The notes under the pieces: model-generated
What the model saw: the letters and a program-made list of their open reading frames with translations, nothing else
Told to the model about the DNA's origin: nothing
Database searches by the model: none
DNA from: Ferrovibrio sp.
GTDB taxonomy: Bacteria > Pseudomonadota > Alphaproteobacteria > Ferrovibrionales > Ferrovibrionaceae
Reading direction: 5' to 3'
Length of the DNA: 64,000 nucleotides
Assembly: GCF_041906005.1 (NCBI RefSeq)
Contig: NZ_JAYRJY010000003.1
Coordinates: 3,724-67,723 of the forward strand
Position numbers and translations under genes: made by a program
Part shown: in pieces, positions 1-64,000 of the stretch
Layout: each line of letters opens with the position of its first letter
How positions within the stretch are numbered: the first letter of the stretch is position 1

Positions 1-1270
1 GGTCCTTGTCCTGCAGCACGCGGACATTGGCGGCCGGATCGCCATCGACCAGCAGCAGATCGGCCAGATAGCCTTCGCGGATCTGCCCCAATTCGTGGCC
101 CATGCCCATGATCTCGCCGCCATAGCGGGTGCCGGCGATGATGGCTTCCATCGGCGAGAAGCCCAGCATGTCGACGAAATATTCGAGGTCCTTGGCGTTG
201 GTGCCTTGCGGCGTCCAGGCAAAGCCGTAATCGCCGCCGATGAGGACGCGGATGCCGCGGCGATGCATCTTCTTCATCGTGTCGATCGCGCGCTCAAGCT
301 CCCGTTCATAGAGCATGGAGATTTCCGAACCCGGCTTGATGCCATATTCGCCGGCATTCCTGGCCGTGCCGATGAGCCAGGCGATTCCAGGTGCCACGAA
401 ATGCTTGTCCCTGGCCGCTTCCAGCATGTCGAGCGTCTGCTCGTCGCAGAAGGAGGCGTGATAGATGATCTGGATGCCGTGGCGGATGCATTGCTGCACC
501 GATTTCGACGAGCGCGCATGCGCCGAGAGCCATTTGTTGCGGGCGCGCGCTTCCTGCGCCGCCATCGCCACCTCTTCTTCCGACATCGGCGTTTCCTCGG
601 CGCCCATGCCGGTGATCTCCTCGCCGGAGAGGTTGAGCTTGATGGTATCGACGCCGTATTTGATCAGCATGCGGACGGTGGCGCGCACCTCTTCCGGCCC
701 GGAGATCACCATGCCGAGATTGAGGCCCGGATGCGGCATGTGCGGCAAGGTGAAGTCGCCAAGACCGCCGACCGTGGTGATTTCAGGGCCGGATGCCGTG
801 TAGCGCGGACCGGGAATTCGCCCGGCATTGATGAAGTCGCGCACCGCGACGTCCAGGCGCGGCTTGGCCGCAGCGGCGCCGCGCCCGGCGGTGAAGCCGG
901 CATCGAGCACCACCTTGGCCATTTCAGCGGTGACGAGCGTATGCTCCTCTACCGGCATTTTCTGAATGGGATCAATGCCCGGCGCATTGTTCCAGGAAAG
1001 ATGGAGATGTGCGTCGATGAGACCCGGCATCAAAGTGGCGCCCATGCCGTCGATGGTGGTGCTACCGCCGCCGATCGTGCCGCCGGCGCTGCTGCCGAAG
1101 CGCGAGCTGCCCTTCGTCACCTGCTTGATGCGGTTGCCTTGCACCAGCACTTCGCCGGTATAGGGATAGTCACCCGACCCGTCGAGGATGCGCACATTCG
1201 TGAAAAGAACGGAGTCAGAGTCCCGCCCGTTCGATCCCCAGCGATTGCTGGAGCTGCCATTGTCCGCCAT
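1..1270 (-). CDS. Metal-dependent amidohydrolase (Xaa-Pro dipeptidase-like subfamily), runs off the window edge
   Basis: Not in the ORF track because it has no stop inside the window. Hand translation from ATG 1270 (SD GGGAGG) gives VLFTNVRILDG...LMPGLIDAHLH (HxH), TIKLNLSG, SAHAR, IYHAS, GGDYG and GYLADLLLVDGDP, the amidohydrolase motif set. Confidence 0.9.
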   Translation of the reverse strand, partial: MADNGSSSNRWGSNGRDSDSVLFTNVRILDGSGDYPYTGEVLVQGNRIKQVTKGSSRFGSSAGGTIGGGSTTIDGMGATLMPGLIDAHLHLSWNNAPGIDPIQKMPVEEHTLVTAEMAKVVLDAGFTAGRGAAAAKPRLDVAVRDFINAGRIPGPRYTASGPEITTVGGLGDFTLPHMPHPGLNLGMVISGPEEVRATVRMLIKYGVDTIKLNLSGEEITGMGAEETPMSEEEVAMAAQEARARNKWLSAHARSSKSVQQCIRHGIQIIYHASFCDEQTLDMLEAARDKHFVAPGIAWLIGTARNAGEYGIKPGSEISMLYERELERAIDTMKKMHRRGIRVLIGGDYGFAWTPQGTNAKDLEYFVDMLGFSPMEAIIAGTRYGGEIMGMGHELGQIREGYLADLLLVDGDPAANVRVLQDKD

Positions 1271-1380
1271 CAAGCCCTCCCAGACTTTCGTTGTCGCCCC
1301 TCGTGGCTCTCGGCGCTGTGGCGCCGGATGCTCTTCTCTAAGGGATCAACTGCAAGCACTTAAGTTAAGCACATCTCCCG

Positions 1381-2154
1381 TCAGACGCGCCTCAGGAAAT
1401 TAGCAATCTTTTCGCTGCATTCAGCGGGTTTCTCGACTGTGGCCCAGTGGCCACAACGGTCGAGCAGATGCATGCTGGCCCCCGCAACACGGTCGCCGAT
1501 GAGTTGCGCCATGCTGGGCGGCGCTACCACGTCGGAATCGCCGGTCACCAGCAAAGTCGGCGCCTTGATGCGTTTGTGATCGACTGCCTGAAATTTAGAC
1601 AGCGCCTCGCAATGCTTGGCATAGCCCAGCGGGTCCTGGCGCATGATGGTCTCGCGCACGAAGGCAATGGCGGCCGGCCGGGTTGCTTTCGTTTCCGCCG
1701 AGACTGTGGCGTTAATGATCTGCTCGGCAATCGGCTCCATCCCCTGCTCGCGTGCCAGCCACGCCCGCGCCATCAGCCCGGTGCGGGCGGCCTCCGGCGG
1801 TTCCACCAGGGCGCCGAAGAGGGACAGCGACTGCACGCAGGCGCCATGTTCGACCGCAATCTGCTGGCAGATCAGCGTACCCATGGAATGGCCGACGAAA
1901 TGCGCCTTTTCGACACCCAGCGTTTTCGCCGCCGAAAGCACCGCGTTGGTGAATTTCTCAATACTGAGATCGTCATGCGGCACACGCGACCGGCCGGCAC
2001 CTGGCAGATCGACCCGGATGACGCGAAAGCCGGCCAGCGCATTCATCAGGGGCTGGAAGGTGTTGCTGGTGCCGCCAAGCCCGTGGATCATCACCACGGG
2101 GAAACCCTCGCCGGCCACCTCCGCCGTGATCTGGCCGAGATCGACGCTGCTCAT
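1381..2154 (-). CDS. Alpha/beta-fold hydrolase
   Basis: HGLGG oxyanion motif, GHSMG nucleophile elbow, GDSD acid and CGHW His; ATGA overlap with the upstream FAH gene. Confidence 0.9.
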   Translation of the reverse strand: MSSVDLGQITAEVAGEGFPVVMIHGLGGTSNTFQPLMNALAGFRVIRVDLPGAGRSRVPHDDLSIEKFTNAVLSAAKTLGVEKAHFVGHSMGTLICQQIAVEHGACVQSLSLFGALVEPPEAARTGLMARAWLAREQGMEPIAEQIINATVSAETKATRPAAIAFVRETIMRQDPLGYAKHCEALSKFQAVDHKRIKAPTLLVTGDSDVVAPPSMAQLIGDRVAGASMHLLDRCGHWATVEKPAECSEKIANFLRRV

Positions 2155-3023
2155 GCGGCAATATCCTCGAAACGGTTCTCGAGCGCGCCGATTCCATCGA
2201 TTTCAACCCGGACGACGTCGCCGGATTTCAGGTAACGCGGCGGGTTGAAGCCGATACCGACACCGGCCGGCGTGCCGGTGGCGATGATATCGCCCGGTTT
2301 CAGGCTCAAGCCGGCGGAAATGGTGGCGATCAGGGTCGGCACGTCGAAGATCAGCAGGCCGGTATTGGAATTCTGCCGCAGATCCCCGTTGACGAAGCAG
2401 CGAATGGCCGTATTGCCGATGTCGATCTCGTCCTTGGTCACGGCCCAGGGACCCATCGGGCAGAAGGTGTCCTGCGACTTGCCCACCAGCCACTGGCTGT
2501 AGCGTCCCTGGAGATCGCGCGCCGTCACATCGTTGACGATGGTATAGCCCCAGACATGGTCGAGCGCCTTTTCCTTGGAGATCCCGCGCCCGCCTTTGCC
2601 GATGATGACGGCCAGTTCCGCCTCGTAGTCGATGGCGGTCGAAACCTTGGCATCGATCAGCACTTTGGCCTGGTTCGGAATGACCGTCTCCGGCACCTTG
2701 GAGAAGATTATCGGTTCCTTCGGCACGGCGCCGGCCGCAGCACTGGAATCGAAGCCGCTCTTGGCGAATTCGTGGGCATGTTCGTGATAATTCTTGCCGA
2801 CGCAGAAGATGTTGCGGCGCGGGCGCGGCATGGGCGCTTCCAATGCGACCCGGTCGAGGGCGATCGGCGACAGGGTTGCCGGGACCGAGCCGCGTTCGAT
2901 GAGCGCCAGGATGCCTTCGCGCGCGGCATCGACCGGCAGATCGAACGGCCGGACTTCGCCGGCGGCCAGATCGACCAGACCGACGCGGCGTTCACCGCCC
3001 ACGGAGAATGTGGCAATGCGCAT
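2151..3023 (-). CDS. Fumarylacetoacetate hydrolase family protein
   Basis: CVGKNY, DYEAEL, NDVTARD, GKSQDTFCPMGP and GDIIATGTPAGVG motifs. Start placed at ATG 3023 (SD GGGGAGG) rather than 3053. Confidence 0.92.
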   Translation of the reverse strand: MRIATFSVGGERRVGLVDLAAGEVRPFDLPVDAAREGILALIERGSVPATLSPIALDRVALEAPMPRPRRNIFCVGKNYHEHAHEFAKSGFDSSAAAGAVPKEPIIFSKVPETVIPNQAKVLIDAKVSTAIDYEAELAVIIGKGGRGISKEKALDHVWGYTIVNDVTARDLQGRYSQWLVGKSQDTFCPMGPWAVTKDEIDIGNTAIRCFVNGDLRQNSNTGLLIFDVPTLIATISAGLSLKPGDIIATGTPAGVGIGFNPPRYLKSGDVVRVEIDGIGALENRFEDIAA

Positions 3024-3044
3024 GAATTCCTCCCCGGAACCTAT

Positions 3045-3166
3045 TTGAGCCATTCGGCGTCTGATTGGTTCAAGTTAAGAGCTTTTAGGCGCCACTGGCA
3101 AGACCAATTCGCATTTTCCGTGGACGAGTGGCCTGAATCATGCTAATTGGCTCAACATTGGATCAA
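3045..3166. promoter_or_regulatory. Candidate GntR/FadR operator half-sites (AWTGGNTCAA x4)
   Basis: Reverse copy at 3045-3054; forward copies ATTGGTTCAA 3064-3073, ATTGGCTCAA 3146-3155 and ATTGGATCAA 3157-3166, all in the divergent FAH/GntR intergenic region. Confidence 0.55.
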
Positions 3167-3178
3167 ACGAGCAAGACC

Positions 3179-3850
3179 ATGCCGAAACCGATTGCCGCCG
3201 ATATTGCCCGCAGCTTGCAGCAGCGCATCGACGCCGGCGAATGGGCCGATGGGCGCCAGGTACCGCCGGAGCGCGACCTCGCCGCCGATTTCGGCGTAGC
3301 CCGGAACACGATCCGCCGCGCAATGGACATGCTGCGCGATCAGGGAACGATTTCGCGCCATGTCGGGCGCGGCACCTTCGTCGCCAACGGCGCCAAGCAT
3401 TCCCTGAGCGAGATCGTTGCCGGCATGGAAGGGGCGAGCCCCGCCGACATGATGGAACTGCGCCTGCTGCTGGAACCCTTGTCGTCGGCCAATGCCGCGA
3501 TCAATGCCAGCGCGGCACAACTCGCCGGCATCGAGGAAGCGCACCGCGAGGCCAATGCCGCCACCGACATCATGACGTTCGAGCAGTGGGATTCAGCCCT
3601 GCACCACCGCATCTTTGCCTGCTCACGCAACGAATTGCTGCGCGGCATCTATGATCTCCTCCATGTCCTGCGCAATCAATCGCCCTGGTTCGACATGAAG
3701 AAGCGCTCCTTTTCGGAGGAGCGGCGGCAGAATTACTGCCAGCAGCACGACGCGATCGTGACGGCGATCCTCAACCGCGATCCGGAAGCGGCGCGCGCGG
3801 CGACGCTGGCGCATCTGAAGACGGTCGAGGCCAACCTGCTGGGGCGTTAG
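3179..3850 (+). CDS. GntR family regulator (FadR/FCD subfamily)
   Basis: wHTH VPPERDLAADFGVARNTIRRA and GRGTFV; FCD domain with DSALHHRI and QHDAIV. Alternative start at 3140. Confidence 0.92.
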   Translation: MPKPIAADIARSLQQRIDAGEWADGRQVPPERDLAADFGVARNTIRRAMDMLRDQGTISRHVGRGTFVANGAKHSLSEIVAGMEGASPADMMELRLLLEPLSSANAAINASAAQLAGIEEAHREANAATDIMTFEQWDSALHHRIFACSRNELLRGIYDLLHVLRNQSPWFDMKKRSFSEERRQNYCQQHDAIVTAILNRDPEAARAATLAHLKTVEANLLGR

Positions 3851-4905
3851 TGCTTCAACATCGCCTGGCGCCAGACGCGCGGGCTCGTCCCGGCCCAGCG
3901 CGTGAAGGCACGGGTGAAGGCGGAAAGCTCGGAATAGCCGAGCAATAAGGCAATCTCGCTCAAGGGCAGCTGGCTTTGCTGCAGATAATGCCGGGCGAGG
4001 TCGAAACGGGTCACTTCGACGGCCTCGCGATAGCCCATGCCGGCATCGGCCAGGGCACGCTGGATCGCATGCGGGCTGAGACGCAGCGTGTGAGCCACCT
4101 GTTCCAGCGTCGGCGCCCCTTCGGCCAGACGCAGCCGCACGGCACCGCGCACCCGGTCTATGAGCGAATCCGGCCGATCGCGGGACCCCAGCGATTCCAG
4201 GCAGGTCTGCATCATGGTGAGGAGTTTGAGGTCGCGGCCCGGCATCGGCCGGCTGAGCAGATCGGCATCGAAGATGATGGCATTGGTGGCGCAGCCGAAG
4301 AAAACCGGCGCGCCGAACGCCATCTCATGCTGCCGCCAATCGGGGGGCCGTGGATGCTCGAACTGGATTTCCAGCGGCGACCAATGCTTGCCGCAACATT
4401 CGCGGATGATGTTGGTGAATTGCCCCAAAGAGAGCTCGGCATCCTGGCGCCGGGCCACAATCGAGGGGGAAATAATCTGATATTCCAGGCGCATGCGCTT
4501 GTCCCCATCGCGCCGCAGCGACATCACGGACGAGCTTTGCTGGAAACGGAACAAGCCGACCAGATTTTCGAGAGCGCTGCCGAGGGTGGGCGAGGACAAG
4601 GAGGCATAGCCCCACATCCCCAGATCGCGCGGGGAGAATTGCTGGCCGAACCAGAGGCCGAAATTGTCACGGCCGGTCTGGCGGGCGGCCTCCTCGAACA
4701 GGGCGCAATAGGCGGCAAGGCGCAATTGCAGGGTCGGGGCCGCGGTCATTTCCGGCGCCAGGCCGCAATTGCCGAAGATGGAATCCACATCCCCGCCCTG
4801 GGCGTCGATGAATTCCACCAGACCGGCGGCGGCGGCGGAGAGCACGACCGGTGCCTTGTCGGCACTGCCCGCGTCTGAATTCGCCCGTCCGCCCAATTGG
4901 ATCAT
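3847..4905 (-). CDS. AraC family activator 1 (long ligand-binding domain, possibly QhpR-like)
   Basis: C-terminal EIALLLGYSELSAFTRAFTRWAGTSP AraC signature; divergent from the dehydratase operon. Confidence 0.9.
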   Translation of the reverse strand: MIQLGGRANSDAGSADKAPVVLSAAAAGLVEFIDAQGGDVDSIFGNCGLAPEMTAAPTLQLRLAAYCALFEEAARQTGRDNFGLWFGQQFSPRDLGMWGYASLSSPTLGSALENLVGLFRFQQSSSVMSLRRDGDKRMRLEYQIISPSIVARRQDAELSLGQFTNIIRECCGKHWSPLEIQFEHPRPPDWRQHEMAFGAPVFFGCATNAIIFDADLLSRPMPGRDLKLLTMMQTCLESLGSRDRPDSLIDRVRGAVRLRLAEGAPTLEQVAHTLRLSPHAIQRALADAGMGYREAVEVTRFDLARHYLQQSQLPLSEIALLLGYSELSAFTRAFTRWAGTSPRVWRQAMLKH

Positions 4906-4948
4906 GAAACCGTCCCTGATGGCTGGCTGTCATCGATAAGGGTCAGGA

Positions 4949-4977
4949 ATGATGGCATGGTGCCAGCCATGCTGCAA
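4949..4977 (-). promoter_or_regulatory. Putative sigma70 promoter of AraC1
   Basis: Minus strand TTGCAG-N17-CATCAT; the block ATGATGGCATGGYGC is also found upstream of AraC2. Confidence 0.4.
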
Positions 4978-5003
4978 GGCAGCAAGGCTCTCCTGAAGAA
5001 GAC

Positions 5004-5059
5004 GCTGTCAAACATGGTGGGTTTTCGGTCAAGCCGGCGGCGGGCCGTGATATTAGCCT
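5004..5059 (+). promoter_or_regulatory. AraC-type tandem site plus -10 element for the dehydratase operon
   Basis: TGTCAA 5006-5011, GGTCAA 5027-5032 (21-bp period) and TAGCCT 5054-5059; same architecture at 9712 and 15925. Confidence 0.7.
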
Positions 5060-5110
5060 GTCCGTAAAATCACAGAAATCTGCCCAAGGAACAGGCTGGG
5101 AGAATAAAGC

Positions 5111-7390
5111 ATGAGCGAGCGCCCGCAACAGAACGCCAATCGCTGGCGGCGCTTTGCCGATTGGGACGAACGGCCTCTGCGCCTCGATCGTTTCGCGGTG
5201 GAGGACCCCGAGAACGGCTTTGCCGCCTTCAAGGGTGCCAAGGACCCCAAGCCCGGCCTGGCCATTGCAGAGGGCAGGGTGGTGTCGATGGACGGCATCC
5301 CGGCGGCCGAATTCGACATGATCGATCATTTCGTCGCTCATCATCATCTCGATCTCGACCTCGCCCCGCAAGCGATGGCGATCCCCTCTGCCGACATCGC
5401 CCGCATGCTGGTCGACATTGCCGTGCCACGGACCGAACTGGCGCGCCTTGCCCATGGCCTCACCCCCGCTAAGCTTGCCGAGGTGGTGGCACAGCTCTCG
5501 GCGATCGAGCTCGCTTTCGCTTTCTCGAAGATGCGCACCCGCAAGACGCCCGGCAATCAGGGCCATGTCACCAATGCCAAGGACGACCCGCTGCAATTGG
5601 CGGCGGATGCCGCGACGGCGGTCGCTTTCGGCTTCGACGAGGTCGAGACGACCATGCGCGTCGCGAGGAATGCCTGGTCGAACGCTCTGGCCTGCGCCGT
5701 GGGTGCCTCGGTCGGCCGTTGGGGCACGCTTTTTCAATGTTCCAGCGAAGAATCCGAGGAATTGCAGATCGGCATGGCGGGCTTCACATCCTATGCCGAG
5801 ACGGTTTCCGTCTATGGGACGGAGCGCGCTTTTACCGACGGCGACGACACGCCCTGGTCGAAAGCGTTCCTGGCCGCTGCCTATGCCAGCCGCGGCATCA
5901 AGATGCGCTGCACGTCAGGGGCCGCATCCGAACTGCTGATGGGATTCCATGAATCGAAGTCCCTCCTTTATCTGGAAGCCCGCTGCCTGTGCCTGCAGCG
6001 TGCCATGGGCGTGCAGGGGACGCAGAATGGCGGCATCGATGGGGCCCCCCTGGCCTCGACCATGCCGGGCGGTGTCCGGGAGCTGATGGCGGAAAATCTC
6101 ATCGCTGTCTGGCTCGACCTCGAATGCGCCACCGGCAATGATGCGCGGCATTCGGAATCGGAAATCCGGGTGGGAGCCAAGATCCTGCCCTTCCTCATCG
6201 CCGGGTCCGATTTCATCTGCTCCGGCATGGGGTCGATCCTCGCCTATGACAATTCCTTCAACCCCTCCTCCTTCAATGGCGAGGAGATGGAGGATTTTCT
6301 GGTGCTGCAGCGCGATTTCGAGGCCGATGGCGGGCTGACCTCGGTCGGCGAATCCCGCGCCCTGGAACTGCGCCGGCGGGCGACCGATGCGCTGGGCGCG
6401 GTGTTCGAGGAGTTGGGCCTTGGCACGCCGAGCGCTGCAATGAAGCGCAGCGTCGTTGTGGCCTCCGGCTCCAACGAGACCGAGAGCTATCTGCCGCGCG
6501 ACGTCACCCTCATCAGCGAGAAAATCAAGGCGCGCGGGATCAACGTGCTCGACGTCATCAAGGCGCTGGCCGTGCGCGGCTTCCGGGAGGAAGCACAGAA
6601 TCTCCTCAATGTCGTGCGCCTGCGGGTGTCGGGCGATTATCTGCAGACGGCGGCGGTGGTACGCCAGGGACATGTCATCAGCGCCGTCAACGATCCCAAC
6701 GACTATGGCGGACCCGGCACCGGCTATCGGCTGAGCGGCCAGCGCCGCCAGGAACTGGCCGCTATCCGCGATGTGCTGACGCGCGAGGAGGTCTTGCGCA
6801 CAGAAGCCACCTTCGCCGGTGCCGAGAACCGGCGCATCCGCTACCGAGCCTTGGGCGATGCGGCAACGAGCGGGCCGAAAAACGAGATCGTCATTGGCGT
6901 CAGCCCAGCCTTCGGTCTGAAGCTCTTCCGGACATTGGCCGGCCATCCGCTTTCCGCCGTGCTGCGGGCGATGAGCGAGGGTATTGCCGAAAAGGGCGGC
7001 GTTGCCCGCATCGTGCGCATGCGACACACGGCCGATACCTCGTTCCTGGGGCTGAGTGCAGCGCGCCTCGCCGGCTCCGGTATCGGCATCGGCATCCAGG
7101 CCAAGGGGACCGCCGTCATCCACCAGGCCGACCGCCTGCCCCATCACAATCTGGAACTGTTCTCCAACGCGCCGATCACGTCGCTTGCGCATTACCGAAA
7201 GCTTGGGCAGAACGCGACCGCTTACGCCAAGGGCGAATTGCCGGAGCCGGTCGTGGTGCCGACCGAGGGCGAGGCCATGGGAGCCCGCTTCCATGCCCAG
7301 GTGGCCCTTATCTATGCGATCGAGACCTCGCTCGCGCAGGACGGCGCCAAGCCTGAGGAAATCGAGATCGCCTTCCTGGAGGTTCAATAA
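5111..7390 (+). CDS. Adenosylcobalamin-dependent diol/glycerol dehydratase, fused large (alpha) and medium (beta) subunits
   Basis: Alpha motifs QGHVTN, FDEVETT, YAETVSVYGTE, FTDGDDTPWSK and SAVNDPNDYGGPGTGYRL; from about residue 575, beta motifs EIVIGVSPAFG, GSGIGIGIQAKGTAVIHQ and NLELFSNAP. Confidence 0.95.
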   Translation: MSERPQQNANRWRRFADWDERPLRLDRFAVEDPENGFAAFKGAKDPKPGLAIAEGRVVSMDGIPAAEFDMIDHFVAHHHLDLDLAPQAMAIPSADIARMLVDIAVPRTELARLAHGLTPAKLAEVVAQLSAIELAFAFSKMRTRKTPGNQGHVTNAKDDPLQLAADAATAVAFGFDEVETTMRVARNAWSNALACAVGASVGRWGTLFQCSSEESEELQIGMAGFTSYAETVSVYGTERAFTDGDDTPWSKAFLAAAYASRGIKMRCTSGAASELLMGFHESKSLLYLEARCLCLQRAMGVQGTQNGGIDGAPLASTMPGGVRELMAENLIAVWLDLECATGNDARHSESEIRVGAKILPFLIAGSDFICSGMGSILAYDNSFNPSSFNGEEMEDFLVLQRDFEADGGLTSVGESRALELRRRATDALGAVFEELGLGTPSAAMKRSVVVASGSNETESYLPRDVTLISEKIKARGINVLDVIKALAVRGFREEAQNLLNVVRLRVSGDYLQTAAVVRQGHVISAVNDPNDYGGPGTGYRLSGQRRQELAAIRDVLTREEVLRTEATFAGAENRRIRYRALGDAATSGPKNEIVIGVSPAFGLKLFRTLAGHPLSAVLRAMSEGIAEKGGVARIVRMRHTADTSFLGLSAARLAGSGIGIGIQAKGTAVIHQADRLPHHNLELFSNAPITSLAHYRKLGQNATAYAKGELPEPVVVPTEGEAMGARFHAQVALIYAIETSLAQDGAKPEEIEIAFLEVQ

Positions 7391-7815
7391 TGGCCCGGAT
7401 CGACGATGTTGCCGATTATCCACTCGCCGAGAACCGGCCCGACCTGGTCAAAACCGCGCGCGGCAAGGCGCTGGAAGAACTCACGCTCGATGCCGTCATG
7501 GCCGGCGAGGTGACATTGGAAGATCTGCGCATCACCCCCCAGGCACTCAAGGACCAGGCGCGCGTGGCAACCCTGGCCGGCCGGCCGACCCTGGGGCGCA
7601 ATTTCGAGCGCGCCGCCGAACTGGTGGCAGTGCCGCAGGAGTTCCTGCTGCAGGTCTACGAACTGCTGCGTCCGGGCCGCGCCAAGACAAAGGCCGATCT
7701 GCTGGATGCCGCCAAGATCTTGCGTACGATCTATAAGGCGGAAAAGATGGCCACCTTTGTTGAGGAAGCAGCGGAAGTTTACGAAAAACGTGGCCTCTTT
7801 ACCTTCCGGTTTTGA
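7390..7815 (+). CDS. pduE: Diol/glycerol dehydratase small (gamma) subunit
   Basis: DYPLAE, DLRITPQAL, NFERAAELVAVP, YELLRPGR and EAAEVY motifs; 141 aa, translationally coupled to the fusion gene. Confidence 0.92.
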   Translation: MARIDDVADYPLAENRPDLVKTARGKALEELTLDAVMAGEVTLEDLRITPQALKDQARVATLAGRPTLGRNFERAAELVAVPQEFLLQVYELLRPGRAKTKADLLDAAKILRTIYKAEKMATFVEEAAEVYEKRGLFTFRF

Positions 7816-7915
7816 ACGACGCTGATGGATATGCGGCCCCCTCTCCGCGTGATATCCTTCTTACGTGCATACTGAACACACATGCACGCATTGGATACAT
7901 GGATGGAGGCATTCG

Positions 7916-8158
7916 ATGATAATATATGAGTTGATTGCCGCGGTTCCTGCGGGACCGGGGCATCCTGGGCACACCGTTCTCGCATTGAAACAAGGATCGC
8001 CTTTCATGGCGGCAAATGTAGGCGACTATTTCGATGTTGCCGATCCAGCCGGTACGCCCAACTATAGAATTACCGCAATCCGTCACGACATCTTCAAAGG
8101 ACCCGGCGGCCCGGATACCCATGTGTGCCGCACCTCGCTTGCACTGGGCATTGTCTAG
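7916..8158 (+). CDS. Small hypothetical protein (80 aa)
   Basis: Strong SD GGAGG 6 nt before ATG 7916; fills an otherwise empty gap; no family recognised. Confidence 0.55.
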   Translation: MIIYELIAAVPAGPGHPGHTVLALKQGSPFMAANVGDYFDVADPAGTPNYRITAIRHDIFKGPGGPDTHVCRTSLALGIV

Positions 8159-8182
8159 TCTTCTCAATTAGCCAAAAGCGAC

Positions 8183-8232
8183 TGCTCAGCATGATCTACA
8201 TTGCCGATCGCCCAAAATGATCATGCTGAGCA
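8183..8232. repeat. Perfect 14-bp inverted repeat
   Basis: TGCTCAGCATGATC 8183-8196 and GATCATGCTGAGCA 8219-8232, 22-nt spacer. Confidence 0.85.
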
Positions 8233-8254
8233 CCGCTCTACTACGAGCAAAGTC

Positions 8255-8950
8255 ATGAACTGGAAGACGCGACACCGATCCTTCTATTACCAAGGCGCGC
8301 CGGAGCCCGACGATCTTGCCTTCAAGCCCGCCGAGACGGCGCTCCTGGTCATCGATGTGCAGAACACCTATCTGGAACGGCCGGAGCGAGCCACGCTCGA
8401 TGCTGCCGGCAAGGCGCATTTCGACGCCTGGACGCCGTTTCACGAACGCATGAACGGCATGGTCATCCCGCGCACGGCGGAACTGCTGCGCCTGGCGCGC
8501 AAGCACGGTATCGAATGCCTGTTTGCGCGCATCGCCTGCCGGACCAAGGATGGCCGCGACCGGTCGTTGAGCCAGAAGATGCCCGGCTGGAACAATCTGC
8601 TGCTGCCCAAGAACGAGCATGCGTCGCAACTGGTGCCGCAACTGGAGCCCCAAGGCGACGAGATTGTCGTCACCAAGACAACCGACAGCGCGCTCACGGG
8701 CACCAACCTGCGCCTAATCCTGCACAATCTGGGCATCAGAAACGTCATCTGCGCCGGCATCTTCACCGACCAATGCGTCTCCTCGACCGTGCGGAGCCTC
8801 GCCGACGAAAGCTTCCAGGTCGTGGTGCTGGAGGATTGCTGCGCCGCCGGCTCAGATACGCTGCACGAACAGGAACTGGCGATCATCAACATGATCTACT
8901 GCCATGTCATGACCGCCGACGAACTCAAAGCGATGATGAAACTCACATGA
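8255..8950 (+). CDS. Isochorismatase-family cysteine hydrolase (amidase)
   Basis: Asp-Lys-Cys triad in VIDVQN, VVTKTT and GIFTDQCV; ATG 8255 preferred over the TTG at 8201. Confidence 0.9.
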   Translation: MNWKTRHRSFYYQGAPEPDDLAFKPAETALLVIDVQNTYLERPERATLDAAGKAHFDAWTPFHERMNGMVIPRTAELLRLARKHGIECLFARIACRTKDGRDRSLSQKMPGWNNLLLPKNEHASQLVPQLEPQGDEIVVTKTTDSALTGTNLRLILHNLGIRNVICAGIFTDQCVSSTVRSLADESFQVVVLEDCCAAGSDTLHEQELAIINMIYCHVMTADELKAMMKLT

Positions 8951-9675
8951 AACGCATCCTGATCATCGTTCCGGAACTGGTGGCCCCGCCGGGTATTCTC
9001 GGCCAGGCGCTGATCGCACAGGGTGTCCATTATGACGCCGTCTTCCCGGTGGCCCGCTTTGCCACCTATTCCCCGATGGACTATCCCGGCTTGCCACAGG
9101 GTCCCGCCAATTATGCCGGTCTGATCGTGCTGGGCGGGCCGATGAGCGCCAAGGATGAGCATCTCTATCCCTTCCTCACCGAGACCATGGCCCTGATACG
9201 GGCCTTCACAGCGGTGGAACGGCCGGTGCTGGGCGTGTGCCTGGGCGCCCAGATCATCGCCCATGCCTTCGGTGGCGAGATCTATCGCATGGGAAAACTG
9301 GAATCCGGTTTCTATCAATTGGCGCTGACGCCGGAAGGACGCAGCGACCCGCTGTTCCGGGACTTTGCCGAGCCGGTAACGGTCTTTGAAAACCATTACG
9401 AAGCGACACGCAACACACCGGGCGCTGTACCGCTGATGACCGGCGGCGCCTGTCCTATCCAGGCTTTCCGCGTCGGCGCCAAGACTTATGGCGTGCAATT
9501 CCATGTCGAGGTCACGATCGACATCGTGCGCGATTGGATCCGGATGTTCGGCGCGGATTTCTGCCGGGATGAGCCAAGATTGCTGACCGATCTCGACCGC
9601 CAGTTCGAGATCCATTTCGGCGACTATGTTCGCGCCTGCGATACGCTCACGCGGAATTGGTTGGCGTTAAGCTGA
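8947..9675 (+). CDS. Class I glutamine amidotransferase-like hydrolase
   Basis: LIVLGGP, GVCLGAQ (Cys) and QFHVE (His-Glu); ATGA-coupled to the upstream gene. The track's start at 8515 is an upstream extension. Confidence 0.9.
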   Translation: MKRILIIVPELVAPPGILGQALIAQGVHYDAVFPVARFATYSPMDYPGLPQGPANYAGLIVLGGPMSAKDEHLYPFLTETMALIRAFTAVERPVLGVCLGAQIIAHAFGGEIYRMGKLESGFYQLALTPEGRSDPLFRDFAEPVTVFENHYEATRNTPGAVPLMTGGACPIQAFRVGAKTYGVQFHVEVTIDIVRDWIRMFGADFCRDEPRLLTDLDRQFEIHFGDYVRACDTLTRNWLALS

Positions 9676-9711
9676 GGCCAGCGCCGACACTGAGGGCCGC
9701 CGGCAATCAAG

Positions 9712-9767
9712 GCTGTCAAGATTAACAGCCTAAATGTCAAGACCGGGTGGTAGGGGCGCCCTATCGT
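9712..9767 (+). promoter_or_regulatory. AraC-type tandem site plus -10 element for the ABC/SDR operon
   Basis: TGTCAA 9714-9719, TGTCAA 9735-9740 and TATCGT 9762-9767. Confidence 0.7.
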
Positions 9768-9928
9768 CCCTAGCGTGACCGACTTTAAGACGACTTGCGG
9801 CAAGCAAGCGACAGAATGAGCACACCACATTCGATGGAGTCCGGCCGGGTTTTGCGGACCGGTGCTCCAGCTTGGTCAACAGGGAAGCGGCACCGGCAAC
9901 AATCGACCGGGCCAACGGAGAGGGACAG

Positions 9929-11092
9929 ATGAGCAGCTTCAAGCAGTCACGTCGCAACTTCATGCAGAATTCGGCCCTGATGGCCGCGGCCTTTGCCACC
10001 AGCGGCGTAGCGGGCCTGCGCTCGGCCTATGCCGATCGCTCCAAGGAACTCAATATCCTGTGTTGGGAAGGCTATAACTCGGCGCAAGTCTTGGATCCAT
10101 TCCGCGAATCCAACGGCGCCACGGTGAAGGCGGAATCGCTCACCAACGACCCCACCATGATCAACCGCCTGCGTGCCGGCGAAACCAATGTCTGGGACCT
10201 GATCAACGTCAACAATCCCTGGGCACGCAAGATCATGTTTCCGGAGAAGCTGATCCAGCCGCTCGACCGGGCCAAAATGGAACCCTATTTCGAGAAGATG
10301 GCCCCCGCCTTCAAGCCGCCCTATGCGTGGGCCATGGACGAAAGTGGCAGCCAGCTCATCGGCATGGCACAGCGCTACGGTCCCTACAGCTTCGTCGTCA
10401 ACACCGACAAAGTGAGCCGCGCCACCGCCGAGGATCAGGGCTGGGATCTGTGGAACGACGCGGGCAATGCCGGCAAGTACGGCGTGCTTGAATCCGATGA
10501 TTGGAACGTCTTCAACCTGTGCTGCATCGCCGGCTTCGATCCCTTCAAGGAGCATACGCCGGAGGAAATCGCCAAGTTCACGGAAACCGCCAAGCGCGTC
10601 TTCAAGGGCGCCAAGGTGGTGGGCGACATCGCGACCATGAACCAGGCCCTTGTCTCGGGCGAGATCGATTTCCACATGACCGGCGGTACCTACTCCGCCT
10701 CGCCAGCCCGCGCCGATGGCGCCGGCAATATCCGCGCCATCACGCCGAAAAAGGGGCCGCTCGCTGGCGGCAAGGGCGGCATTTCCTGGATCGAGATCAC
10801 CTCGGTGGTCAACAATCCAGACGTCTCGCCGCTTGCCGTGCAGTTCCTGGAATATGTCCAAGACCCGAAAGTCGCCCATACGGTCGCTTTCGCCGAGGGC
10901 ACGTTCAACCCGGTGGCCCAGATGGGCAATCCGGATTGCTTCAGTCTCTTCACCAAGGAAGAACTCGATGCGATCCAGTATGACAGCCTGGAAGAGGAAA
11001 TGGCGCGTTCGGTCGAATACGACATTGTGCCGGACTACGACAAGCTGCTCGACATCATGACCGCTGCCAAGCGCGAAGCTTCGGGCGGCTGA
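9929..11092 (+). CDS. PotD/PotF-family ABC substrate-binding protein with Tat signal
   Basis: SRRNFM twin-arginine motif, AYA cleavage site, LNILCWEGY and YGPYSFVVNTD; SD GGAGAGGG before ATG 9929. Confidence 0.85.
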   Translation: MSSFKQSRRNFMQNSALMAAAFATSGVAGLRSAYADRSKELNILCWEGYNSAQVLDPFRESNGATVKAESLTNDPTMINRLRAGETNVWDLINVNNPWARKIMFPEKLIQPLDRAKMEPYFEKMAPAFKPPYAWAMDESGSQLIGMAQRYGPYSFVVNTDKVSRATAEDQGWDLWNDAGNAGKYGVLESDDWNVFNLCCIAGFDPFKEHTPEEIAKFTETAKRVFKGAKVVGDIATMNQALVSGEIDFHMTGGTYSASPARADGAGNIRAITPKKGPLAGGKGGISWIEITSVVNNPDVSPLAVQFLEYVQDPKVAHTVAFAEGTFNPVAQMGNPDCFSLFTKEELDAIQYDSLEEEMARSVEYDIVPDYDKLLDIMTAAKREASGG

Positions 11093-11119
11093 TCAATCGG
11101 CTGCTGCCACCACGACGTC

Positions 11120-11151
11120 GGATCGCCCGGTGCGTAGATGCCGGGCGATCC
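11120..11151 (+). terminator. Stem-loop after the SBP gene (terminator or mRNA-stabilising hairpin)
   Basis: GGATCGCCCGG / CCGGGCGATCC, 11-bp perfect stem. Confidence 0.6.
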
Positions 11152-11198
11152 CGTCTTGATCCCCCTCCATTTCATCACGATCCGGATTCCCAAGGACC

Positions 11199-12266
11199 AT
11201 GAACGGCCGATCGCCCATTCTGCAATTGCGCAATCTGACCAAGACCTTCGGCAACTTCACGGCCGTCAAAGGAATCAGCCTCGACATCTCCGAGGGCGAA
11301 TTCTTCACCATCGTCGGCCCGTCGGGCAGCGGCAAGACAACCTTGCTGCGCATGCTGACGGGCATGGAAAGCGCCACGGGCGGCGACATCTTGCTGCGAG
11401 GCGCCCGCATCAACGATCTGCCCGCCAACAAGCGGCCGACCTGCATGGTGTTCCAGTCGCTGGCCCTCTTCCCACATCGTACCGTCGGGCAGAACATCGA
11501 ATTTTCCCAGAAGATCAAGGGCGTGGCACCCGATAAGCGCAAGACGCGGGCCCTGCAGCTGATGGCGCAGCTGCGCTTGCCGGAAAACTACTACGACAAG
11601 AGTGTCACCAAATGCTCTGGCGGCGAGAGGCAGCGCGTGGCGCTCGCCCGGGCGCTGGCCTATGACCCGGACATCCTGTTCTTCGACGAGCCGTTGTCGG
11701 CCATCGATTACAAGCTGCGGAAAACACTGGAAAAAGAACTCAAGGACATTCACCGCGAAACCGGCAAGACCTTCATCTACATCACCCACAGCCTGGAAGA
11801 GGCGATGGTGATGAGCGACCGCATCGGCGTCATGCGCACGGGGCAATTGGTCCAGGTCGGTTCGCCACAGCAGATCTACAGCGCGCCGGAAACCAAGTTC
11901 GTCTCCGAATTCATCGGGGATGTGAACGTCATGGCCGTAACAGCAAACGGTGCCAGCGGCGTCCATGCTGCGGAGTTCGACGTGGATTTCGTGAGCCAGA
12001 CTGTGCCGGCGGGCTTCACCAATGGGCATCTGGTGGTGCGTCCGGAATCGTTGCGCTTCCTGAGCCATCGGGCCGAGGCGCAGAACTGCCTGGAAGGTCG
12101 CCTCTATAATGAATATGTGCTGGGTTCGCGCATCCAATACCAGGTGCGCGTGGGCGAGCATGTCTTCATCGTCGAAAAACTGCGCCAGCAGCAATTCGGC
12201 GGCAAGCTCGACGACCAGGTCCTCATCGGCTGGGATGCCAAGGACGGCATCCTGGTAACGGATTGA
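11199..12266 (+). CDS. PotA-type ABC ATPase
   Basis: GPSGSGKTT, CSGGERQRVALARA, LFFDEP and TOBE-like C-terminus. Confidence 0.92.
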   Translation: MNGRSPILQLRNLTKTFGNFTAVKGISLDISEGEFFTIVGPSGSGKTTLLRMLTGMESATGGDILLRGARINDLPANKRPTCMVFQSLALFPHRTVGQNIEFSQKIKGVAPDKRKTRALQLMAQLRLPENYYDKSVTKCSGGERQRVALARALAYDPDILFFDEPLSAIDYKLRKTLEKELKDIHRETGKTFIYITHSLEEAMVMSDRIGVMRTGQLVQVGSPQQIYSAPETKFVSEFIGDVNVMAVTANGASGVHAAEFDVDFVSQTVPAGFTNGHLVVRPESLRFLSHRAEAQNCLEGRLYNEYVLGSRIQYQVRVGEHVFIVEKLRQQQFGGKLDDQVLIGWDAKDGILVTD

Positions 12267-12279
12267 GCGGGGCCTCGCC

Positions 12280-13134
12280 ATGACCCTGCTCAAGATTTTC
12301 GGACCGGGTACGCGACATGCTCTGCCGCTGATCCTCTTCCTGCTTATCGGCTTTGCCGCGCCCCTGGCGGCCGTCATCGGCTTCAGTTTCACGCCGGCAC
12401 GAACCTTCTCGATCTGGCAAAGCTGGAGCCTCGACAATTATATCGAGATATTCAATTCGACGAGCTATCTCTCCTTCCTTTGGTCGCTGGGCCTCGCCGC
12501 TGTCACGGTACTGATCCTGGCCCTCATCTGCTATCCGATCGCCTATGGCCTGGCGCGCGTCTTCGGCAAATATTCGACGCTGGTGACGCTGCTCTTCACC
12601 ATTCCGCTGTTCGTCTCGGAAAATGTCCGTCTCTACGGCTGGGTCCTGTTCTTTATCAAGAACGGCGTGCTGCTGGGCACGCTCAAGGCTTGGTTCGGCA
12701 TCGAACCGGATAGCTGGCTTTTCACCAGCGGCATCATCGTTTTCGGCATGGTCTATGTCTATCTGCCGTTCATGCTGTTCCCGATGACGCTCGGCGTCTC
12801 GATGGTGCCGGACCAGACGCGGGACGCCGCCTTCGATCTGGGCGCTACGCGCTGGCAGGTGTTCAAAGAGGTGGAACTGCCGCTTTCCATGCCGGGCATC
12901 ATGATCGGCTTCCTGCTGTCCTTCGTGCTGGCGGTGGGCGCCATCGCCGAAGCCAAGGTACTGGGCGGGCAGCAAATCATACCGATCAGCCATGATATCG
13001 AGATCGCCTTCACCTATGCGCAGAACTGGCCGCTGGGCGCCGCCCTTGCCGTGCTGCTGATGCTGGTGGTGGGCAGCATGGTGCTGTTCGTGCTGCGCCG
13101 CTTCGATCTCGATGCCATTCTGGGGCGGAGATAG
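12280..13134 (+). CDS. PotB-type ABC permease
   Basis: Hydrophobic helices; YVYLPFM and DAAFDLGATRWQVF EAA-loop. Confidence 0.9.
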   Translation: MTLLKIFGPGTRHALPLILFLLIGFAAPLAAVIGFSFTPARTFSIWQSWSLDNYIEIFNSTSYLSFLWSLGLAAVTVLILALICYPIAYGLARVFGKYSTLVTLLFTIPLFVSENVRLYGWVLFFIKNGVLLGTLKAWFGIEPDSWLFTSGIIVFGMVYVYLPFMLFPMTLGVSMVPDQTRDAAFDLGATRWQVFKEVELPLSMPGIMIGFLLSFVLAVGAIAEAKVLGGQQIIPISHDIEIAFTYAQNWPLGAALAVLLMLVVGSMVLFVLRRFDLDAILGRR

Positions 13135-13137
13135 GCG

Positions 13138-13956
13138 ATGGATGGTCTTACCCCCCGCTGGCGGACGTCGCTGATCTGGGCCTGGACGGCGGCGATCGTC
13201 GTCTTCATGTATCTGCCGGGGCTCTGCCTGTTGCTCGCCTCCCTTACATCAAGCCGCTATTTCATCTTCCCCATCAACAAATGGGGTGTCGCTTGGTGGC
13301 AGAAGACTTTCGACTCGCTGGAAATTCATCAGCTTTTCAAGACCTCGATCTCGATTGCGCTGTGCGTCACGGTGATTGCCGTCGTGATCGCGCTCTTCGG
13401 GGCGCTGGCCTTTGCGCGCTATGACTGGAAGGGCCGGTCGATCTATCAGAAAATCGTGTTGCTGCCGATCTTCTTCCCGCAATCGGTCTTGGGGCTGGCG
13501 CTGCTGCTCTGGTTCAACGCCTTGGGCCTCACCATGTCGTGGCAGACGGCGGTCTTTGCGCATCTCGTCTGGATCATCCCCGTCTGCACGCTGGTCATCT
13601 CGATTCAGGTCTATTCCTTCGATCCGGCCTTGGAAGAAGCGGCTTTCGATCTCGGCGCCACGCGCTGGCAGGTGTTCCGCGAAGTGACCTTGCCGGTGCT
13701 GTTCCCCGGCATCTTCTCGGGTGCCCTCTTCGCGTTCCTTCTGAGTTGGGGCAATTTCCCGCTGTCGCTTTACACGACCGGCGCCGACACAACGATTCCG
13801 GAATATCTCTACGCGAAGATGGTTGCCGGCTATACCCCGGGCGTGCCGGTGCTCGGTACCGTTTCGACCTTCGGTGCGGCGACCCTGCTGCTCGCCGGCT
13901 ATGCCATCATCCTGATCCTGCGCCGGCGCCGCGCCAGCGCGCCGTCCGAGACCTGA
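13138..13956 (+). CDS. PotC-type ABC permease
   Basis: EEAAFDLGATRWQVFREVTLP and TIPEYLY. Confidence 0.9.
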   Translation: MDGLTPRWRTSLIWAWTAAIVVFMYLPGLCLLLASLTSSRYFIFPINKWGVAWWQKTFDSLEIHQLFKTSISIALCVTVIAVVIALFGALAFARYDWKGRSIYQKIVLLPIFFPQSVLGLALLLWFNALGLTMSWQTAVFAHLVWIIPVCTLVISIQVYSFDPALEEAAFDLGATRWQVFREVTLPVLFPGIFSGALFAFLLSWGNFPLSLYTTGADTTIPEYLYAKMVAGYTPGVPVLGTVSTFGAATLLLAGYAIILILRRRRASAPSET

Positions 13957-13978
13957 GAGAAAGCGGAGGAAACACGCC

Positions 13979-14761
13979 ATGTTGGGGCAATCAATCCAGG
14001 GGAAATCCGTCATCGTCACCGGCGCCAGCAAGGGCATCGGCAAGGGCATCGCCCGCGTCTTCGCGCGCCACGGTGCCAAGGTGCTGGTGGTGGGACGCGA
14101 CCTCAAATCGGCGGAAGCAACGGCGAAGGATTTCGTCGATTCCGGCTGGACGGCAAGTGGCTTTTCCGCCGACGTTACCAAGCTTGCCGACATGGAGAAG
14201 ATGGCCAAGACAGCAGCGGATCGTTACGGCGGCGTCGATGTGCTCTGCGCCAATGCCGGCGTTTTCCCGCAGGTGAAGATCGAGGATATGTCCCCGGAGA
14301 CCTGGGATGAGGTGCAGGCAACCAATCTCAAGGGCACGTTTCTTTCCGTGAAGGCCTGTATCCCCTACCTCAAGAAATCGGGCGAGGGACGCATCGTCAT
14401 CACCTCTTCTATCACCGGGCCGGTCACCGGCTTTCCCGGCTGGACCCATTACGGCGCTACCAAGGCCGGGCAATTGGGCTTCATGCGCACGGCCTGCATG
14501 GAAGTCGCCAAATATGGGATCACGGTCAATGCCGTGCTGCCGGGCAATGTGATGACCGAAGGCCTCATCGAGCTTGGCGAGGATTATGTGAAGGGCATGG
14601 CCGCGGCCGTGCCGATGGGCAAGCTTGGCAATGTCGAGGATATCGGCCATGCCGCCCTCTTCCTCGCCTCGCGCGAGGCCGGCTACATCACCGGGCAAAC
14701 GATCATCGTCGATGGCGGCCAGATCCTGCCCGAGAGCCAGGACGCGCTGTCGCAGATGTAA
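13979..14761 (+). CDS. SDR oxidoreductase, amino-alcohol (1-amino-2-propanol/aminoacetone) dehydrogenase-like
   Basis: TGASKGIG, NAG and YGATK. The SSITGP-TG-PGW-HYG, VLPGN-TEGL and DGGQILPES segments match my recollection of the RMM aminopropanol dehydrogenase. Confidence 0.75.
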   Translation: MLGQSIQGKSVIVTGASKGIGKGIARVFARHGAKVLVVGRDLKSAEATAKDFVDSGWTASGFSADVTKLADMEKMAKTAADRYGGVDVLCANAGVFPQVKIEDMSPETWDEVQATNLKGTFLSVKACIPYLKKSGEGRIVITSSITGPVTGFPGWTHYGATKAGQLGFMRTACMEVAKYGITVNAVLPGNVMTEGLIELGEDYVKGMAAAVPMGKLGNVEDIGHAALFLASREAGYITGQTIIVDGGQILPESQDALSQM

Positions 14762-14764
14762 AGG

Positions 14765-15832
14765 TCAGTGCCCCTGCTTCCGATAGGCGCGCGGGCTGAC
14801 ACCCGTCCAGCGGGTGAAGGCGCGGGTGAAGGCGGAGAGCTCCGAATAGCCGAGCAGCAGGGCGATCTCGGTCAGCGGTAGCTGGCGCTGATCGAGATAC
14901 ATCTGGGCAAGGCTCTGCCGTGTCGTTTCGACCGCATCCTTATAGGTGAGCCCCTGTTCAGCGAGTTCCCGCTGCACCACAGCGGCCGGCACGCGCAGGG
15001 AATGAGCGATCTGATCGAGGCTGGGGTAGCCGCCGGGCAGGCTCACGCGGATCGCCGTCTTGACCCGGTCGACCATACCGTCGGTCCCCTGCCGATGCGA
15101 ACCCAGAGATTCGAGGCAGGTCTGCATCATGGTCAGAAGCTGCAAATCGCGGCCCGGCATCGACCGCTCGAGGAGTTCGGGACGGAACAGCAGCGCATTG
15201 GTCGGCTGGCTGAAATAGACCGGCGCATCGAAGGCCGCCTCGTGCTCCTTCCAGAATTCCGGGCGCGGATGCTCGAAATGCACCTCGACCGGCGTCCATT
15301 TCGACCCGCAGCAATCGCGGATGACATTGGCGAACATGCCGAGCGAGAGTTCCGCATCCTGCCGGCGCTCGACGATTTCCGAGGAAAAGATCTGGTATTC
15401 GAGCCGCATCAGCCCGTCGGTGCCCTTCACCAGCTGCATCCCTGAGGATTCCTGGTGGTAGTGGAAAAGCCGCACCAGATTTTCGAGAGCCGCCCCCAGA
15501 TTTGGGGATGAGATCGCTGCATAGCCCCACATGCCGAGGTCGCGCGGCTGGAATTGCTGGCCGAAATGCAGACCGAAATTGCCCGGGCTGAACTTGTCGC
15601 CCTGGATCTGCTTGGCCGCTTGCTCGAAGAGGCGGCAATAAGAAGCGAGTTTTAGTTTCAGGGTGGGCGATCCGGCCATATCCGGTGCAATGCCGGAATT
15701 GCCGAAGATCGAATCCACATCACCGCGCTGACGCTCGATGAAGTCCACCAAGCCGGTGGCAGCCGCGGCAAGGACGATCGGTGCCCCGCTTTCGCGCGTC
15801 TCGGTCTTGTGATCCAGCAAAGCGGCAGCCAT
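14765..15832 (-). CDS. AraC family activator 2, paralog of 3847-4905
   Basis: Same C-terminal signature and shared GQQF-PRDLGMWGYA and RRQDAELSLG blocks; start moved to ATG 15832. Confidence 0.9.
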   Translation of the reverse strand: MAAALLDHKTETRESGAPIVLAAAATGLVDFIERQRGDVDSIFGNSGIAPDMAGSPTLKLKLASYCRLFEQAAKQIQGDKFSPGNFGLHFGQQFQPRDLGMWGYAAISSPNLGAALENLVRLFHYHQESSGMQLVKGTDGLMRLEYQIFSSEIVERRQDAELSLGMFANVIRDCCGSKWTPVEVHFEHPRPEFWKEHEAAFDAPVYFSQPTNALLFRPELLERSMPGRDLQLLTMMQTCLESLGSHRQGTDGMVDRVKTAIRVSLPGGYPSLDQIAHSLRVPAAVVQRELAEQGLTYKDAVETTRQSLAQMYLDQRQLPLTEIALLLGYSELSAFTRAFTRWTGVSPRAYRKQGH

Positions 15833-15877
15833 CGGAAATCCCCGGCTAAACGTCACGCACCAGACTGTGGATGCTTG

Positions 15878-15907
15878 ATGATGGCATGGCGCATGGCGCG
15901 GCTTCAA
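15878..15907 (-). promoter_or_regulatory. Putative sigma70 promoter of AraC2
   Basis: Minus strand TTGAAG-N18-CATCAT, same block as at 4949. Confidence 0.4.
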
Positions 15908-15924
15908 GGGTGCAAAGCTGATCA

Positions 15925-15981
15925 GCTGTCAAGATCGCCCCGTCACGGGTCAAGCGAGGCTTGGCGCCCGCACCCTAGCCT
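15925..15981 (+). promoter_or_regulatory. AraC-type tandem site plus -10 element for the microcompartment operon
   Basis: TGTCAA 15927-15932, GGTCAA 15948-15953 and TAGCCT 15976-15981. Confidence 0.7.
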
Positions 15982-16085
15982 GCACTTGGATGGAAATGCG
16001 CCTGCCGCCGTCAAGCGGCATGCCCGGACTTTAGTTAACGATCCTGGGTGAAGAGCCTGACCACCATCTGGGAGCAGGGAAATAA

Positions 16086-17084
16086 ATGAGCGGCATGCTC
16101 ACGACAGAACAATTGTTGCGCGCGATCGATGAGCTGGCTGCTGCCGCCTTGCCCCGCTGGGGGTTGGCTGGCGCCGAGCTGAAGCTGATCAATCATTCGG
16201 AAAATTGGACCTATCGCGTGACGCCCCGGGGCACCGCGCGTCCGGTCATCCTGCGCGTGCATCGGGAAGGCTATCACAGCGTCGACGGCATCCGCAGCGA
16301 GCTTGCCTGGATGCGCGCCCTGCAATCGCAAGCGGGTGTGAAGACGCCACAGGCCATTCCCGGCACCGACGGCGCCGATATCCAGACCGTGGCGCATCCG
16401 GCCCTCGCCACGCCGCGCAATTGCGTGCTGTTCGAATTCATCGACGGGACCGAGCCGCCGCAGGACAATCTCATTCCGCCTTTCCGTCAATTGGGCGAGG
16501 TAACGGCGCGCTGCCACAATCACAGCGAAACCTGGACGCGCCCCCCCTATTTCGAGCGCCTTTCCTGGGACTTTGAACATTCCCTGGGGAAGACCGCCAA
16601 TTGGGGTGCCTGGCAGGACGGGCCGGATTGCACGCCGGACCGCGCCCGGCTGTTGCAGCGCGCGGTCGATCTGATGGAGAAGCGGCTGACGGCTTTCGGA
16701 CAGGCCCGGAACCGTTACGGCCTCATCCATGCCGATTTCCGCCTCGCCAACCTGCTTGTTCACAATGGCGATGTGCGCGTCATCGATTTCGACGATTGCG
16801 GCCTCGGCTGGTTTCTCTATGACGCAGCAAGCGCGGTGAGTTTCTTCGAGGACCGCGCCGATGTGCCGGAACTGATGGAAGCCTGGAAGGAAGGCTATCG
16901 CCGCCAGCGCGCGCTGCCGAAGACGGACGATGACGAATTGTGGACCTTCATCCTGCTGCGTCGCATGACGCTCTTTGCCTGGATGGGGAGCCATGCCGAA
17001 ACGGATCTCGCCCGCACCGAGGGCCCCGGTTACAGCACCGGCACCTGCGAACTCGCTGAACGTTATCTGAGCCAATACAGCTGA
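16086..17084 (+). CDS. APH/choline-kinase-fold phosphotransferase, aminopropanol kinase-like
   Basis: SENWTY, ILRVHR, HADFRLANLL (HxDxxxxN) and VIDFDD; microcompartment context. Confidence 0.8.
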   Translation: MSGMLTTEQLLRAIDELAAAALPRWGLAGAELKLINHSENWTYRVTPRGTARPVILRVHREGYHSVDGIRSELAWMRALQSQAGVKTPQAIPGTDGADIQTVAHPALATPRNCVLFEFIDGTEPPQDNLIPPFRQLGEVTARCHNHSETWTRPPYFERLSWDFEHSLGKTANWGAWQDGPDCTPDRARLLQRAVDLMEKRLTAFGQARNRYGLIHADFRLANLLVHNGDVRVIDFDDCGLGWFLYDAASAVSFFEDRADVPELMEAWKEGYRRQRALPKTDDDELWTFILLRRMTLFAWMGSHAETDLARTEGPGYSTGTCELAERYLSQYS

Positions 17085-17108
17085 ACCCCGACGGGTCAGG
17101 AGTTACCG

Positions 17109-18398
17109 ATGGTCGATTACCCAGAGAGTCCCGAGAAGCGCGAGTTCATCGCCAAGTCGAAGCAATTCTGGAATCCAGGCAAGACCCAGGCTTGGCAGGA
17201 TATGGGCGTCGATCTGGTGATCGATCGGCGTGAGGGCTACCTGCTCTGGGACATGGATGGGCGGCGTCTTATTGATCTCCATCTCAACGGTGGCACCTAC
17301 AATATCGGTCATCGGCATCCGGAACTGATCGAGGTGCTCAATCGCGGCATGCAGCGCTTCGACATGGGCAATCACCACTTCCCAAATATGGGCCGCACGG
17401 CCTTGGCCGAGCGGCTGGCGCGCATCTGCGGCGGCGACATGCACTATACCATGTATGCCTCAGGCGGCGCCGAAGCCATCGACATCGCCCTCAAGACCGC
17501 GCGCCACGCCACACAGCGGCGCAAGATCGTCTCGATCATCAATGCCTATCATGGCCATACCGGCCTCGCCGTCGCCGCCGGCGCTGATCGCTTCAAGAAG
17601 ATCTTTCTGTCCGACCAGCCGGAAGATTTCGTGCATGTGCCTTTCAACGATCTCAACGCGATGGAAGATGCGCTGAAAGGCAAAGACGTCGCCTGCCTCA
17701 TCATGGAGACGATTCCCGCGACCTACGGCTTTCCGATGCCGCTGCCCGGCTACCTCACGGAAGTGAAGAAGTTGTGCGAGCGTTATGGCGCACTCTATGT
17801 CGCGGATGAAGTGCAGACGGGCCTGATGCGCTGCGGCGAAATGTGGGGCTATCAGCGCTATGGCATCCAGCCGGACATCATGGTGACCGGCAAGGGCATT
17901 TCCGGCGGTATGTATCCGATCGCCTGCGTCGTGGTGCGCGAGCCCTATGCCGGCTGGCTGAAACAGGACGGTTTTGCCCATATGTCGACCATGGGCGGCG
18001 CCGAGCTCGGCTGCCTGGTTGCCATGAAGACGCTAGAAATCCTCGAACGTCCGATGGTGAAGCCGATGGTCAACTATATCTCCGAGACGTTCCGCAACGG
18101 TCTTCACGAGATCATGCGGCTTTATCCCAGCTTCTTCGTGGGCTTGCGCCAATGTGGCGTCGTCATGGGGCTGGAATTCGATTTCCCCGAGGGCGCCAAA
18201 CCGGTGATGAAGCATCTCTATGAAAACGGCGTCTGGGCGATCTTCTCGACGCTCGATCCGCGCGTGCTGCAATTCAAGCCCGGTGTGTTGATGACCGCCG
18301 ATCTCTGCGCCGAGGTGCTGGAGCGGGTCGAACGCAGCATCGGTCTCGCCTATGCCGAATGCATGGGCAAAGGTCGCAGCGCCCATCGGGCCGCCTGA
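17109..18398 (+). CDS. Class III PLP-dependent enzyme, probably an amino-alcohol O-phosphate phospho-lyase (or aminotransferase)
   Basis: SGGAEA, YHGHT, ADEVQTG and PLP lysine in VTGKGISGG; adjacent to the kinase. Confidence 0.8.
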   Translation: MVDYPESPEKREFIAKSKQFWNPGKTQAWQDMGVDLVIDRREGYLLWDMDGRRLIDLHLNGGTYNIGHRHPELIEVLNRGMQRFDMGNHHFPNMGRTALAERLARICGGDMHYTMYASGGAEAIDIALKTARHATQRRKIVSIINAYHGHTGLAVAAGADRFKKIFLSDQPEDFVHVPFNDLNAMEDALKGKDVACLIMETIPATYGFPMPLPGYLTEVKKLCERYGALYVADEVQTGLMRCGEMWGYQRYGIQPDIMVTGKGISGGMYPIACVVVREPYAGWLKQDGFAHMSTMGGAELGCLVAMKTLEILERPMVKPMVNYISETFRNGLHEIMRLYPSFFVGLRQCGVVMGLEFDFPEGAKPVMKHLYENGVWAIFSTLDPRVLQFKPGVLMTADLCAEVLERVERSIGLAYAECMGKGRSAHRAA

Positions 18399-18411
18399 GG
18401 AGCGCCGCGAT

Positions 18412-20007
18412 ATGACTGCCATCATTGAAGAAATCCTCGCCGGCGACAAACGCGCCACCGGTACCGCCGACCTCATGCTGCAAATGGCGGAATGGGCCGC
18501 GGCGGCCTTTGCGCGCTTCGACCGAGCAAAGGTCGAAAAGATCGCCCGCGCCGCCGCCGATGTCGCCTATGCCCATGCCGGGGAACTCGCCGAAGCGGCG
18601 GTCAAGGAAACCGGCTTCGGTGTCGCCGCCCATAAGAAGATCAAGAACGAACTGACCTCACGCGGTCTTTTCGAGCTCTATTCGAAAGAGGATTTTTGTT
18701 CGGCCAAGATCGATCCTGCGCTGAAGATGGTCGAACTGCCCAAGCCGGCCGGCGTCATTTTCGCCCTGACGCCCTCGACCAACCCGGTCTGCAGCGTCTA
18801 TTACAAGGTGCTGATGGCGCTCTTCACCCGCAACGCCATCATCCTGTCGCCGCACCCGATGGCAAAGGGCTGTTCGGTGAAGGCTGCCAAACTGATGGCC
18901 GAAGCCGCAGAACAGGCCGGTGCACCCACCGGCATCATCCAGATCATCGAGCAGCCAAATCTGCCGCTGATTGACTATGTGATGAAAAGCCCGCGCGTCG
19001 GCGTCATCCTGGCGACCGGCGGCACACCCATGGTGCGCTCGGCCTATAGTTCCGGCAATCCGGCGATCGGCGTCGGTCCCGGCAATGCGCCGGTCCTGGT
19101 TGACGACAGCGCCGACCTCAATGAAGTGGCCAAGCGTATCGTCATGTCGAAGGCATTCGACAATTCGATCCTCTGTACGAATGAAAGCGTCGTCGTTGCG
19201 ATCGATAGCATCGCCGACCGGCTGCTGCAATCCTTGAAATCGGCGAGCGCCTATATCGCGAAGCCCGAGGAAGTCGTGGCCTTGCGCGACTTGCTGTTCG
19301 GCCTGGGCTCGTTCAACACGGCCGTCCTGGGCAAGTCTGCGGTCGAAATCGGCGCGCAGGCTGGCATTCGCCTACCTTCGAATACGCAGATCATTGTCGC
19401 CGAAATCGACCGCGTCGGGATCGACGAGCCGCTTTCCAAGGAAAAGCTCTGCCCTGTGCTGGGCTTCTTGCGAGTGCCGCATGCCGATGCCGGCATTACC
19501 CAGGCCCGCGCGCTCATCCGCCTGTCAGGTGCCGGTCATTCCGCTGCCATCCACAGCCGCCATGCACCGACCATCCTGAAATATGGCGCGGCGGTGAAGG
19601 CTTTGCGCGTCGCCGTCAACGCGCCATGCAGCCTGGGTGCCGCCGGCTATGGCACGCATCTGGCACCGGCCTTCACCATCGGCACCGGCTTCTTCGGGTC
19701 CTCCTCGATCGGCGAGAATGTGGGACCGCAACACCTCATCAACTGGACACGGATCGCCTATAACGACGATCCCAAGGAAGTGTTCGGCGATTTCAGCGGA
19801 CTCGACGCCAATGCCGGCGGCCCCGCTCTGGCACTGGGTCTGGAGGCGCCGATTTCACTGGGTCGCCTGCAGGAAGGGGCCGATGCGGCGCAGGATCCCC
19901 TGCCCTTGCCTCTTTCCAACAGTGGATCGACCGACGAGGTCGCCATCTTGCGCGAAGAAATCCGGCGCATGGTCCTTGAAGAACTGCGCGGGGCGCTCCG
20001 GTCATGA
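18412..20007 (+). CDS. CoA-acylating aldehyde dehydrogenase (EutE/PduP family) with C-terminal encapsulation peptide
   Basis: TPSTNP, ATGG, AYSSGNPAIGVGPGN, FDNSILC (catalytic Cys) and EKLCPVL; tail DEVAILREEIRRMVLEELRG; ATG 18412 with SD GAGGAG. Confidence 0.9.
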   Translation: MTAIIEEILAGDKRATGTADLMLQMAEWAAAAFARFDRAKVEKIARAAADVAYAHAGELAEAAVKETGFGVAAHKKIKNELTSRGLFELYSKEDFCSAKIDPALKMVELPKPAGVIFALTPSTNPVCSVYYKVLMALFTRNAIILSPHPMAKGCSVKAAKLMAEAAEQAGAPTGIIQIIEQPNLPLIDYVMKSPRVGVILATGGTPMVRSAYSSGNPAIGVGPGNAPVLVDDSADLNEVAKRIVMSKAFDNSILCTNESVVVAIDSIADRLLQSLKSASAYIAKPEEVVALRDLLFGLGSFNTAVLGKSAVEIGAQAGIRLPSNTQIIVAEIDRVGIDEPLSKEKLCPVLGFLRVPHADAGITQARALIRLSGAGHSAAIHSRHAPTILKYGAAVKALRVAVNAPCSLGAAGYGTHLAPAFTIGTGFFGSSSIGENVGPQHLINWTRIAYNDDPKEVFGDFSGLDANAGGPALALGLEAPISLGRLQEGADAAQDPLPLPLSNSGSTDEVAILREEIRRMVLEELRGALRS

Positions 20008-20025
20008 GAAGGCAGCACTGATATC

Positions 20026-20625
20026 ATGGCCGATCTGCGCTCCTTCATCTTCATCGACCAGCTGCAGCCGCAGACGCTCTGCTATATGGCGAGCGGCATG
20101 CGCGGGCGCTTGCCACGCACCCATATGGCCGCCCAGATCATCGAAGTGGCCCCCGGGCTCGATATCGAGGCGCTGACCGATACCGCCCTCAAGCATGCCG
20201 AGGTGAGCGGTGGCATGCTGGTGGTGGAACGCCAGTTCGGCTATCTCGAATTCCATTCCCGTTCGACGGCCGCCGTCAAGTCGGCCGCCGAGGCTGTGCT
20301 GGATGAGCTCGAGGCACGAACCGAACAGGCGATGAAACCGCAGATTCTCGCTTCCAAGATCGTGACCCGGATCGATAATGGCCACGCTTTCCTCATCAAC
20401 CGCAACAAATCGGGTTCGATGATCCTGCCCGGCGAATCGCTCTTCGTCCTCGAGATGCAGCCCGCCTCCTATGCCATCCTGGCCACCAATGAGGCGGAAA
20501 AAACGGCGGATATCAAAGTGATCGACTATCGCATGTTCGGCGCCACCGGCCGGGTCTACCTCTCCGGTGAAGAATCCAATGTGCGCATGGGCGCTGAAGC
20601 GGCCTTGGCCGCCTTGCAAGGATGA
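20026..20625 (+). CDS. BMC-T shell protein (permuted tandem, double-stacking type)
   Basis: [31 protein letters not shown] and [10 protein letters not shown]. Confidence 0.88.
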
Positions 20626-21044
20626 GCCAGATGGATAAGAGCCTCATCCGCAACCTGATCCGAGAAGTCATCGCCGAGGAAGTGAAGGCGATGAAGTCGG
20701 GTAAGTCGCCCGCCGCCACACCTTCCTCGGTGCGCATTGCTGGGGATGCCGATCTCGCGACTTTTGCCAAGGACGTCTTGCGCCTCGCTGACGATCCGCA
20801 GGTGCGCACTGCCATTCTGGCCGGGCGGCATCCGTTCCATCTGGCAAGCTCTGCTGCGCCAACGACGGCTGCGCCGTCCGGGCAAAGTCATCGCGTCGAC
20901 AAGGGCGTCGTTACGGAAGGCGCCATCGCCAAGCTCGGCAAGAATGTCTCGCGCCTGCTGCTGGGGCCGGGCGTCAGTATCACCCCCTTGGCCCGCGACA
21001 AGGCCAAGGCGCGCAACATCAGCGTCGAAAGGATCGGGCAATGA
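20622..21044 (+). CDS. BMC-associated hypothetical protein with N-terminal encapsulation peptide
   Basis: N-terminal DKSLIRNLIREVIAEEV amphipathic helix; C-terminal VVTEGAI...ITPLARDKAKARNISV module seen in BMC loci; ATGA-coupled on both sides. Confidence 0.75.
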   Translation: MSQMDKSLIRNLIREVIAEEVKAMKSGKSPAATPSSVRIAGDADLATFAKDVLRLADDPQVRTAILAGRHPFHLASSAAPTTAAPSGQSHRVDKGVVTEGAIAKLGKNVSRLLLGPGVSITPLARDKAKARNISVERIGQ

Positions 21045-21298
21045 TTCGCGGTCGGGTCGTGGGCCGATATTGGGCCACCAAGAAAATCGAGCACATCCCC
21101 TCGGGGGCGTTCCTGGAAGTGGAAAGCCCCGGCGGCGGGCGCATGATCGCCTTTGACGTGCTGGGCTGCGGCGAGGGCGAGGATGTCCTCATCGTCACCG
21201 GTTCCACCGCCGCCTCCTGGCTGGGCGGCGGCAAGATACCCATAGACGCACTCATCATCGGCTCGCTCGACGAGACGTCGAAATCCAAATCGAAATAG
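21041..21298 (+). CDS. BMC-P pentameric vertex protein (EutN/CcmL family)
   Basis: [22 protein letters not shown] and PIDALIIG. Confidence 0.92.
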
Positions 21299-21327
21299 CC
21301 AACACTGTTGAAAGCAAGGAGAGAACC

Positions 21328-21609
21328 ATGTCGAACGCTATCGGAATGATCGAGACCAAGGGTTTCGTCGCGGCCCTGGCCGCGGCCGATGCCATGGTCA
21401 AAGCCGCCAATGTCACGGTGGTCGGCCGCGAAGAAGTGGGTGACGGCCTCGTTGCCGTCATCATTAATGGCGATGTCGGTGCCGTGAAGGCAGCGACTGA
21501 AGCCGGTGCCGAAGCAGCGAGCAGCGTCGGTACGCTGGTCTCCGTCCACGTCATCCCGCGCCCGCATCCCGACCTTGGCAAGCATTTCTCGACCGCCAGC
21601 GGGAAGTAA
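21328..21609 (+). CDS. BMC-H hexameric shell protein
   Basis: [29 protein letters not shown] and HVIPRPH; SD AGGAG. Confidence 0.97.
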
Positions 21610-21628
21610 CTGATCGACGCAAGCTTGA

Positions 21629-21661
21629 CCGTCATGCCCCGACTGAGTGCGGGCATGACGG
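21629..21661 (+). repeat. REP-like GC-rich hairpin between BMC-H and the last BMC-T gene
   Basis: CCGTCATGCCC / GGGCATGACGG, 11-bp stem with no U-tract. Confidence 0.75.
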
Positions 21662-21703
21662 CAGATGTGTTGACGTTGCTCTAACGCCTTCCGGAATCAA
21701 TTT

Positions 21704-22339
21704 ATGACCGAGCTTCGCGTCTATCTGCTGGTGAAAGACCTGGCCCGCCAGTTCGCGGCATATATGTCGACGCCCACGCGGGCGCGCGGCTATCCGCCGA
21801 TGCAGGGCGAGCATAGCTTGATCATCGAGGTGGCGCCGGCTTTGGCCATTCACCGGATCTGCGATCTGGCACTAAAGACCGCGCCGGACATGGAGCCGGG
21901 CTTGCTCTATACCGAGCGGCAATACGGCATCCTGGAGCTGCATGCGGCGGATCTCGCGCATCTCAACTTCGCCGGCGAGGCGATCCTCAAAGGCATCGGC
22001 CACAAGCCCGAAGACCAGTTGAAACCCCGGACACTCTACGCCGACATCATTGACGATGTGTCGGACCAGCATGCGATCATCCTCAATCGCACGCGCGAGG
22101 CATCGATGCTGCTGCCGGGCAAATCTCTGCTGCTCTATGAGTTGGAGCCGGCGCTCTTTGCCTCGGTCGCTGCCAATGAGGCGGAGAAGGTCGCGCCCGG
22201 CATCACCCTCGTTGACGTGCAGATGATCGGCGCCAGCGGGAGATTGTTCCTTTCCGGTACACGCAAGGAATGCGAACGCGCCCGCGATCGCATCGATGAG
22301 GTGCTGGGTGCCGTGATCGGGCGGTCGGGGAAGGCGTAG
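21704..22339 (+). CDS. BMC-T shell protein (double-stacking type)
   Basis: RARGYPP, IIEVAPA, ERQYG, ANEAEK and GASGRLFLSG. Confidence 0.88.
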   Translation: MTELRVYLLVKDLARQFAAYMSTPTRARGYPPMQGEHSLIIEVAPALAIHRICDLALKTAPDMEPGLLYTERQYGILELHAADLAHLNFAGEAILKGIGHKPEDQLKPRTLYADIIDDVSDQHAIILNRTREASMLLPGKSLLLYELEPALFASVAANEAEKVAPGITLVDVQMIGASGRLFLSGTRKECERARDRIDEVLGAVIGRSGKA

Positions 22340-22437
22340 GGCGGCTACCGACGCGACCCTTTTCTCCCGCCGCGCCACATGCGAGTGATATAGTCTGGGC
22401 GATATAGAATCGACCCTGGACTGATGGATTCTTCCGC

Positions 22438-23205
22438 ATGATCCGGCTCGCCGCCAATCTCAGCATGATGTTCAACGAATGGTCCTTCATGGACCGTTTC
22501 CAGGTCGCAGCCGACGCCGGTTTCGAGGCGGTCGAGTACCTCTTTCCCTACGAGCACTCAGCCGAGGCGATCGGCGCAATGTTGCACAAGAATGGGCTTG
22601 CCCAGGCGCTGTTCAACCTGCCGCCCGGCGATTGGGTCGCGGGCGATCGCGGCATGGCCGCGATTCCGGCGCGCAGCGATGAATTTCGTGCCAGTGTCGC
22701 CCTCGCCTTGCGCTATGCAGCGGCGACCGGCGTGAAGCGGTTGCACATGATGAGCGGCATTGCCGATCGCAAGGCCCCGGATGCGCGGTCGGCATACGCC
22801 GATGCCTTGCGCTTTGCCTGCGATCAAGCGGGACCGCAAGGCATCGATATTCTCATCGAGCCGATCAACCAGCGCGACATGCCGGGCTATTTTCTCAATG
22901 ATTTCAATCTTGCCGCCGAGCTGATCGGCGAGCTCAGGCGTCCCAATCTGCGCCTGCAATTCGACATCTATCACCGCCAGATCATGCATGGCGATGTGCT
23001 GATCGGGATGAAGAGCCTATTCCCGCTCATTGGTCACGTGCAGATCGCCGCCGTGCCGACGCGTCATGAACCCGGCAGCGGTGAACTCGACGATTTCCGC
23101 GTGCTGCGTGAGCTGGACGGGCTGGGCTATGCCGGCTTCGTCGGCTGCGAATACCGGCCGGCGGCCGGCACGCTCGCCGGCCTCGGCTGGCGAGCCAGAG
23201 TCTAG
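22438..23205 (+). CDS. otnI: Hydroxypyruvate isomerase family protein (2-oxo-tetronate isomerase-like)
   Basis: AANLSMMF, GFEAVEYLFPY, LIEPINQRDMPGYFL, QFDIYHRQI and HVQIA. Confidence 0.75.
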   Translation: MIRLAANLSMMFNEWSFMDRFQVAADAGFEAVEYLFPYEHSAEAIGAMLHKNGLAQALFNLPPGDWVAGDRGMAAIPARSDEFRASVALALRYAAATGVKRLHMMSGIADRKAPDARSAYADALRFACDQAGPQGIDILIEPINQRDMPGYFLNDFNLAAELIGELRRPNLRLQFDIYHRQIMHGDVLIGMKSLFPLIGHVQIAAVPTRHEPGSGELDDFRVLRELDGLGYAGFVGCEYRPAAGTLAGLGWRARV

Positions 23206-23214
23206 CGGCTGGCT

Positions 23215-23967
23215 CTAGCCGCGACCGACGAAGGGCATCTGCGTCGCCATCACCGTCATGGTGAGGACATTGGCATCTAGCGGCAGGCTCGCCATATAGG
23301 CGACGGCATCGCCGACATGTTTGGCATCCATCGTGGCTTCGATCGCCGTCGAGCCATTGGCCTGCAGCACGCCTGTTGCCATCTTCCGTGTCATCTCGGT
23401 CGCCGCATTGCCGATGTCGATCTGGCCGCAGGCGATATCAAAAGGCCTGCCGTCGAGCGCCGTGGATTTGGTGAGCCCGGTGATCGCATGCTTGGTCGCC
23501 GTATAGGGCGCCGAATGGGGGCGCGGCGTGGTGGCCGAAATCGAGCCATTATTGATAATGCGGCCACCGCGCGGAGACTGCGCCTTCATGATCTTGAAGG
23601 CCTGCTGGGTGCAGAAGAAGGCCCCGTTGAGATTGGCCGCCACCACCGCCAGCCATTGCTCGGCCGACAATTCCTCGAGCGGGATCGCGGGGGCGCCAAT
23701 GCCGGCATTGTTGACCAGCAGATCCAGCCGGCCCCAACTCGCCTTGACCTGATCGAACATGCCGGCAACCGCGACCGGGTCGCCGATATCTGTCGGGACG
23801 GTCATGGTATTGGCGCCGGTCGGATCCAGTTCCTTTGCCGCAGCTTCGATCACGTCGCGCCGGCGGCCGATCATGGCGACCTTGTAGCCTTGCCCGAGCA
23901 GCGCTTTGACGATGGCCTTGCCGACACCTGTTCCGGCCCCGGTGACGATTGCCGTCTTGATGGTCAT
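23215..23967 (-). CDS. SDR family oxidoreductase
   Basis: [19 protein letters not shown] and YTATKH. Confidence 0.9.
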
Positions 23968-23990
23968 AACGATCCTCTTGGTATTGGATT

Positions 23991-24977
23991 TCAGACGAGC
24001 TTGCCGCCGAGTTCATCCTCGATATGCACGCGGATGATCTCATCAAACGAGCTTTCGGCACGGAAGCCAAGGGCCAGTGCGCGGGCCGGGTTGAAATCGC
24101 TGGGCCAGCCGGCGACAATTTTCTGGATCGTCGGATCCGCCTCGCGGCGAATGAGCTTCACCGCCTTCTCACCGGCGACGCGGCGCAGGGCCTCGATCTG
24201 CTCGCCGACCGTAGCCGAGAGACCCGGCAGACTAAGGTTGCGCCGGGGGCCAACGCGCTCAAGATCGAGTGTGGCCGCATGCAGCAGGAAACCAACCGCC
24301 GCGCGGGGGCTGGCGTGCCAATGGCGGACGGAATCGGCCACCGGCAGGATTGCTTCCTGGCCCGACAGGGGTTCTCGCAGAATGTTCGAGAAGAAGCCGG
24401 AGGCGGCTTTGTTGGGCTTGCCGGGTCGGATGCAGATGGTGGGCAAGCGAATGCCGATGCCGTCGAAGAAGCCGCGGCGCGAATAATCCGATAACAGCAA
24501 TTCGCCGATTGCCTTCTGCGTGCCATAGGAGGTCAGCGGCGCGCTAAGGAACGTATCGTCGATCTTGTCGGCAAAGGGTGCGCCGAAGACAGCGATCGAG
24601 GAGGTAAAGACCAGACGCGGGCGATAGGGCTGGCGCGCACCTTGCAAGCGGATCGCTTCAAAGAGATAGCGCGTGCCGTCGAGATTGATGCGATAGCCTT
24701 TCTCGAAATCTGCCTCCGCCTCACCTGAAACGATAGCGGCGAGGTGGAAGATGGCGTCCGGGCGTTCAGCGATCAGCTTCTCCGCTTCCCCCGGCCGCGA
24801 GAGATCCGCCGTCAGCGTCCTTGTCGTGCCGGTGAAGCCTTCCGGCATGCTGGGTGGAACGACATCGACCAAGGTCAGCTTCTCGACCGCCTTGCCATCC
24901 AGGCCGCCACTGGCGGCGAGCTGGTCGGTCAGCTTGCGCCCGACCATACCGGCGGCGCCGATAATGAGAATATGCAT
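23991..24977 (-). CDS. denD: D-erythronate dehydrogenase-like NAD-dependent epimerase/dehydratase
   Basis: [25 protein letters not shown] and [21 protein letters not shown]. Confidence 0.8.
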
Positions 24978-25099
24978 TGAGTTGAAACCTCGTATCTATC
25001 GTGACGCGCGCAAGCGCAGGGCAGCATAGGCGAAAAATGGTGCTGCACGTTCAAAAAACCGCCGGAATCGGCCGTGCGACACCGAATCGGTGACGGTCT

Positions 25100-25765
25100 T
25101 CACAGGATCACCCCTTCCTGATGAGCCAGCGCCGCTTCGATTTCCCGCCAGTCGGGTGAAAACTCGACCTTTGCCGGTGCATGGACATTCTCGGTCCAGG
25201 CGTAAAGGCACAGCAACGGCATGTCGCGCACCAAGGTTGCGTGAACACGGTGCGGCGGGTTCCAGACGGTCTCGCCCGGCATCTTCTCAGCCCACGGAGC
25301 CGTGGTGCCGAACCGCCAATAGGTCGGACCCGTTAAGGGCACATAGAGTTCCGACGCCAGATGGTGATGATCGCGGTAGAGCGTGCCCGGGGCGATGAGC
25401 AGGAAGCCGATATCGAAGTCACGGGCCCAATCCGGATCGGCCGCCGCGATCAGGCTGGTATAGGCGTGGCGGCGGGGGAAGAGCGTTCCGATCGTATCCG
25501 CCGCATAGGCGTTATAGCTGATCCAATGAAGGTCGATGTTGCCCAGAGCCTGCGCCAGTTCTGCCGCCGGTCCGATAACAGCCGCCGCCAGAGCTTCCTT
25601 GTAAGATCCGCATGTGGGCGACGCAGGTGGTATGGTCGCCGGCAATCTGCGCAGGTCCGCCATTTCGCCCAAGCGCATGCGTGTCCGTGCAACGCCGCCA
25701 TCGGCATCCGCTAAACCGCCGAGAAATCGGTCAATTTCATGCCACAGCAAGTCCAACCCATGCAT
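25100..25765 (-). CDS. Cupin, DMSP lyase (DddQ/DddL)-like family
   Basis: YRDHHHLASELY (HxHxxxExY) and WNPPHRVHAT...PLLCLYAW cupin motifs. Confidence 0.7.
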   Translation of the reverse strand: MHGLDLLWHEIDRFLGGLADADGGVARTRMRLGEMADLRRLPATIPPASPTCGSYKEALAAAVIGPAAELAQALGNIDLHWISYNAYAADTIGTLFPRRHAYTSLIAAADPDWARDFDIGFLLIAPGTLYRDHHHLASELYVPLTGPTYWRFGTTAPWAEKMPGETVWNPPHRVHATLVRDMPLLCLYAWTENVHAPAKVEFSPDWREIEAALAHQEGVIL

Positions 25766-25839
25766 GCCGCCCGCCCCATTCTATGCGGGCGAGACTATAG
25801 CGCATTCCACCGGCTGGCCAATGCCCTACCCCCGCCGGC

Positions 25840-26913
25840 TCAAGCGAGCAGAATGCCGTCGGCATAAATGCGCATCTTTTCCGGCGCCACCTTCAGCCAG
25901 ACCTTGCCCACCGGCAAATCGACATCCCGACCGACCTTCATGCTGGCGGTCGATTTTCCAACACGCAGGAGGACGACCCGATTGCTGCCATGGTCGCGCA
26001 CGGCGACGATTTCGGCCGGGAACTGCCCGGTCTCGGCGGCATCAGCCAATTGGATATGCTCTGGTCGCAGCCCCAATTGCAGCTTGCAGCCCGCCGCCTG
26101 GCGCTGGGCCTCGATCAGGCTCGGCACCGCCGGCAAGGCAAGCCCGCTGACGGAAAGGCGACCCGCCACATTCTCAATTTCCAGGAAATTCATCGCCGGA
26201 GAGCCGATGAAATAGCCGACATAGGCCGTGCGCGGCCGTTCGAACAGTTCGTCTGGCGTGCCACGCTGGACGACCGCACCATCCTTCATCACCAGAACTT
26301 CATGAGCAAAGGTCATGGCCTCGTTCTGGTCATGGGTGACATAGATGACCGTCAGCCTCGCCTGCTCGATGATCGATTTTATCTTGCGCCTGAGGGCAAA
26401 TTTGCTCTGCGGATCGATCACCGTCAACGGTTCGTCCATCAGCAAAGCTGCGACATCATCGCGAACCAGCCCGCGTCCCAGCGAAATAAGCTGCTTCTGA
26501 TCGGCGGTGAGGTTATTGGCGCGCTTACCGAGCGTGGCGGTCAGGCCCAGCAGTTCGGCAATCTCGCCTACCCGCGCGCGGATCCGGTCGGATGCCCAAC
26601 CCCGGCAAACCAGGGGAAAGGCCAGATTCTCGGCAACACTCTTGGCGCTATAGATGACTGGAAACTGGAAGACCTGGGCGATATTGCGCGCAGCAGTTTC
26701 CGTGCGCGTAACGTCGCGACCGTCAATCAGGACCCGACCGTCGCTGGGCTTGAGAAGCCCAGAGATGATGTTGAGCATGGTCGTCTTGCCGCAACCGGAT
26801 GGTCCCAACAGCGCATAGGTCCGGCCATGCTCGAAAATCATGTCGAGGGGCGCCAGCGCATAGTTGCGCAAGGCATAGCGGTGCCCGATGCCGGCCAGAG
26901 AGATTTCAGCCAT
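25840..26913 (-). CDS. ABC ATPase (GlpT-like)
   Basis: GPSGCGKTT, degenerate signature LTADQKQ, and LMDEP. Confidence 0.88.
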   Translation of the reverse strand: MAEISLAGIGHRYALRNYALAPLDMIFEHGRTYALLGPSGCGKTTMLNIISGLLKPSDGRVLIDGRDVTRTETAARNIAQVFQFPVIYSAKSVAENLAFPLVCRGWASDRIRARVGEIAELLGLTATLGKRANNLTADQKQLISLGRGLVRDDVAALLMDEPLTVIDPQSKFALRRKIKSIIEQARLTVIYVTHDQNEAMTFAHEVLVMKDGAVVQRGTPDELFERPRTAYVGYFIGSPAMNFLEIENVAGRLSVSGLALPAVPSLIEAQRQAAGCKLQLGLRPEHIQLADAAETGQFPAEIVAVRDHGSNRVVLLRVGKSTASMKVGRDVDLPVGKVWLKVAPEKMRIYADGILLA

Positions 26914-27994
26914 GATGTCCTCCTGGCACGCCTGTCAGCAACTTCCCGTCTGCAGAGAAGAGGAGCAGACGCTCCGGCGCGAAACCGACCCGCAAGCCGG
27001 CGCCCAGGGTCAAGTCGTGAATGCCCGCCATCTGGACGGCGAGTTCCCCAAAAGCGCTGTCGACATAGAGAAATGTCTCAGAGCCGGAAATTTCCGAGAA
27101 GGCAAGGCTGGCCCCGACACCCCCTTCCGAAACCAGATAGACATCTTGCGCGCGGATGCCGAGTTTATAAACGCCGTCGCTAAGGCCACCCATATGCGTC
27201 GGCAGGGGCAGGGCGAATTCGGTTCCAAGCCACAGCCGGCCCTGCCGGACCACGGCCGGAACGATGTTCATCGGCGGATCGTCGACAATGCGTGCGACGT
27301 CAACCGTGGCTGGTCTTTCGTAGATCTCATGCGGGGCGCCGATCTGGAGGACCCGTCCCTCATGCATGACAACGACCTGATCGCCAAGCATCATCGCTTC
27401 GGCAGGTTCGGTGGTCGCATAGACGATGATGGCATCCTGCTGGTCGGCGAACAGGCTGCGGAAATCCTCGCGTAACTGTTCGCGCAGCTTGTAGTCGAGG
27501 TTGGCCAGCGGCTCATCAAGGAGCAGGACATTGCTGCGGCGGACCAGCGCGCGGGCAAGCGCCACCCGTTGCTGCTGGCCGCCCGACATCTGCGACGGTC
27601 GCCGCTCGCTGAAATCGCTGAGGCCGACGCGCTCCAGCGCCGCCGCCACCCGTGACCGGATTTCTCCTGTCGCCACACCCTTGCGACGCAGGGGGAATGC
27701 CACGTTGTCGAAAACGGTGAGGTGCGGATAGTTGATGAATTGCTGGTAGACCATGGCCACATCGCGTTGCCAGACAGGCAGCTTGTCGATCGACTTTGCG
27801 TCAAGCTCAATGTGGCCCCGATCAGGCATTTGCAGCCCGGCCAGGCTGCGCAACAAAGTGGTCTTGCCGGCGAGTGTCCGCCCCAGGATCGTGGTCAGAC
27901 GACCGCGCGGAAAGCTGGTGGAGATCCCGCCCAGAAAAGTGACGTTATCCTGGATAACGGTGAGATCAGTGATCTTCAGCGACATGCGAGCCAA
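26906..27994 (-). CDS. ABC ATPase (GlpS-like)
   Basis: Deviant Walker A GRTLAGKTT, MSGGQQQR, and switch His replaced (YATTE). Confidence 0.85.
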   Translation of the reverse strand: MARMSLKITDLTVIQDNVTFLGGISTSFPRGRLTTILGRTLAGKTTLLRSLAGLQMPDRGHIELDAKSIDKLPVWQRDVAMVYQQFINYPHLTVFDNVAFPLRRKGVATGEIRSRVAAALERVGLSDFSERRPSQMSGGQQQRVALARALVRRSNVLLLDEPLANLDYKLREQLREDFRSLFADQQDAIIVYATTEPAEAMMLGDQVVVMHEGRVLQIGAPHEIYERPATVDVARIVDDPPMNIVPAVVRQGRLWLGTEFALPLPTHMGGLSDGVYKLGIRAQDVYLVSEGGVGASLAFSEISGSETFLYVDSAFGELAVQMAGIHDLTLGAGLRVGFAPERLLLFSADGKLLTGVPGGHHG

Positions 27995-27997
27995 CCT

Positions 27998-28840
27998 TCA
28001 GCGAATGGCGCCGGCAAGACTGCCGTGGGACAGGAAGCGTTCAACCAGGAAGGCGATAAGTACCAGTGGCGCCACCGAGATGAGGGCCGATGCCGAAAGA
28101 CTCCACCACGGTGTCACTGAGGAATTGAGCGCCACCACCGCAACGGGGAGAATCTGCGTATCCGTGAAGGTCAGCGTGAAGGCGAAGAAGAAATCGTTCC
28201 AGCCGAAGATGATGCAGAACATGCCAGCGACGACCAGGCCCGGAATGCTGTTGGGCAGAATGACGCGGAAGAAAGCGCCGAAGGGCGTGCAGCCGTCGAG
28301 CATCGCCATTTCGTCGATGGCGCGCGGGATATTGTTGAAGAAATCGATCAACACCCAGACGGCGATCGGTAGCAACAAGGCGATATAGACGATGATGAGG
28401 CCAAGCTTGGAATCGAGCAGGCCCAGGAATTGCAGCATCAGGAAGAAGGGAATTGCCAGCACGATGGGCGGCATGATGCGCTGAGAGATGAAGAAGAAGG
28501 TCAAGTCGGCATTGCGCACGAAGCCCCAGCGATACTGGAAACGCGACAGGCCATAAGCCGCGAAAGTGCCGAGGACAAGGCTGATGACACTGGCGCCCAG
28601 AGTCACGACGACGCTGTCCCAATAGGGGTCGACGATGTCGATGCCGCCAGCGCCGCCGAAAAGATTGCGCCAGCCTTCCGTTGATGGCTCGAATTGCATC
28701 CAGGGTATATAGGTGGGACCGCCGGTGACGCCATTGGCCGTCTTGAAACTGGTGCTGAGCGCCCAAAAGAACGGCGCCACCACGAAGGCCGACCAGGCGA
28801 AGATAGCTGTGTATTTAATCAGGCGATAGAGCATCGGCAT
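27998..28840 (-). CDS. Carbohydrate (CUT1) ABC permease
   Basis: DEMAMLDGC EAA-loop; true start ATG 28840 (TAATG overlap). The track ORF is N-terminally extended. Confidence 0.88.
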   Translation of the reverse strand: MPMLYRLIKYTAIFAWSAFVVAPFFWALSTSFKTANGVTGGPTYIPWMQFEPSTEGWRNLFGGAGGIDIVDPYWDSVVVTLGASVISLVLGTFAAYGLSRFQYRWGFVRNADLTFFFISQRIMPPIVLAIPFFLMLQFLGLLDSKLGLIIVYIALLLPIAVWVLIDFFNNIPRAIDEMAMLDGCTPFGAFFRVILPNSIPGLVVAGMFCIIFGWNDFFFAFTLTFTDTQILPVAVVALNSSVTPWWSLSASALISVAPLVLIAFLVERFLSHGSLAGAIR

Positions 28841-29721
28841 TATTTGCGCCCCTCCAAGACAAAGCGCACCAGCAGCTTGGTGGCGATGGTCAAGGTGATG
28901 ATCATGATGACGAGATAGGTGATGGAGAGGGCCGAGGCATAGCCGATCTCGAAATCGCGCAGGCCGCGGATATAAATGTAGTAGCCGGACGTCTCGGTTG
29001 CCGTGCCCGGTCCGCCGGAGGTCAGCACATAGACCGTTTCCATCAACTTCGAAGCCTCGATGAGGCGGATGATGATGGCGCCGACCGAGACCGGCATCAG
29101 CATGGGAAGGGTGACATTGAAAAAGGTGCGCACCGGGCCGGCACCGTCGATCGCGGCGGCCAGGAACGGCTCGCGCGGCAGGCTCAGCAGGCCGGCCAGC
29201 AGCAGCAGGAAAATGAACGGCGTCCATTGCCAGACTTCAACCACCATCACGCTGACAACAGCCATGGCGCTGGAAGTCAGCCACTGATAGGGGCCAAGGC
29301 CGATGAGGCCGAGGAGGTCGTTGGCTGGCCCCAGCGATTCATGAAAGATCGTGCGCCAAACGACCGACATCACCACCGGCGTCGTCATCATCGGCATCAG
29401 GAAAAGAACGCGAAACAGGCGTTGACCTCGGATATTGCGCCAGACCAGCAAGGCCATGGCAAAGCCCAGCACATATTCAATGAGCACCGTACCCGTGGCC
29501 ATGAGGCCGAGGCGACCGAGCGCCTGCCAATAGCGGACGTCACCAAAGACATTGGCGTAGTTCTTGCCGCCGACGAAATTGAGTTCGGGCGTGATTGCGT
29601 CCCAACCGGACAGGCTGACGCGGATCGTGAACAGCAACGGAAATAGAATGATCGCCAGCAGGATCAACAGGCCGGGGAGAAGAAAGGCCAGTTTGTATCC
29701 ACGGAACCAGGTACCGGTCAT
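28840..29721 (-). CDS. Carbohydrate (CUT1) ABC permease
   Basis: EVWQWTPF, AAAIDGA and TSGGPGTATE. Confidence 0.9.
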   Translation of the reverse strand: MTGTWFRGYKLAFLLPGLLILLAIILFPLLFTIRVSLSGWDAITPELNFVGGKNYANVFGDVRYWQALGRLGLMATGTVLIEYVLGFAMALLVWRNIRGQRLFRVLFLMPMMTTPVVMSVVWRTIFHESLGPANDLLGLIGLGPYQWLTSSAMAVVSVMVVEVWQWTPFIFLLLLAGLLSLPREPFLAAAIDGAGPVRTFFNVTLPMLMPVSVGAIIIRLIEASKLMETVYVLTSGGPGTATETSGYYIYIRGLRDFEIGYASALSITYLVIMIITLTIATKLLVRFVLEGRK

Positions 29722-29747
29722 AGAGGGAACCTTGTCAGGAAAAGTAT

Positions 29748-29775
29748 GGGCCGGGTGCCCGAAGGCACCCGGCCC
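29748..29775 (-). terminator. Hairpin after the SBP gene with C(UUCG)G tetraloop
   Basis: GGGCCGGGTGCC-TTCG-GGCACCCGGCCC on the minus strand, followed by ATACTTTT. Confidence 0.75.
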
Positions 29776-29781
29776 GAGACA

Positions 29782-31344
29782 TCAACGACCGTTGTCTTCC
29801 AGGGCGACAACGTTGGCATAAGCCTCGCGGACCTTGTCGGTGCCGATCTTCTCGACGATTTCCCGCCACTGTGCCGCAACACCGTCGAGCGCCTCCTGGG
29901 CGGACTTCTGGCCGGCCATGGCTTCGGCGACGCCGTTGGCAAGTGTCGACATGAACTGGTTCACGCCGGGCACGCGCAGGTCGAAGACGCGGTTGGTGCT
30001 GTCGTCCATACTGGACAGAGTTTCGACATAGCCGGTCGCCACCTTCTCGTCCCAGCCAAGCTTTTCCTGCCAGAATTTGGCGTCGAAATGGCCGTTGCGA
30101 TAGGGATTGACGCCGAAGCGGCCGATCTGGAGATCGAGATTGGCATTGGCTTCGTTGGAGAAGAAGCACAGGAAGTCGAAGGCGATGTCCTGGTTCTTCG
30201 ATTCCTTGTTCACCGCCGAAGTCCAGCCCCAGGTGATGTAAGGCGGGCGGTTGGCTTCATCGAAATGGTCCCACTTCTTCGTCGTGCGGTTCCATACCTC
30301 ATGGGAGCCGGGCAGCGGTGCCGCCATCACTTTGTTGCGGATCGGACTCTTCGCTTCCTGGGCCTGGATGAAGGCATCGTCCCAGCTGTAGCTCATCAAG
30401 GTCTGGCCGCCGCCGAAGGAGAAGATTTCGTCGCCGAGGCCGAAATTGGCGCCGCCCGGCGGAAAGCTCTTCTGCGCGTCGATAAACATCTCCAGGCCCT
30501 TGACCCAGCCCGGATTGTTGACCTGCGGTTCCATCGTCGCGAGATCGAAGAAGAAGCCGCCCTTCACGTTCGGGTTCTTGGCAAAGGCAGCAACGCGGCT
30601 GATGAAGGCCGAGAACATGAGATCGTCGCGCTTGGTCACTTCGGCCGACCCGAAATGGTCCTTGCCATCGCCGGCCCAATCCCAGCCGGAGAAGTATTTG
30701 GCGACTTCGTTGTATTCTTCCCAGGTGGTGGGAACGGCGAGGTCCTTGCCGGTATCCTTCTTGAACTTGGCCTGGAATTCCGGATTGCTGAAGATATCGG
30801 CGCGATATTTGAGATAGTGGCGGTCGCCATCCATCGGGTACTGCACCATCTGGTCGCCCCAGGTCGCCACGTCCTGGTAATTCTTGGTGACGTCCTTAAG
30901 GCCGCTGACTTCTTTGTAGCTGTCCGGCACGGGGGCCAGGAAGTTGTGCAGATCGCCGATCCAGAGCGAGGCATAGAACATCACGTCATAAGCCGCCTGA
31001 TGGGTCTGGAACGGGATCATGATACGCTGATAGAGGTCGCCGAAGGGGACGTGGACCACGTCGACCTTGGCGCCGGTCAAAGCTTCGAACTGCTTGGCAT
31101 GCAGATCGGTCGGTTCGCCGATGACCGGCACGGCATGGGTGATGATCTTCAGGCTGCGGCCGGAATAATCCTTCTTATCCGTATCGGCATAGGAGCAGGC
31201 GCCAGGCACATCCGCCGCCTTGCCATAGGCGCCGTAATCGCCATAGGGGGTGTAATCGATATCGTCTGCCATTGCCGGAGCCAGGGTCCCGGCGAGCAAG
31301 GCAAAGGCGCATGTCGTCGAAAGCAGTCGCGCAATCGTCTTCAT
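29782..31344 (-). CDS. CUT1 ABC substrate-binding protein
   Basis: Sec signal peptide ending AMA; DGDRHYLKYRAD and VPTTWEEY. Confidence 0.88.
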   Translation of the reverse strand: MKTIARLLSTTCAFALLAGTLAPAMADDIDYTPYGDYGAYGKAADVPGACSYADTDKKDYSGRSLKIITHAVPVIGEPTDLHAKQFEALTGAKVDVVHVPFGDLYQRIMIPFQTHQAAYDVMFYASLWIGDLHNFLAPVPDSYKEVSGLKDVTKNYQDVATWGDQMVQYPMDGDRHYLKYRADIFSNPEFQAKFKKDTGKDLAVPTTWEEYNEVAKYFSGWDWAGDGKDHFGSAEVTKRDDLMFSAFISRVAAFAKNPNVKGGFFFDLATMEPQVNNPGWVKGLEMFIDAQKSFPPGGANFGLGDEIFSFGGGQTLMSYSWDDAFIQAQEAKSPIRNKVMAAPLPGSHEVWNRTTKKWDHFDEANRPPYITWGWTSAVNKESKNQDIAFDFLCFFSNEANANLDLQIGRFGVNPYRNGHFDAKFWQEKLGWDEKVATGYVETLSSMDDSTNRVFDLRVPGVNQFMSTLANGVAEAMAGQKSAQEALDGVAAQWREIVEKIGTDKVREAYANVVALEDNGR

Positions 31345-31398
31345 TACTTTTCCTCCAAGTTTTGCTTCTTGTTGTTGGGTCGTCTGTTACCGGCGGGC

Positions 31399-32451
31399 TC
31401 AGGGGATAAGCACCGCCCGTCCATGGATGCGGCCGTGATGCAGGTCCTGCAGGGCCTTGTTGGCATCGGCGAGGCGATACTCGGCCGTCGCCAATTCGAC
31501 GAGGCCGCGATCGGCCAAGGCCATCAACTCGGTCAACTCGGCCCAGGTGCCGACCAGATTGCCGATGATGTTGCGTTCGGTGATGACCATGTCGACGGTG
31601 GGCACGCGAATGTCTTCGCCATAACCGATGACATAGTAGCTGCCCATCGGCCGGGTCATGGCGAGGCCCTTGGTGGTCGTCCCCTTTTCTCCGACGAAAT
31701 CGAGCACCGCTTCGGCACCCTTGCCATCGGTCAGAGCCAGCACAGCCTCGACCTCATTGCCGTCGGCTTTGACCAGATGGTCGGCACCGCATTTCTTGGC
31801 CAGCTGCAGGGAATCGTCGGAGAGATCGACGACGATGATGTCGGCTGCACACATGGCGCGCATGCACTGAATGCCGATATGGCCGAGGCCGCCGGCACCG
31901 ATGATGACGCAACGTTCGCCGGGCAGAAGCTGCTGCGCCGCCTTCTTCACCGCGCGATAGGCGGTAAGGCCCGCATCCGCATAAGGCGCCACTTCCTTGG
32001 GTGCCAGGCTGCGCGGCAATGGGATGATATTGCGTTCCGACGTCGCCAGATATTCGGCATAGCCGCCATTGCAATCGAGGCCCGGGAACTTACCAGGCCC
32101 GTGCATGTCGTGCCCGCGCCGGCAGGCGAGGCAGGTGCCGTTGCTGATCTTCGGATGGACGATGACGGGATCGCCCTTCTTGAAGCCTTCGACTTCCTTG
32201 CCGATTTCCTCGATCCAGCCGGCATTTTCATGGCCCATGATGAGCGGCAGCAATTTGTCGCCATTGGGGTCCATGTGCGGGCGCCAGACGCCCTCGATGA
32301 TGTGCAGATCGGTGCGGCAAACGCCCGCGCCGCCGATGCGCACGATGACATCGGTCGACTTCACCAGCTTCGGGTCCGCCACATCCTCGTAGCTCACCCA
32401 GTTGGGCGCCGTCAGATTGTCGTCATACGCTCTTAGAACCTGTGCCTTCAT
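31399..32451 (-). CDS. Zn-dependent (MDR) alcohol dehydrogenase
   Basis: GVCRTDLH, GHE and IIGAGGLG. Confidence 0.92.
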   Translation of the reverse strand: MKAQVLRAYDDNLTAPNWVSYEDVADPKLVKSTDVIVRIGGAGVCRTDLHIIEGVWRPHMDPNGDKLLPLIMGHENAGWIEEIGKEVEGFKKGDPVIVHPKISNGTCLACRRGHDMHGPGKFPGLDCNGGYAEYLATSERNIIPLPRSLAPKEVAPYADAGLTAYRAVKKAAQQLLPGERCVIIGAGGLGHIGIQCMRAMCAADIIVVDLSDDSLQLAKKCGADHLVKADGNEVEAVLALTDGKGAEAVLDFVGEKGTTTKGLAMTRPMGSYYVIGYGEDIRVPTVDMVITERNIIGNLVGTWAELTELMALADRGLVELATAEYRLADANKALQDLHHGRIHGRAVLIP

Positions 32452-32496
32452 ATGCTCCTCCTTGATCCCCTTGCAGGATTTTGGCGGGAGCCTAAG

Positions 32497-32512
32497 AGCA
32501 CGCTCTGTGCCA
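32497..32512 (-). promoter_or_regulatory. Sigma54 -24/-12 promoter of the ADH-ABC operon
   Basis: Minus strand TGGCAC-AGAGC-GTGCT; adjacent to a divergent sigma54 activator. Confidence 0.8.
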
Positions 32513-32576
32513 GCAATGAATTACGATTATTTTCAATTGGATAGAGCGTTTTTTCGCGACTGCTCACGCTCAGCTG

Positions 32577-32605
32577 CTGAACAGGCCAAGCGTACAAGTG
32601 TTCAG
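32577..32605. promoter_or_regulatory. Candidate upstream activator site
   Basis: CTGAACA-N15-TGTTCAG perfect inverted repeat, about 65-90 bp upstream of the -24 box. Confidence 0.5.
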
Positions 32606-32686
32606 AATCTGAATATTGCGCCAGGACCGCTTTCAGCCGATCCTGAGTCTAACAAAGAAGCCTTCATATGCCCCCTGGGAGGGTCA

Positions 32687-34552
32687 ATGGCGATCATGTC
32701 CGGCATCGAGCGCGCGCGGAGCGCCCTCGAACAGGGGAAGCGATTCCCCAACGGCGTCCTTACCGATCAGGTAGCGCGCAGTTGGGAACGCTGCGTGGAA
32801 AGCGGGCTTGACCCGCGCCGGGAACCCGAAGGGGTTGTCGTGACCGCCGAGGACCTGCAGCTTCGGCGCGACCGGAACGCCCTGCTGCGGCGCATGGCCA
32901 TCGCCGAAATGCAGTTGCTGCACTCGCAGATCGCCGGGTCGAACTTCATGATCGCCTTCGGCGATGCTGAGGGCGTGGTCCTGGACACGATCAGCGATCA
33001 TCAATTCGCCGAAAGCGATGCTGGCCGTTCGATCATTCCCGGCAGCATCTGGTGTGAAGGCAATCGCGGCACCAATGCACTGGGACTGACCCTGCTGGAA
33101 CGGGCGCCGATCGCCATCTATGGGCGCGAACACTATTTCACCAATCACGGTCATCTGAGCTGCATGGCGGCGCCTATTCTCGACTCCACTGGCGAGATCG
33201 TGGGCCTGCTGGATGCCTCTTGCGCCAATGATGCCAGGCAGCAGCATACCCACGCCCTGGTGCGGATGGCGGCGGCGCAGATCGAGAACAGCCTTATCTA
33301 TCAACAGCAATCAAATCTGCTGATCGTCGCCTTCCATCCGCGCGTCGAGTATCTGGACACATTGTCGGCCGGACTGCTGGCGCTGTCGCGCGACGGCATC
33401 GTCCGCTCGCTCAATCGGCCCAGCCAGGCGCTGCTGGCAGGCCTCGGCGCCAATGTCGGCAAGAAGTTCGAGGATCTGTTCGACGCCAAGCAAGGGAGTG
33501 CCTTCGACAGCCTGCTGCGTGGCGGCACCGTTCGCTTGCGCGACCGGTCCGGCAGCACGGTCTTCATGGTGTGCCGCCAGATCGGTAACCGCAACGGCGT
33601 CGTGCATGCCTTTGCCCAGAAGCGCGCCGTGGCCGAAACGGTCCCCTCCAGCGCGGATATCGGCTTCGTGCTGGAAGATCCGGGCCTGCGTCGGCAGGTG
33701 ACGACGCTGGCAACCAGCGTCAAAAGACGCATGCCGGTCCATATCAGCGGCGAGACCGGCACGGGCAAGGAACTGATGGCCCGCCATGTTCATTCCTTAA
33801 GCGAGCGCAAGGGCGAGTTCGTCGCAGTGAATTGCGGGGCCATCAGCGAAAGCCTCTTTATCGCGGAACTGTTCGGCCATGAGCGCGGCGCCTTCACCAA
33901 TGCGCGGTCGGAAGGATCCATCGGCCTTGCCCGGCAGGCACATAAGGGCACCTTGTTCCTCGACGAAGTGGCCGATATCCCGCTGGCGGCGCAAACCTCG
34001 CTGCTGCGCTTCCTCGATCTGATGGAAGTGCGGCCCGTAGGTGGGCAGAATGTGCACACGGTCGATGTCCAGATCGTCTCGGCCACCAACCGCAATCTCC
34101 AGGAAATGGTGACGCAGCGGCAGTTCCGCGCCGATCTGCTCTATCGGCTCAATGCGATCGAAGTGAAGCTGCCGGCCTTGCGTCAGCGTGCCGATTTCGC
34201 GGCCATCGTGCATCAATTGCTGCAAAAGATTGCGCCGGAAGTTGCGATCACCGATGCTGCGATTGAACGCCTGCGGGCGCTGCCTTGGCCAGGCAACATC
34301 CGCGAGCTCAATGCCGCCTTGCAGCGGGCGGTCGTGCAGGCCGATTCCGATTATCTGGATGAGACGAACGTCCTGGGTGATTTGGCGCCGTTGCAGGATG
34401 TCTGCCCGGATTGCGCCGGCCATGCCCTCAAGAGCCTGCGCTGCCAGCAGATTCGCGACACCTATGAAACGAGCGGCGCCAATATCGCCGAGGCGGCGCG
34501 CATCCTCGGCGTGTCACGGACGACGATCTATAAACATCTGCGCCCGGCTTGA
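32687..34552 (+). CDS. GAF-domain sigma54-dependent activator (AcoR-like, Fis HTH)
   Basis: RSWERC, GTNALG, GETGTGKE, GAFTNA, LFLDE, WPGNIREL and GVSRTTIYK; start ATG 32687 with SD GGAGGG. Confidence 0.92.
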   Translation: MAIMSGIERARSALEQGKRFPNGVLTDQVARSWERCVESGLDPRREPEGVVVTAEDLQLRRDRNALLRRMAIAEMQLLHSQIAGSNFMIAFGDAEGVVLDTISDHQFAESDAGRSIIPGSIWCEGNRGTNALGLTLLERAPIAIYGREHYFTNHGHLSCMAAPILDSTGEIVGLLDASCANDARQQHTHALVRMAAAQIENSLIYQQQSNLLIVAFHPRVEYLDTLSAGLLALSRDGIVRSLNRPSQALLAGLGANVGKKFEDLFDAKQGSAFDSLLRGGTVRLRDRSGSTVFMVCRQIGNRNGVVHAFAQKRAVAETVPSSADIGFVLEDPGLRRQVTTLATSVKRRMPVHISGETGTGKELMARHVHSLSERKGEFVAVNCGAISESLFIAELFGHERGAFTNARSEGSIGLARQAHKGTLFLDEVADIPLAAQTSLLRFLDLMEVRPVGGQNVHTVDVQIVSATNRNLQEMVTQRQFRADLLYRLNAIEVKLPALRQRADFAAIVHQLLQKIAPEVAITDAAIERLRALPWPGNIRELNAALQRAVVQADSDYLDETNVLGDLAPLQDVCPDCAGHALKSLRCQQIRDTYETSGANIAEAARILGVSRTTIYKHLRPA

Positions 34553-34564
34553 TCTGCCACGAGA

Positions 34565-36085
34565 TCAGGCCGGGGCGATGTCCGCCAAGGCCGGGTAGAA
34601 GGGCTGCAGGCGGCGATAGAGGTCGCGCCACAGCAGATATTTCCGATTGAGCACGGATTGGCTGGCAGGCATCGGCATGAAAGTGCGGCCGGGTGCCACG
34701 TAACGCTCGATCGCCGACCATTCCTTGATGAGACCAACGCCATACCCAGCGACGAAGGCAGCACCCAGCGACGACCCTGGGTGGCGGTCGATGCGCGTCA
34801 CCGGCATCCCTAAGCTGTCTGCCGCGATCTGCAGCCACAGGTCGCTGGCGGCACCACCATCGGCGGCAAAAATCCGATGTGTCGCAAGGCCGAGTTCGTG
34901 GAAGGTCTCGACATGATGGCGGAAACCAAAGACGACACCTTCAAGAGCGGCGCGCCAGACATGCCGGATGTCATGGTTGAGCCCCAGCCCCACCAATGTA
35001 CCGCGCGCATGCGGATCGTTGAGCGGTGTCTTTTCGCCCAGGAAATAGGGCAGGAACAGAATGCTGCTCTCGGCGCCGATTTCGGCCGATTGCCGGTCGA
35101 GCCATTGATGGGTCGAAAGGCCAGCGGCCTTTGCCTCATTGCGGGCACCGCCACCCCAATTGGCTACGACCCAATTGAGGAAGCTGCCGCTCGATGCCAT
35201 GCAGCCATTCGGGAAATAGAGCCCGGGAACAATGTGATAGTCGAGGAAGAGGCGCCGATCCGCCACCGGTTTGTCGGAAGAGAGGAGAATGTCGCCGGCC
35301 CCGCCGAATTTCAGCACCAGATCGCCATTGCGGGAAGCGCCGCAGACGAAGGCCGAGGCGACGTGATCGGCACAGCCCGCCACGACCGGCGTTCCGGCCT
35401 TCAGACCGGTATGAGAAGCAGCTGATGGCGTGACCTTCCCCACCACCTCGTGGCTCTTGCGGATCGGTGCCAGCAGAGCGGGATCGATCCCGCACAAGCT
35501 GATCAGGTCGGGGTGATATTGCCCGGTTGCCACTTCCACAAAGCCTGATTCCAGCGCCCAATTATGCTCGACCTGGATCGTGCCCGTAAGCTGGCTGGTG
35601 ACGTAGTCGGACGCCCCGACGACCTGACGGGTGCCGGCGAAATGCTGCGGCTCGTGCTCGCGCAGCCACATCAGTTTGGGCCCGACCAATTGCTGGCTGT
35701 AGCCCGTGCCGGAGAGCGCGAGGAACCTCGCCTCATCCATGCCCTGGCGGAACTGATCCAGCTGCCTGGTGGCGCGGGCATCGTTCTGCTGGATGCTGCG
35801 GCGCAGGGGCCGGCCGGCCTCATCCAGCAGGATCACCGTCGGCAGCATGCCGGTGACGCCGATTCCGGCGATATCGGCGGCAGCGATGCCGGTCTTGGCG
35901 AGGAGAGCACGGCAGATCTCGCCGACATTCGCCCACCATTGTGCCGGATCTTCCTCGGACCAATTGGCATGATCGGCATGAAGCGTCACCGGCCGGCTTT
36001 CGACGGCCAGTGAGTTGCCGTCGGTATCGATGATGATGCCGATGGTCGACGTCGTGCCGATGTCGAGGCCGAGGAGATAGGTCAT
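34565..36085 (-). CDS. FGGY-family carbohydrate kinase
   Basis: GLDIGTTS, QQNDARA, LPYFLGEKTP and ADGGAA. Confidence 0.92.
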   Translation of the reverse strand: MTYLLGLDIGTTSTIGIIIDTDGNSLAVESRPVTLHADHANWSEEDPAQWWANVGEICRALLAKTGIAAADIAGIGVTGMLPTVILLDEAGRPLRRSIQQNDARATRQLDQFRQGMDEARFLALSGTGYSQQLVGPKLMWLREHEPQHFAGTRQVVGASDYVTSQLTGTIQVEHNWALESGFVEVATGQYHPDLISLCGIDPALLAPIRKSHEVVGKVTPSAASHTGLKAGTPVVAGCADHVASAFVCGASRNGDLVLKFGGAGDILLSSDKPVADRRLFLDYHIVPGLYFPNGCMASSGSFLNWVVANWGGGARNEAKAAGLSTHQWLDRQSAEIGAESSILFLPYFLGEKTPLNDPHARGTLVGLGLNHDIRHVWRAALEGVVFGFRHHVETFHELGLATHRIFAADGGAASDLWLQIAADSLGMPVTRIDRHPGSSLGAAFVAGYGVGLIKEWSAIERYVAPGRTFMPMPASQSVLNRKYLLWRDLYRRLQPFYPALADIAPA

Positions 36086-36094
36086 GCCGGTATC

Positions 36095-36892
36095 TCAGCG
36101 GATCTTGCGCACCTTGTCCATGAAGCGACTGACGCGCGCCTTGTCGACCGCCTTCCAGGTATCGCCATCAACCTTGAAATGCGTGCCGATCACGGCGCCG
36201 TCGGCGATGCTCATGATGTCCGCCACATTGTCGATATTGACGCCGGTATTGGCAAAGACGGGGGTATCGGGCAGGACGTCCTTTACCTTCTTCAGATTGC
36301 CGGTTTCGACCGCTTCACCGGTCATCGGGCCGGAAACAAGCACTATATCGGCAAGGGATGAAAAAACGGCGCTCTTGGCACGGGCGGCGATGGACCGGTC
36401 GCCGATGGGCGAGGCAAATTCCGCATTGATATTGTACATCAGCTTCAGATCGGCACGATTGCAATCGGCGCGCAGTCGCACGGCGCTGGCCGCATCCGGC
36501 GCCCACAGCCCCATGTCGGAATCATAGACACCGGTGAAGATCTCGCGCACGAAGCGGGCGCCGCTGGCAACGCCCAAGGCGACGCTGGCGACCGGGTCCC
36601 ACAGGTAGTTGACGCCGAAGGGGATCCTGATCGTCCGCTTCAGTTCCCCCACGGCAAAGGACATGGCCGCCAAGGATTGCGGCGAGGCCTTGAGAAGATA
36701 GGGCCGGTCGCCTTCGTTGCCAAACATGACGGCATCGACGCCGCCATCCTGCAGGGCGGCAATATCCGCTGCCGCCAGATCGATCAGCTTCTGCATGCCG
36801 CCATCCTTGTCATAGAGCGGCGAGCCCGGCAGGGGGCCGAAATGAATCATGGCGATGATAGGCTTATGACTGCCGAAGGTTGTCTTGATCAT
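36095..36892 (-). CDS. BtpA/SgcQ family TIM-barrel protein
   Basis: MIHFGPLPGSP, GVDAVMFGNEGDRPY, GVNYLWD, VSGPMTG and ANTGV. Confidence 0.88.
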   Translation of the reverse strand: MIKTTFGSHKPIIAMIHFGPLPGSPLYDKDGGMQKLIDLAAADIAALQDGGVDAVMFGNEGDRPYLLKASPQSLAAMSFAVGELKRTIRIPFGVNYLWDPVASVALGVASGARFVREIFTGVYDSDMGLWAPDAASAVRLRADCNRADLKLMYNINAEFASPIGDRSIAARAKSAVFSSLADIVLVSGPMTGEAVETGNLKKVKDVLPDTPVFANTGVNIDNVADIMSIADGAVIGTHFKVDGDTWKAVDKARVSRFMDKVRKIR

Positions 36893-36918
36893 GCTGGACT
36901 CTCTGCTTTCAAAAAATG

Positions 36919-38040
36919 TCAGGCAATTTGCGGACGGGCCAGAACATTGCCGGTCTGCGCGTCGAAGAGATGCATTTGGGTGAGGTCGTAATGGAGCGTG
37001 AGGGCAGCGCCCGGACGCGCCAGGAAGTCGCGCGGCATGCGGGCCATGATCTCCGGTCCGCCCGCGCCACCAAGTTCCGCAACCAGGATCACTTCGGGAC
37101 CCAGCAATTCCACGGCGACGGCCTGGACGGCGACAGGTGTCGACCGTTCACCCATGGGGACGAGGTGGAAATCCTCGGGGCGCAGGCCGACGGTTACCGC
37201 CTTCCCGGCATGGCCAGCATAGCCCTGCCGGAAGGCCTGTGGGATTGGAAAACGGGCCGTTCCAACGATGGCGTCGAGCCCACCCTGCCCTGCGCTTTCC
37301 AGGCCGCCCGTCACCAGATTCATGGGTGGGCTGGCCAGGAATCCCGCAACGAAGGTATTGGCTGGATTGCGATAGACCTCCAAGGGAGCGCCCACCTGGA
37401 TGATATGGCCATCCTTCATGATGCAGATGCGCTGGCCCATGGTCATGGCCTCGATCTGGTCATGGGTAACATGGATGATGGTCGTACCCACCTTGTGATG
37501 CAGCTTGATGAGCTCGGTACGCATGGCGGCGCGCAATTTGGCGTCGAGATTGGAGAGCGGTTCGTCGAGCAGGAAGGCCTGCGGTTCGCGCACCAGGGCC
37601 CGCCCCAAAGCGACGCGCTGGCGCTGGCCGCCGGAGAGCTGCGCCGGCTTGCGTTCGAGCAGCGGTTCGATGCCCATCATGGTGGAAATCGCCTTGATGC
37701 GACGCTCGATCTCGCCCCTTTCGACGCCGCGCAGCTTCAGGCCGAAGCCGAGATTGCCAGCCACCGTCATGTGGGGATAGAGCGCATAGTTCTGGAAAAC
37801 GATGGCGATGTCGCGGTCGGCCGGGTCGACATCATTCATCCGCTTTCCACCGATGAGGAGATCGCCCTTCGAAATGGATTCGAGCCCGCCGATCATGCGC
37901 AAGGTGGTGGATTTTCCGCAACCCGACGGTCCCAGGAAGATCATGAACTCGCCGTCCTTGATCTCCAGACTGATATCGTCGACGGCGACGACCGAGCCGC
38001 CATAGACCTTGCTGATGTTCTTTAGCTCAATGCCGGCCAT
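36919..38040 (-). CDS. MalK/UgpC-type ABC ATPase
   Basis: GPSGCGKST, FQNYALYPHM, LSGGQRQR and LDEPLSNLD. Confidence 0.93.
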   Translation of the reverse strand: MAGIELKNISKVYGGSVVAVDDISLEIKDGEFMIFLGPSGCGKSTTLRMIGGLESISKGDLLIGGKRMNDVDPADRDIAIVFQNYALYPHMTVAGNLGFGLKLRGVERGEIERRIKAISTMMGIEPLLERKPAQLSGGQRQRVALGRALVREPQAFLLDEPLSNLDAKLRAAMRTELIKLHHKVGTTIIHVTHDQIEAMTMGQRICIMKDGHIIQVGAPLEVYRNPANTFVAGFLASPPMNLVTGGLESAGQGGLDAIVGTARFPIPQAFRQGYAGHAGKAVTVGLRPEDFHLVPMGERSTPVAVQAVAVELLGPEVILVAELGGAGGPEIMARMPRDFLARPGAALTLHYDLTQMHLFDAQTGNVLARPQIA

Positions 38041-38053
38041 GGACAGCGTATCC

Positions 38054-38953
38054 TTAATTCAGCGAACGCATGTAGCGATAGAGGTAGGCCGTGAGGCCGA
38101 GAATGGCCGTCAGCAGGATGATCGACATGGCGGATGCTTCGCCGATGTTGAGGCTGACGAAGGCCGTCCGATAGATGAAATAGCTGACGAAATCAGTCGC
38201 CGTGCCCGGGCCGCCGCGCGTCATGATGTAGATGAGATCGTAGGTCTTCACTGCGAAGATGAGGCGGATGAGCAGCGTCACCACGATCACCGTCCGCATC
38301 ATCGGCAGGGTGATATGGATGAAGCACTGGAAGGCATTGGCGCCGTCGATTCGTGCCGCCTCGTAGGGCTCTTTCGGGAGCGAGGAGAGGCCCGCCAACA
38401 GCAGCACGATCATGAACGAGACCTGGTGCCAGATATCGACCAGAATCACCGTCCAGATCGCGACCTTGGTGTCGCCCAGCCAATTGACCGGGCTGATGCC
38501 GATCGTACCCAGCAGATAGTTCACGATACCGAGATTCGGATGCAGGAACATGCGCCAGATGAGGCCGACGATCACTGGGTTCATCAACAACGGACAGAGC
38601 AGGATGGCGTAATAGACCGGCTTGAAGCGCTCGACCTTGTTGAGCATCAGAGCGACGGCGAAGCCGATGATGAATTCCAGCACCACCACGCCAATGACGA
38701 AACGCATGGTCAGCCAGGCGGAGTGACGGAATTCGGCATCGGCCAAGGCCAGCTTGAAATTCGTCAGTCCGGTGAAGGTATCGAAGTTCGGCGCAATCAG
38801 CGTGTATTCGTGGAGAGACGTGAACAGAGCCGAAAGAACGGGAAAGAGGATGATGAGAAACAGCACGATCAGACTGGGGCTCGCCATGGCGTAGCCGAAC
38901 CGGCGGTCACGCCGGTCGGCTGCGGTGGCTGCTTGTCCCATCCTGCCCATCAT
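38054..38953 (-). CDS. Carbohydrate ABC permease
   Basis: DIWHQVSF, YEAARIDGA and TRGGPG; start reassigned from the track's 39274. Confidence 0.88.
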   Translation of the reverse strand: MMGRMGQAATAADRRDRRFGYAMASPSLIVLFLIILFPVLSALFTSLHEYTLIAPNFDTFTGLTNFKLALADAEFRHSAWLTMRFVIGVVVLEFIIGFAVALMLNKVERFKPVYYAILLCPLLMNPVIVGLIWRMFLHPNLGIVNYLLGTIGISPVNWLGDTKVAIWTVILVDIWHQVSFMIVLLLAGLSSLPKEPYEAARIDGANAFQCFIHITLPMMRTVIVVTLLIRLIFAVKTYDLIYIMTRGGPGTATDFVSYFIYRTAFVSLNIGEASAMSIILLTAILGLTAYLYRYMRSLN

Positions 38954-38976
38954 GCCTGCTTCCCCGTTTCGTCTCG

Positions 38977-40254
38977 TTACTGCAACTTGCCGTCTTTCTT
39001 GGCGAGTTCGGTGAACTCGACCTCGATCGCGGCCAAGGCGTCTTGCGGGCTCTTCTCGCCGGCCACGGCAAGGCTCAGTTCGCGGCCAAGCACTTCCACC
39101 AGTTGCGGGGTGTAGGTGAAGACCGCGAAATTGTGGCTGGTGAGCAGGAGTTTCTTCAGCGCCGGATAATAGGGGTACTTGGCCAACACGTCCGGATCGT
39201 CGAACACGTCCGTGCGGGTCGGCGAACCGCCGGCAAGCGCGCGCTTCTTGGCGGTCTCCTTCGACTCGACCCATTTCAGGAAGGTCCAGGCCGCATCCGG
39301 ATTCGGGCTCGATTTCGGAATGGCCCAGCCCCAGGCACCGTTCAAGCTGCCGCCTTTGTCAGGCGAGACGCCCGGCACCGGCATGATTTCGACCTTGCCG
39401 ACAACGGCCGATTTCTTGGGGTCGTCATAGGATGTGCGGAAGAAGTTGTAGGTGATGTAGCTATAGGCCTTGCCCTGGGCCATCACGTTGAAAGCCTCGT
39501 CGAAGCCGAAGCTTGCCGAGCCGACGGGACCGTATTTGTTGATGGCGGTGGTGTATTGTTCCAGCGCCTTAACACCGGCCTCGGTGTTGAGCGTAGGCTT
39601 CCAATTGGCGTCGTGATACTCGCCGCCATTGGCAAAGAGATAGTTCGACCATTCCATGGCGATCGGATCAGGGCGCAGGCCCTGGTTGACCACGCCGTAA
39701 AAGCCATCCTTGGTGAAGAACTCGACCTGTTTGAGATACTCGTCCCAGGTCTGGGGGACGCGCAGGTCCATATTGTATTTGGCCTTGAAGCCGGCCTGGT
39801 TCTTCGCATCGGCCAGAAGATCGGTGCGATAGGTGAGACCCATCGCGTAATTGTAGAAAGGCAGCATATAGGTGGTGCCGTCGACCTTGCCGACCAGGTC
39901 CATCAACGCCGGCACATAGACGGACGTGTCGAAGTTGTCGGCCTTGATGCGCTCGTCGAGCGGCTGCATCCAGCCCGCCTTGGCAAACTCGCCGACCCAA
40001 TAGAAATCGACCACGATGGCTGAATAGCTGCCCTTGGGCGCCACCAACTGCGGCACCAGTTTGGTGTGCATTTCGGCATAGTTGACCACTTCAAGATTGA
40101 CGTCGATGCCGGTCTCCTTGGTGAATTCGGGCACCAGCGCCTTGACGTATTCAGTGTCCGGGACACCTTCCATCAGGATGTTCACTGTCTCGGCCGCGGC
40201 CGATCCGACAAAGCTCAGGGCCATTACCGAGCCCAGAAGCAGTTTCTTGAGCAT
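38977..40254 (-). CDS. Sugar/polyol ABC substrate-binding protein
   Basis: Signal peptide; LPFYNYAMGLTYRTD and GAWGWAIP. Confidence 0.9.
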   Translation of the reverse strand: MLKKLLLGSVMALSFVGSAAAETVNILMEGVPDTEYVKALVPEFTKETGIDVNLEVVNYAEMHTKLVPQLVAPKGSYSAIVVDFYWVGEFAKAGWMQPLDERIKADNFDTSVYVPALMDLVGKVDGTTYMLPFYNYAMGLTYRTDLLADAKNQAGFKAKYNMDLRVPQTWDEYLKQVEFFTKDGFYGVVNQGLRPDPIAMEWSNYLFANGGEYHDANWKPTLNTEAGVKALEQYTTAINKYGPVGSASFGFDEAFNVMAQGKAYSYITYNFFRTSYDDPKKSAVVGKVEIMPVPGVSPDKGGSLNGAWGWAIPKSSPNPDAAWTFLKWVESKETAKKRALAGGSPTRTDVFDDPDVLAKYPYYPALKKLLLTSHNFAVFTYTPQLVEVLGRELSLAVAGEKSPQDALAAIEVEFTELAKKDGKLQ

Positions 40255-40301
40255 GATCCAACCTCCCTTTTATAGGCCCCACGACAAGGCGCGCAGGCTC
40301 G

Positions 40302-41114
40302 TCATTTCAGGGCACCCAATGACAAGCCTTTGATCAGATATTTGCGCAGGAACGGCAGCAGCGCGAAGATCGGCAGCAACGAGACTACGGTCGCCGCGGC
40401 GAGCGGCGCGATCTCGACGCCGGCATGGGTTTCCATGCTGGCAAGACCGATCGGCAGGGTCTGGCTGTCGGCACCGCTCAAGACAAGCGCGAAGAGGAAC
40501 TCATTCCAGCTGAGGATGAAACCGAGGAGACCGGCAGCGAGGATGCCGGGTGCCGCCACCGGCACAGCAATCTTGATGAAGGCCTGCCAGCGCGTGGCGC
40601 CGTCGATGCGCGCCGCTTCTTCAAGACTCGCCGAATCCCCTTCAAAGAACGAGACCAGCATCCAGGCAAGGAACGGCAAGCTGATGGTGAGATGCGACAA
40701 GATGAGACCCAAATGGGTCTGCATCAGGCCGGTACTGAAAAACAGGGTGAAGAGCGGCAGGACCAGGATGATCGGCGGCAGCATCTGGCTGGCCAACACA
40801 CCGAGACGCAGGAAAGCGCCGCCCGTATTGAAGCGCGCGAAGGCATAGGCCATGGCCGTGGCCAGCGGCAAAGCAATGGCCGTCGAAGCCAGTGCCACGA
40901 TCAGACTGTTCAGAAACCAGCGCTCAAACGGATATTTCGAGAAGATTTCGACATAGTTTTCGAGCCCCAGATGACCGATTTCGGGCGGAATCTTATAGGC
41001 GGTGAGCTTGTCGGTGAGGCTGACGCGCAAAATCCAGATCAGCGGCAGCAGAATGCACAGCGAGAAGATCGAAAGCACGATATGCGGAACGATATGGCGC
41101 CAGCCCCGTCGCAT
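40302..41114 (-). CDS. Carbohydrate ABC permease
   Basis: LEEAARIDGA, WNEFLFA and QTLPIG; start reassigned to ATG 41114. Confidence 0.88.
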   Translation of the reverse strand: MRRGWRHIVPHIVLSIFSLCILLPLIWILRVSLTDKLTAYKIPPEIGHLGLENYVEIFSKYPFERWFLNSLIVALASTAIALPLATAMAYAFARFNTGGAFLRLGVLASQMLPPIILVLPLFTLFFSTGLMQTHLGLILSHLTISLPFLAWMLVSFFEGDSASLEEAARIDGATRWQAFIKIAVPVAAPGILAAGLLGFILSWNEFLFALVLSGADSQTLPIGLASMETHAGVEIAPLAAATVVSLLPIFALLPFLRKYLIKGLSLGALK

Positions 41115-41122
41115 GATGTGCC

Positions 41123-41899
41123 TCAATCCATCCTGACGCCGCCGGTGACATTGAGCGCCTCGCCCGTGACGAAGCCGGCGAGATCGCTGGCCAGGAAAAG
41201 CACGGTCTTGGCGACGTCTTCCGGCTGCTCCAGGCGGCCCATCGGTGTCTGGTTGATATAGTCGTCGATCACCGCCTGGGGCGACATCTGCCGCAGCTTG
41301 GCCTCCCACTCGACTTCGCGGGATTGCATGCCGGTCTTGACGAAACCGGGGCACACGCAATTGACGCGGATGCCATGCGGCGCCATCTCGCGCGCCAGGG
41401 CCTGGGTGAAGCCGACCACCGCGAACTTGCTGGCCGAATAGTGCGCCAGCCATGGCGCACCCCATTTGCCGGCAAGGGACGCGGTATTGACGATGACGCC
41501 CTGGCGCTTCTCGGCCAGGAAATGCCGCACCGCTGCCTGGTTCGTGAGGAAGATGCCCTTGGCGTTGACGTCGAAATTGAAGTCCCAATCCTCGTCCGTG
41601 AGGTCGGTGACGAGTTTCATCGACGAGACGCCGGCATTCGCCGCAAGGACATCGTAACCACCAAAACGCTCAATGACGGTTACGAAGGCGGCGGTCACAC
41701 TGGCGCGGTCGCGGACGTCGATCTTGAGACCGATATGCTGGTCACCCAGCCCCCTTGCGGCGGCAACGGCACCGGTTTCATCAAGATCGGCGATCGCCAC
41801 ACGCATGCCGGCAGCATGAAACTGGCGCGCGATCGCCAGCCCGATACCCGTAGCACCGCCGGTGACGATGGCACGCTTGCCCGCCAACTCCTTCAGCAT
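41123..41899 (-). CDS. SDR (polyol/sugar dehydrogenase-like)
   Basis: TGGATGIG, NAG, YSASKFAV and VCPGFVKT. Confidence 0.9.
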   Translation of the reverse strand: MLKELAGKRAIVTGGATGIGLAIARQFHAAGMRVAIADLDETGAVAAARGLGDQHIGLKIDVRDRASVTAAFVTVIERFGGYDVLAANAGVSSMKLVTDLTDEDWDFNFDVNAKGIFLTNQAAVRHFLAEKRQGVIVNTASLAGKWGAPWLAHYSASKFAVVGFTQALAREMAPHGIRVNCVCPGFVKTGMQSREVEWEAKLRQMSPQAVIDDYINQTPMGRLEQPEDVAKTVLFLASDLAGFVTGEALNVTGGVRMD

Positions 41900-41917
41900 C
41901 CCTATCACGCCTTTCGT

Positions 41918-42021
41918 TTTCGATCATTATAGATCGATTTCGATCATTAATACTGAAGCGAGTCCGCCTTGGCAAGTCCCGAGACTGGATTTTTCAACAA
42001 TCGCCGCTACTATGATCGAAA
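41918..42021. promoter_or_regulatory. Candidate DeoR operator repeats (TTTCGATCAT x3)
   Basis: Forward copies at 41918-41928 and 41938-41948 (20-bp period); reverse copy at 42012-42021. Confidence 0.55.
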
Positions 42022-42046
42022 ATGATCATGTTGGTGCCCGATTCGA

Positions 42047-42868
42047 ATGACCGCTAAAACTGCTGCCCCAGCGCGCGCGCAGATAACAATCCGCGATGGA
42101 TTGCTGCGCGACTTTGTCGAACGCCGGGGATTTGCGACCGTCAGTGAGATTGCGGCTGAACTGGGCGTGTCGGAGATCACCGTGCGGCGCGACCTGACCC
42201 GGCTGGAAAGCCAGGGCCTGCTGGTGCGGACCCATGGCGGAGCGCTGGCCGGCAAGCTCAGTTCCGCCGAGAGCTTCGACAGCGACGAACCGACCTTCGA
42301 GGCAAGACGCCGGCGCAATGCCGACGCCAAGACCCGGATCGGCGTCGCCGCCGCCGCGCTGGTACGCCCGGGCGCCACGATCGGCATCGATGTCGGCACA
42401 ACGACCTTGGAACTGGCGCGCCAGTTGGCGACGCGTGCCGATATCAAGATCTTCACCAACAATGTCCGCGCTGCGACTTTGCTGGCCGAGGGACCGGCCG
42501 CAGTCTACCTGCCAGGCGGCCAGTTGCGTGCCAAAGAACTGTCGGTCCACGGCTCAATCGCCATCGCTCAGTTGCGGCATTACTGGTTTGATCAGGCATT
42601 CATCGGCTTTTCAGGCCTGACCGACCAGGGCCTGTTCGACTATTCGCTGGAAGATACCGAGATCAAGCGCGTCTATATCGAGCGCGCCGCCCAGATCGTG
42701 GCGCTGTGCGATTCCTCGAAGTTCGGCCGCCTTTCCATGGCGCGTGTCGGCACGCTGGAGGAAATCGATACCCTCATCACCGACGCGCAGCCGCCTGCTG
42801 CCCTGCGCGATGCGCTGGAACAGGCCAATGTCTCGATCATCGTGGCAGAGGCGGCCGGCTCTGAGTGA
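42047..42868 (+). CDS. DeoR/GlpR family regulator
   Basis: VSEITVRRDL, RTHGGA, DVGTTT and CDSSKFG. Confidence 0.93.
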   Translation: MTAKTAAPARAQITIRDGLLRDFVERRGFATVSEIAAELGVSEITVRRDLTRLESQGLLVRTHGGALAGKLSSAESFDSDEPTFEARRRRNADAKTRIGVAAAALVRPGATIGIDVGTTTLELARQLATRADIKIFTNNVRAATLLAEGPAAVYLPGGQLRAKELSVHGSIAIAQLRHYWFDQAFIGFSGLTDQGLFDYSLEDTEIKRVYIERAAQIVALCDSSKFGRLSMARVGTLEEIDTLITDAQPPAALRDALEQANVSIIVAEAAGSE

Positions 42869-42874
42869 AAGGAC

Positions 42875-44101
42875 CTATCGCCGCGTGCGAACGAATAGAG
42901 CGCCCGCCAGCAGGACATTGAAGAGCGCCAAGCCGACGACGATCCCGAGTGCCGTATGGGCGCCCCAATATTCGATCATCAGGGCACCGACCGAAGGCGC
43001 CGCGGCCTGGGCCATCAGGCTGGGGCGGGCCAATTTGCCCATGATCGGCGCATAGTCGTCAGGGCCGAATAGGACCAGCGGCAAGGTTGCGCGCGCAATG
43101 GATTCCAGGCCGATGCCGGCACCGTAGAAGATCAGGGTCAGGAAGATAAAGGGCAGCCCGCCCCATAGCAGTCCAAGACCGATCGCCACCGCCGAGACCG
43201 AGGCCAGCTTGGTCCAGATCGGGTGATGGTATTTCCCGATCAGCATCTCGACGAAGCGAGCCCCGACCTGCGACGGACCGACCAAGGTGCCCAAGGCAAC
43301 CGCGGCAGCGAGCGTGATATCCCGCGCCTGCAGGATAGTGAGCAGATGCACTGAAATCACGGTCGATACCGTCGAGCCGATCATGATGGTCGCCGCCAGC
43401 AGAAGGAAAGTCGAGCGGGTCGGCCGATATGCGGGAACATCTACGACCGTTGCATCGGCAGCATGCATTGAGAGGTTGCGCCTGGCCGATCCATGCGGCA
43501 GGGCGAAAAGATAGAGCGGCAGGCAGAGGCCGAGGTGAATGAGCGCATAGGTCGCGCAAGCTCCTCGCCAACCGAGTTCCGAGACCAGAAAGGCCGAAAA
43601 GGGCCAGCAGGCGGTGCTGGCAAAGCCGCCGAAGAGAGTGAGGCTCGCGATCATCGGTCGCGCACCCTGGCCGTAAATATGACCCAAGGTAGAAAAGGCC
43701 GGATCATAGAGCCCGGCACCCATGCCAAGGCCGATGATCAGCCAGGCTATGAGGAACACCGGCAAGCTTGGGGCAACAGACAGGCCGAACAGGCCAACAG
43801 CCAGCAGGGTTGCGCTGACGGCAAGGATCGGACGCCCGCCATATTGCCTGATCTTCCGGCCGATGAAAGGCGACGCCAGACCAGCCGTCAGCAGGCCCAG
43901 CGAAAGCCCGCCGACAACCCAGGACAGGGACCACCCCGTATCGTTGGCGATGGGCTCTGCGAGAACCGCGGGAAGATAATAGGAGGAACCCCAAGCGATG
44001 ATCTGGGTCACGCCGAGAACCGGTACGACCAGACGTGGTGAGGTCTTTATGCGCGCCGCGTCTGTGATGTCCCTATTCAAGCAACCGCACCGCAACCGCA
44101 T
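42875..44101 (-). CDS. MFS transporter, ArsK-like candidate (arsenical efflux)
   Basis: TQIIAWGSSYY, LYDPAF, GGFAST and GPSQV; ars context. Start uncertain (ATG 44101 or TTG 44080 overlapping the upstream stop). Confidence 0.75.
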   Translation of the reverse strand: MRLRCGCLNRDITDAARIKTSPRLVVPVLGVTQIIAWGSSYYLPAVLAEPIANDTGWSLSWVVGGLSLGLLTAGLASPFIGRKIRQYGGRPILAVSATLLAVGLFGLSVAPSLPVFLIAWLIIGLGMGAGLYDPAFSTLGHIYGQGARPMIASLTLFGGFASTACWPFSAFLVSELGWRGACATYALIHLGLCLPLYLFALPHGSARRNLSMHAADATVVDVPAYRPTRSTFLLLAATIMIGSTVSTVISVHLLTILQARDITLAAAVALGTLVGPSQVGARFVEMLIGKYHHPIWTKLASVSAVAIGLGLLWGGLPFIFLTLIFYGAGIGLESIARATLPLVLFGPDDYAPIMGKLARPSLMAQAAAPSVGALMIEYWGAHTALGIVVGLALFNVLLAGALFVRTRR

Positions 44102-45459
44102 CCGGCCTTGCCGGCCGATTTGGCGACGACGTCGGCAACACAGCAGGCATTGCTTTCTAGCGGCGCCGGCCCGCCGCAGCAGCCGCTAGCGTCGGCGGCA
44201 CTGTCGGTCGAACAGATCCCGGTCTCGGGCAGCACAAGATGGACGTCGTCCGCCGCTTTCATATCGCCGGCAAGAGCCGCCGCCACGGAGCGCGCCTGTT
44301 CATAGCCGGTCAGCAACAGGAAAGTTGGGGCCCGGCCATAGCTTTTGACACCGATCGTGTAGAAGCCGGGTTCGGGATGCGATGTTTCCTTATGCCCATG
44401 TGGCGGCACTGATCCGCAGGAATGCAGATTGGGATCGATCAGCGGTCCCAAAGCCTTCACCCCTTCCAGCCATGGATCAAGTTCCAGACGAAGTTCGCGC
44501 GTGATTTCCAGGTCTGGCCTCTGTCCTGTTGCGACAATGATCCTGTCCACTGGCGCCAATGCCCGTTCCCCGCTGCTTGTGGTTCCGACCAGCTGCAAGC
44601 CACCTGCTTGTTCGCGAAGCGCCGTCGCGGAAAAATCCGTTATGAGCTCGATTCGCCCCTGGTCAACCAATTGCTTCAGCCTGGTCCCAAGGGCGCCTCG
44701 TGCTTCAAGTTCATCGGCCGAGCCGCCGCCATAGATGCGGTCCATGTTCGTGCCGCGCACGACCCAGACCGCCTTCGTTGCCGATTCGGCCTCCGCCAGC
44801 CGGACGAGATCGAGCAACACATTGATCGCCGAATAGCCACCACCGACCACGGCCACGCGCCGGCCGGCATATTCTGCTCTGCCAGCGCCAAGCACGTCCG
44901 GCATGCCATAGGCGATGCGCTCCGCAAAGGCCGCCTCACCCTGGATCTTGAGGCCCGAGGCACCGAGCGGGTTCGGGTTCTGCCAAGTGCCGGATGCATC
45001 GATGACGGCTCTGGCGAGATCAACCCGCAGTTTGCCGGTCGTCGTCTCGACACGCAATTCGAACGGCTTGGTCTCGCGCCCTTTGCTCGTCACCTTATCG
45101 AGCCCGGCGCGCGAAATTGCGACGATTCTGGCGCCCGTTTCTATCTGGCCTTTGAGCTCGGGCAAATCAGCTAAGGGCTGCAGATAGTCGCGCACAATCT
45201 CTTCTCCCGTGGGGAGCGCGTCAGGTCGCTTCACGTTCCAGCCATGGCGCTCCAGCAGCCGGCGAGATGCCGTATCGACATTCTGCTCCCAAGTCGTGAA
45301 GACGCGGACATGGCCCCAATTGCGGATGTTGGCGCCGACGCTCGCGCCGGCCTCGTAGACCTTGAAGGGAAGGCCACGTTCCGCAAGATGCGCCGCGGCG
45401 GCCAAGCCAATCGGGCCCGCACCAATGATCGCGACCGGAAGTTTCTCGAGAGTGGTCAT
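44077..45459 (-). CDS. Flavin-dependent oxidoreductase, ArsV-like methylarsenite monooxygenase candidate
   Basis: GAGPIG, DASGTW, second dinucleotide motif GGGYSA, KSYGRAPTFL and a Cys-pair-rich tail; sits between an ArsR and an MFS gene. Confidence 0.7.
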   Translation of the reverse strand: MTTLEKLPVAIIGAGPIGLAAAAHLAERGLPFKVYEAGASVGANIRNWGHVRVFTTWEQNVDTASRRLLERHGWNVKRPDALPTGEEIVRDYLQPLADLPELKGQIETGARIVAISRAGLDKVTSKGRETKPFELRVETTTGKLRVDLARAVIDASGTWQNPNPLGASGLKIQGEAAFAERIAYGMPDVLGAGRAEYAGRRVAVVGGGYSAINVLLDLVRLAEAESATKAVWVVRGTNMDRIYGGGSADELEARGALGTRLKQLVDQGRIELITDFSATALREQAGGLQLVGTTSSGERALAPVDRIIVATGQRPDLEITRELRLELDPWLEGVKALGPLIDPNLHSCGSVPPHGHKETSHPEPGFYTIGVKSYGRAPTFLLLTGYEQARSVAAALAGDMKAADDVHLVLPETGICSTDSAADASGCCGGPAPLESNACCVADVVAKSAGKAGCGCGAVA

Positions 45460-45472
45460 CTCGCATCTCCTC

Positions 45473-45494
45473 TATTTCCAACTTATTCGAAATA
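45473..45494. promoter_or_regulatory. ArsR operator upstream of the flavoprotein gene
   Basis: TATTTC-N10-GAAATA palindrome. Confidence 0.7.
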
Positions 45495-45514
45495 TCTGGG
45501 TAAAAAAAAGCCGA

Positions 45515-45829
45515 TCAGGCAGCCTTGCCTTTCGGCTTGCACTTAGCGTCCATGCAGCATTCGTCGACCAGGTAGCCGACTAGGTTTTGCATGGTCGGAT
45601 AGTGCGCATGACATACCAAGGTCGTCCCTTGTCGCTCCTGATAGATGAGCCCGGCCGACATCAGATGGCGGATATGATGCGACAGGGTCGATGCCGCAAT
45701 CTCCAGTTTTTCCTGGAGATCGCCGCAGGAGAGACCATCAGCGCCGGCCCGAACCAAGGCGCGATAAAGTTCGAGCCGGATCGGGTTGCCGAGGGACGAT
45801 AATTGCTGAGCTGCTATTTCGATTTTCAT
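45515..45829 (-). CDS. arsR: ArsR/SmtB regulator 1
   Basis: LGNPIRL, ASTLSHH and C-terminal ECC...C. Confidence 0.88.
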   Translation of the reverse strand: MKIEIAAQQLSSLGNPIRLELYRALVRAGADGLSCGDLQEKLEIAASTLSHHIRHLMSAGLIYQERQGTTLVCHAHYPTMQNLVGYLVDECCMDAKCKPKGKAA

Positions 45830-45973
45830 GGAAATAGAGTGGCCATCCGACGCGCGTCCGTCAAGACGTATTTCAATAATTTTCGAAATAACCGCCTGTC
45901 GTTTCCGGCAGTCACGGAATCTTCACATTGATCGCCTTGACAGAATATCAACATTTCTATGATTATCGAATTA
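45815..45973. promoter_or_regulatory. Three further ArsR operators in the divergent arsR1/arsR2 region
   Basis: TATTTC-N10-GAAATA at 45815-45836 and 45869-45890; CATTTC-N10-GAATTA at 45952-45973; TTGACA at 45937-45942. Confidence 0.7.
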
Positions 45974-46311
45974 TGGAAACGAAAAATGCAATTTCCGCCC
46001 TGTCCGCCCTCGCCCAGGAAACGCGGCTAGACGTGTTTCGCCTGCTCATGCAGTGCCTGCCGGACGGCATGCCGGCCGGCGATTTGGCGGAGAAATTCGG
46101 CGTACCGGCCAGTACCATGTCCACGCATCTCGCCATTCTGACGCGAGCGGGTCTGACGCGGTCTGATCGTGACGGCCGCACCATCTATTACGCAGCCGAA
46201 TTGGACGGCATCAAGAGCCTGCTCGAGTTCCTGGTCAAGGATTGCTGCAACGGCAAGTCCAGAGACTGCAACAAGCTTCTAGCGGCAGCCCTGTCGCCCT
46301 GCTGTTCCTGA
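45973..46311 (+). CDS. arsR: ArsR/SmtB regulator 2
   Basis: ALAQETRLDVFR, STMSTHL and KDCCNG...C; start ATG 45973. Confidence 0.9.
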   Translation: METKNAISALSALAQETRLDVFRLLMQCLPDGMPAGDLAEKFGVPASTMSTHLAILTRAGLTRSDRDGRTIYYAAELDGIKSLLEFLVKDCCNGKSRDCNKLLAAALSPCCS

Positions 46312-46335
46312 ACCATCCGATCTTTGAGGTGCCAT

Positions 46336-46845
46336 ATGGCCGAGCGCGTCTATAACGTACTCTTTCTTTGCACGGGCAATTCGGCCCGCAGCATTCTGGC
46401 TGAGAGCATTCTCAACCGCGATGGCCAGGGCCGTTTCAGGGCCTTCAGCGCCGGCAGCCAGCCGAAGGGTGAGGTGCACCCATTCGCCATTAGCCTCCTC
46501 AGGAAGATGAACCATCCGATCGACGGATTGCGTTCCAAGAGCTGGGATGAATTTGCCGCCGACGGCGCGCCGATCATGGACTTCGTCTTTACGGTTTGCG
46601 ACAACGCGGCCAATGAGGTCTGCCCCGTTTGGCCTGGTCAGCCGATGAGTGCCCATTGGGGGTTGCCGGATCCGGCGGCAGTAGAAGGCAGCGAGGCCGA
46701 GCGGCATCTTGCTTTTGCCGACACCTATCGACTGCTGGCCAATCGGATCGGCATCTTTACCAGCCTGCCGATGAAATCGCTGGACAGGCTCAGCCTGCAG
46801 AAGCGCCTCAGCGAAATCGGCCGGAATTTCACCCAAACAGCCTGA
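46336..46845 (+). CDS. arsC: Arsenate reductase, LMW-PTP/thioredoxin family
   Basis: CTGNSARS, FTVCDNAA, EVCPVWPG and HWGLPDP. Confidence 0.93.
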   Translation: MAERVYNVLFLCTGNSARSILAESILNRDGQGRFRAFSAGSQPKGEVHPFAISLLRKMNHPIDGLRSKSWDEFAADGAPIMDFVFTVCDNAANEVCPVWPGQPMSAHWGLPDPAAVEGSEAERHLAFADTYRLLANRIGIFTSLPMKSLDRLSLQKRLSEIGRNFTQTA

Positions 46846-46873
46846 CCCTTCGGGGCAATTGGAAGATCTGCCT

Positions 46874-47938
46874 GTGAACCTGTTTGAACGCTATCTGACG
46901 CTCTGGGTCGGTCTATGCATCATCGCCGGAATTGCCCTCGGCCATTTTCTGCCGACGGCTTTCCAGGCTATCGGGTCGGCCGAGATCGCCAAGGTCAACC
47001 TGCCGGTCGCACTCCTGATTTGGCTGATGATCATTCCGATGCTGATGAAGATCGACTTTGCGGCCCTCGCTCGCGTACGCGAACATTGGCGCGGCATCGG
47101 CGTCACCCTGTTCATCAACTGGGCAGTCAAGCCATTCTCCATGGCAGCCCTCGGCTGGCTCTTCATCAGTTGGCTATTCCGGCCCTATCTTCCCGCCGAT
47201 CAGATCGACAGCTATGTCGCCGGGCTGATTCTGCTGGCGGCGGCGCCCTGCACGGCCATGGTCTTCGTCTGGAGCAATCTCTCCCAAGGCGAGCCGCATT
47301 TCACGCTGAGTCAGGTGGCGCTCAATGACACCATCATGGTTCTCGCCTTTGCACCCATTGTCGGGCTGCTCCTCGGCCTGTCAGCGATCACGGTGCCCTG
47401 GGATACCTTGCTGCTCTCGGTCGTCCTTTATATCGTCATTCCGGTAGCGATCGCCCAGTTGCTCCGCCGCGCTCTGCTCGGCACTGGCGGCGATCCGGCT
47501 CTGCAACGCATGTTGGCGGTGTTGCAGCCGATCTCGCTGCTGGCGCTCCTGACGACACTTGTCCTGCTGTTCGGTTTTCAGGGTGAGCAGATCATTGCAC
47601 AGCCGGCAATCATCGCCTTGCTGGCAATCCCCATTCTCATCCAGGTCTATTTCAACGCCGGCCTTGCCTATCTCCTCAACCGATGGAGCGGCGAGGCGCA
47701 TTGTGTGGCCGCACCTTCGGCGTTGATCGGAGCCAGCAATTTCTTCGAGCTTGCCGTGGCAACTGCCATCAGCCTGTTCGGCTTCCATTCAGGTGCCGCG
47801 CTGGCGACCGTCGTCGGCGTGTTGATTGAAGTGCCGGTGATGCTGTCGGTCGTCAAGATCGCCAATGCCAGCAAGAATTGGTACGAATGCGGCCCGGCCG
47901 TGCGCCGGAATGCATCCGCGACCTTGACGCGAGGATAG
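46874..47938 (+). CDS. acr3: ACR3 family arsenite efflux transporter
   Basis: FERYLTLWV, INWAVKPF, APCTAMVFVW, SNFFELAVA and GVLIEVP; GTG 46874 or TTG 46859. Confidence 0.95.
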   Translation: MNLFERYLTLWVGLCIIAGIALGHFLPTAFQAIGSAEIAKVNLPVALLIWLMIIPMLMKIDFAALARVREHWRGIGVTLFINWAVKPFSMAALGWLFISWLFRPYLPADQIDSYVAGLILLAAAPCTAMVFVWSNLSQGEPHFTLSQVALNDTIMVLAFAPIVGLLLGLSAITVPWDTLLLSVVLYIVIPVAIAQLLRRALLGTGGDPALQRMLAVLQPISLLALLTTLVLLFGFQGEQIIAQPAIIALLAIPILIQVYFNAGLAYLLNRWSGEAHCVAAPSALIGASNFFELAVATAISLFGFHSGAALATVVGVLIEVPVMLSVVKIANASKNWYECGPAVRRNASATLTRG

Positions 47939-47959
47939 CTGGAGCTTCGGCCCAACTGC

Positions 47960-48784
47960 TCAGCTGCGATCGCCGAAATTGTATGAGAGAGAAACGATGC
48001 GGCGGGCCCGTTCCAGTACCGGCCGATCGATCATCATGCCATTCATCTGCACGGCACCGCCCTCGCCCGCCAATTCAATGACTTGGCGCGCCCACGCCAG
48101 GGCCTGTTGATCGGGCAGGAAGGCCTTCAAGGCCGGCGCGATCTGACGTGGATGAATCATCAGCTTGCCACCAAATCCAAGCGAGATGGCCCGTTCGGCA
48201 TCTGCCTGCACGACATCTGGATCATCCAGCACAGTGGTGACGCCGTCGATGGGCGCAGCGAGGCCGGCAAGTCGCGACCTGAAGACGATTTCGCTGCGCG
48301 CCATCAGCAGTGAATCCCAGCTTGGATTGCAGCCAAGATCCACAGCGTAGTCCAGGGCGCCGAAGGCGACGATCGCCACGCCCGAAGCGCCCATGATTTC
48401 CGGCAAACTCGCCAGGCCTGCTGCTGTTTCGATCAATGGAATGATTGGCACGATGCGGCCGAGCCCTTCATGGACGGCTCTCACATCGACCGCTCCATTC
48501 GTCTTTGGCAACATGATCGCCGAGAAGGGCACGCCGCCTAGAGCTGCCAAATCCTCATCGAAACACGGGGAATCGCAGGCATTGATGCGGACGATCACCG
48601 GCAGGCCACGAATGTCATGCCTGCTGAGGTTGGCCCGTGCCAAGGCTTTGTGATCCGGCGATACCGCATCTTCCAGATCGAGGATCACCGCATCGGCACC
48701 ACTTTGCGCGGCCTTGGCAAAGCGTTCCGGCCGGTCGCCCGGCACGAACAGGGGGACGATCGGGGGGTGGAAGTTGGCTACCAT
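47960..48784 (-). CDS. CitE/HpcH-family CoA-ester lyase (citramalyl-CoA lyase-like)
   Basis: LFVPGDRPERF, LDLEDAV, VRIN, LIET, FGALD and GKLMIHP; start ATG 48784. Confidence 0.88.
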   Translation of the reverse strand: MVANFHPPIVPLFVPGDRPERFAKAAQSGADAVILDLEDAVSPDHKALARANLSRHDIRGLPVIVRINACDSPCFDEDLAALGGVPFSAIMLPKTNGAVDVRAVHEGLGRIVPIIPLIETAAGLASLPEIMGASGVAIVAFGALDYAVDLGCNPSWDSLLMARSEIVFRSRLAGLAAPIDGVTTVLDDPDVVQADAERAISLGFGGKLMIHPRQIAPALKAFLPDQQALAWARQVIELAGEGGAVQMNGMMIDRPVLERARRIVSLSYNFGDRS

Positions 48785-49638
48785 TTGACCTCTCCCTGCA
48801 TATTGATCGGACCACCCGGCACCTGCGTCAGGCAATCCGCCTTCTCCCCATCAAATACGGCCCTCACGTCGAACGCCCTGCCAGCCACCAGCGGCGCCAG
48901 GCCGCGATAGCTGAAATGGCGCGGCGGAGCCGGTCGCTGCGATGCCGCGAGATTGAGCATCAGGGTCGCCTGCATGGGCCCATGGACGACCAGCCCCGCA
49001 TAGCCCTCAACGGTGGTCGCATAGGGTTGATCATAATGAATGCGGTGCCCGTTGAAGGTGATGGCGGAATAGCGGAACAGCAGAGTTGTCGTCGGCTCGA
49101 TCAGCCAGGATTCATGGCTTTCGCCACGGACCGGTTCTGCCTTTGCCATGGGAAGCGATGGTTCAAGTGACTTGGCGGCCGGCGACGGGGCCTCGCGGTA
49201 GACGATATTGTGCTGCTCCGAGATGGCAAGGCCGCGATCGGTGAAATATTCGTGCTGTACACCGACAAAGCACAGCGCACCGCTGCGGCCTTGCTTGAAA
49301 TCGATGCTGGCAATGGTCGAGCGGCGGCGGACATGGTCACCGCTGCGCAATGGCGCCAGGAAATCGACATGACCGCCGGCCCACATGCGACGCGGCAGCG
49401 GCACAGGCGGCAGGAAGCCGCCTTTGGCCGGATGGCCATCAGGACCTAAATCACCGGCAGGTGCCAGGAACGGCGACAGGCACCAGTGAAAGCCAAGCGG
49501 CACTTCCTGGCCCGGCAGCTTGGCGAGATGAGGATCGAATGTCACCCGGTACTCGTCCAAGAGGCGCGGGGTGATGATGTCCGTTTCCTCGACGGATCTG
49601 CCGATCCAGGGCGTGAAATCAATGCTGTCCAATGACAT
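48778..49638 (-). CDS. MaoC/FAS1-type hydratase (itaconyl-/mesaconyl-C4-CoA hydratase-like)
   Basis: DGHP--GGFLPP, RRMWAGG, FRYSAITFNGHRIHYD and VHGP. Confidence 0.85.
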   Translation of the reverse strand: MSLDSIDFTPWIGRSVEETDIITPRLLDEYRVTFDPHLAKLPGQEVPLGFHWCLSPFLAPAGDLGPDGHPAKGGFLPPVPLPRRMWAGGHVDFLAPLRSGDHVRRRSTIASIDFKQGRSGALCFVGVQHEYFTDRGLAISEQHNIVYREAPSPAAKSLEPSLPMAKAEPVRGESHESWLIEPTTTLLFRYSAITFNGHRIHYDQPYATTVEGYAGLVVHGPMQATLMLNLAASQRPAPPRHFSYRGLAPLVAGRAFDVRAVFDGEKADCLTQVPGGPINMQGEVKW

Positions 49639-49659
49639 GTCGGTACGCCCCCATACTTC

Positions 49660-50820
49660 TCAGAACGACCGCGGCAATTGCAGCACATGTTCCGAGAGAT
49701 AAGAGAGGATGAGATTCGTTGAAATCGGCGCCACCTGATAGAGCCGGGTTTCGCGGAACTTGCGCTCGACATCGTACTCCTCGGCAAAGCCGAAGCCGCC
49801 GAAAGTCTGGATGCAAGCGTTGGCTGCCTCAAACGAGGCATCTGCCGCCAACATCTTGGCCATATTGGCTTCGGCGCCGCAATTGGCACCGGTTTCATAG
49901 AGGCGGATGCCCTCATGAACCATCAATTCGGCCGCCCGCATATTGGCGTAGGCACGCGCCAGCGGGAATTGAATGCCCTGGTTCTGACCGATCGGCCGGC
50001 CAAAGAGAGTGCGCTCCCGCGCATAGGCGGTCGCCTTGTCGAGGAACCACTTGGCGTCGCCGACGCATTCGGCTGCAATCAGCAGGCGCTCGGCGTTCAT
50101 ACCGGAAAGAATGTAGCGGAATCCTTTCCCTTCCTCACCCACCAGATTGGCGGCGGGCACGCGGACATTGTCGAAGAAGACTTCGGTGGTCGAATGATTC
50201 ATCATCGTGCGGATCGGGCGGATCGTCAGGCCCTGCTGCCGCGCCGTGCGCATATCGAGGATGAAGACCGAGAGCCCTTCCGTGCGCTTTTCCACCTTGT
50301 CCTTTGGCGTCGTCCGCGCCAGCAGCAGCATCAGATCGGAATACTCGGCGCGGCTGGTCCAGATCTTCTGGCCGTTGATGACATAGTGGTCACCGTCGCG
50401 GACGGCGGTCGTGCGCAGGGAGGTGGTGTCCGATCCGCTGGTCGGCTCCGTCACGCCAAAGGCCTGCAATCGCAATTCACCCGCTGCGATGGGCGGCAGA
50501 TAGGCCGCCTTCTGCGCGTCCGACCCGTGCCGCAGGACGGTTCCCATGATGTACATCTGCGCGTGACATGTGGCGCCATTGCAGCCAGCGTGCTGGATTT
50601 CTTCCAGAATTGCTGCCGCTGCGGATAGTGGCAGGCCAGCACCGCCGAACTCCTCCGGAATGAGCGCTGCCAGAAAGCCAGATTCCGTCAGGGCGCCGAT
50701 GAATTCCTTCGGATAGGCCGCGTCGCGATCCAAACGGCGCCAGTATTCGCCCGGGAACTGTTCGCACAGCTTGCGGACCGAAGCGCGAATGTCACTGTGA
50801 TTTACTTCGTTCTGTACCAA
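49660..50820 (-). CDS. Acyl-CoA dehydrogenase
   Basis: FGVTEPTSGSD, NGQKIWTSR, NAERLL, FGGFGFAEEY and RLYQVAPIS. Confidence 0.92.
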   Translation of the reverse strand: MVQNEVNHSDIRASVRKLCEQFPGEYWRRLDRDAAYPKEFIGALTESGFLAALIPEEFGGAGLPLSAAAAILEEIQHAGCNGATCHAQMYIMGTVLRHGSDAQKAAYLPPIAAGELRLQAFGVTEPTSGSDTTSLRTTAVRDGDHYVINGQKIWTSRAEYSDLMLLLARTTPKDKVEKRTEGLSVFILDMRTARQQGLTIRPIRTMMNHSTTEVFFDNVRVPAANLVGEEGKGFRYILSGMNAERLLIAAECVGDAKWFLDKATAYARERTLFGRPIGQNQGIQFPLARAYANMRAAELMVHEGIRLYETGANCGAEANMAKMLAADASFEAANACIQTFGGFGFAEEYDVERKFRETRLYQVAPISTNLILSYLSEHVLQLPRSF

Positions 50821-50866
50821 GAGAGAGACCCTTTGAATGTGCGGCCGTTAACGAGAAAGCGGCGGT

Positions 50867-52177
50867 CTAAACGATCAATTCCTCCAACCTCAGTTGCCGG
50901 ACAGGGCGATCGTCGACCAATCCGAACACCGCTCCGATGAAGGCCTCGGCCTGCGCCGTGGAAATGTCGGCCGTCTCCATCAGGCCCAACGCCTTCTCCT
51001 TGAGATCAGCTGGCGTGACCGGATTGCCCGGATCACCTTTGCATTCGCGACGCGCCGTCCGCAGGCGCTGGCCATCCGTCGTTTCGACGCTGACAATGGT
51101 GCCCCAGGAATCCGGATAGGCAGCATCGACCTGCGCATCGGCATGCAACGTCACGCGATTGCGCAGATCCTTGACCGAGTCACGGCCGGCAGGTTCGAAA
51201 GATGACGGATCGACCTTGCCGGTCGCCAGGGCAATCGCCACGCAATGCTGAAGGGAAAATCGGGCGCCGTAAGGTTCGGTCGGCTCCGGGCGATCGCAGA
51301 CATCAATGGCCGCCTGATAGGTCCCAACCTCAATCCGTGCCAGTTCTCGCCCGCCGATTTCGTGGTGGAGAGCAATGGCGGCGTCGATCGTGGGGTGCGT
51401 ATGCCGACAGCAGGGCCAGGGCTTGATCGAAGTCTGCACCAATTGCCAATCCGCCGCCGGATCACGCAGCACTGCATCCGGATCCGGATCGGAGCACAGA
51501 CCCTTGAAGAACCCCTTCTCACCTTCAAGAATGCGGGCCGGTCCGGTAAACCCCTCTTTCGCCAGCCGCGCGGCCATCAATCCGGCTTGGGCGCCGCGCG
51601 CGGTATGGAGATGCTTGCTCATCGCACCGGCGGCGAGGAATTCCCACAAACCGGCGGATTGGGTTCCGGCATTGCCGAGCGCCCAGACGGTCTGCTCGCG
51701 GTTGAGGTCGGCCAGTTGCGCCACGGCCATCGCCGACCCGAAGGGGCCACAGGTCGCCGTATTGTGCCAGACGCGGTAATGCTCCTTCCCGACCGCCATG
51801 CCGATTCGGCAACAGGCTTCATAGCCCGCAAGGATTGCTTGCAGAAATGCCCGCCCGTTCATGTCCGAGAGATGCGCATAGGCCCAGGCCGCCGGTATGA
51901 CGACGCTGCCCGGATGCGTCACCGACGCGCGATGGAGGTCGTCCATCTCCAGGATATGCGACACGCCGCCCAGATAGAATGACATCTTGTCGACATCATC
52001 GAGCCGAAGTGGCGAGACCTTGGCGAGGATTTTGGCCGGCACCGAATTGCGCGCGCCGATAGCGCAGGCCAGTGTATCGAGGACGAACAAGGCCGCCTGG
52101 TCGAGATCGCGAGGCTTGATCGGCTTGCTCCTGATCAAGTCGACAAGGCCTTCCGTCAGGGTCATTGCGTCGCTCAT
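50867..52177 (-). CDS. MmgE/PrpD family protein
   Basis: HILEMDDLH, HPGSVV, WHNTAT, KHLH and KPWPCCRHTH. Confidence 0.9.
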   Translation of the reverse strand: MSDAMTLTEGLVDLIRSKPIKPRDLDQAALFVLDTLACAIGARNSVPAKILAKVSPLRLDDVDKMSFYLGGVSHILEMDDLHRASVTHPGSVVIPAAWAYAHLSDMNGRAFLQAILAGYEACCRIGMAVGKEHYRVWHNTATCGPFGSAMAVAQLADLNREQTVWALGNAGTQSAGLWEFLAAGAMSKHLHTARGAQAGLMAARLAKEGFTGPARILEGEKGFFKGLCSDPDPDAVLRDPAADWQLVQTSIKPWPCCRHTHPTIDAAIALHHEIGGRELARIEVGTYQAAIDVCDRPEPTEPYGARFSLQHCVAIALATGKVDPSSFEPAGRDSVKDLRNRVTLHADAQVDAAYPDSWGTIVSVETTDGQRLRTARRECKGDPGNPVTPADLKEKALGLMETADISTAQAEAFIGAVFGLVDDRPVRQLRLEELIV

Positions 52178-53337
52178 GATACGTTCGCCACAGCAGCCGG
52201 GGTAAACTCGCGCCGCAAGGGCAAATCGTGCTCGCCCAGTTCCGGCACACGGCCCAACACCGGCCTGCCACCGTCCACGATCACAGGTGGCGCCAGCACT
52301 TCGACCTCGCCGGCCGGTGTCGCAATAGACAGGAAGGTGGCGCTTTCATGCTTCAGCAGATCGCCCATAGTCGAGACCATGCCGAAGGCGATCTTCGCTT
52401 CCGCCAACTTCTTCGTCACATGCTCGGCCGATTGCTGCGACAGGGTCTCCTGGATGCGGCTATCAAGCTCCGTCCGGTTGCACACGCGCTTGACGTTGCT
52501 GTCAAAGCGATCGTCCCGGTAGAGCGCTTCATCCCCCAGCACCTCAAGGCAAAACGTCTTCCACTCCCGCTCGCTCTGAATCGACAGCAGGATGTTACCG
52601 TTCTGCAGATGGAAGCTGCCATATGGTGCGATCGATGGATGCGCCAGACCAAGACGCGACGGTTCGCGTCCGCCATAGCGTCGGGTGAGATAAGGCACAT
52701 TCATATAGTCGGCGATCGTGTCGAACAGCGACACCTGCAAATGCGATCCCTGACCGGTATGGCCACGCTTGATCAGCGCTTCGAGGATCGCGGCATAGGC
52801 AGCCTGTCCCGTGGTGATATCGCAGATCGAAATGCCGACACGGCTGGGGCCGGAAAGATCCGTGCCGGTAACATAAGCGAGGCCCACTTCAGCCTGCACC
52901 AGCAGATCATAGGCCTTTCTGAAATAGCTCGGCGTGCCCGGCGCGTAGCCACTGACGTCGCAGACGATCAGGCGCGGAAAGCGTGTACGCAGATCCTTGC
53001 TGCCAAGGCCTAACCGGTCGGTGGCACCGGGCGCCAAGTTCTGAATGAAGATATCCGCCTTGGCGATCATCGCCTCGACCAGAGCCAGATCCTCGGCCTT
53101 GGTGAGGTCGACGCGGCAGGATTCCTTGCCACGGTTCATCCAGACAAAATACGAAGACTGGCCCAACGCATAATCGTCATAGCCGCGCGCGAAATCACCT
53201 TCGGGCCGTTCCAGCTTGATTACCCGCGCACCGGCATCCGCCAGGCGCGAGGTCGCAATCGGGGCTGCCACCGCCTGTTCCAGCGCAACAACAAGTACGT
53301 CTTTCAGAGCGTGAGTCATAAGAGATCCGGCTACCAT
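52174..53337 (-). CDS. Family III (CaiB/BaiF) CoA-transferase
   Basis: LEQAVAAP, VIKLERPEGDFAR, NRGKES, YDLLVQAE and HPSIAPYG; start ATG 53337 with SD AGGAG. Confidence 0.92.
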   Translation of the reverse strand: MVAGSLMTHALKDVLVVALEQAVAAPIATSRLADAGARVIKLERPEGDFARGYDDYALGQSSYFVWMNRGKESCRVDLTKAEDLALVEAMIAKADIFIQNLAPGATDRLGLGSKDLRTRFPRLIVCDVSGYAPGTPSYFRKAYDLLVQAEVGLAYVTGTDLSGPSRVGISICDITTGQAAYAAILEALIKRGHTGQGSHLQVSLFDTIADYMNVPYLTRRYGGREPSRLGLAHPSIAPYGSFHLQNGNILLSIQSEREWKTFCLEVLGDEALYRDDRFDSNVKRVCNRTELDSRIQETLSQQSAEHVTKKLAEAKIAFGMVSTMGDLLKHESATFLSIATPAGEVEVLAPPVIVDGGRPVLGRVPELGEHDLPLRREFTPAAVANVS

Positions 53338-53601
53338 TTTCGCTCCTGAAACTCGCTGATCCGCCCATGAAGTCAAATAGGATTTCGCGATAAAACATAT
53401 ATGGAAACGTTAACTCGATAGGTTCTGAGCTGCACCCAGCGCCATAGCGCCCTGCTCTAGCAGGCATAGCAATTTGTTCATTGTCGCCACGCGCGGATGC
53501 GGTCCATTCTGTCGCTCGTCTGTTACGACCAACAAGCATCGAGACAGGTCCGGCAGCGTGGATGCGCCGCGGCAACTGCTTCGATCATCGAGGAAACATC
53601 C

Positions 53602-55035
53602 ATGAAACAACACTTCATCAACGGCACCAGCCTTGCCAGCGCCGATGGCGACAGCATGCCGGTCCTGGCACCTGCGACCGGAGAGATCATCGAAACCATC
53701 AGCTGCGGCAAAGCCACCGATGTCGACCGTGCCGTCGCTGCCGCACGGGGCGCGTTCGACGGCCCCTGGGGCCGCCTGACCGCAACCGAACGCGGTCGTC
53801 TTCTCACGCGCCTGGGCGTGCGCATTCTTGACCATCTCGATGAACTCGCCCGGACCGAGGCGACAGATACCGGCAAACCGATGACGACGGCGCGCGTTGA
53901 TATCGAGACGACGGCTCGCTATTTCGAGTTCTACGGCACTGCCGCCGACAAGGTGCATGGCGAGGTCATTCCGTTCATGGCCGGCTATACGGTGACGGTG
54001 GTTCATGAGCCCTTTGGCGTCACCGGGCATATCCTGCCCTGGAACTATCCGGCGCAGATGTTCGGGCGCTCGCTGGCACCGTCGCTCGCGATGGGCAACG
54101 CGGTTGTGCTGAAACCGGCCGAAGACGGGTGCCTTTCGGCACTGCGTATTGCGGAATTGGCGACCGAGATCGGGTTTCCGGATGGCAGCATCAATATCGT
54201 GACCGGACGCGGCAGCGAGGCAGGCGCGGCACTTGCCGGTCATCCCGGCATCGGCTTCCTCTCCTTCACCGGGTCGCCCGAAATCGGCCGGCTGGTACAG
54301 CAGGCGGCCGCCAACAACTATGTGCCCTGCACTTTGGAACTGGGTGGCAAATCGCCCCAGATCGTCTTCGAAGATGCCGATTTCGACGCTGCGATCCCAG
54401 TCGTCTGCAAGGCCATCGTGCAGAATACCGGCCAGACCTGTTCGGCCGGCAGCCGAGTACTGGTGCAAGAGAGCATCTACGACCGCTTCATAAGCGCACT
54501 CGCCGAGAGGTTCGCACAATTGCGCGCCGGCACGCCGGAAATGGATCTCGACTGCGGACCCGTCATCAATGCCAGGCAGCAGCAGCGCGTCCAGCGCTTC
54601 ATCGACCTCGCCCGCCAGGACGGCATCGCCGTGATCGCTGAGGGCAGCATCGCCGCTGACGCGCCCAAGGGTGGTTTCTACATCAAACCGACCTTGTTCG
54701 GCCCGGTGCCGAGGGCCAATCGTCTGGCCTGCGATGAAGTATTCGGTCCGGTCCTCGCCGCCCTGCCGTTCAAGGATGAGGCTGATGCGGTGGCTCTTGC
54801 CAACGGCACCGATTATGGCCTCCTCGCCGGCGTTTGGACTCGCGATGGTGGCCGCCAGCAGCGCATGGCCAGGAAAATCCGCGCCGGCCAGGTCTATATC
54901 AACGGCTATGGTGCCGGTGGTGGTGTCGAGCTTCCCTTCGGCGGTACCGGCAAGAGCGGTCATGGTCGCGAGAAGGGCTTCCTGGCGCTGCACGAATTCG
55001 CAGCGACCAAGACGATCGTCAATCGGCACGGCTGA
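53602..55035 (+). CDS. NAD-dependent aldehyde dehydrogenase
   Basis: PWNYP, LKPAE, FTGS, LELGGKSP, GQTCSAG, EVFGPV and FGGTGKSG; start ATG 53602. Confidence 0.93.
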   Translation: MKQHFINGTSLASADGDSMPVLAPATGEIIETISCGKATDVDRAVAAARGAFDGPWGRLTATERGRLLTRLGVRILDHLDELARTEATDTGKPMTTARVDIETTARYFEFYGTAADKVHGEVIPFMAGYTVTVVHEPFGVTGHILPWNYPAQMFGRSLAPSLAMGNAVVLKPAEDGCLSALRIAELATEIGFPDGSINIVTGRGSEAGAALAGHPGIGFLSFTGSPEIGRLVQQAAANNYVPCTLELGGKSPQIVFEDADFDAAIPVVCKAIVQNTGQTCSAGSRVLVQESIYDRFISALAERFAQLRAGTPEMDLDCGPVINARQQQRVQRFIDLARQDGIAVIAEGSIAADAPKGGFYIKPTLFGPVPRANRLACDEVFGPVLAALPFKDEADAVALANGTDYGLLAGVWTRDGGRQQRMARKIRAGQVYINGYGAGGGVELPFGGTGKSGHGREKGFLALHEFAATKTIVNRHG

Positions 55036-55076
55036 GCCATGGCGCGGGAGCGGCCGGATGTGCCGCTCCCCCTTCA

Positions 55077-56582
55077 TCAGTGCACCGCGGCATACATGAT
55101 GTTTTCTTCAGTCGCTTCCTCAACGGCGAATTCCTCCACGATGCGGCCCTGGCGCGACACGAGGATGCGGTCCGCCAGATTGAGGATTTCCGGCAGATAA
55201 GACGAAATCACGACGACGGCGATGCCCGATTCCGCGAGATCCTTGATGATCTGGTGAAGTTCGGCAATCGCACCCACATCGACACCGCGCGTCGGTTCAT
55301 CAAAGATGACGACGCGCGGCTTTTGCACCAGCGAGCGGGCAATCACCACTTTCTGCTGATTTCCGCCGGAGAGTTCGATGACCCGGGCCGAACTGTCGAT
55401 CGCCCGCACTTTCAGGGTCGTTGTCCATTCCTTGGCAAGATTGAGCATTTCTGAGCGGCTGACGATCATGCTTTTGTTGAGGTCTGCGGACAGCAGGCTC
55501 GTATAGATGTTCTCAGCAATCGACATGGTTTCGAAGAAACCTTCGATTTTGCGATCTTCAGTCACATAGACGATGCCACTTTTGACCGCCGGGCGCGGCA
55601 CACGGAAACGCACGGCCTTGCCGTCCAGCCGCACCTCTCCGCCATGAAACAGGTCGCGCTTGACGACACCGGCGATGATCTTGGCCGTTTCCGTACGGCC
55701 CGAACCGATAAGACCGAAGATGCCGGTGATCTGCCCGCTATAGATGGAGAAGGAGGTGTTGCGCACCATCCGCCCCATCGACAGGTTCTGGATGCTCAAC
55801 ACCTTGCGGCCATAGGGACGCGCCTGCCGCTTGCCTGCGCCGCCACCATAGAGTTCGTCGGACAAAGTGCGTCCGACCATGGCGCGAATGATCATGTCGC
55901 GGTCGAATTTCTTGGCATCATCGGTAATGATATGCTGCCCGTCGCGCAGAATGGTGATGCGGTCAGAGATCGCCAACGCCTCTTCCAGCGCATGGGAAAT
56001 GAAGATGATCGAGACGCCGCTCTTCTTCAGGCGGTCGACCAGCGCGAAGAAATGGTGTTTCTCCTCCGGCGTCAATGTTGCCGTCGGTTCATCGAAGATG
56101 ATGACCTTGGCCTTGTGATGAACGGCACGGGCGATTTCGACCATCTGCTTCTGCGCCGCACCCAGCGCTGAGACGTTCATGGTCGGATCGACGGCGAAGT
56201 TCAGCGATTGCAGAAATTGCTGCGCCGCGATGTAAATGCCGCGCAATCTGTTGAGAAACTTCTCATTCCCCAGATAGATATTCTGCGCTACGGTCAATGA
56301 GGGAATGAGGCTCGTTTCCTGGAACACCATGGCAATGCCGTGGCGGAGTGCTTCGGCAGGGTTGGCGAAGGAAACAGCCCGGCCGCCGAACATCATCTCG
56401 CCTCTGGTGATCTCGGTGACGCCGGCGATCATCTTGGTGAGGGTCGATTTCCCCGCGCCGTTCTCACCAAGAAGCGCGTGCACCTCGCCCGGCATCAGTG
56501 AAAAGCTCACGTCCCGCAGGGCTGGAACACCATGGTATTCCTTGGAGACAGCCTTCATCTCAAGCAATGGCTGCATGTTCAT
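55077..56582 (-). CDS. RbsA/MglA-type sugar ABC ATPase (two NBDs)
   Basis: [19 protein letters not shown] and LSGGNQQK; ATGA overlap sets the start at 56582. Confidence 0.92.
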
Positions 56583-57679
56583 GGCTGCACCGTCGCGACA
56601 TCGCATTTCAATACTTCGTCACCGCCTTTGCTCGACAGCCATAGGGCGCCACCCATTTCAACCGCGCTGGTGATTCCGTGCCGTCGGCCCGCGGCGCGGC
56701 TATGGAGGCTGCGGAGCGCTTCAAATTGCCTATCGAGTTCGACGACCAGTCCGTAGGAGCGCGTCGGCGCCCATGGCTTGAGGATGCCCATCTGCTTAAG
56801 CGCGCCGCCCTGCATCGGTTCCTGGAAAGAGATGCCACTGCGCAAGGCCGGGGCGATCCACAGCTCCGACGGCACTTCCGCCATCATGGCATTGCGATAT
56901 TTTCGTTCCCGCAGAACGAATTCGATCAGCTGGCTGCGCGGCGCAAAGACGGTAAGCCAGGCACCGCCACGACTGGAGGAAGAGATACGGGAGGGATAGC
57001 CCGGAAGATCGTCAAGCACGACCTCGGAGCGGCCGTTGGCGATATCGATGCGGAGGAGGCGCTTCCCCCAGCTTTCGCTGATCACAACATGTCGTCCGCC
57101 GGACTCGATAAAGATCCCATTTGGATAGGCCAGATTGCCGGCAACCTTCTTGGCATGGCCGGTCGCAAGATCAAAGCGCCAGAGCGAGCCAGACCGCCCG
57201 CCCATCAGCAGGTCACGCTGCCACGCGGCGATCGGATTTTCGGCAGAGCCGATACAGACCAGCAGGGTCAAGGGATCGAGGAACGCCAGGGCTGTGACAG
57301 AGGCCCGTGGCTGTTCGCCGGCCTTGCCGAGCACGCGCCCCACCGCGCCGCCGAAGAACCGGATCTCACCGCTGGCGGTCGCTACCGCCAAATGTTCGGC
57401 GCCGCCCGTGGCCATAGCCGTGACCGGTCCATCGAAACGTTGCAGGACCTCGGTTCGACCGGCGGCCGGATCGATCTTGAGCAATTCGGCGCCGCTGGAG
57501 CAGACAAGTGCGCCATCGTGGAACAACAGATTGTCCGGCTCGGTCAACATGGCGACGGATTGCGCTTCGTCGAGCAGATTGTTCGGTTTCAGCGCGCCGT
57601 CCATCGGCGGCACGGTCACCGAGGCATCGCCGCGCCCGAGGAAGCGATCAAGACAAGCGTTGAGAGCTTGGACGATCAT
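56579..57679 (-). CDS. Strictosidine-synthase/SMP-30-like beta-propeller, apparently degenerate metal site
   Basis: YPNGI, ISESWGKR and LDDLPGYPSRI; collinear with the C-terminal domain of 57676-59796. Confidence 0.75.
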   Translation of the reverse strand: MIVQALNACLDRFLGRGDASVTVPPMDGALKPNNLLDEAQSVAMLTEPDNLLFHDGALVCSSGAELLKIDPAAGRTEVLQRFDGPVTAMATGGAEHLAVATASGEIRFFGGAVGRVLGKAGEQPRASVTALAFLDPLTLLVCIGSAENPIAAWQRDLLMGGRSGSLWRFDLATGHAKKVAGNLAYPNGIFIESGGRHVVISESWGKRLLRIDIANGRSEVVLDDLPGYPSRISSSSRGGAWLTVFAPRSQLIEFVLRERKYRNAMMAEVPSELWIAPALRSGISFQEPMQGGALKQMGILKPWAPTRSYGLVVELDRQFEALRSLHSRAAGRRHGITSAVEMGGALWLSSKGGDEVLKCDVATVQP

Positions 57680-59796
57680 GGCTGCCCCCAATAGGTCTGC
57701 GGGCCGGTCCAGTTCGGATCGGCATCGGGCAGGCGATAGCGACCAATGCGATTGTTGGCGATACCACCCAGATAGAGCCAGCCGCGATGCTCGCGCATTG
57801 AGGTGATCATCGGATGATTGGCGCCGCCAATATCCCAGAGCGATTCAAGCACCTCGCCCTTGTCGTTGAAACGGACAACACAGCCGGTATTGAGGTTGGG
57901 ATAGAGCCATTCATCCGGCGCGATTCGGCGTGCCATGCGACGGCGGAAATCCGGCATGCGCAGGGCAACGTCCAGGGCCGGCGAGCGCATGCCGAGCAAG
58001 GCCAGCCAGTAGGTCCCGTCGGAGCCACGGTTGATGTTGTCCGGATAGCCCGGCAGATTGTCGAGCACTACTTCGACCTTGCCCGCTTTCGGCCCGTCAA
58101 ACCAGTAGCGGCTGACGCGGCAGGCCCAGCTCTCCGCAAACAGGATCGACTGCTTATCGTAGGACAGGCAAATGCCGTTGGGGAAGATCAGGCCACGGAG
58201 GACCGTCTTCGTCTGGCCGTTGCGCGGGTCATAGCAGATGATGCGACCATTGCCGCGGCTTTCCAGGGCATCGACCGGCCAGCTATGCATTTCATAGCGG
58301 ATAGTCGCTTCACTGAAGAAGATGCGGCCGTCCGGCGCGATGTCGAGATCGTCAGCGAGCCGCAGCCGTGAATCGTCGATGATGGAAAGGAGCGAGCGGT
58401 TCGTCTCGTCCGTGACCTTGCTGACCGTCCGGTCACGCGCCACCTTGTAGAGACCCATTCCGCCCACACAAACGAGCAGATTCTGATCGCGATCGATCGA
58501 CATGCCGAGTGGCTGGCCGCCGATATGCGCATAGATTTCATGCTTCTCATAGGTCGGCGCAAAGAAGCGGACTATGTCACCATGCCGGGTGCCGCAATAG
58601 AGATTGTCATCGGCGTCGAGGATCACATCCTCCGGCGCCTCGACCTGGCCCAAGCCGATGATTTCGACCTGACGCAGCCGGTCATTGACTGCAAAGGGCG
58701 ATCCCGACCCGGGCACGGTGGAGGCCGGCTTGGGCAATTCGATATAGGCCGGCGAGACATAGACCTTGGACAGGATCTTGTCGCGATTCTTCAGCCACCT
58801 CACATCAACAAAGACGGCGAAGATCAGCGTCAGCCCCAGGACCATCGGGCCTGAGCCGCTGTTGAGGCCGAGCCTGATCACGCCATTGGTCATCAGCAGG
58901 ACCGTAACGGCGCCGATCATCGCCTTGGCAATCGACCCACGACCGCCGCCCAGGCTGTTACCGCCCAGAACCACGGCCGTGAGTGCCGCGATTTCAAGAC
59001 CCATGCCGGTATCTGTGCCCGCGCCGCCCAGGCGTGCTGCATAGAGGAGGCCACCGAGGCCGCACAGCATGCCGGATATCACATAAGTGGCGCAGACGGT
59101 GCGACGCACCGAGATACCGATATTGTGCGCCGAGCGCCGCGACCCGCCGATGGCCATGGCGCGCCAGCCGGGCCGGCTGCGCGTGAGCAGGATATGGCCG
59201 ATGAGGGTCAGGACGACGAGGACGATGAAGCTGAATGGGAAGCCAAGGATGCTGCCCATCCCCATGTAATCCCAGGTATCGGACTGGACGAAGGCCACGG
59301 ACATGTCCTGGGCATAGCGCAGCAGCAGCATGTCGACGATGGCGCGGACGATGATGAGCGTCACCAGAGTCGTCAGAAACGCACGCAGGCGCAGATAGCC
59401 GACCAGGATGCCGTTGACCAGCCCGACCGTGCCGCAGATGAGGATGACGACGGGGATGACAAATCCGATCGGCCAGCCAGCCAGATTGAGCAAGGCCAGA
59501 GCCACGAAATTTCCCAGCGCGAAATTCGAACCGACGCTGAGGTCGATACCGCCGCCGATCAGGACCGTCATCATGGCGAGGCAGACCAGGGCGAATTCGC
59601 CGAGCTGGCGCGCATTGATCGCGAGATTGCCGGCCGTGAAGAAATTGGGAATGAGACTGCCGAAGACGGCGATCACCAGCAGGAGAACCATGAATGGAAT
59701 CGCGTTATCGATCCATTTCTTCGACAGAATTTCACCGATGATATGGTCCGGGATCAGGCGATAGCGCCATTTCACCAGACTGCTGGAAGCGGCCAA
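57676..59796 (-). CDS. Fusion: RbsC-type ABC permease plus SMP-30/gluconolactonase/strictosidine-synthase domain
   Basis: About 335 aa of permease (GIDLSVG, MAIGGS, AVVLGG), then EAPEDV, ADDLD, FPNG and LPGYPDNI in a single frame. Confidence 0.9.
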   Translation of the reverse strand: MAASSSLVKWRYRLIPDHIIGEILSKKWIDNAIPFMVLLLVIAVFGSLIPNFFTAGNLAINARQLGEFALVCLAMMTVLIGGGIDLSVGSNFALGNFVALALLNLAGWPIGFVIPVVILICGTVGLVNGILVGYLRLRAFLTTLVTLIIVRAIVDMLLLRYAQDMSVAFVQSDTWDYMGMGSILGFPFSFIVLVVLTLIGHILLTRSRPGWRAMAIGGSRRSAHNIGISVRRTVCATYVISGMLCGLGGLLYAARLGGAGTDTGMGLEIAALTAVVLGGNSLGGGRGSIAKAMIGAVTVLLMTNGVIRLGLNSGSGPMVLGLTLIFAVFVDVRWLKNRDKILSKVYVSPAYIELPKPASTVPGSGSPFAVNDRLRQVEIIGLGQVEAPEDVILDADDNLYCGTRHGDIVRFFAPTYEKHEIYAHIGGQPLGMSIDRDQNLLVCVGGMGLYKVARDRTVSKVTDETNRSLLSIIDDSRLRLADDLDIAPDGRIFFSEATIRYEMHSWPVDALESRGNGRIICYDPRNGQTKTVLRGLIFPNGICLSYDKQSILFAESWACRVSRYWFDGPKAGKVEVVLDNLPGYPDNINRGSDGTYWLALLGMRSPALDVALRMPDFRRRMARRIAPDEWLYPNLNTGCVVRFNDKGEVLESLWDIGGANHPMITSMREHRGWLYLGGIANNRIGRYRLPDADPNWTGPQTYWGQP

Positions 59797-59847
59797 AGCG
59801 GACTTTCCCTTATTCTTCTAACGGTACCAAGGCGGGATAGAAAAGAG

Positions 59848-59872
59848 GGGCGGCCGCCAGAGACGGCCGCCC
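59848..59872 (-). terminator. Hairpin/terminator after the SBP gene
   Basis: GGGCGGCCG / CGGCCGCCC stem followed by CTCTTTTCT on the minus strand. Confidence 0.7.
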
Positions 59873-59881
59873 GCAGGACAG

Positions 59882-60907
59882 TTAGCGCAGGAGCTTGGCA
59901 TACTGTTCGGGATCCCAGCAGGTGCCGGGCTTCACGTCATCCTTGGTCATCAGACGCGTCGGCGAATAGATCTGGGCCTTGAAGGCGCCCGGCTCCTGCT
60001 TGGCCTGCAGCAGGGTGCTGATCGCCGTGAAGATGTCGCGACCCATGCCTTCGGCATTGTAGTTGATCGCCGCGGAATAGGTGCCATCCGCCAGGCCGTC
60101 GCACATGCTCTGCGCACCGCCGCCCGAGGTCAGGAAATAGACCTGGCCTTGCTTGCCGGCCTGCTTGATCGCGGCGCCCGTGCCGATGCCCTGTCCGTCC
60201 CAGACGTCGATGACGCCGCAGAGATCCGGATGCTGCTGCAGTACGGTTTCGGTGATGGCGCGCGCCTTGCTGGCATCCCAATCAGCTGCCTGGCTGGAGA
60301 CGACTTCAATCTCCGGATGATCCTTGAGCACATTCATGATGCCCTGCACCTGGTAATAGCTGACGCCGCCGGTGAGGACGCCCTGCACGATGGAAATCTT
60401 GCCCGACTTGCCGCTGTCCTTGCCGCAGGCCTTGATCATCAGATTCGCTTCCTGCTCGCCCATGGCAATAAAGTCGGGACCGACAAAGGCGTCGGTCTGC
60501 ACCGCACCCTGCATGTTCACCTGAATGACGTAGATGCCTTCGGCATTGGCCTGTTTCAGGAGGCGCGCCAGCGATTGCAGATCGGGATTCTGGGTGACGA
60601 TGACGTCGGGATGATCGGCGATCAGCGAGGTGAATGCCTGCGCCATCGCATCCGTGTTCCAGTTGGGATCCTGCACCGAGAAGTTCATGCCGTGCCGGTC
60701 GGCGCCGAGCTTGGTGACGCCGCCCCAGGCCTGCGCAAGATCGAAACCGGCCGAGATCGGCAGATAGGCGATCGTCTTGCCCTTCAGCGCATCCAGCGCC
60801 GGCTGGCGGAACGGATCATTCATATCGTCCGCCATGGCGGCGGCGGAACCGAGGAATGACGCGAACAAGGCCGTGGTGACAAAGCGCGCGAACTTGAAGC
60901 TACCCAT
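59882..60907 (-). CDS. RbsB-type ABC substrate-binding protein
   Basis: Signal peptide ending AMA; periplasmic binding protein type 1 pattern; start ATG 60907 with SD GGGAGG. Confidence 0.88.
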   Translation of the reverse strand: MGSFKFARFVTTALFASFLGSAAAMADDMNDPFRQPALDALKGKTIAYLPISAGFDLAQAWGGVTKLGADRHGMNFSVQDPNWNTDAMAQAFTSLIADHPDVIVTQNPDLQSLARLLKQANAEGIYVIQVNMQGAVQTDAFVGPDFIAMGEQEANLMIKACGKDSGKSGKISIVQGVLTGGVSYYQVQGIMNVLKDHPEIEVVSSQAADWDASKARAITETVLQQHPDLCGVIDVWDGQGIGTGAAIKQAGKQGQVYFLTSGGGAQSMCDGLADGTYSAAINYNAEGMGRDIFTAISTLLQAKQEPGAFKAQIYSPTRLMTKDDVKPGTCWDPEQYAKLLR

Positions 60908-60959
60908 TGCAACCTCCCAGTTGTTGATCGCCGGCTTATGCCGCGATCGAGATTTGGGG

Positions 60960-61961
60960 CTAGATATCCCCTTGTTGTCCTGTCTGCTCGTCACGCGGAT
61001 TGACGACACTGTCGGTTATGATGGCGAGCAGCAGGATGAGACTCTTGATGACGTTTTGAACGGTGTATTGAATGTCCATGATCGTCATGCCATTGAGCAG
61101 CGTGCCGATGAGCAGCGTGCCGACGATGACGTTGCGAACCCCGCCCTTGCCGCCGCTGAGGCCGACGCCGCCCAGCACGACCACCAGGATGACGTCATAG
61201 ATCATGTTGGAATTGACGATGCGCGTGTTCATCGCCTCGACCGAAGTCGCGGTGATGATGCCGGCAAGATAGGCGATGCCGCCGGCCAGCACATATTGGA
61301 AGACGAGCATGGGTCGGACCGCGATGCCGCCGATCCGGGCTGCCGCGAAATTGTCGCCCATCGCATAGATGAAGCGGCCGTGCTTCGTATAGCGCAGGAA
61401 TCCGAAGGCAATGAGCGCCGTGGCTGCAGCAACGATGATCGGCATGGGGATGCTGAACAGCCCGCCCTGCCCAACGGCAGCGATCCAGCCGATATCGCGC
61501 GGCATGTAGACGACGTCGGTGCCGGTGATGAGATGGGCACGGCCGAAGCCATAGATGAAAGTCGCCATCGCCAGGGTGGCGAAGAGCGCCGGAATCTCGG
61601 CATAAGCCACCAGAATGCCGCTCGCCAACCCCATGCCGACGGCAAAGGCAAGACCGATGGCCATGGCGGGGCCAAGCGCCATGCCGGTATTGATCAGCTG
61701 GAACGTCCAGGCGACCGAGATCGCCATGTTTGCCACCAAGGAAAGGTCGATGCCGCGCCCCAGCACGACGATAACCATGGCCAGCCCAAGCACACCCAGC
61801 ACGGCGACGCTGCGCAGCAGCGAGACGATGTTCTCCGGCGTCAGAAATCGATCGAGACTGAGGGAAAAGGTCACGAAAAGGATGATCGCCAGACTGAAGA
61901 CGATCCGTTCCTGGTTGAATTTCCTGAGGCTGCCGCGGAGGTTCATTACGATCGCTTTCAC
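60960..61961 (-). CDS. RbsC-type ABC permease
   Basis: GRGIDLS, YAMGDN and VVVLGGVGLSGGKG; start GTG 61961 or ATG 61946. Confidence 0.9.
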   Translation of the reverse strand: MKAIVMNLRGSLRKFNQERIVFSLAIILFVTFSLSLDRFLTPENIVSLLRSVAVLGVLGLAMVIVVLGRGIDLSLVANMAISVAWTFQLINTGMALGPAMAIGLAFAVGMGLASGILVAYAEIPALFATLAMATFIYGFGRAHLITGTDVVYMPRDIGWIAAVGQGGLFSIPMPIIVAAATALIAFGFLRYTKHGRFIYAMGDNFAAARIGGIAVRPMLVFQYVLAGGIAYLAGIITATSVEAMNTRIVNSNMIYDVILVVVLGGVGLSGGKGGVRNVIVGTLLIGTLLNGMTIMDIQYTVQNVIKSLILLLAIITDSVVNPRDEQTGQQGDI

Positions 61962-61976
61962 TTGGCCGTCAGGCGC

Positions 61977-63059
61977 TCAGAAGGGTGCCGATGCAAGCAC
62001 AAGGCGCCCTTTGACATCTCCCCGGCGAACACGATCAATGGCGTCATTGGCAAGCGCCCGATCGACCCGTTCGACCGGCAGCGGTTCTAGTCCGCCGGTC
62101 TTGGCCAGTTCGACCAGTTCACGCAATTCCTGCAGGCTACCGACGTAACTGCCGCGGATCGATTGAGCCTTCAACGGCAGCATCGGCAAGGACAAGGTGA
62201 TATCACCGCCATAGAGGCCGACCAGAACCAGCGTTCCGCCCTTGTTGAGGACGTCGACGCCGACCCGCGCGGTATCCGTGCTGTTGACGAAATCGATGAC
62301 GCCCATGACTGAACCGCCGGCTGCCTTGATGACATCGGCCGTGATATCCGTACCCTTGCCGCCGACGGCAGCGCTGGCCCCGGCCTGCAAGGCAATCTGC
62401 TGCTTGGCCTTGTCCTGATCGACCACGATGATGGCCTTATGCTTCAACGCCTTCAGAATCTTGATGGCGGCAATGCCGAGCCCGCCGCCGCCGATGAGGA
62501 CGATCGGTTCGTCGGCCTCCAGCGGCATAACCTTGGCGATGGCGGAATAGGCGGTGACGCCGGAACAGGCGTAGGTCGCGGCCACGGCCGGGTCCACGCC
62601 GCCGAGATCGACCAGGAATTCGCTGCTCGGCACCATCACATGAGTTCCGTAGCCGCCGGCACGAAAGACGCCGATCGTGCGGGGTGTCAGGCAGATATGG
62701 CCATTGCCACTGCTGCAACGCTTGCAGGCACCGCAACCGATCCAAGGATAGACGATACGCTGGTCGCCGACGGCGACACCCTTGGCATCCGGCCCCAGCT
62801 TGGCGACGCGGCCGACGGTCTCATGCCCCAGAACCAGCGGCAACTTCACGCCGCGATCTTCCAGTGATAGACGCTTGCCACCACCCAGATTGTAGTAGCC
62901 ATCCTGGAAATAGAGGTCCGAATGGCACACGCCGCAATGCGTCACCTCGACCAGGATTTCGCTGCCCTGCGGTTCAGGCGTGGGCGCACTGATCTCTTTG
63001 AGCGGCGCACCAATCTCGACGACGGCCCAACCCTGCATTCTCTTGAACTCCCCTGACAT
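61977..63059 (-). CDS. Zn-dependent alcohol dehydrogenase
   Basis: CGVCHSD, GHE, full structural-Zn motif CGACKRCSSGNGHIC and IGGGGLG; start ATG 63059. Confidence 0.92.
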   Translation of the reverse strand: MSGEFKRMQGWAVVEIGAPLKEISAPTPEPQGSEILVEVTHCGVCHSDLYFQDGYYNLGGGKRLSLEDRGVKLPLVLGHETVGRVAKLGPDAKGVAVGDQRIVYPWIGCGACKRCSSGNGHICLTPRTIGVFRAGGYGTHVMVPSSEFLVDLGGVDPAVAATYACSGVTAYSAIAKVMPLEADEPIVLIGGGGLGIAAIKILKALKHKAIIVVDQDKAKQQIALQAGASAAVGGKGTDITADVIKAAGGSVMGVIDFVNSTDTARVGVDVLNKGGTLVLVGLYGGDITLSLPMLPLKAQSIRGSYVGSLQELRELVELAKTGGLEPLPVERVDRALANDAIDRVRRGDVKGRLVLASAPF

Positions 63060-63143
63060 CGCCGTCCTTTTGGACTGACTTTTTGTTGCCGGCACGATAA
63101 CACCGGGCCGGAATAGGAAAATGAACAGATTTGTTCTAAGGCA

Positions 63144-63160
63144 CATAAGCCAAAATTATG
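63144..63160. promoter_or_regulatory. LysR recognition box upstream of the ADH-ABC operon
   Basis: CATAA-N7-TTATG inverted repeat containing T-N11-A; a second palindrome GAACA-N4-TGTTC lies at 63123-63136. Confidence 0.55.
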
Positions 63161-63239
63161 GCTCTATGTGCAGGCGGGACGGCCGCAGACATGGTGGCGT
63201 ACTGATGGTTGCGCCGGCGCCACTATCCGCACATCTAAA

Positions 63240-64000
63240 TCACAGATAGAGCGAGGGCCGATTACTCTCGTCGGCAAGATTGGCGGCCCAGGCACCGTCC
63301 TGCACCAATTGACGCAATGTTTCCCAGGCAAGCTGCCCGATGGCGCGGACGGCCGCCGGTAAAGGTCGCTCAGTCGAATAAGCAAGAAACACCTTGCGTG
63401 TCAGCGGCGGTGCCGTCAGCGGCCAGCTGTTGAACATGCCTGCCTTCACTTCGCGCGCGATGGCCGTGCGCGGCAGGATGCCGAAGCCGCGGCCCCGCTG
63501 CACCAATTGCTTGATCTGCCCATAGGAATCGATCTCGATCGCCGGCCAGATCGGCGCATTGATGGAAAGGGCAGCCTCTTCAATGAGATCACGCAGGCCG
63601 TGCGCCGGGCCGGGAAGGATGAGATCTAGGTTTGCGGCTTCGGCCAATGTCACCGGATTGCCGGTCGCGACCTGACAAGTCTCAAGCTCGGTCGAGCCGA
63701 AAAGGCATAGTTCCTCGGTCAAGGCATGATGAATGGCAAGGCCGCCCGGGTTCGATGTGCTGTAGATCATGGCGAGATCGACCTCACCGCGCCGCAGCCA
63801 GTCCAGGATATACCCGCTCATCGCCTCGGCGATGCGGATACGCACGGTCGGATAGCGCGCCTGGGCGGCTTCGATCAGCGGCACGCTGAGCAACTCGCTG
63901 ACTGTGCCGGGTATGCCGAAGCAGACTTCGCCGACGGGAGCGCTTTTCTCGCCGCGCACCGTATCGCGCAGTTCACCGAATTCGGTGAGGATCGCCTTGG
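63240..64000 (-). CDS. LysR family regulator, 5' end outside the window
   Basis: Substrate-binding domain pattern (GEVDLAM, LILP, IEIDS, GFGILP); the HTH lies beyond 64000. Confidence 0.85.
   Translation of the reverse strand, partial: KAILTEFGELRDTVRGEKSAPVGEVCFGIPGTVSELLSVPLIEAAQARYPTVRIRIAEAMSGYILDWLRRGEVDLAMIYSTSNPGGLAIHHALTEELCLFGSTELETCQVATGNPVTLAEAANLDLILPGPAHGLRDLIEEAALSINAPIWPAIEIDSYGQIKQLVQRGRGFGILPRTAIAREVKAGMFNSWPLTAPPLTRKVFLAYSTERPLPAAVRAIGQLAWETLRQLVQDGAWAANLADESNRPSLYL

Follow-up and report, generated by a model that had tools for sequence, protein, structure and literature searches.

The genes at positions 16086-22339 of the 64,000-nucleotide stretch analysed here (the window), together with the genes upstream of them, were assigned from their sequences, with a probability of about 0.75, to a metabolosome locus of the RMM1/AAUM1 type, predicted to act on small amino alcohols and aminoacetone. 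The full unit is larger and spans 3847-22339. It consists of three operons with one common direct-repeat operator: the first carries a variant B12 dehydratase, the second an SDR and a PotABCD-like transporter, and the third the shell genes. The original prediction had bounded the locus at 16086-22339; the genes named were right, but this interval is just one of the three co-regulated operons. The conserved block stops at 22339 (the alignment to a comparison locus, L001, ends at 22337), and a GntR gene at 3140-3850 lies outside it. RMM1/AAUM1 has been catalogued in "various Actinobacteria and Proteobacteria" (Sutter et al. 2021, PMC8217296 Supplementary Data 2), and because the type is already known from proteobacteria, the locus adds a member to a known kind of microcompartment. 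The RMM organelle has been proposed to turn aminoacetone into propionyl-CoA (PMC8156839). Comparisons were made with the 80 full loci most like the window, which were mostly alphaproteobacterial.

Gene content and comparison with RMM loci

All eight predicted genes of the microcompartment operon were present, in the order and on the strand claimed. They are listed with the upstream SDR gene.

13979-14761, plus strand: SDR (PDB 3PK0/3RIH/6CI8/6CI9, 1e-89 to 5e-92)
16086-17084, plus strand: APH-family kinase (Pfam APH 1.7e-27; PDB 6EF6 7e-85)
17109-18398, plus strand: class-III PLP enzyme (Pfam Aminotran_3 6e-73), preceding the ALDH in most loci
18412-20007, plus strand: AdhE-type CoA-acylating ALDH, 531 aa (PDB AdhE/acetylating ALDH 1e-95; NCBIfam; Pfam Aldedh)
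20026-20625, plus strand: BMC-Tdp 1 (T1), orthologue of MSM0275 (PDB 5L39 6e-86; Pfam BMC)
20622-21044, plus strand: conserved 140-aa protein between T1 and P, no Pfam family
21041-21298, plus strand: BMC-P pentamer, orthologue of MSM0273 (PDB 5L37 3e-26, next match 4e-6; EutN_CcmL 3e-17)
21328-21609, plus strand: BMC-H hexamer, orthologue of MSM0272 (PDB 5L38 3e-41; Pfam BMC 2e-27)
21704-22339, plus strand: BMC-Tdp 2 (T2), orthologue of MSM0271 (PDB 5SUH 1e-88)

The ALDH start is most likely 18412 rather than 18352, because GAGGAG lies 9 nt upstream of it and the reading frame then does not overlap the PLP gene.

The RMM1/AAUM1 locus of M. smegmatis MC2 155 (Axen 2014; Mallette & Kimber 2017, 2018; Sutter 2021) has the same parts with one-to-one best matches, and sequence comparison gave a one-to-one set of orthologues for SDR, kinase, PLP enzyme, acylating ALDH, Tdp, small protein, P, H and Tdp, the small protein likewise lying between T1 and P. 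M. smegmatis RMM/AAUM proteins were the top, or top natural, solved-structure match for six proteins, including the upstream SDR, and the RMM assignment is supported because these six match them best. The class-III PLP signature enzyme of RMM1 adjoins an AdhE-like ALDH here, as it does in the majority of the 80 loci. The core reads PLP-ALDH-T-hyp-P-H-T, the same order as in M. smegmatis RMM1 and, as predicted, the actinobacterial RMM order, being found also in the actinobacterial locus L089. There it is followed by kinase and SDR; the proposed move of the kinase to the operon front (after T2 in M. smegmatis RMM1) and the splitting off of the SDR into a separate operon behind the PotABCD-like transporter were both confirmed, the gene at 13979-14761 being the aminopropanol dehydrogenase orthologue. 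Ancillary genes of the M. smegmatis RMM include a GntR regulator and an amino-acid permease (Axen 2014). Here QhpR-like AraC regulators and the PotABCD-like ABC transporter stand in their places; these genes are not part of the defining core. That the locus would have neither permease nor GntR also proved correct, with no APC permease in the locus and no GntR in the locus proper, the nearest being the one at 3140-3850. As further differences from M. smegmatis RMM1, alpha/beta-hydrolase genes are missing from the block and a co-regulated B12 dehydratase operon lies upstream. No PTAC or alcohol dehydrogenase Pfam families were found among the genes of 1-27000, giving an incomplete metabolosome core as in M. 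smegmatis RMM1. The lack of a phosphotransacylase or alcohol dehydrogenase in the locus for recycling CoA and NAD+ in the shell counts against the main explanation.

Shell proteins

The shell set comprises just four proteins, a BMC-H, a BMC-P and two distinct BMC-Tdp, the complement that RMM1/AAUM1 requires (Sutter 2021). Both T genes encode the double-stacking Tdp type. T2 is a permuted BMC-Tdp without a match of its own in the Pfam-A set searched, PF27545 being precomputed on its homologues. The BMC-H gene is the sole hexamer gene, as predicted for the locus, and this holds genome-wide, since PF00936 found no match in the assembly beyond BMC-H and T1. The resulting shell would be minimal, made of a single H, a single P and two gated trimers of the double-stacking type. 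Clustering of the shell with EUT or PDU types had been named as grounds for rejecting the assignment; this was not seen, because the shell proteins were closest to RMM proteins.

Enzymes and proposed pathway

The SDR was identified as the orthologue of the M. smegmatis (S)-1-amino-2-propanol dehydrogenase (6CI8/6CI9 at about 1e-89; next unrelated, generic FabG-type SDR at 4e-53), and the kinase as that of the (S)-1-amino-2-propanol kinase (6EF6 at 7e-85 over residues 18-330; next at 1e-18). The kinase also resembles PRK06149, a natural family of kinase/class-III-aminotransferase fusions. Kinase, SDR and transporter are co-conserved with the core among the 80 loci. In the proposed pathway, an amine would be imported by the PotABCD-like transporter, aminoacetone and (S)-1-amino-2-propanol would be interconverted by the SDR, and aminopropanol O-phosphate would be made by the kinase, probably in the cytosol; the class-III PLP enzyme would then remove phosphate and ammonia to give propionaldehyde, which the shell-targeted acylating ALDH would trap as propionyl-CoA. 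The route through kinase and phospho-lyase to propionaldehyde is a proposal of Mallette & Kimber 2018, as cited in PMC8156839. The original prediction had placed this whole route inside the shell; the route agrees with the published proposal, but nothing was found, on inspection of the kinase termini, that places the kinase there, and neither terminus carries an encapsulation peptide.

Encapsulation-peptide-like helices were seen only on the ALDH and the 140-aa protein. At the ALDH C-terminus, a Pro/Ala/Ser linker is followed by an amphipathic helix (about 19933-20004) that is conserved across complete loci. No encapsulation or targeting peptide can be seen on the PLP enzyme, an observation that counts against the main explanation.

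The PLP enzyme was taken, from its sequence and context, as a putative aminopropanol-phosphate phospho-lyase. Among solved structures it is nearest to putrescine and ornithine transaminases (1e-54), and it is not close to phospho-lyases of the ETNPPL type. That its nearest characterised relatives are true transaminases counts against the main explanation. A literature search found no experimental report of RMM phospho-lyase activity for any member. The enzyme could instead be a genuine aminotransferase turning aminoacetone into methylglyoxal, the shell confining this toxic product until the ALDH acts and the kinase serving elsewhere. This idea was put forward first by Axen 2014 and fits the closest characterised families, putrescine aminotransferase (1e-54) and argD, but nearly all complete loci keep the aminopropanol kinase orthologue (6EF6) together with the PLP enzyme, kinase/class-III fusions exist, and the later literature prefers the propionyl-CoA route (PMC8156839); we regard it as improbable.

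Kinase/phospho-lyase pairs of the same logic are known elsewhere: the hydroxyl is phosphorylated, and PLP-dependent elimination of phosphate and ammonia then yields the aldehyde. Mammalian ETNPPL and PHYKPL with their kinases are such amino-alcohol kinase/phospho-lyase pairs, and an aminopropanol pathway with an amino-alcohol kinase and a phospho-lyase was reportedly described in Pseudomonas and Erwinia by Jones, Faulkner and Turner in the 1970s. Unlike ETNPPL-type lyases, the PLP enzyme here is nearer to the putrescine/ornithine transaminases and is coupled to a protein shell.

Operators, transporter and dehydratase operon

The features upstream of the microcompartment operon, with the three operator copies, were as follows.

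3847-4905, minus strand: AraC-family regulator 1 (Pfam Arabinose_bd + HTH_18), transcribed away from the dehydratase operon and paralogous to the regulator at 14765-15907
5006-5033, plus strand: direct-repeat operator TGTCAA-N16-GTCAAG, upstream of the dehydratase operon
5111-7390, plus strand: B12 diol/glycerol-dehydratase, fused large and medium subunits, 759 aa (Pfam Dehydratase_LU 1.5e-208 + MU)
7390-7815, plus strand: dehydratase small subunit in the short form, lacking the N-terminal extension of PduE (NCBIfam NF011975, 6-139/139)
8201-8950, plus strand: isochorismatase-family cysteine hydrolase (Pfam Isochorismatase 2.7e-34)
8947-9675, plus strand: stand-alone class-I glutamine-amidotransferase-like protein (Pfam GATase/Peptidase_C26; NCBIfam)
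9714-9741, plus strand: operator copy upstream of the transporter operon
9872-13956, plus strand: PotABCD-like ABC transporter (Pfam; NCBIfam PotD/PotA/PotB/PotC-like), with binding protein (likely start 9929, Tat-type signal), ATPase (11199-12266) and permeases (12280-13134 and 13138-13956)
14765-15907, minus strand: AraC-family regulator 2, QhpR-like, amine-responsive type (Pfam; NCBIfam QhpR)
15927-15954, plus strand: operator copy upstream of the microcompartment operon

The three operator matches compare with 0.19 expected, and none was found elsewhere in the window. Regulator 2 scored 300 bits against the NCBIfam QhpR model (cut-off 250) and is conserved in the Dongia-like clade. The QhpR-like AraC regulators probably switch on expression through the shared direct repeat. 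The transporter is kept beside RMM cores in most proteobacterial loci of the 80, and an isochorismatase-family gene is a recurrent RMM accessory (about 18/80 loci).

In the dehydratase, Asp310 and Ala345 align with K. oxytoca S301 and Q336; Ser301 touches the C3 substituent of glycerol (PMC7674605). Asp and Ala occupy both pocket positions in all 13 RMM-linked dehydratases, which span Proteobacteria and Actinomycetota, even at 51% overall identity. There is no PduD-type N-terminal targeting segment (the NCBIfam medium-subunit match begins at model position 29), long-form models match the small subunit only from position 38-40, and no reactivase (DDR family) was found in the assembly. The locus recalls PDU (Salmonella PduCDE) in its B12 diol-dehydratase homologue, likely propionaldehyde intermediate and acylating ALDH, and in a PduM-like C-terminal module of the 140-aa protein with sub-threshold scores. 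It differs from PDU in the absence of PduD/PduE targeting extensions, in the changed pocket, in having no PduL, PduQ, PduGH or PduO (PduL and PduQ were looked for in the window), and in its RMM-like shell proteins, Tdp being absent from PDU1 shells.

Co-regulation of this dehydratase variant counts against the main explanation, in that it points to a physiological substrate range that may extend beyond aminopropanol or differ from it. The organelle might be bifunctional or differently fed, with the dehydratase variant acting on an amino-substituted 1,2-diol or on 1,2-propanediol and its aldehyde passing also, or mainly, to the shell-bound ALDH, which is compatible with the main explanation. 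The identical operator ahead of all three operons speaks for this, as do the pocket common to 13/13 RMM-linked dehydratases and the placement of a dehydratase within 10 kb of 12/80 RMM cores in both phyla (and near the core in D. soli and genome G1029); a bifunctional RMM2 was raised by Axen 2014, and Paracoccus yeei, which carries an RMM2 locus, grows on 1,2-propanediol (PMC8156839). Against it, 68/80 loci have no dehydratase within 10 kb, the targeting extensions and the reactivase gene are absent, and the association was judged unimportant in Sutter 2021 (PMC8217296), so that we hold the idea as tentative and rather doubtful. Equally speculative is the proposal that RMM-linked B12 dehydratases are a distinct subfamily specialised in an amino-substituted diol (3-amino-1,2-propanediol, for example), in a regulon with two entries and one shell, with the 140-aa protein as cargo organiser; if true, the three operons would amount to two-entry amine catabolism feeding reactive aldehydes to a single minimal shell.

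Conserved 140-aa protein

The 140-aa protein has about 600 representative relatives and consists of an N-terminal encapsulation-peptide-like helix (about 20637-20696), linkers and a C-terminal TPLARD module. The module is weakly PduM/eut_hyp-like over the C-terminal 45 residues only, with all scores below cut-off: the best E for the family against PF15953 was 1e-3 (15/49 members; below the family cut-off), and the protein matched TIGR02536 at E 4e-4 (19.9 bits, cut-off 152.6). No PF15953 members were found in 400 sampled genomes, and control genomes also gave 0. For an AlphaFold2 model (pLDDT 84.6), the best Foldseek match in the PDB had an E of only 0.3. The resemblance to PduM is treated as a lead only; the protein may have a role in tethering or organising cargo. 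For heterologous assembly and for work on regulation, handles are offered by the fixed core of six genes, by the pair of conserved targeting helices and by the operator that the operons share.

Origin of the contig

Contamination of a Ferrovibrio-like assembly is the probable source of the contig that holds the window (C12) and of two others (C23 and C24). Along its whole 82 kb, C12 aligns collinearly (90-95% nucleotide identity) to a 1.4-Mb contig from a genome of another family, whose named relatives are Dongia; C12 has lower G+C and outlying tetranucleotide use, and has no sequence in common with the other contigs of the assembly. For C23 and C24, too, collinearity was seen with that other genus but not with the genus of the assembly. 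A recent acquisition of the locus by the Ferrovibrio-like host, through horizontal transfer from a Dongia-like donor, would agree with the absence of T2 from 23/23 same-genus genomes and with RpoB being 78-81% identical to Dongia genomes as against 93% for the RMM core. The collinearity of all three contigs and the atypical composition of C12 led to its being largely rejected; contamination accounts for all of these more simply, and transfer is considered unlikely. Because C12 is probably a contaminant, absence of the locus in congeners is not evidence of transfer. Comparison of positions 1-40000 with five congeners gave only scattered paralogue-level matches and no island border. What looks like a unique acquisition most likely reflects a contig assigned to the wrong genome, and transfer claims drawn from presence and absence in congeners call for corresponding caution.

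Distribution and phylogeny

Wherever a contig among the 80 loci reaches that far, ALDH-T-hyp-P-H-T was kept. An RMM locus was found in 7/400 sampled Alphaproteobacteria genomes and in 1/400 from Actinomycetota, and this "Rhodococcus and Mycobacterium" organelle is thus at least as frequent in Alphaproteobacteria in present genome collections. The actinobacterial gene order in a proteobacterium had been regarded as an oddity, a view that does not stand, RMM1 being listed in Proteobacteria (Sutter 2021) and the closest 80 loci being mostly alphaproteobacterial. The locus, which has carriers in culture among Dongia, is a well-resolved addition to a type of microcompartment in which the key phospho-lyase step is still putative.

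Proteobacterial RMM2/AAUM2 loci (Sutter 2021; e.g. Notoacmeibacter XMTR2A4 and Roseovarius nubinhibens) have the same gene families and core order, also with an ABC transporter-SDR-kinase module and occasionally with an isochorismatase-family gene and a B12 dehydratase. Unlike here, their module follows T2, and no AraC regulator lies between the modules. In a concatenated tree sampled from the 80 loci nearest the window, the RMM2 loci of Notoacmeibacter and Roseovarius fall in a separate, well-supported 38-row clade, the marine RMM2 clade, and a 24-row split (SH-aLRT 100) unites the window's clade with that of Actinomycetota, whose locus L089 has the same gene set at 37-80% identity to the window.

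Shell operon and identity of its parts

The predicted gene set at 16086-22339 was confirmed as eight tightly spaced or overlapping genes on the + strand, six of which were assigned names by Pfam. The second BMC-Tdp gene (T2) gave zero matches in the Pfam copy used and was identified by its match to a solved structure.

Genes of the shell operon and the upstream SDR, with PDB matches and expectation values.
13979-14761; SDR, upstream; 6CI8/6CI9, about 1e-89 (next match 4e-53)
16086-17084, +; APH kinase (Pfam); 6EF6, 7e-85 (next match 1e-18)
17109-18398, +; class-III aminotransferase fold, the PLP enzyme (Pfam)
18352-20007, +; ORF of the aldehyde dehydrogenase, ALDH (Pfam)
20026-20625, +; BMC domain, T1 (Pfam); 5L39, 6e-86
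20622-21044, +; 140-aa ORF (hyp), no Pfam family
21041-21298, +; EutN/CcmL pentamer, BMC-P (Pfam); 5L37, 3e-26 (next match 4e-6)
21328-21609, +; BMC hexamer, BMC-H (Pfam); 5L38, 3e-41 (next PduA/EutM about 1e-30)
21704-22339, +; T2; 5SUH (MSM0271, permuted double-stacking trimer), 1e-88

Position 18412 was preferred as the ALDH start and is most likely the true one, because it has GAGGAG 9 nt upstream and removes the 47 nt by which the ORF would otherwise overlap the PLP gene. No BMC-domain gene was detected elsewhere in the whole assembly, and the single hexamer gene of the original prediction therefore holds genome-wide.

For parts with a solved Mycobacterium smegmatis counterpart, that counterpart was the top, or top natural, PDB match by a wide margin, and the shell proteins were closest to the M. 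smegmatis RMM proteins, not to EUT/PDU types. The ALDH was of the AdhE, CoA-acylating type (match at 1e-95). At the level of sequence, the parts list and its orthology to the M. smegmatis system are established, and the RMM assignment is supported by this orthology. In an actinobacterial genome (L089, 6.5 Mb) the order was PLP-ALDH-T1-hyp-P-H-T2-kinase-SDR, with 37-80% identity to the window's proteins; the gene order of the original prediction, with its displaced kinase and its SDR set apart from the operon, was therefore correct.

Distribution and phylogeny

The originally proposed novelty of an actinobacterial order in a proteobacterium was not borne out, the type being already catalogued: RMM1/AAUM1, the amino-alcohol microcompartment type of M. 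smegmatis, is listed in 'various Actinobacteria and Proteobacteria', whereas RMM2/AAUM2 comprises 32 proteobacterial loci with a different gene order (Sutter et al. 2021, PMC8217296). In the tree files of that study, Notoacmeibacter XMTR2A4 and Roseovarius nubinhibens are RMM2, and Polaromonas and Vibrio are RMM1.

Scanning of one genome per species gave at least 551 T2 relatives, the closest 80 of which came mainly from Alphaproteobacteria; the rest included some Gammaproteobacteria and six Actinomycetota MAGs. Among these 80 loci, the order ALDH-T1-hyp-P-H-T2 was kept in all that reached that far, the PLP gene directly preceded the ALDH gene in most, and the transporter-SDR-kinase module lay before or after the shell block depending on the locus. 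In evenly drawn samples, T2 of RMM type was found in 7/400 Alphaproteobacteria and, besides the centre genome, 1/400 Actinomycetota.

A concatenated tree was built from six proteins (1472 columns, 65 rows), unrooted and on a sample biased towards the window. The sister of the window, within a 12-row clade, was a Dongia sp. MAG (93% identity); this clade joined other alphaproteobacteria and an actinobacterial clade with full support; a 38-row marine clade holding the catalogued RMM2 examples stood apart. From this grouping and separation the locus is classed by sequence as RMM1-like. The kinase-first, ABC-transporter, AraC-regulator arrangement is typical of the soil alphaproteobacterial clade. 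Actinobacterial sequences were nested among proteobacterial ones, and no direction of transfer was drawn because of the sample bias and the unrooted tree.

Among individual loci, the pentamer gene was duplicated in L072 (two BMC-P matches), and L033 and L060 carried a second kinase/PLP-enzyme pair on the opposite strand beside the core. A MAG labelled Candidatus Cybelea (Vulcanimicrobiota; L068) had an RpoB 78% identical to that of the window genome, a match pattern like that of Dongia, and an RMM locus nested among alphaproteobacteria. This bin is probably mislabelled or mixed, and 'Eremiobacterota' occurrences of RMM are for this reason doubtful.

Host of the contig

The assembly's RpoB was 92-94% identical to that of congeners and Ferrovibrio sp. 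and 78-81% to that of Dongia genomes, and T2 was present in 0/23 congeners, which suggested recent transfer into a Ferrovibrio-like host. This was countered by whole-contig collinearity and composition. Over 62.8 kb of its 82.3 kb, the window contig (C12) was collinear with a genome of another family (G1029) at 90-95% nucleotide identity; ordinary flanking genes were included in the match, which sat on a 1.4-Mb contig of G1029. G+C was 61.4% in C12 vs 63.9% in the main contig, the two C12 chunks ranked 4th and 6th of 100 in tetranucleotide deviation, and no sequence was common to C12 and the rest of the assembly. For contigs C23 and C24, collinearity was seen with adjacent regions in another genome of G1029's genus and not with the assembly's own genus. 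T2 was found in 3/3 sampled genomes of G1029's genus (90-98% identity). On the simplest reading, C12, C23 and C24 thus probably stem from a Dongia-like contaminant of the Ferrovibrio-like assembly, and the RMM locus would be native to that contaminant.

The otherwise collinear G1029 lacked a segment of about 9.5 kb (window about 25016-34565, contig 28739-38288) that holds ABC-transporter genes as well as genes for a DMSP-lyase-like cupin, a sigma-54 activator and a protein of 896 aa without family; in G1029, 5.8 kb were inserted between GntR and the first AraC-type gene. Pfam showed the 706-aa protein at 57676-59796 to combine an ABC permease domain of the branched-chain type with a propeller resembling strictosidine synthase/SMP-30.

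Extent and regulation

The direct repeat TGTCAA-N16-GTCAAG occurred three times in the window (0.19 expected).

Direct repeat copies.
5006; upstream of the dehydratase operon
9714; upstream of the transporter operon
15927; upstream of the shell operon

The divergent regulator at 14765-15907 scored over the cut-off of QhpR, an amine-responsive AraC-type regulator. On alignment to the related locus L001, the conserved block stopped exactly at the T2 stop codon, and the next gene encoded an unrelated 2-oxo-tetronate isomerase. From the repeat positions, the regulator and the block end, the unit is 3847-22339.

Putative targeting helices and the 140-aa protein

Across both phyla, the C-terminus of the ALDH in complete loci consisted of a variable Pro/Ala/Ser linker and an amphipathic helix, (D/E)ELRRLI(L/A)EELR. 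The 140-aa protein began with a similar helix (LRxLIREVLAEE), followed by a linker, a middle segment and a C-terminal GVVTE...TPLARD...IER module weakly similar to the C-terminal ends of PduM-like (PF15953) and TIGR02536 proteins. AlphaFold2 gave a confident model of the 140-aa protein (pLDDT 84.6), for which Foldseek against the PDB found no solved structural relative. No such helices were seen on the kinase, PLP enzyme, SDR or dehydratase.

Proposed pathway

Substrate would be taken up by the PotABCD-like transporter, aminoacetone and aminopropanol interconverted by the SDR, and phosphorylation performed by the kinase in the cytosol; PLP-dependent elimination would then give propionaldehyde, to be captured by the encapsulated ALDH as propionyl-CoA. 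The same route is proposed for the mycobacterial organelle (cited in PMC8156839). The route is weakest at the lyase step: the closest characterised relatives of the PLP enzyme are transaminases, and no published assay of the step was found in the literature. The kinase also matched NCBIfam PRK06149, a 972-residue family joining APH kinase and class-III aminotransferase domains, and this natural fusion supports a coupling of the two activities. The lyase reading is favoured, because of tight kinase co-conservation and the existence of such fusions.

B12 dehydratase and accessory hydrolase

In the B12 diol/glycerol dehydratase upstream of the RMM core, the large and medium subunits were fused and the small subunit was of the short form. 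Unlike in PDU systems, PduD/PduE targeting extensions were absent, and no reactivase gene was found in the assembly. Alignment to a solved glycerol dehydratase gave two pocket changes.

Pocket changes in the dehydratase.
6038-6040; residue 310, Asp at the Ser301 position
6143-6145; residue 345, Ala at the Gln336 position

Ser301 faces the glycerol C3 substituent (PMC7674605). Both changes were common to 13/13 dehydratases adjoining RMM cores in Proteobacteria and Actinomycetota, including actinobacterial ones only 51% identical overall, and a dehydratase lay within 10 kb of 12/80 RMM cores, which points to a dedicated subfamily that may act on an amino-substituted diol.

An isochorismatase-family hydrolase (8201-8950) adjoined RMM cores in about 18/80 loci, its gene frequently lying between those of T2 and the dehydratase (homologues in L016, L023, L024, L027, L031, L032, L037, L039, L046, L048, L055, L061, L064, L066, L069, L073, L077 and L079), and may release an amine from an amide precursor.
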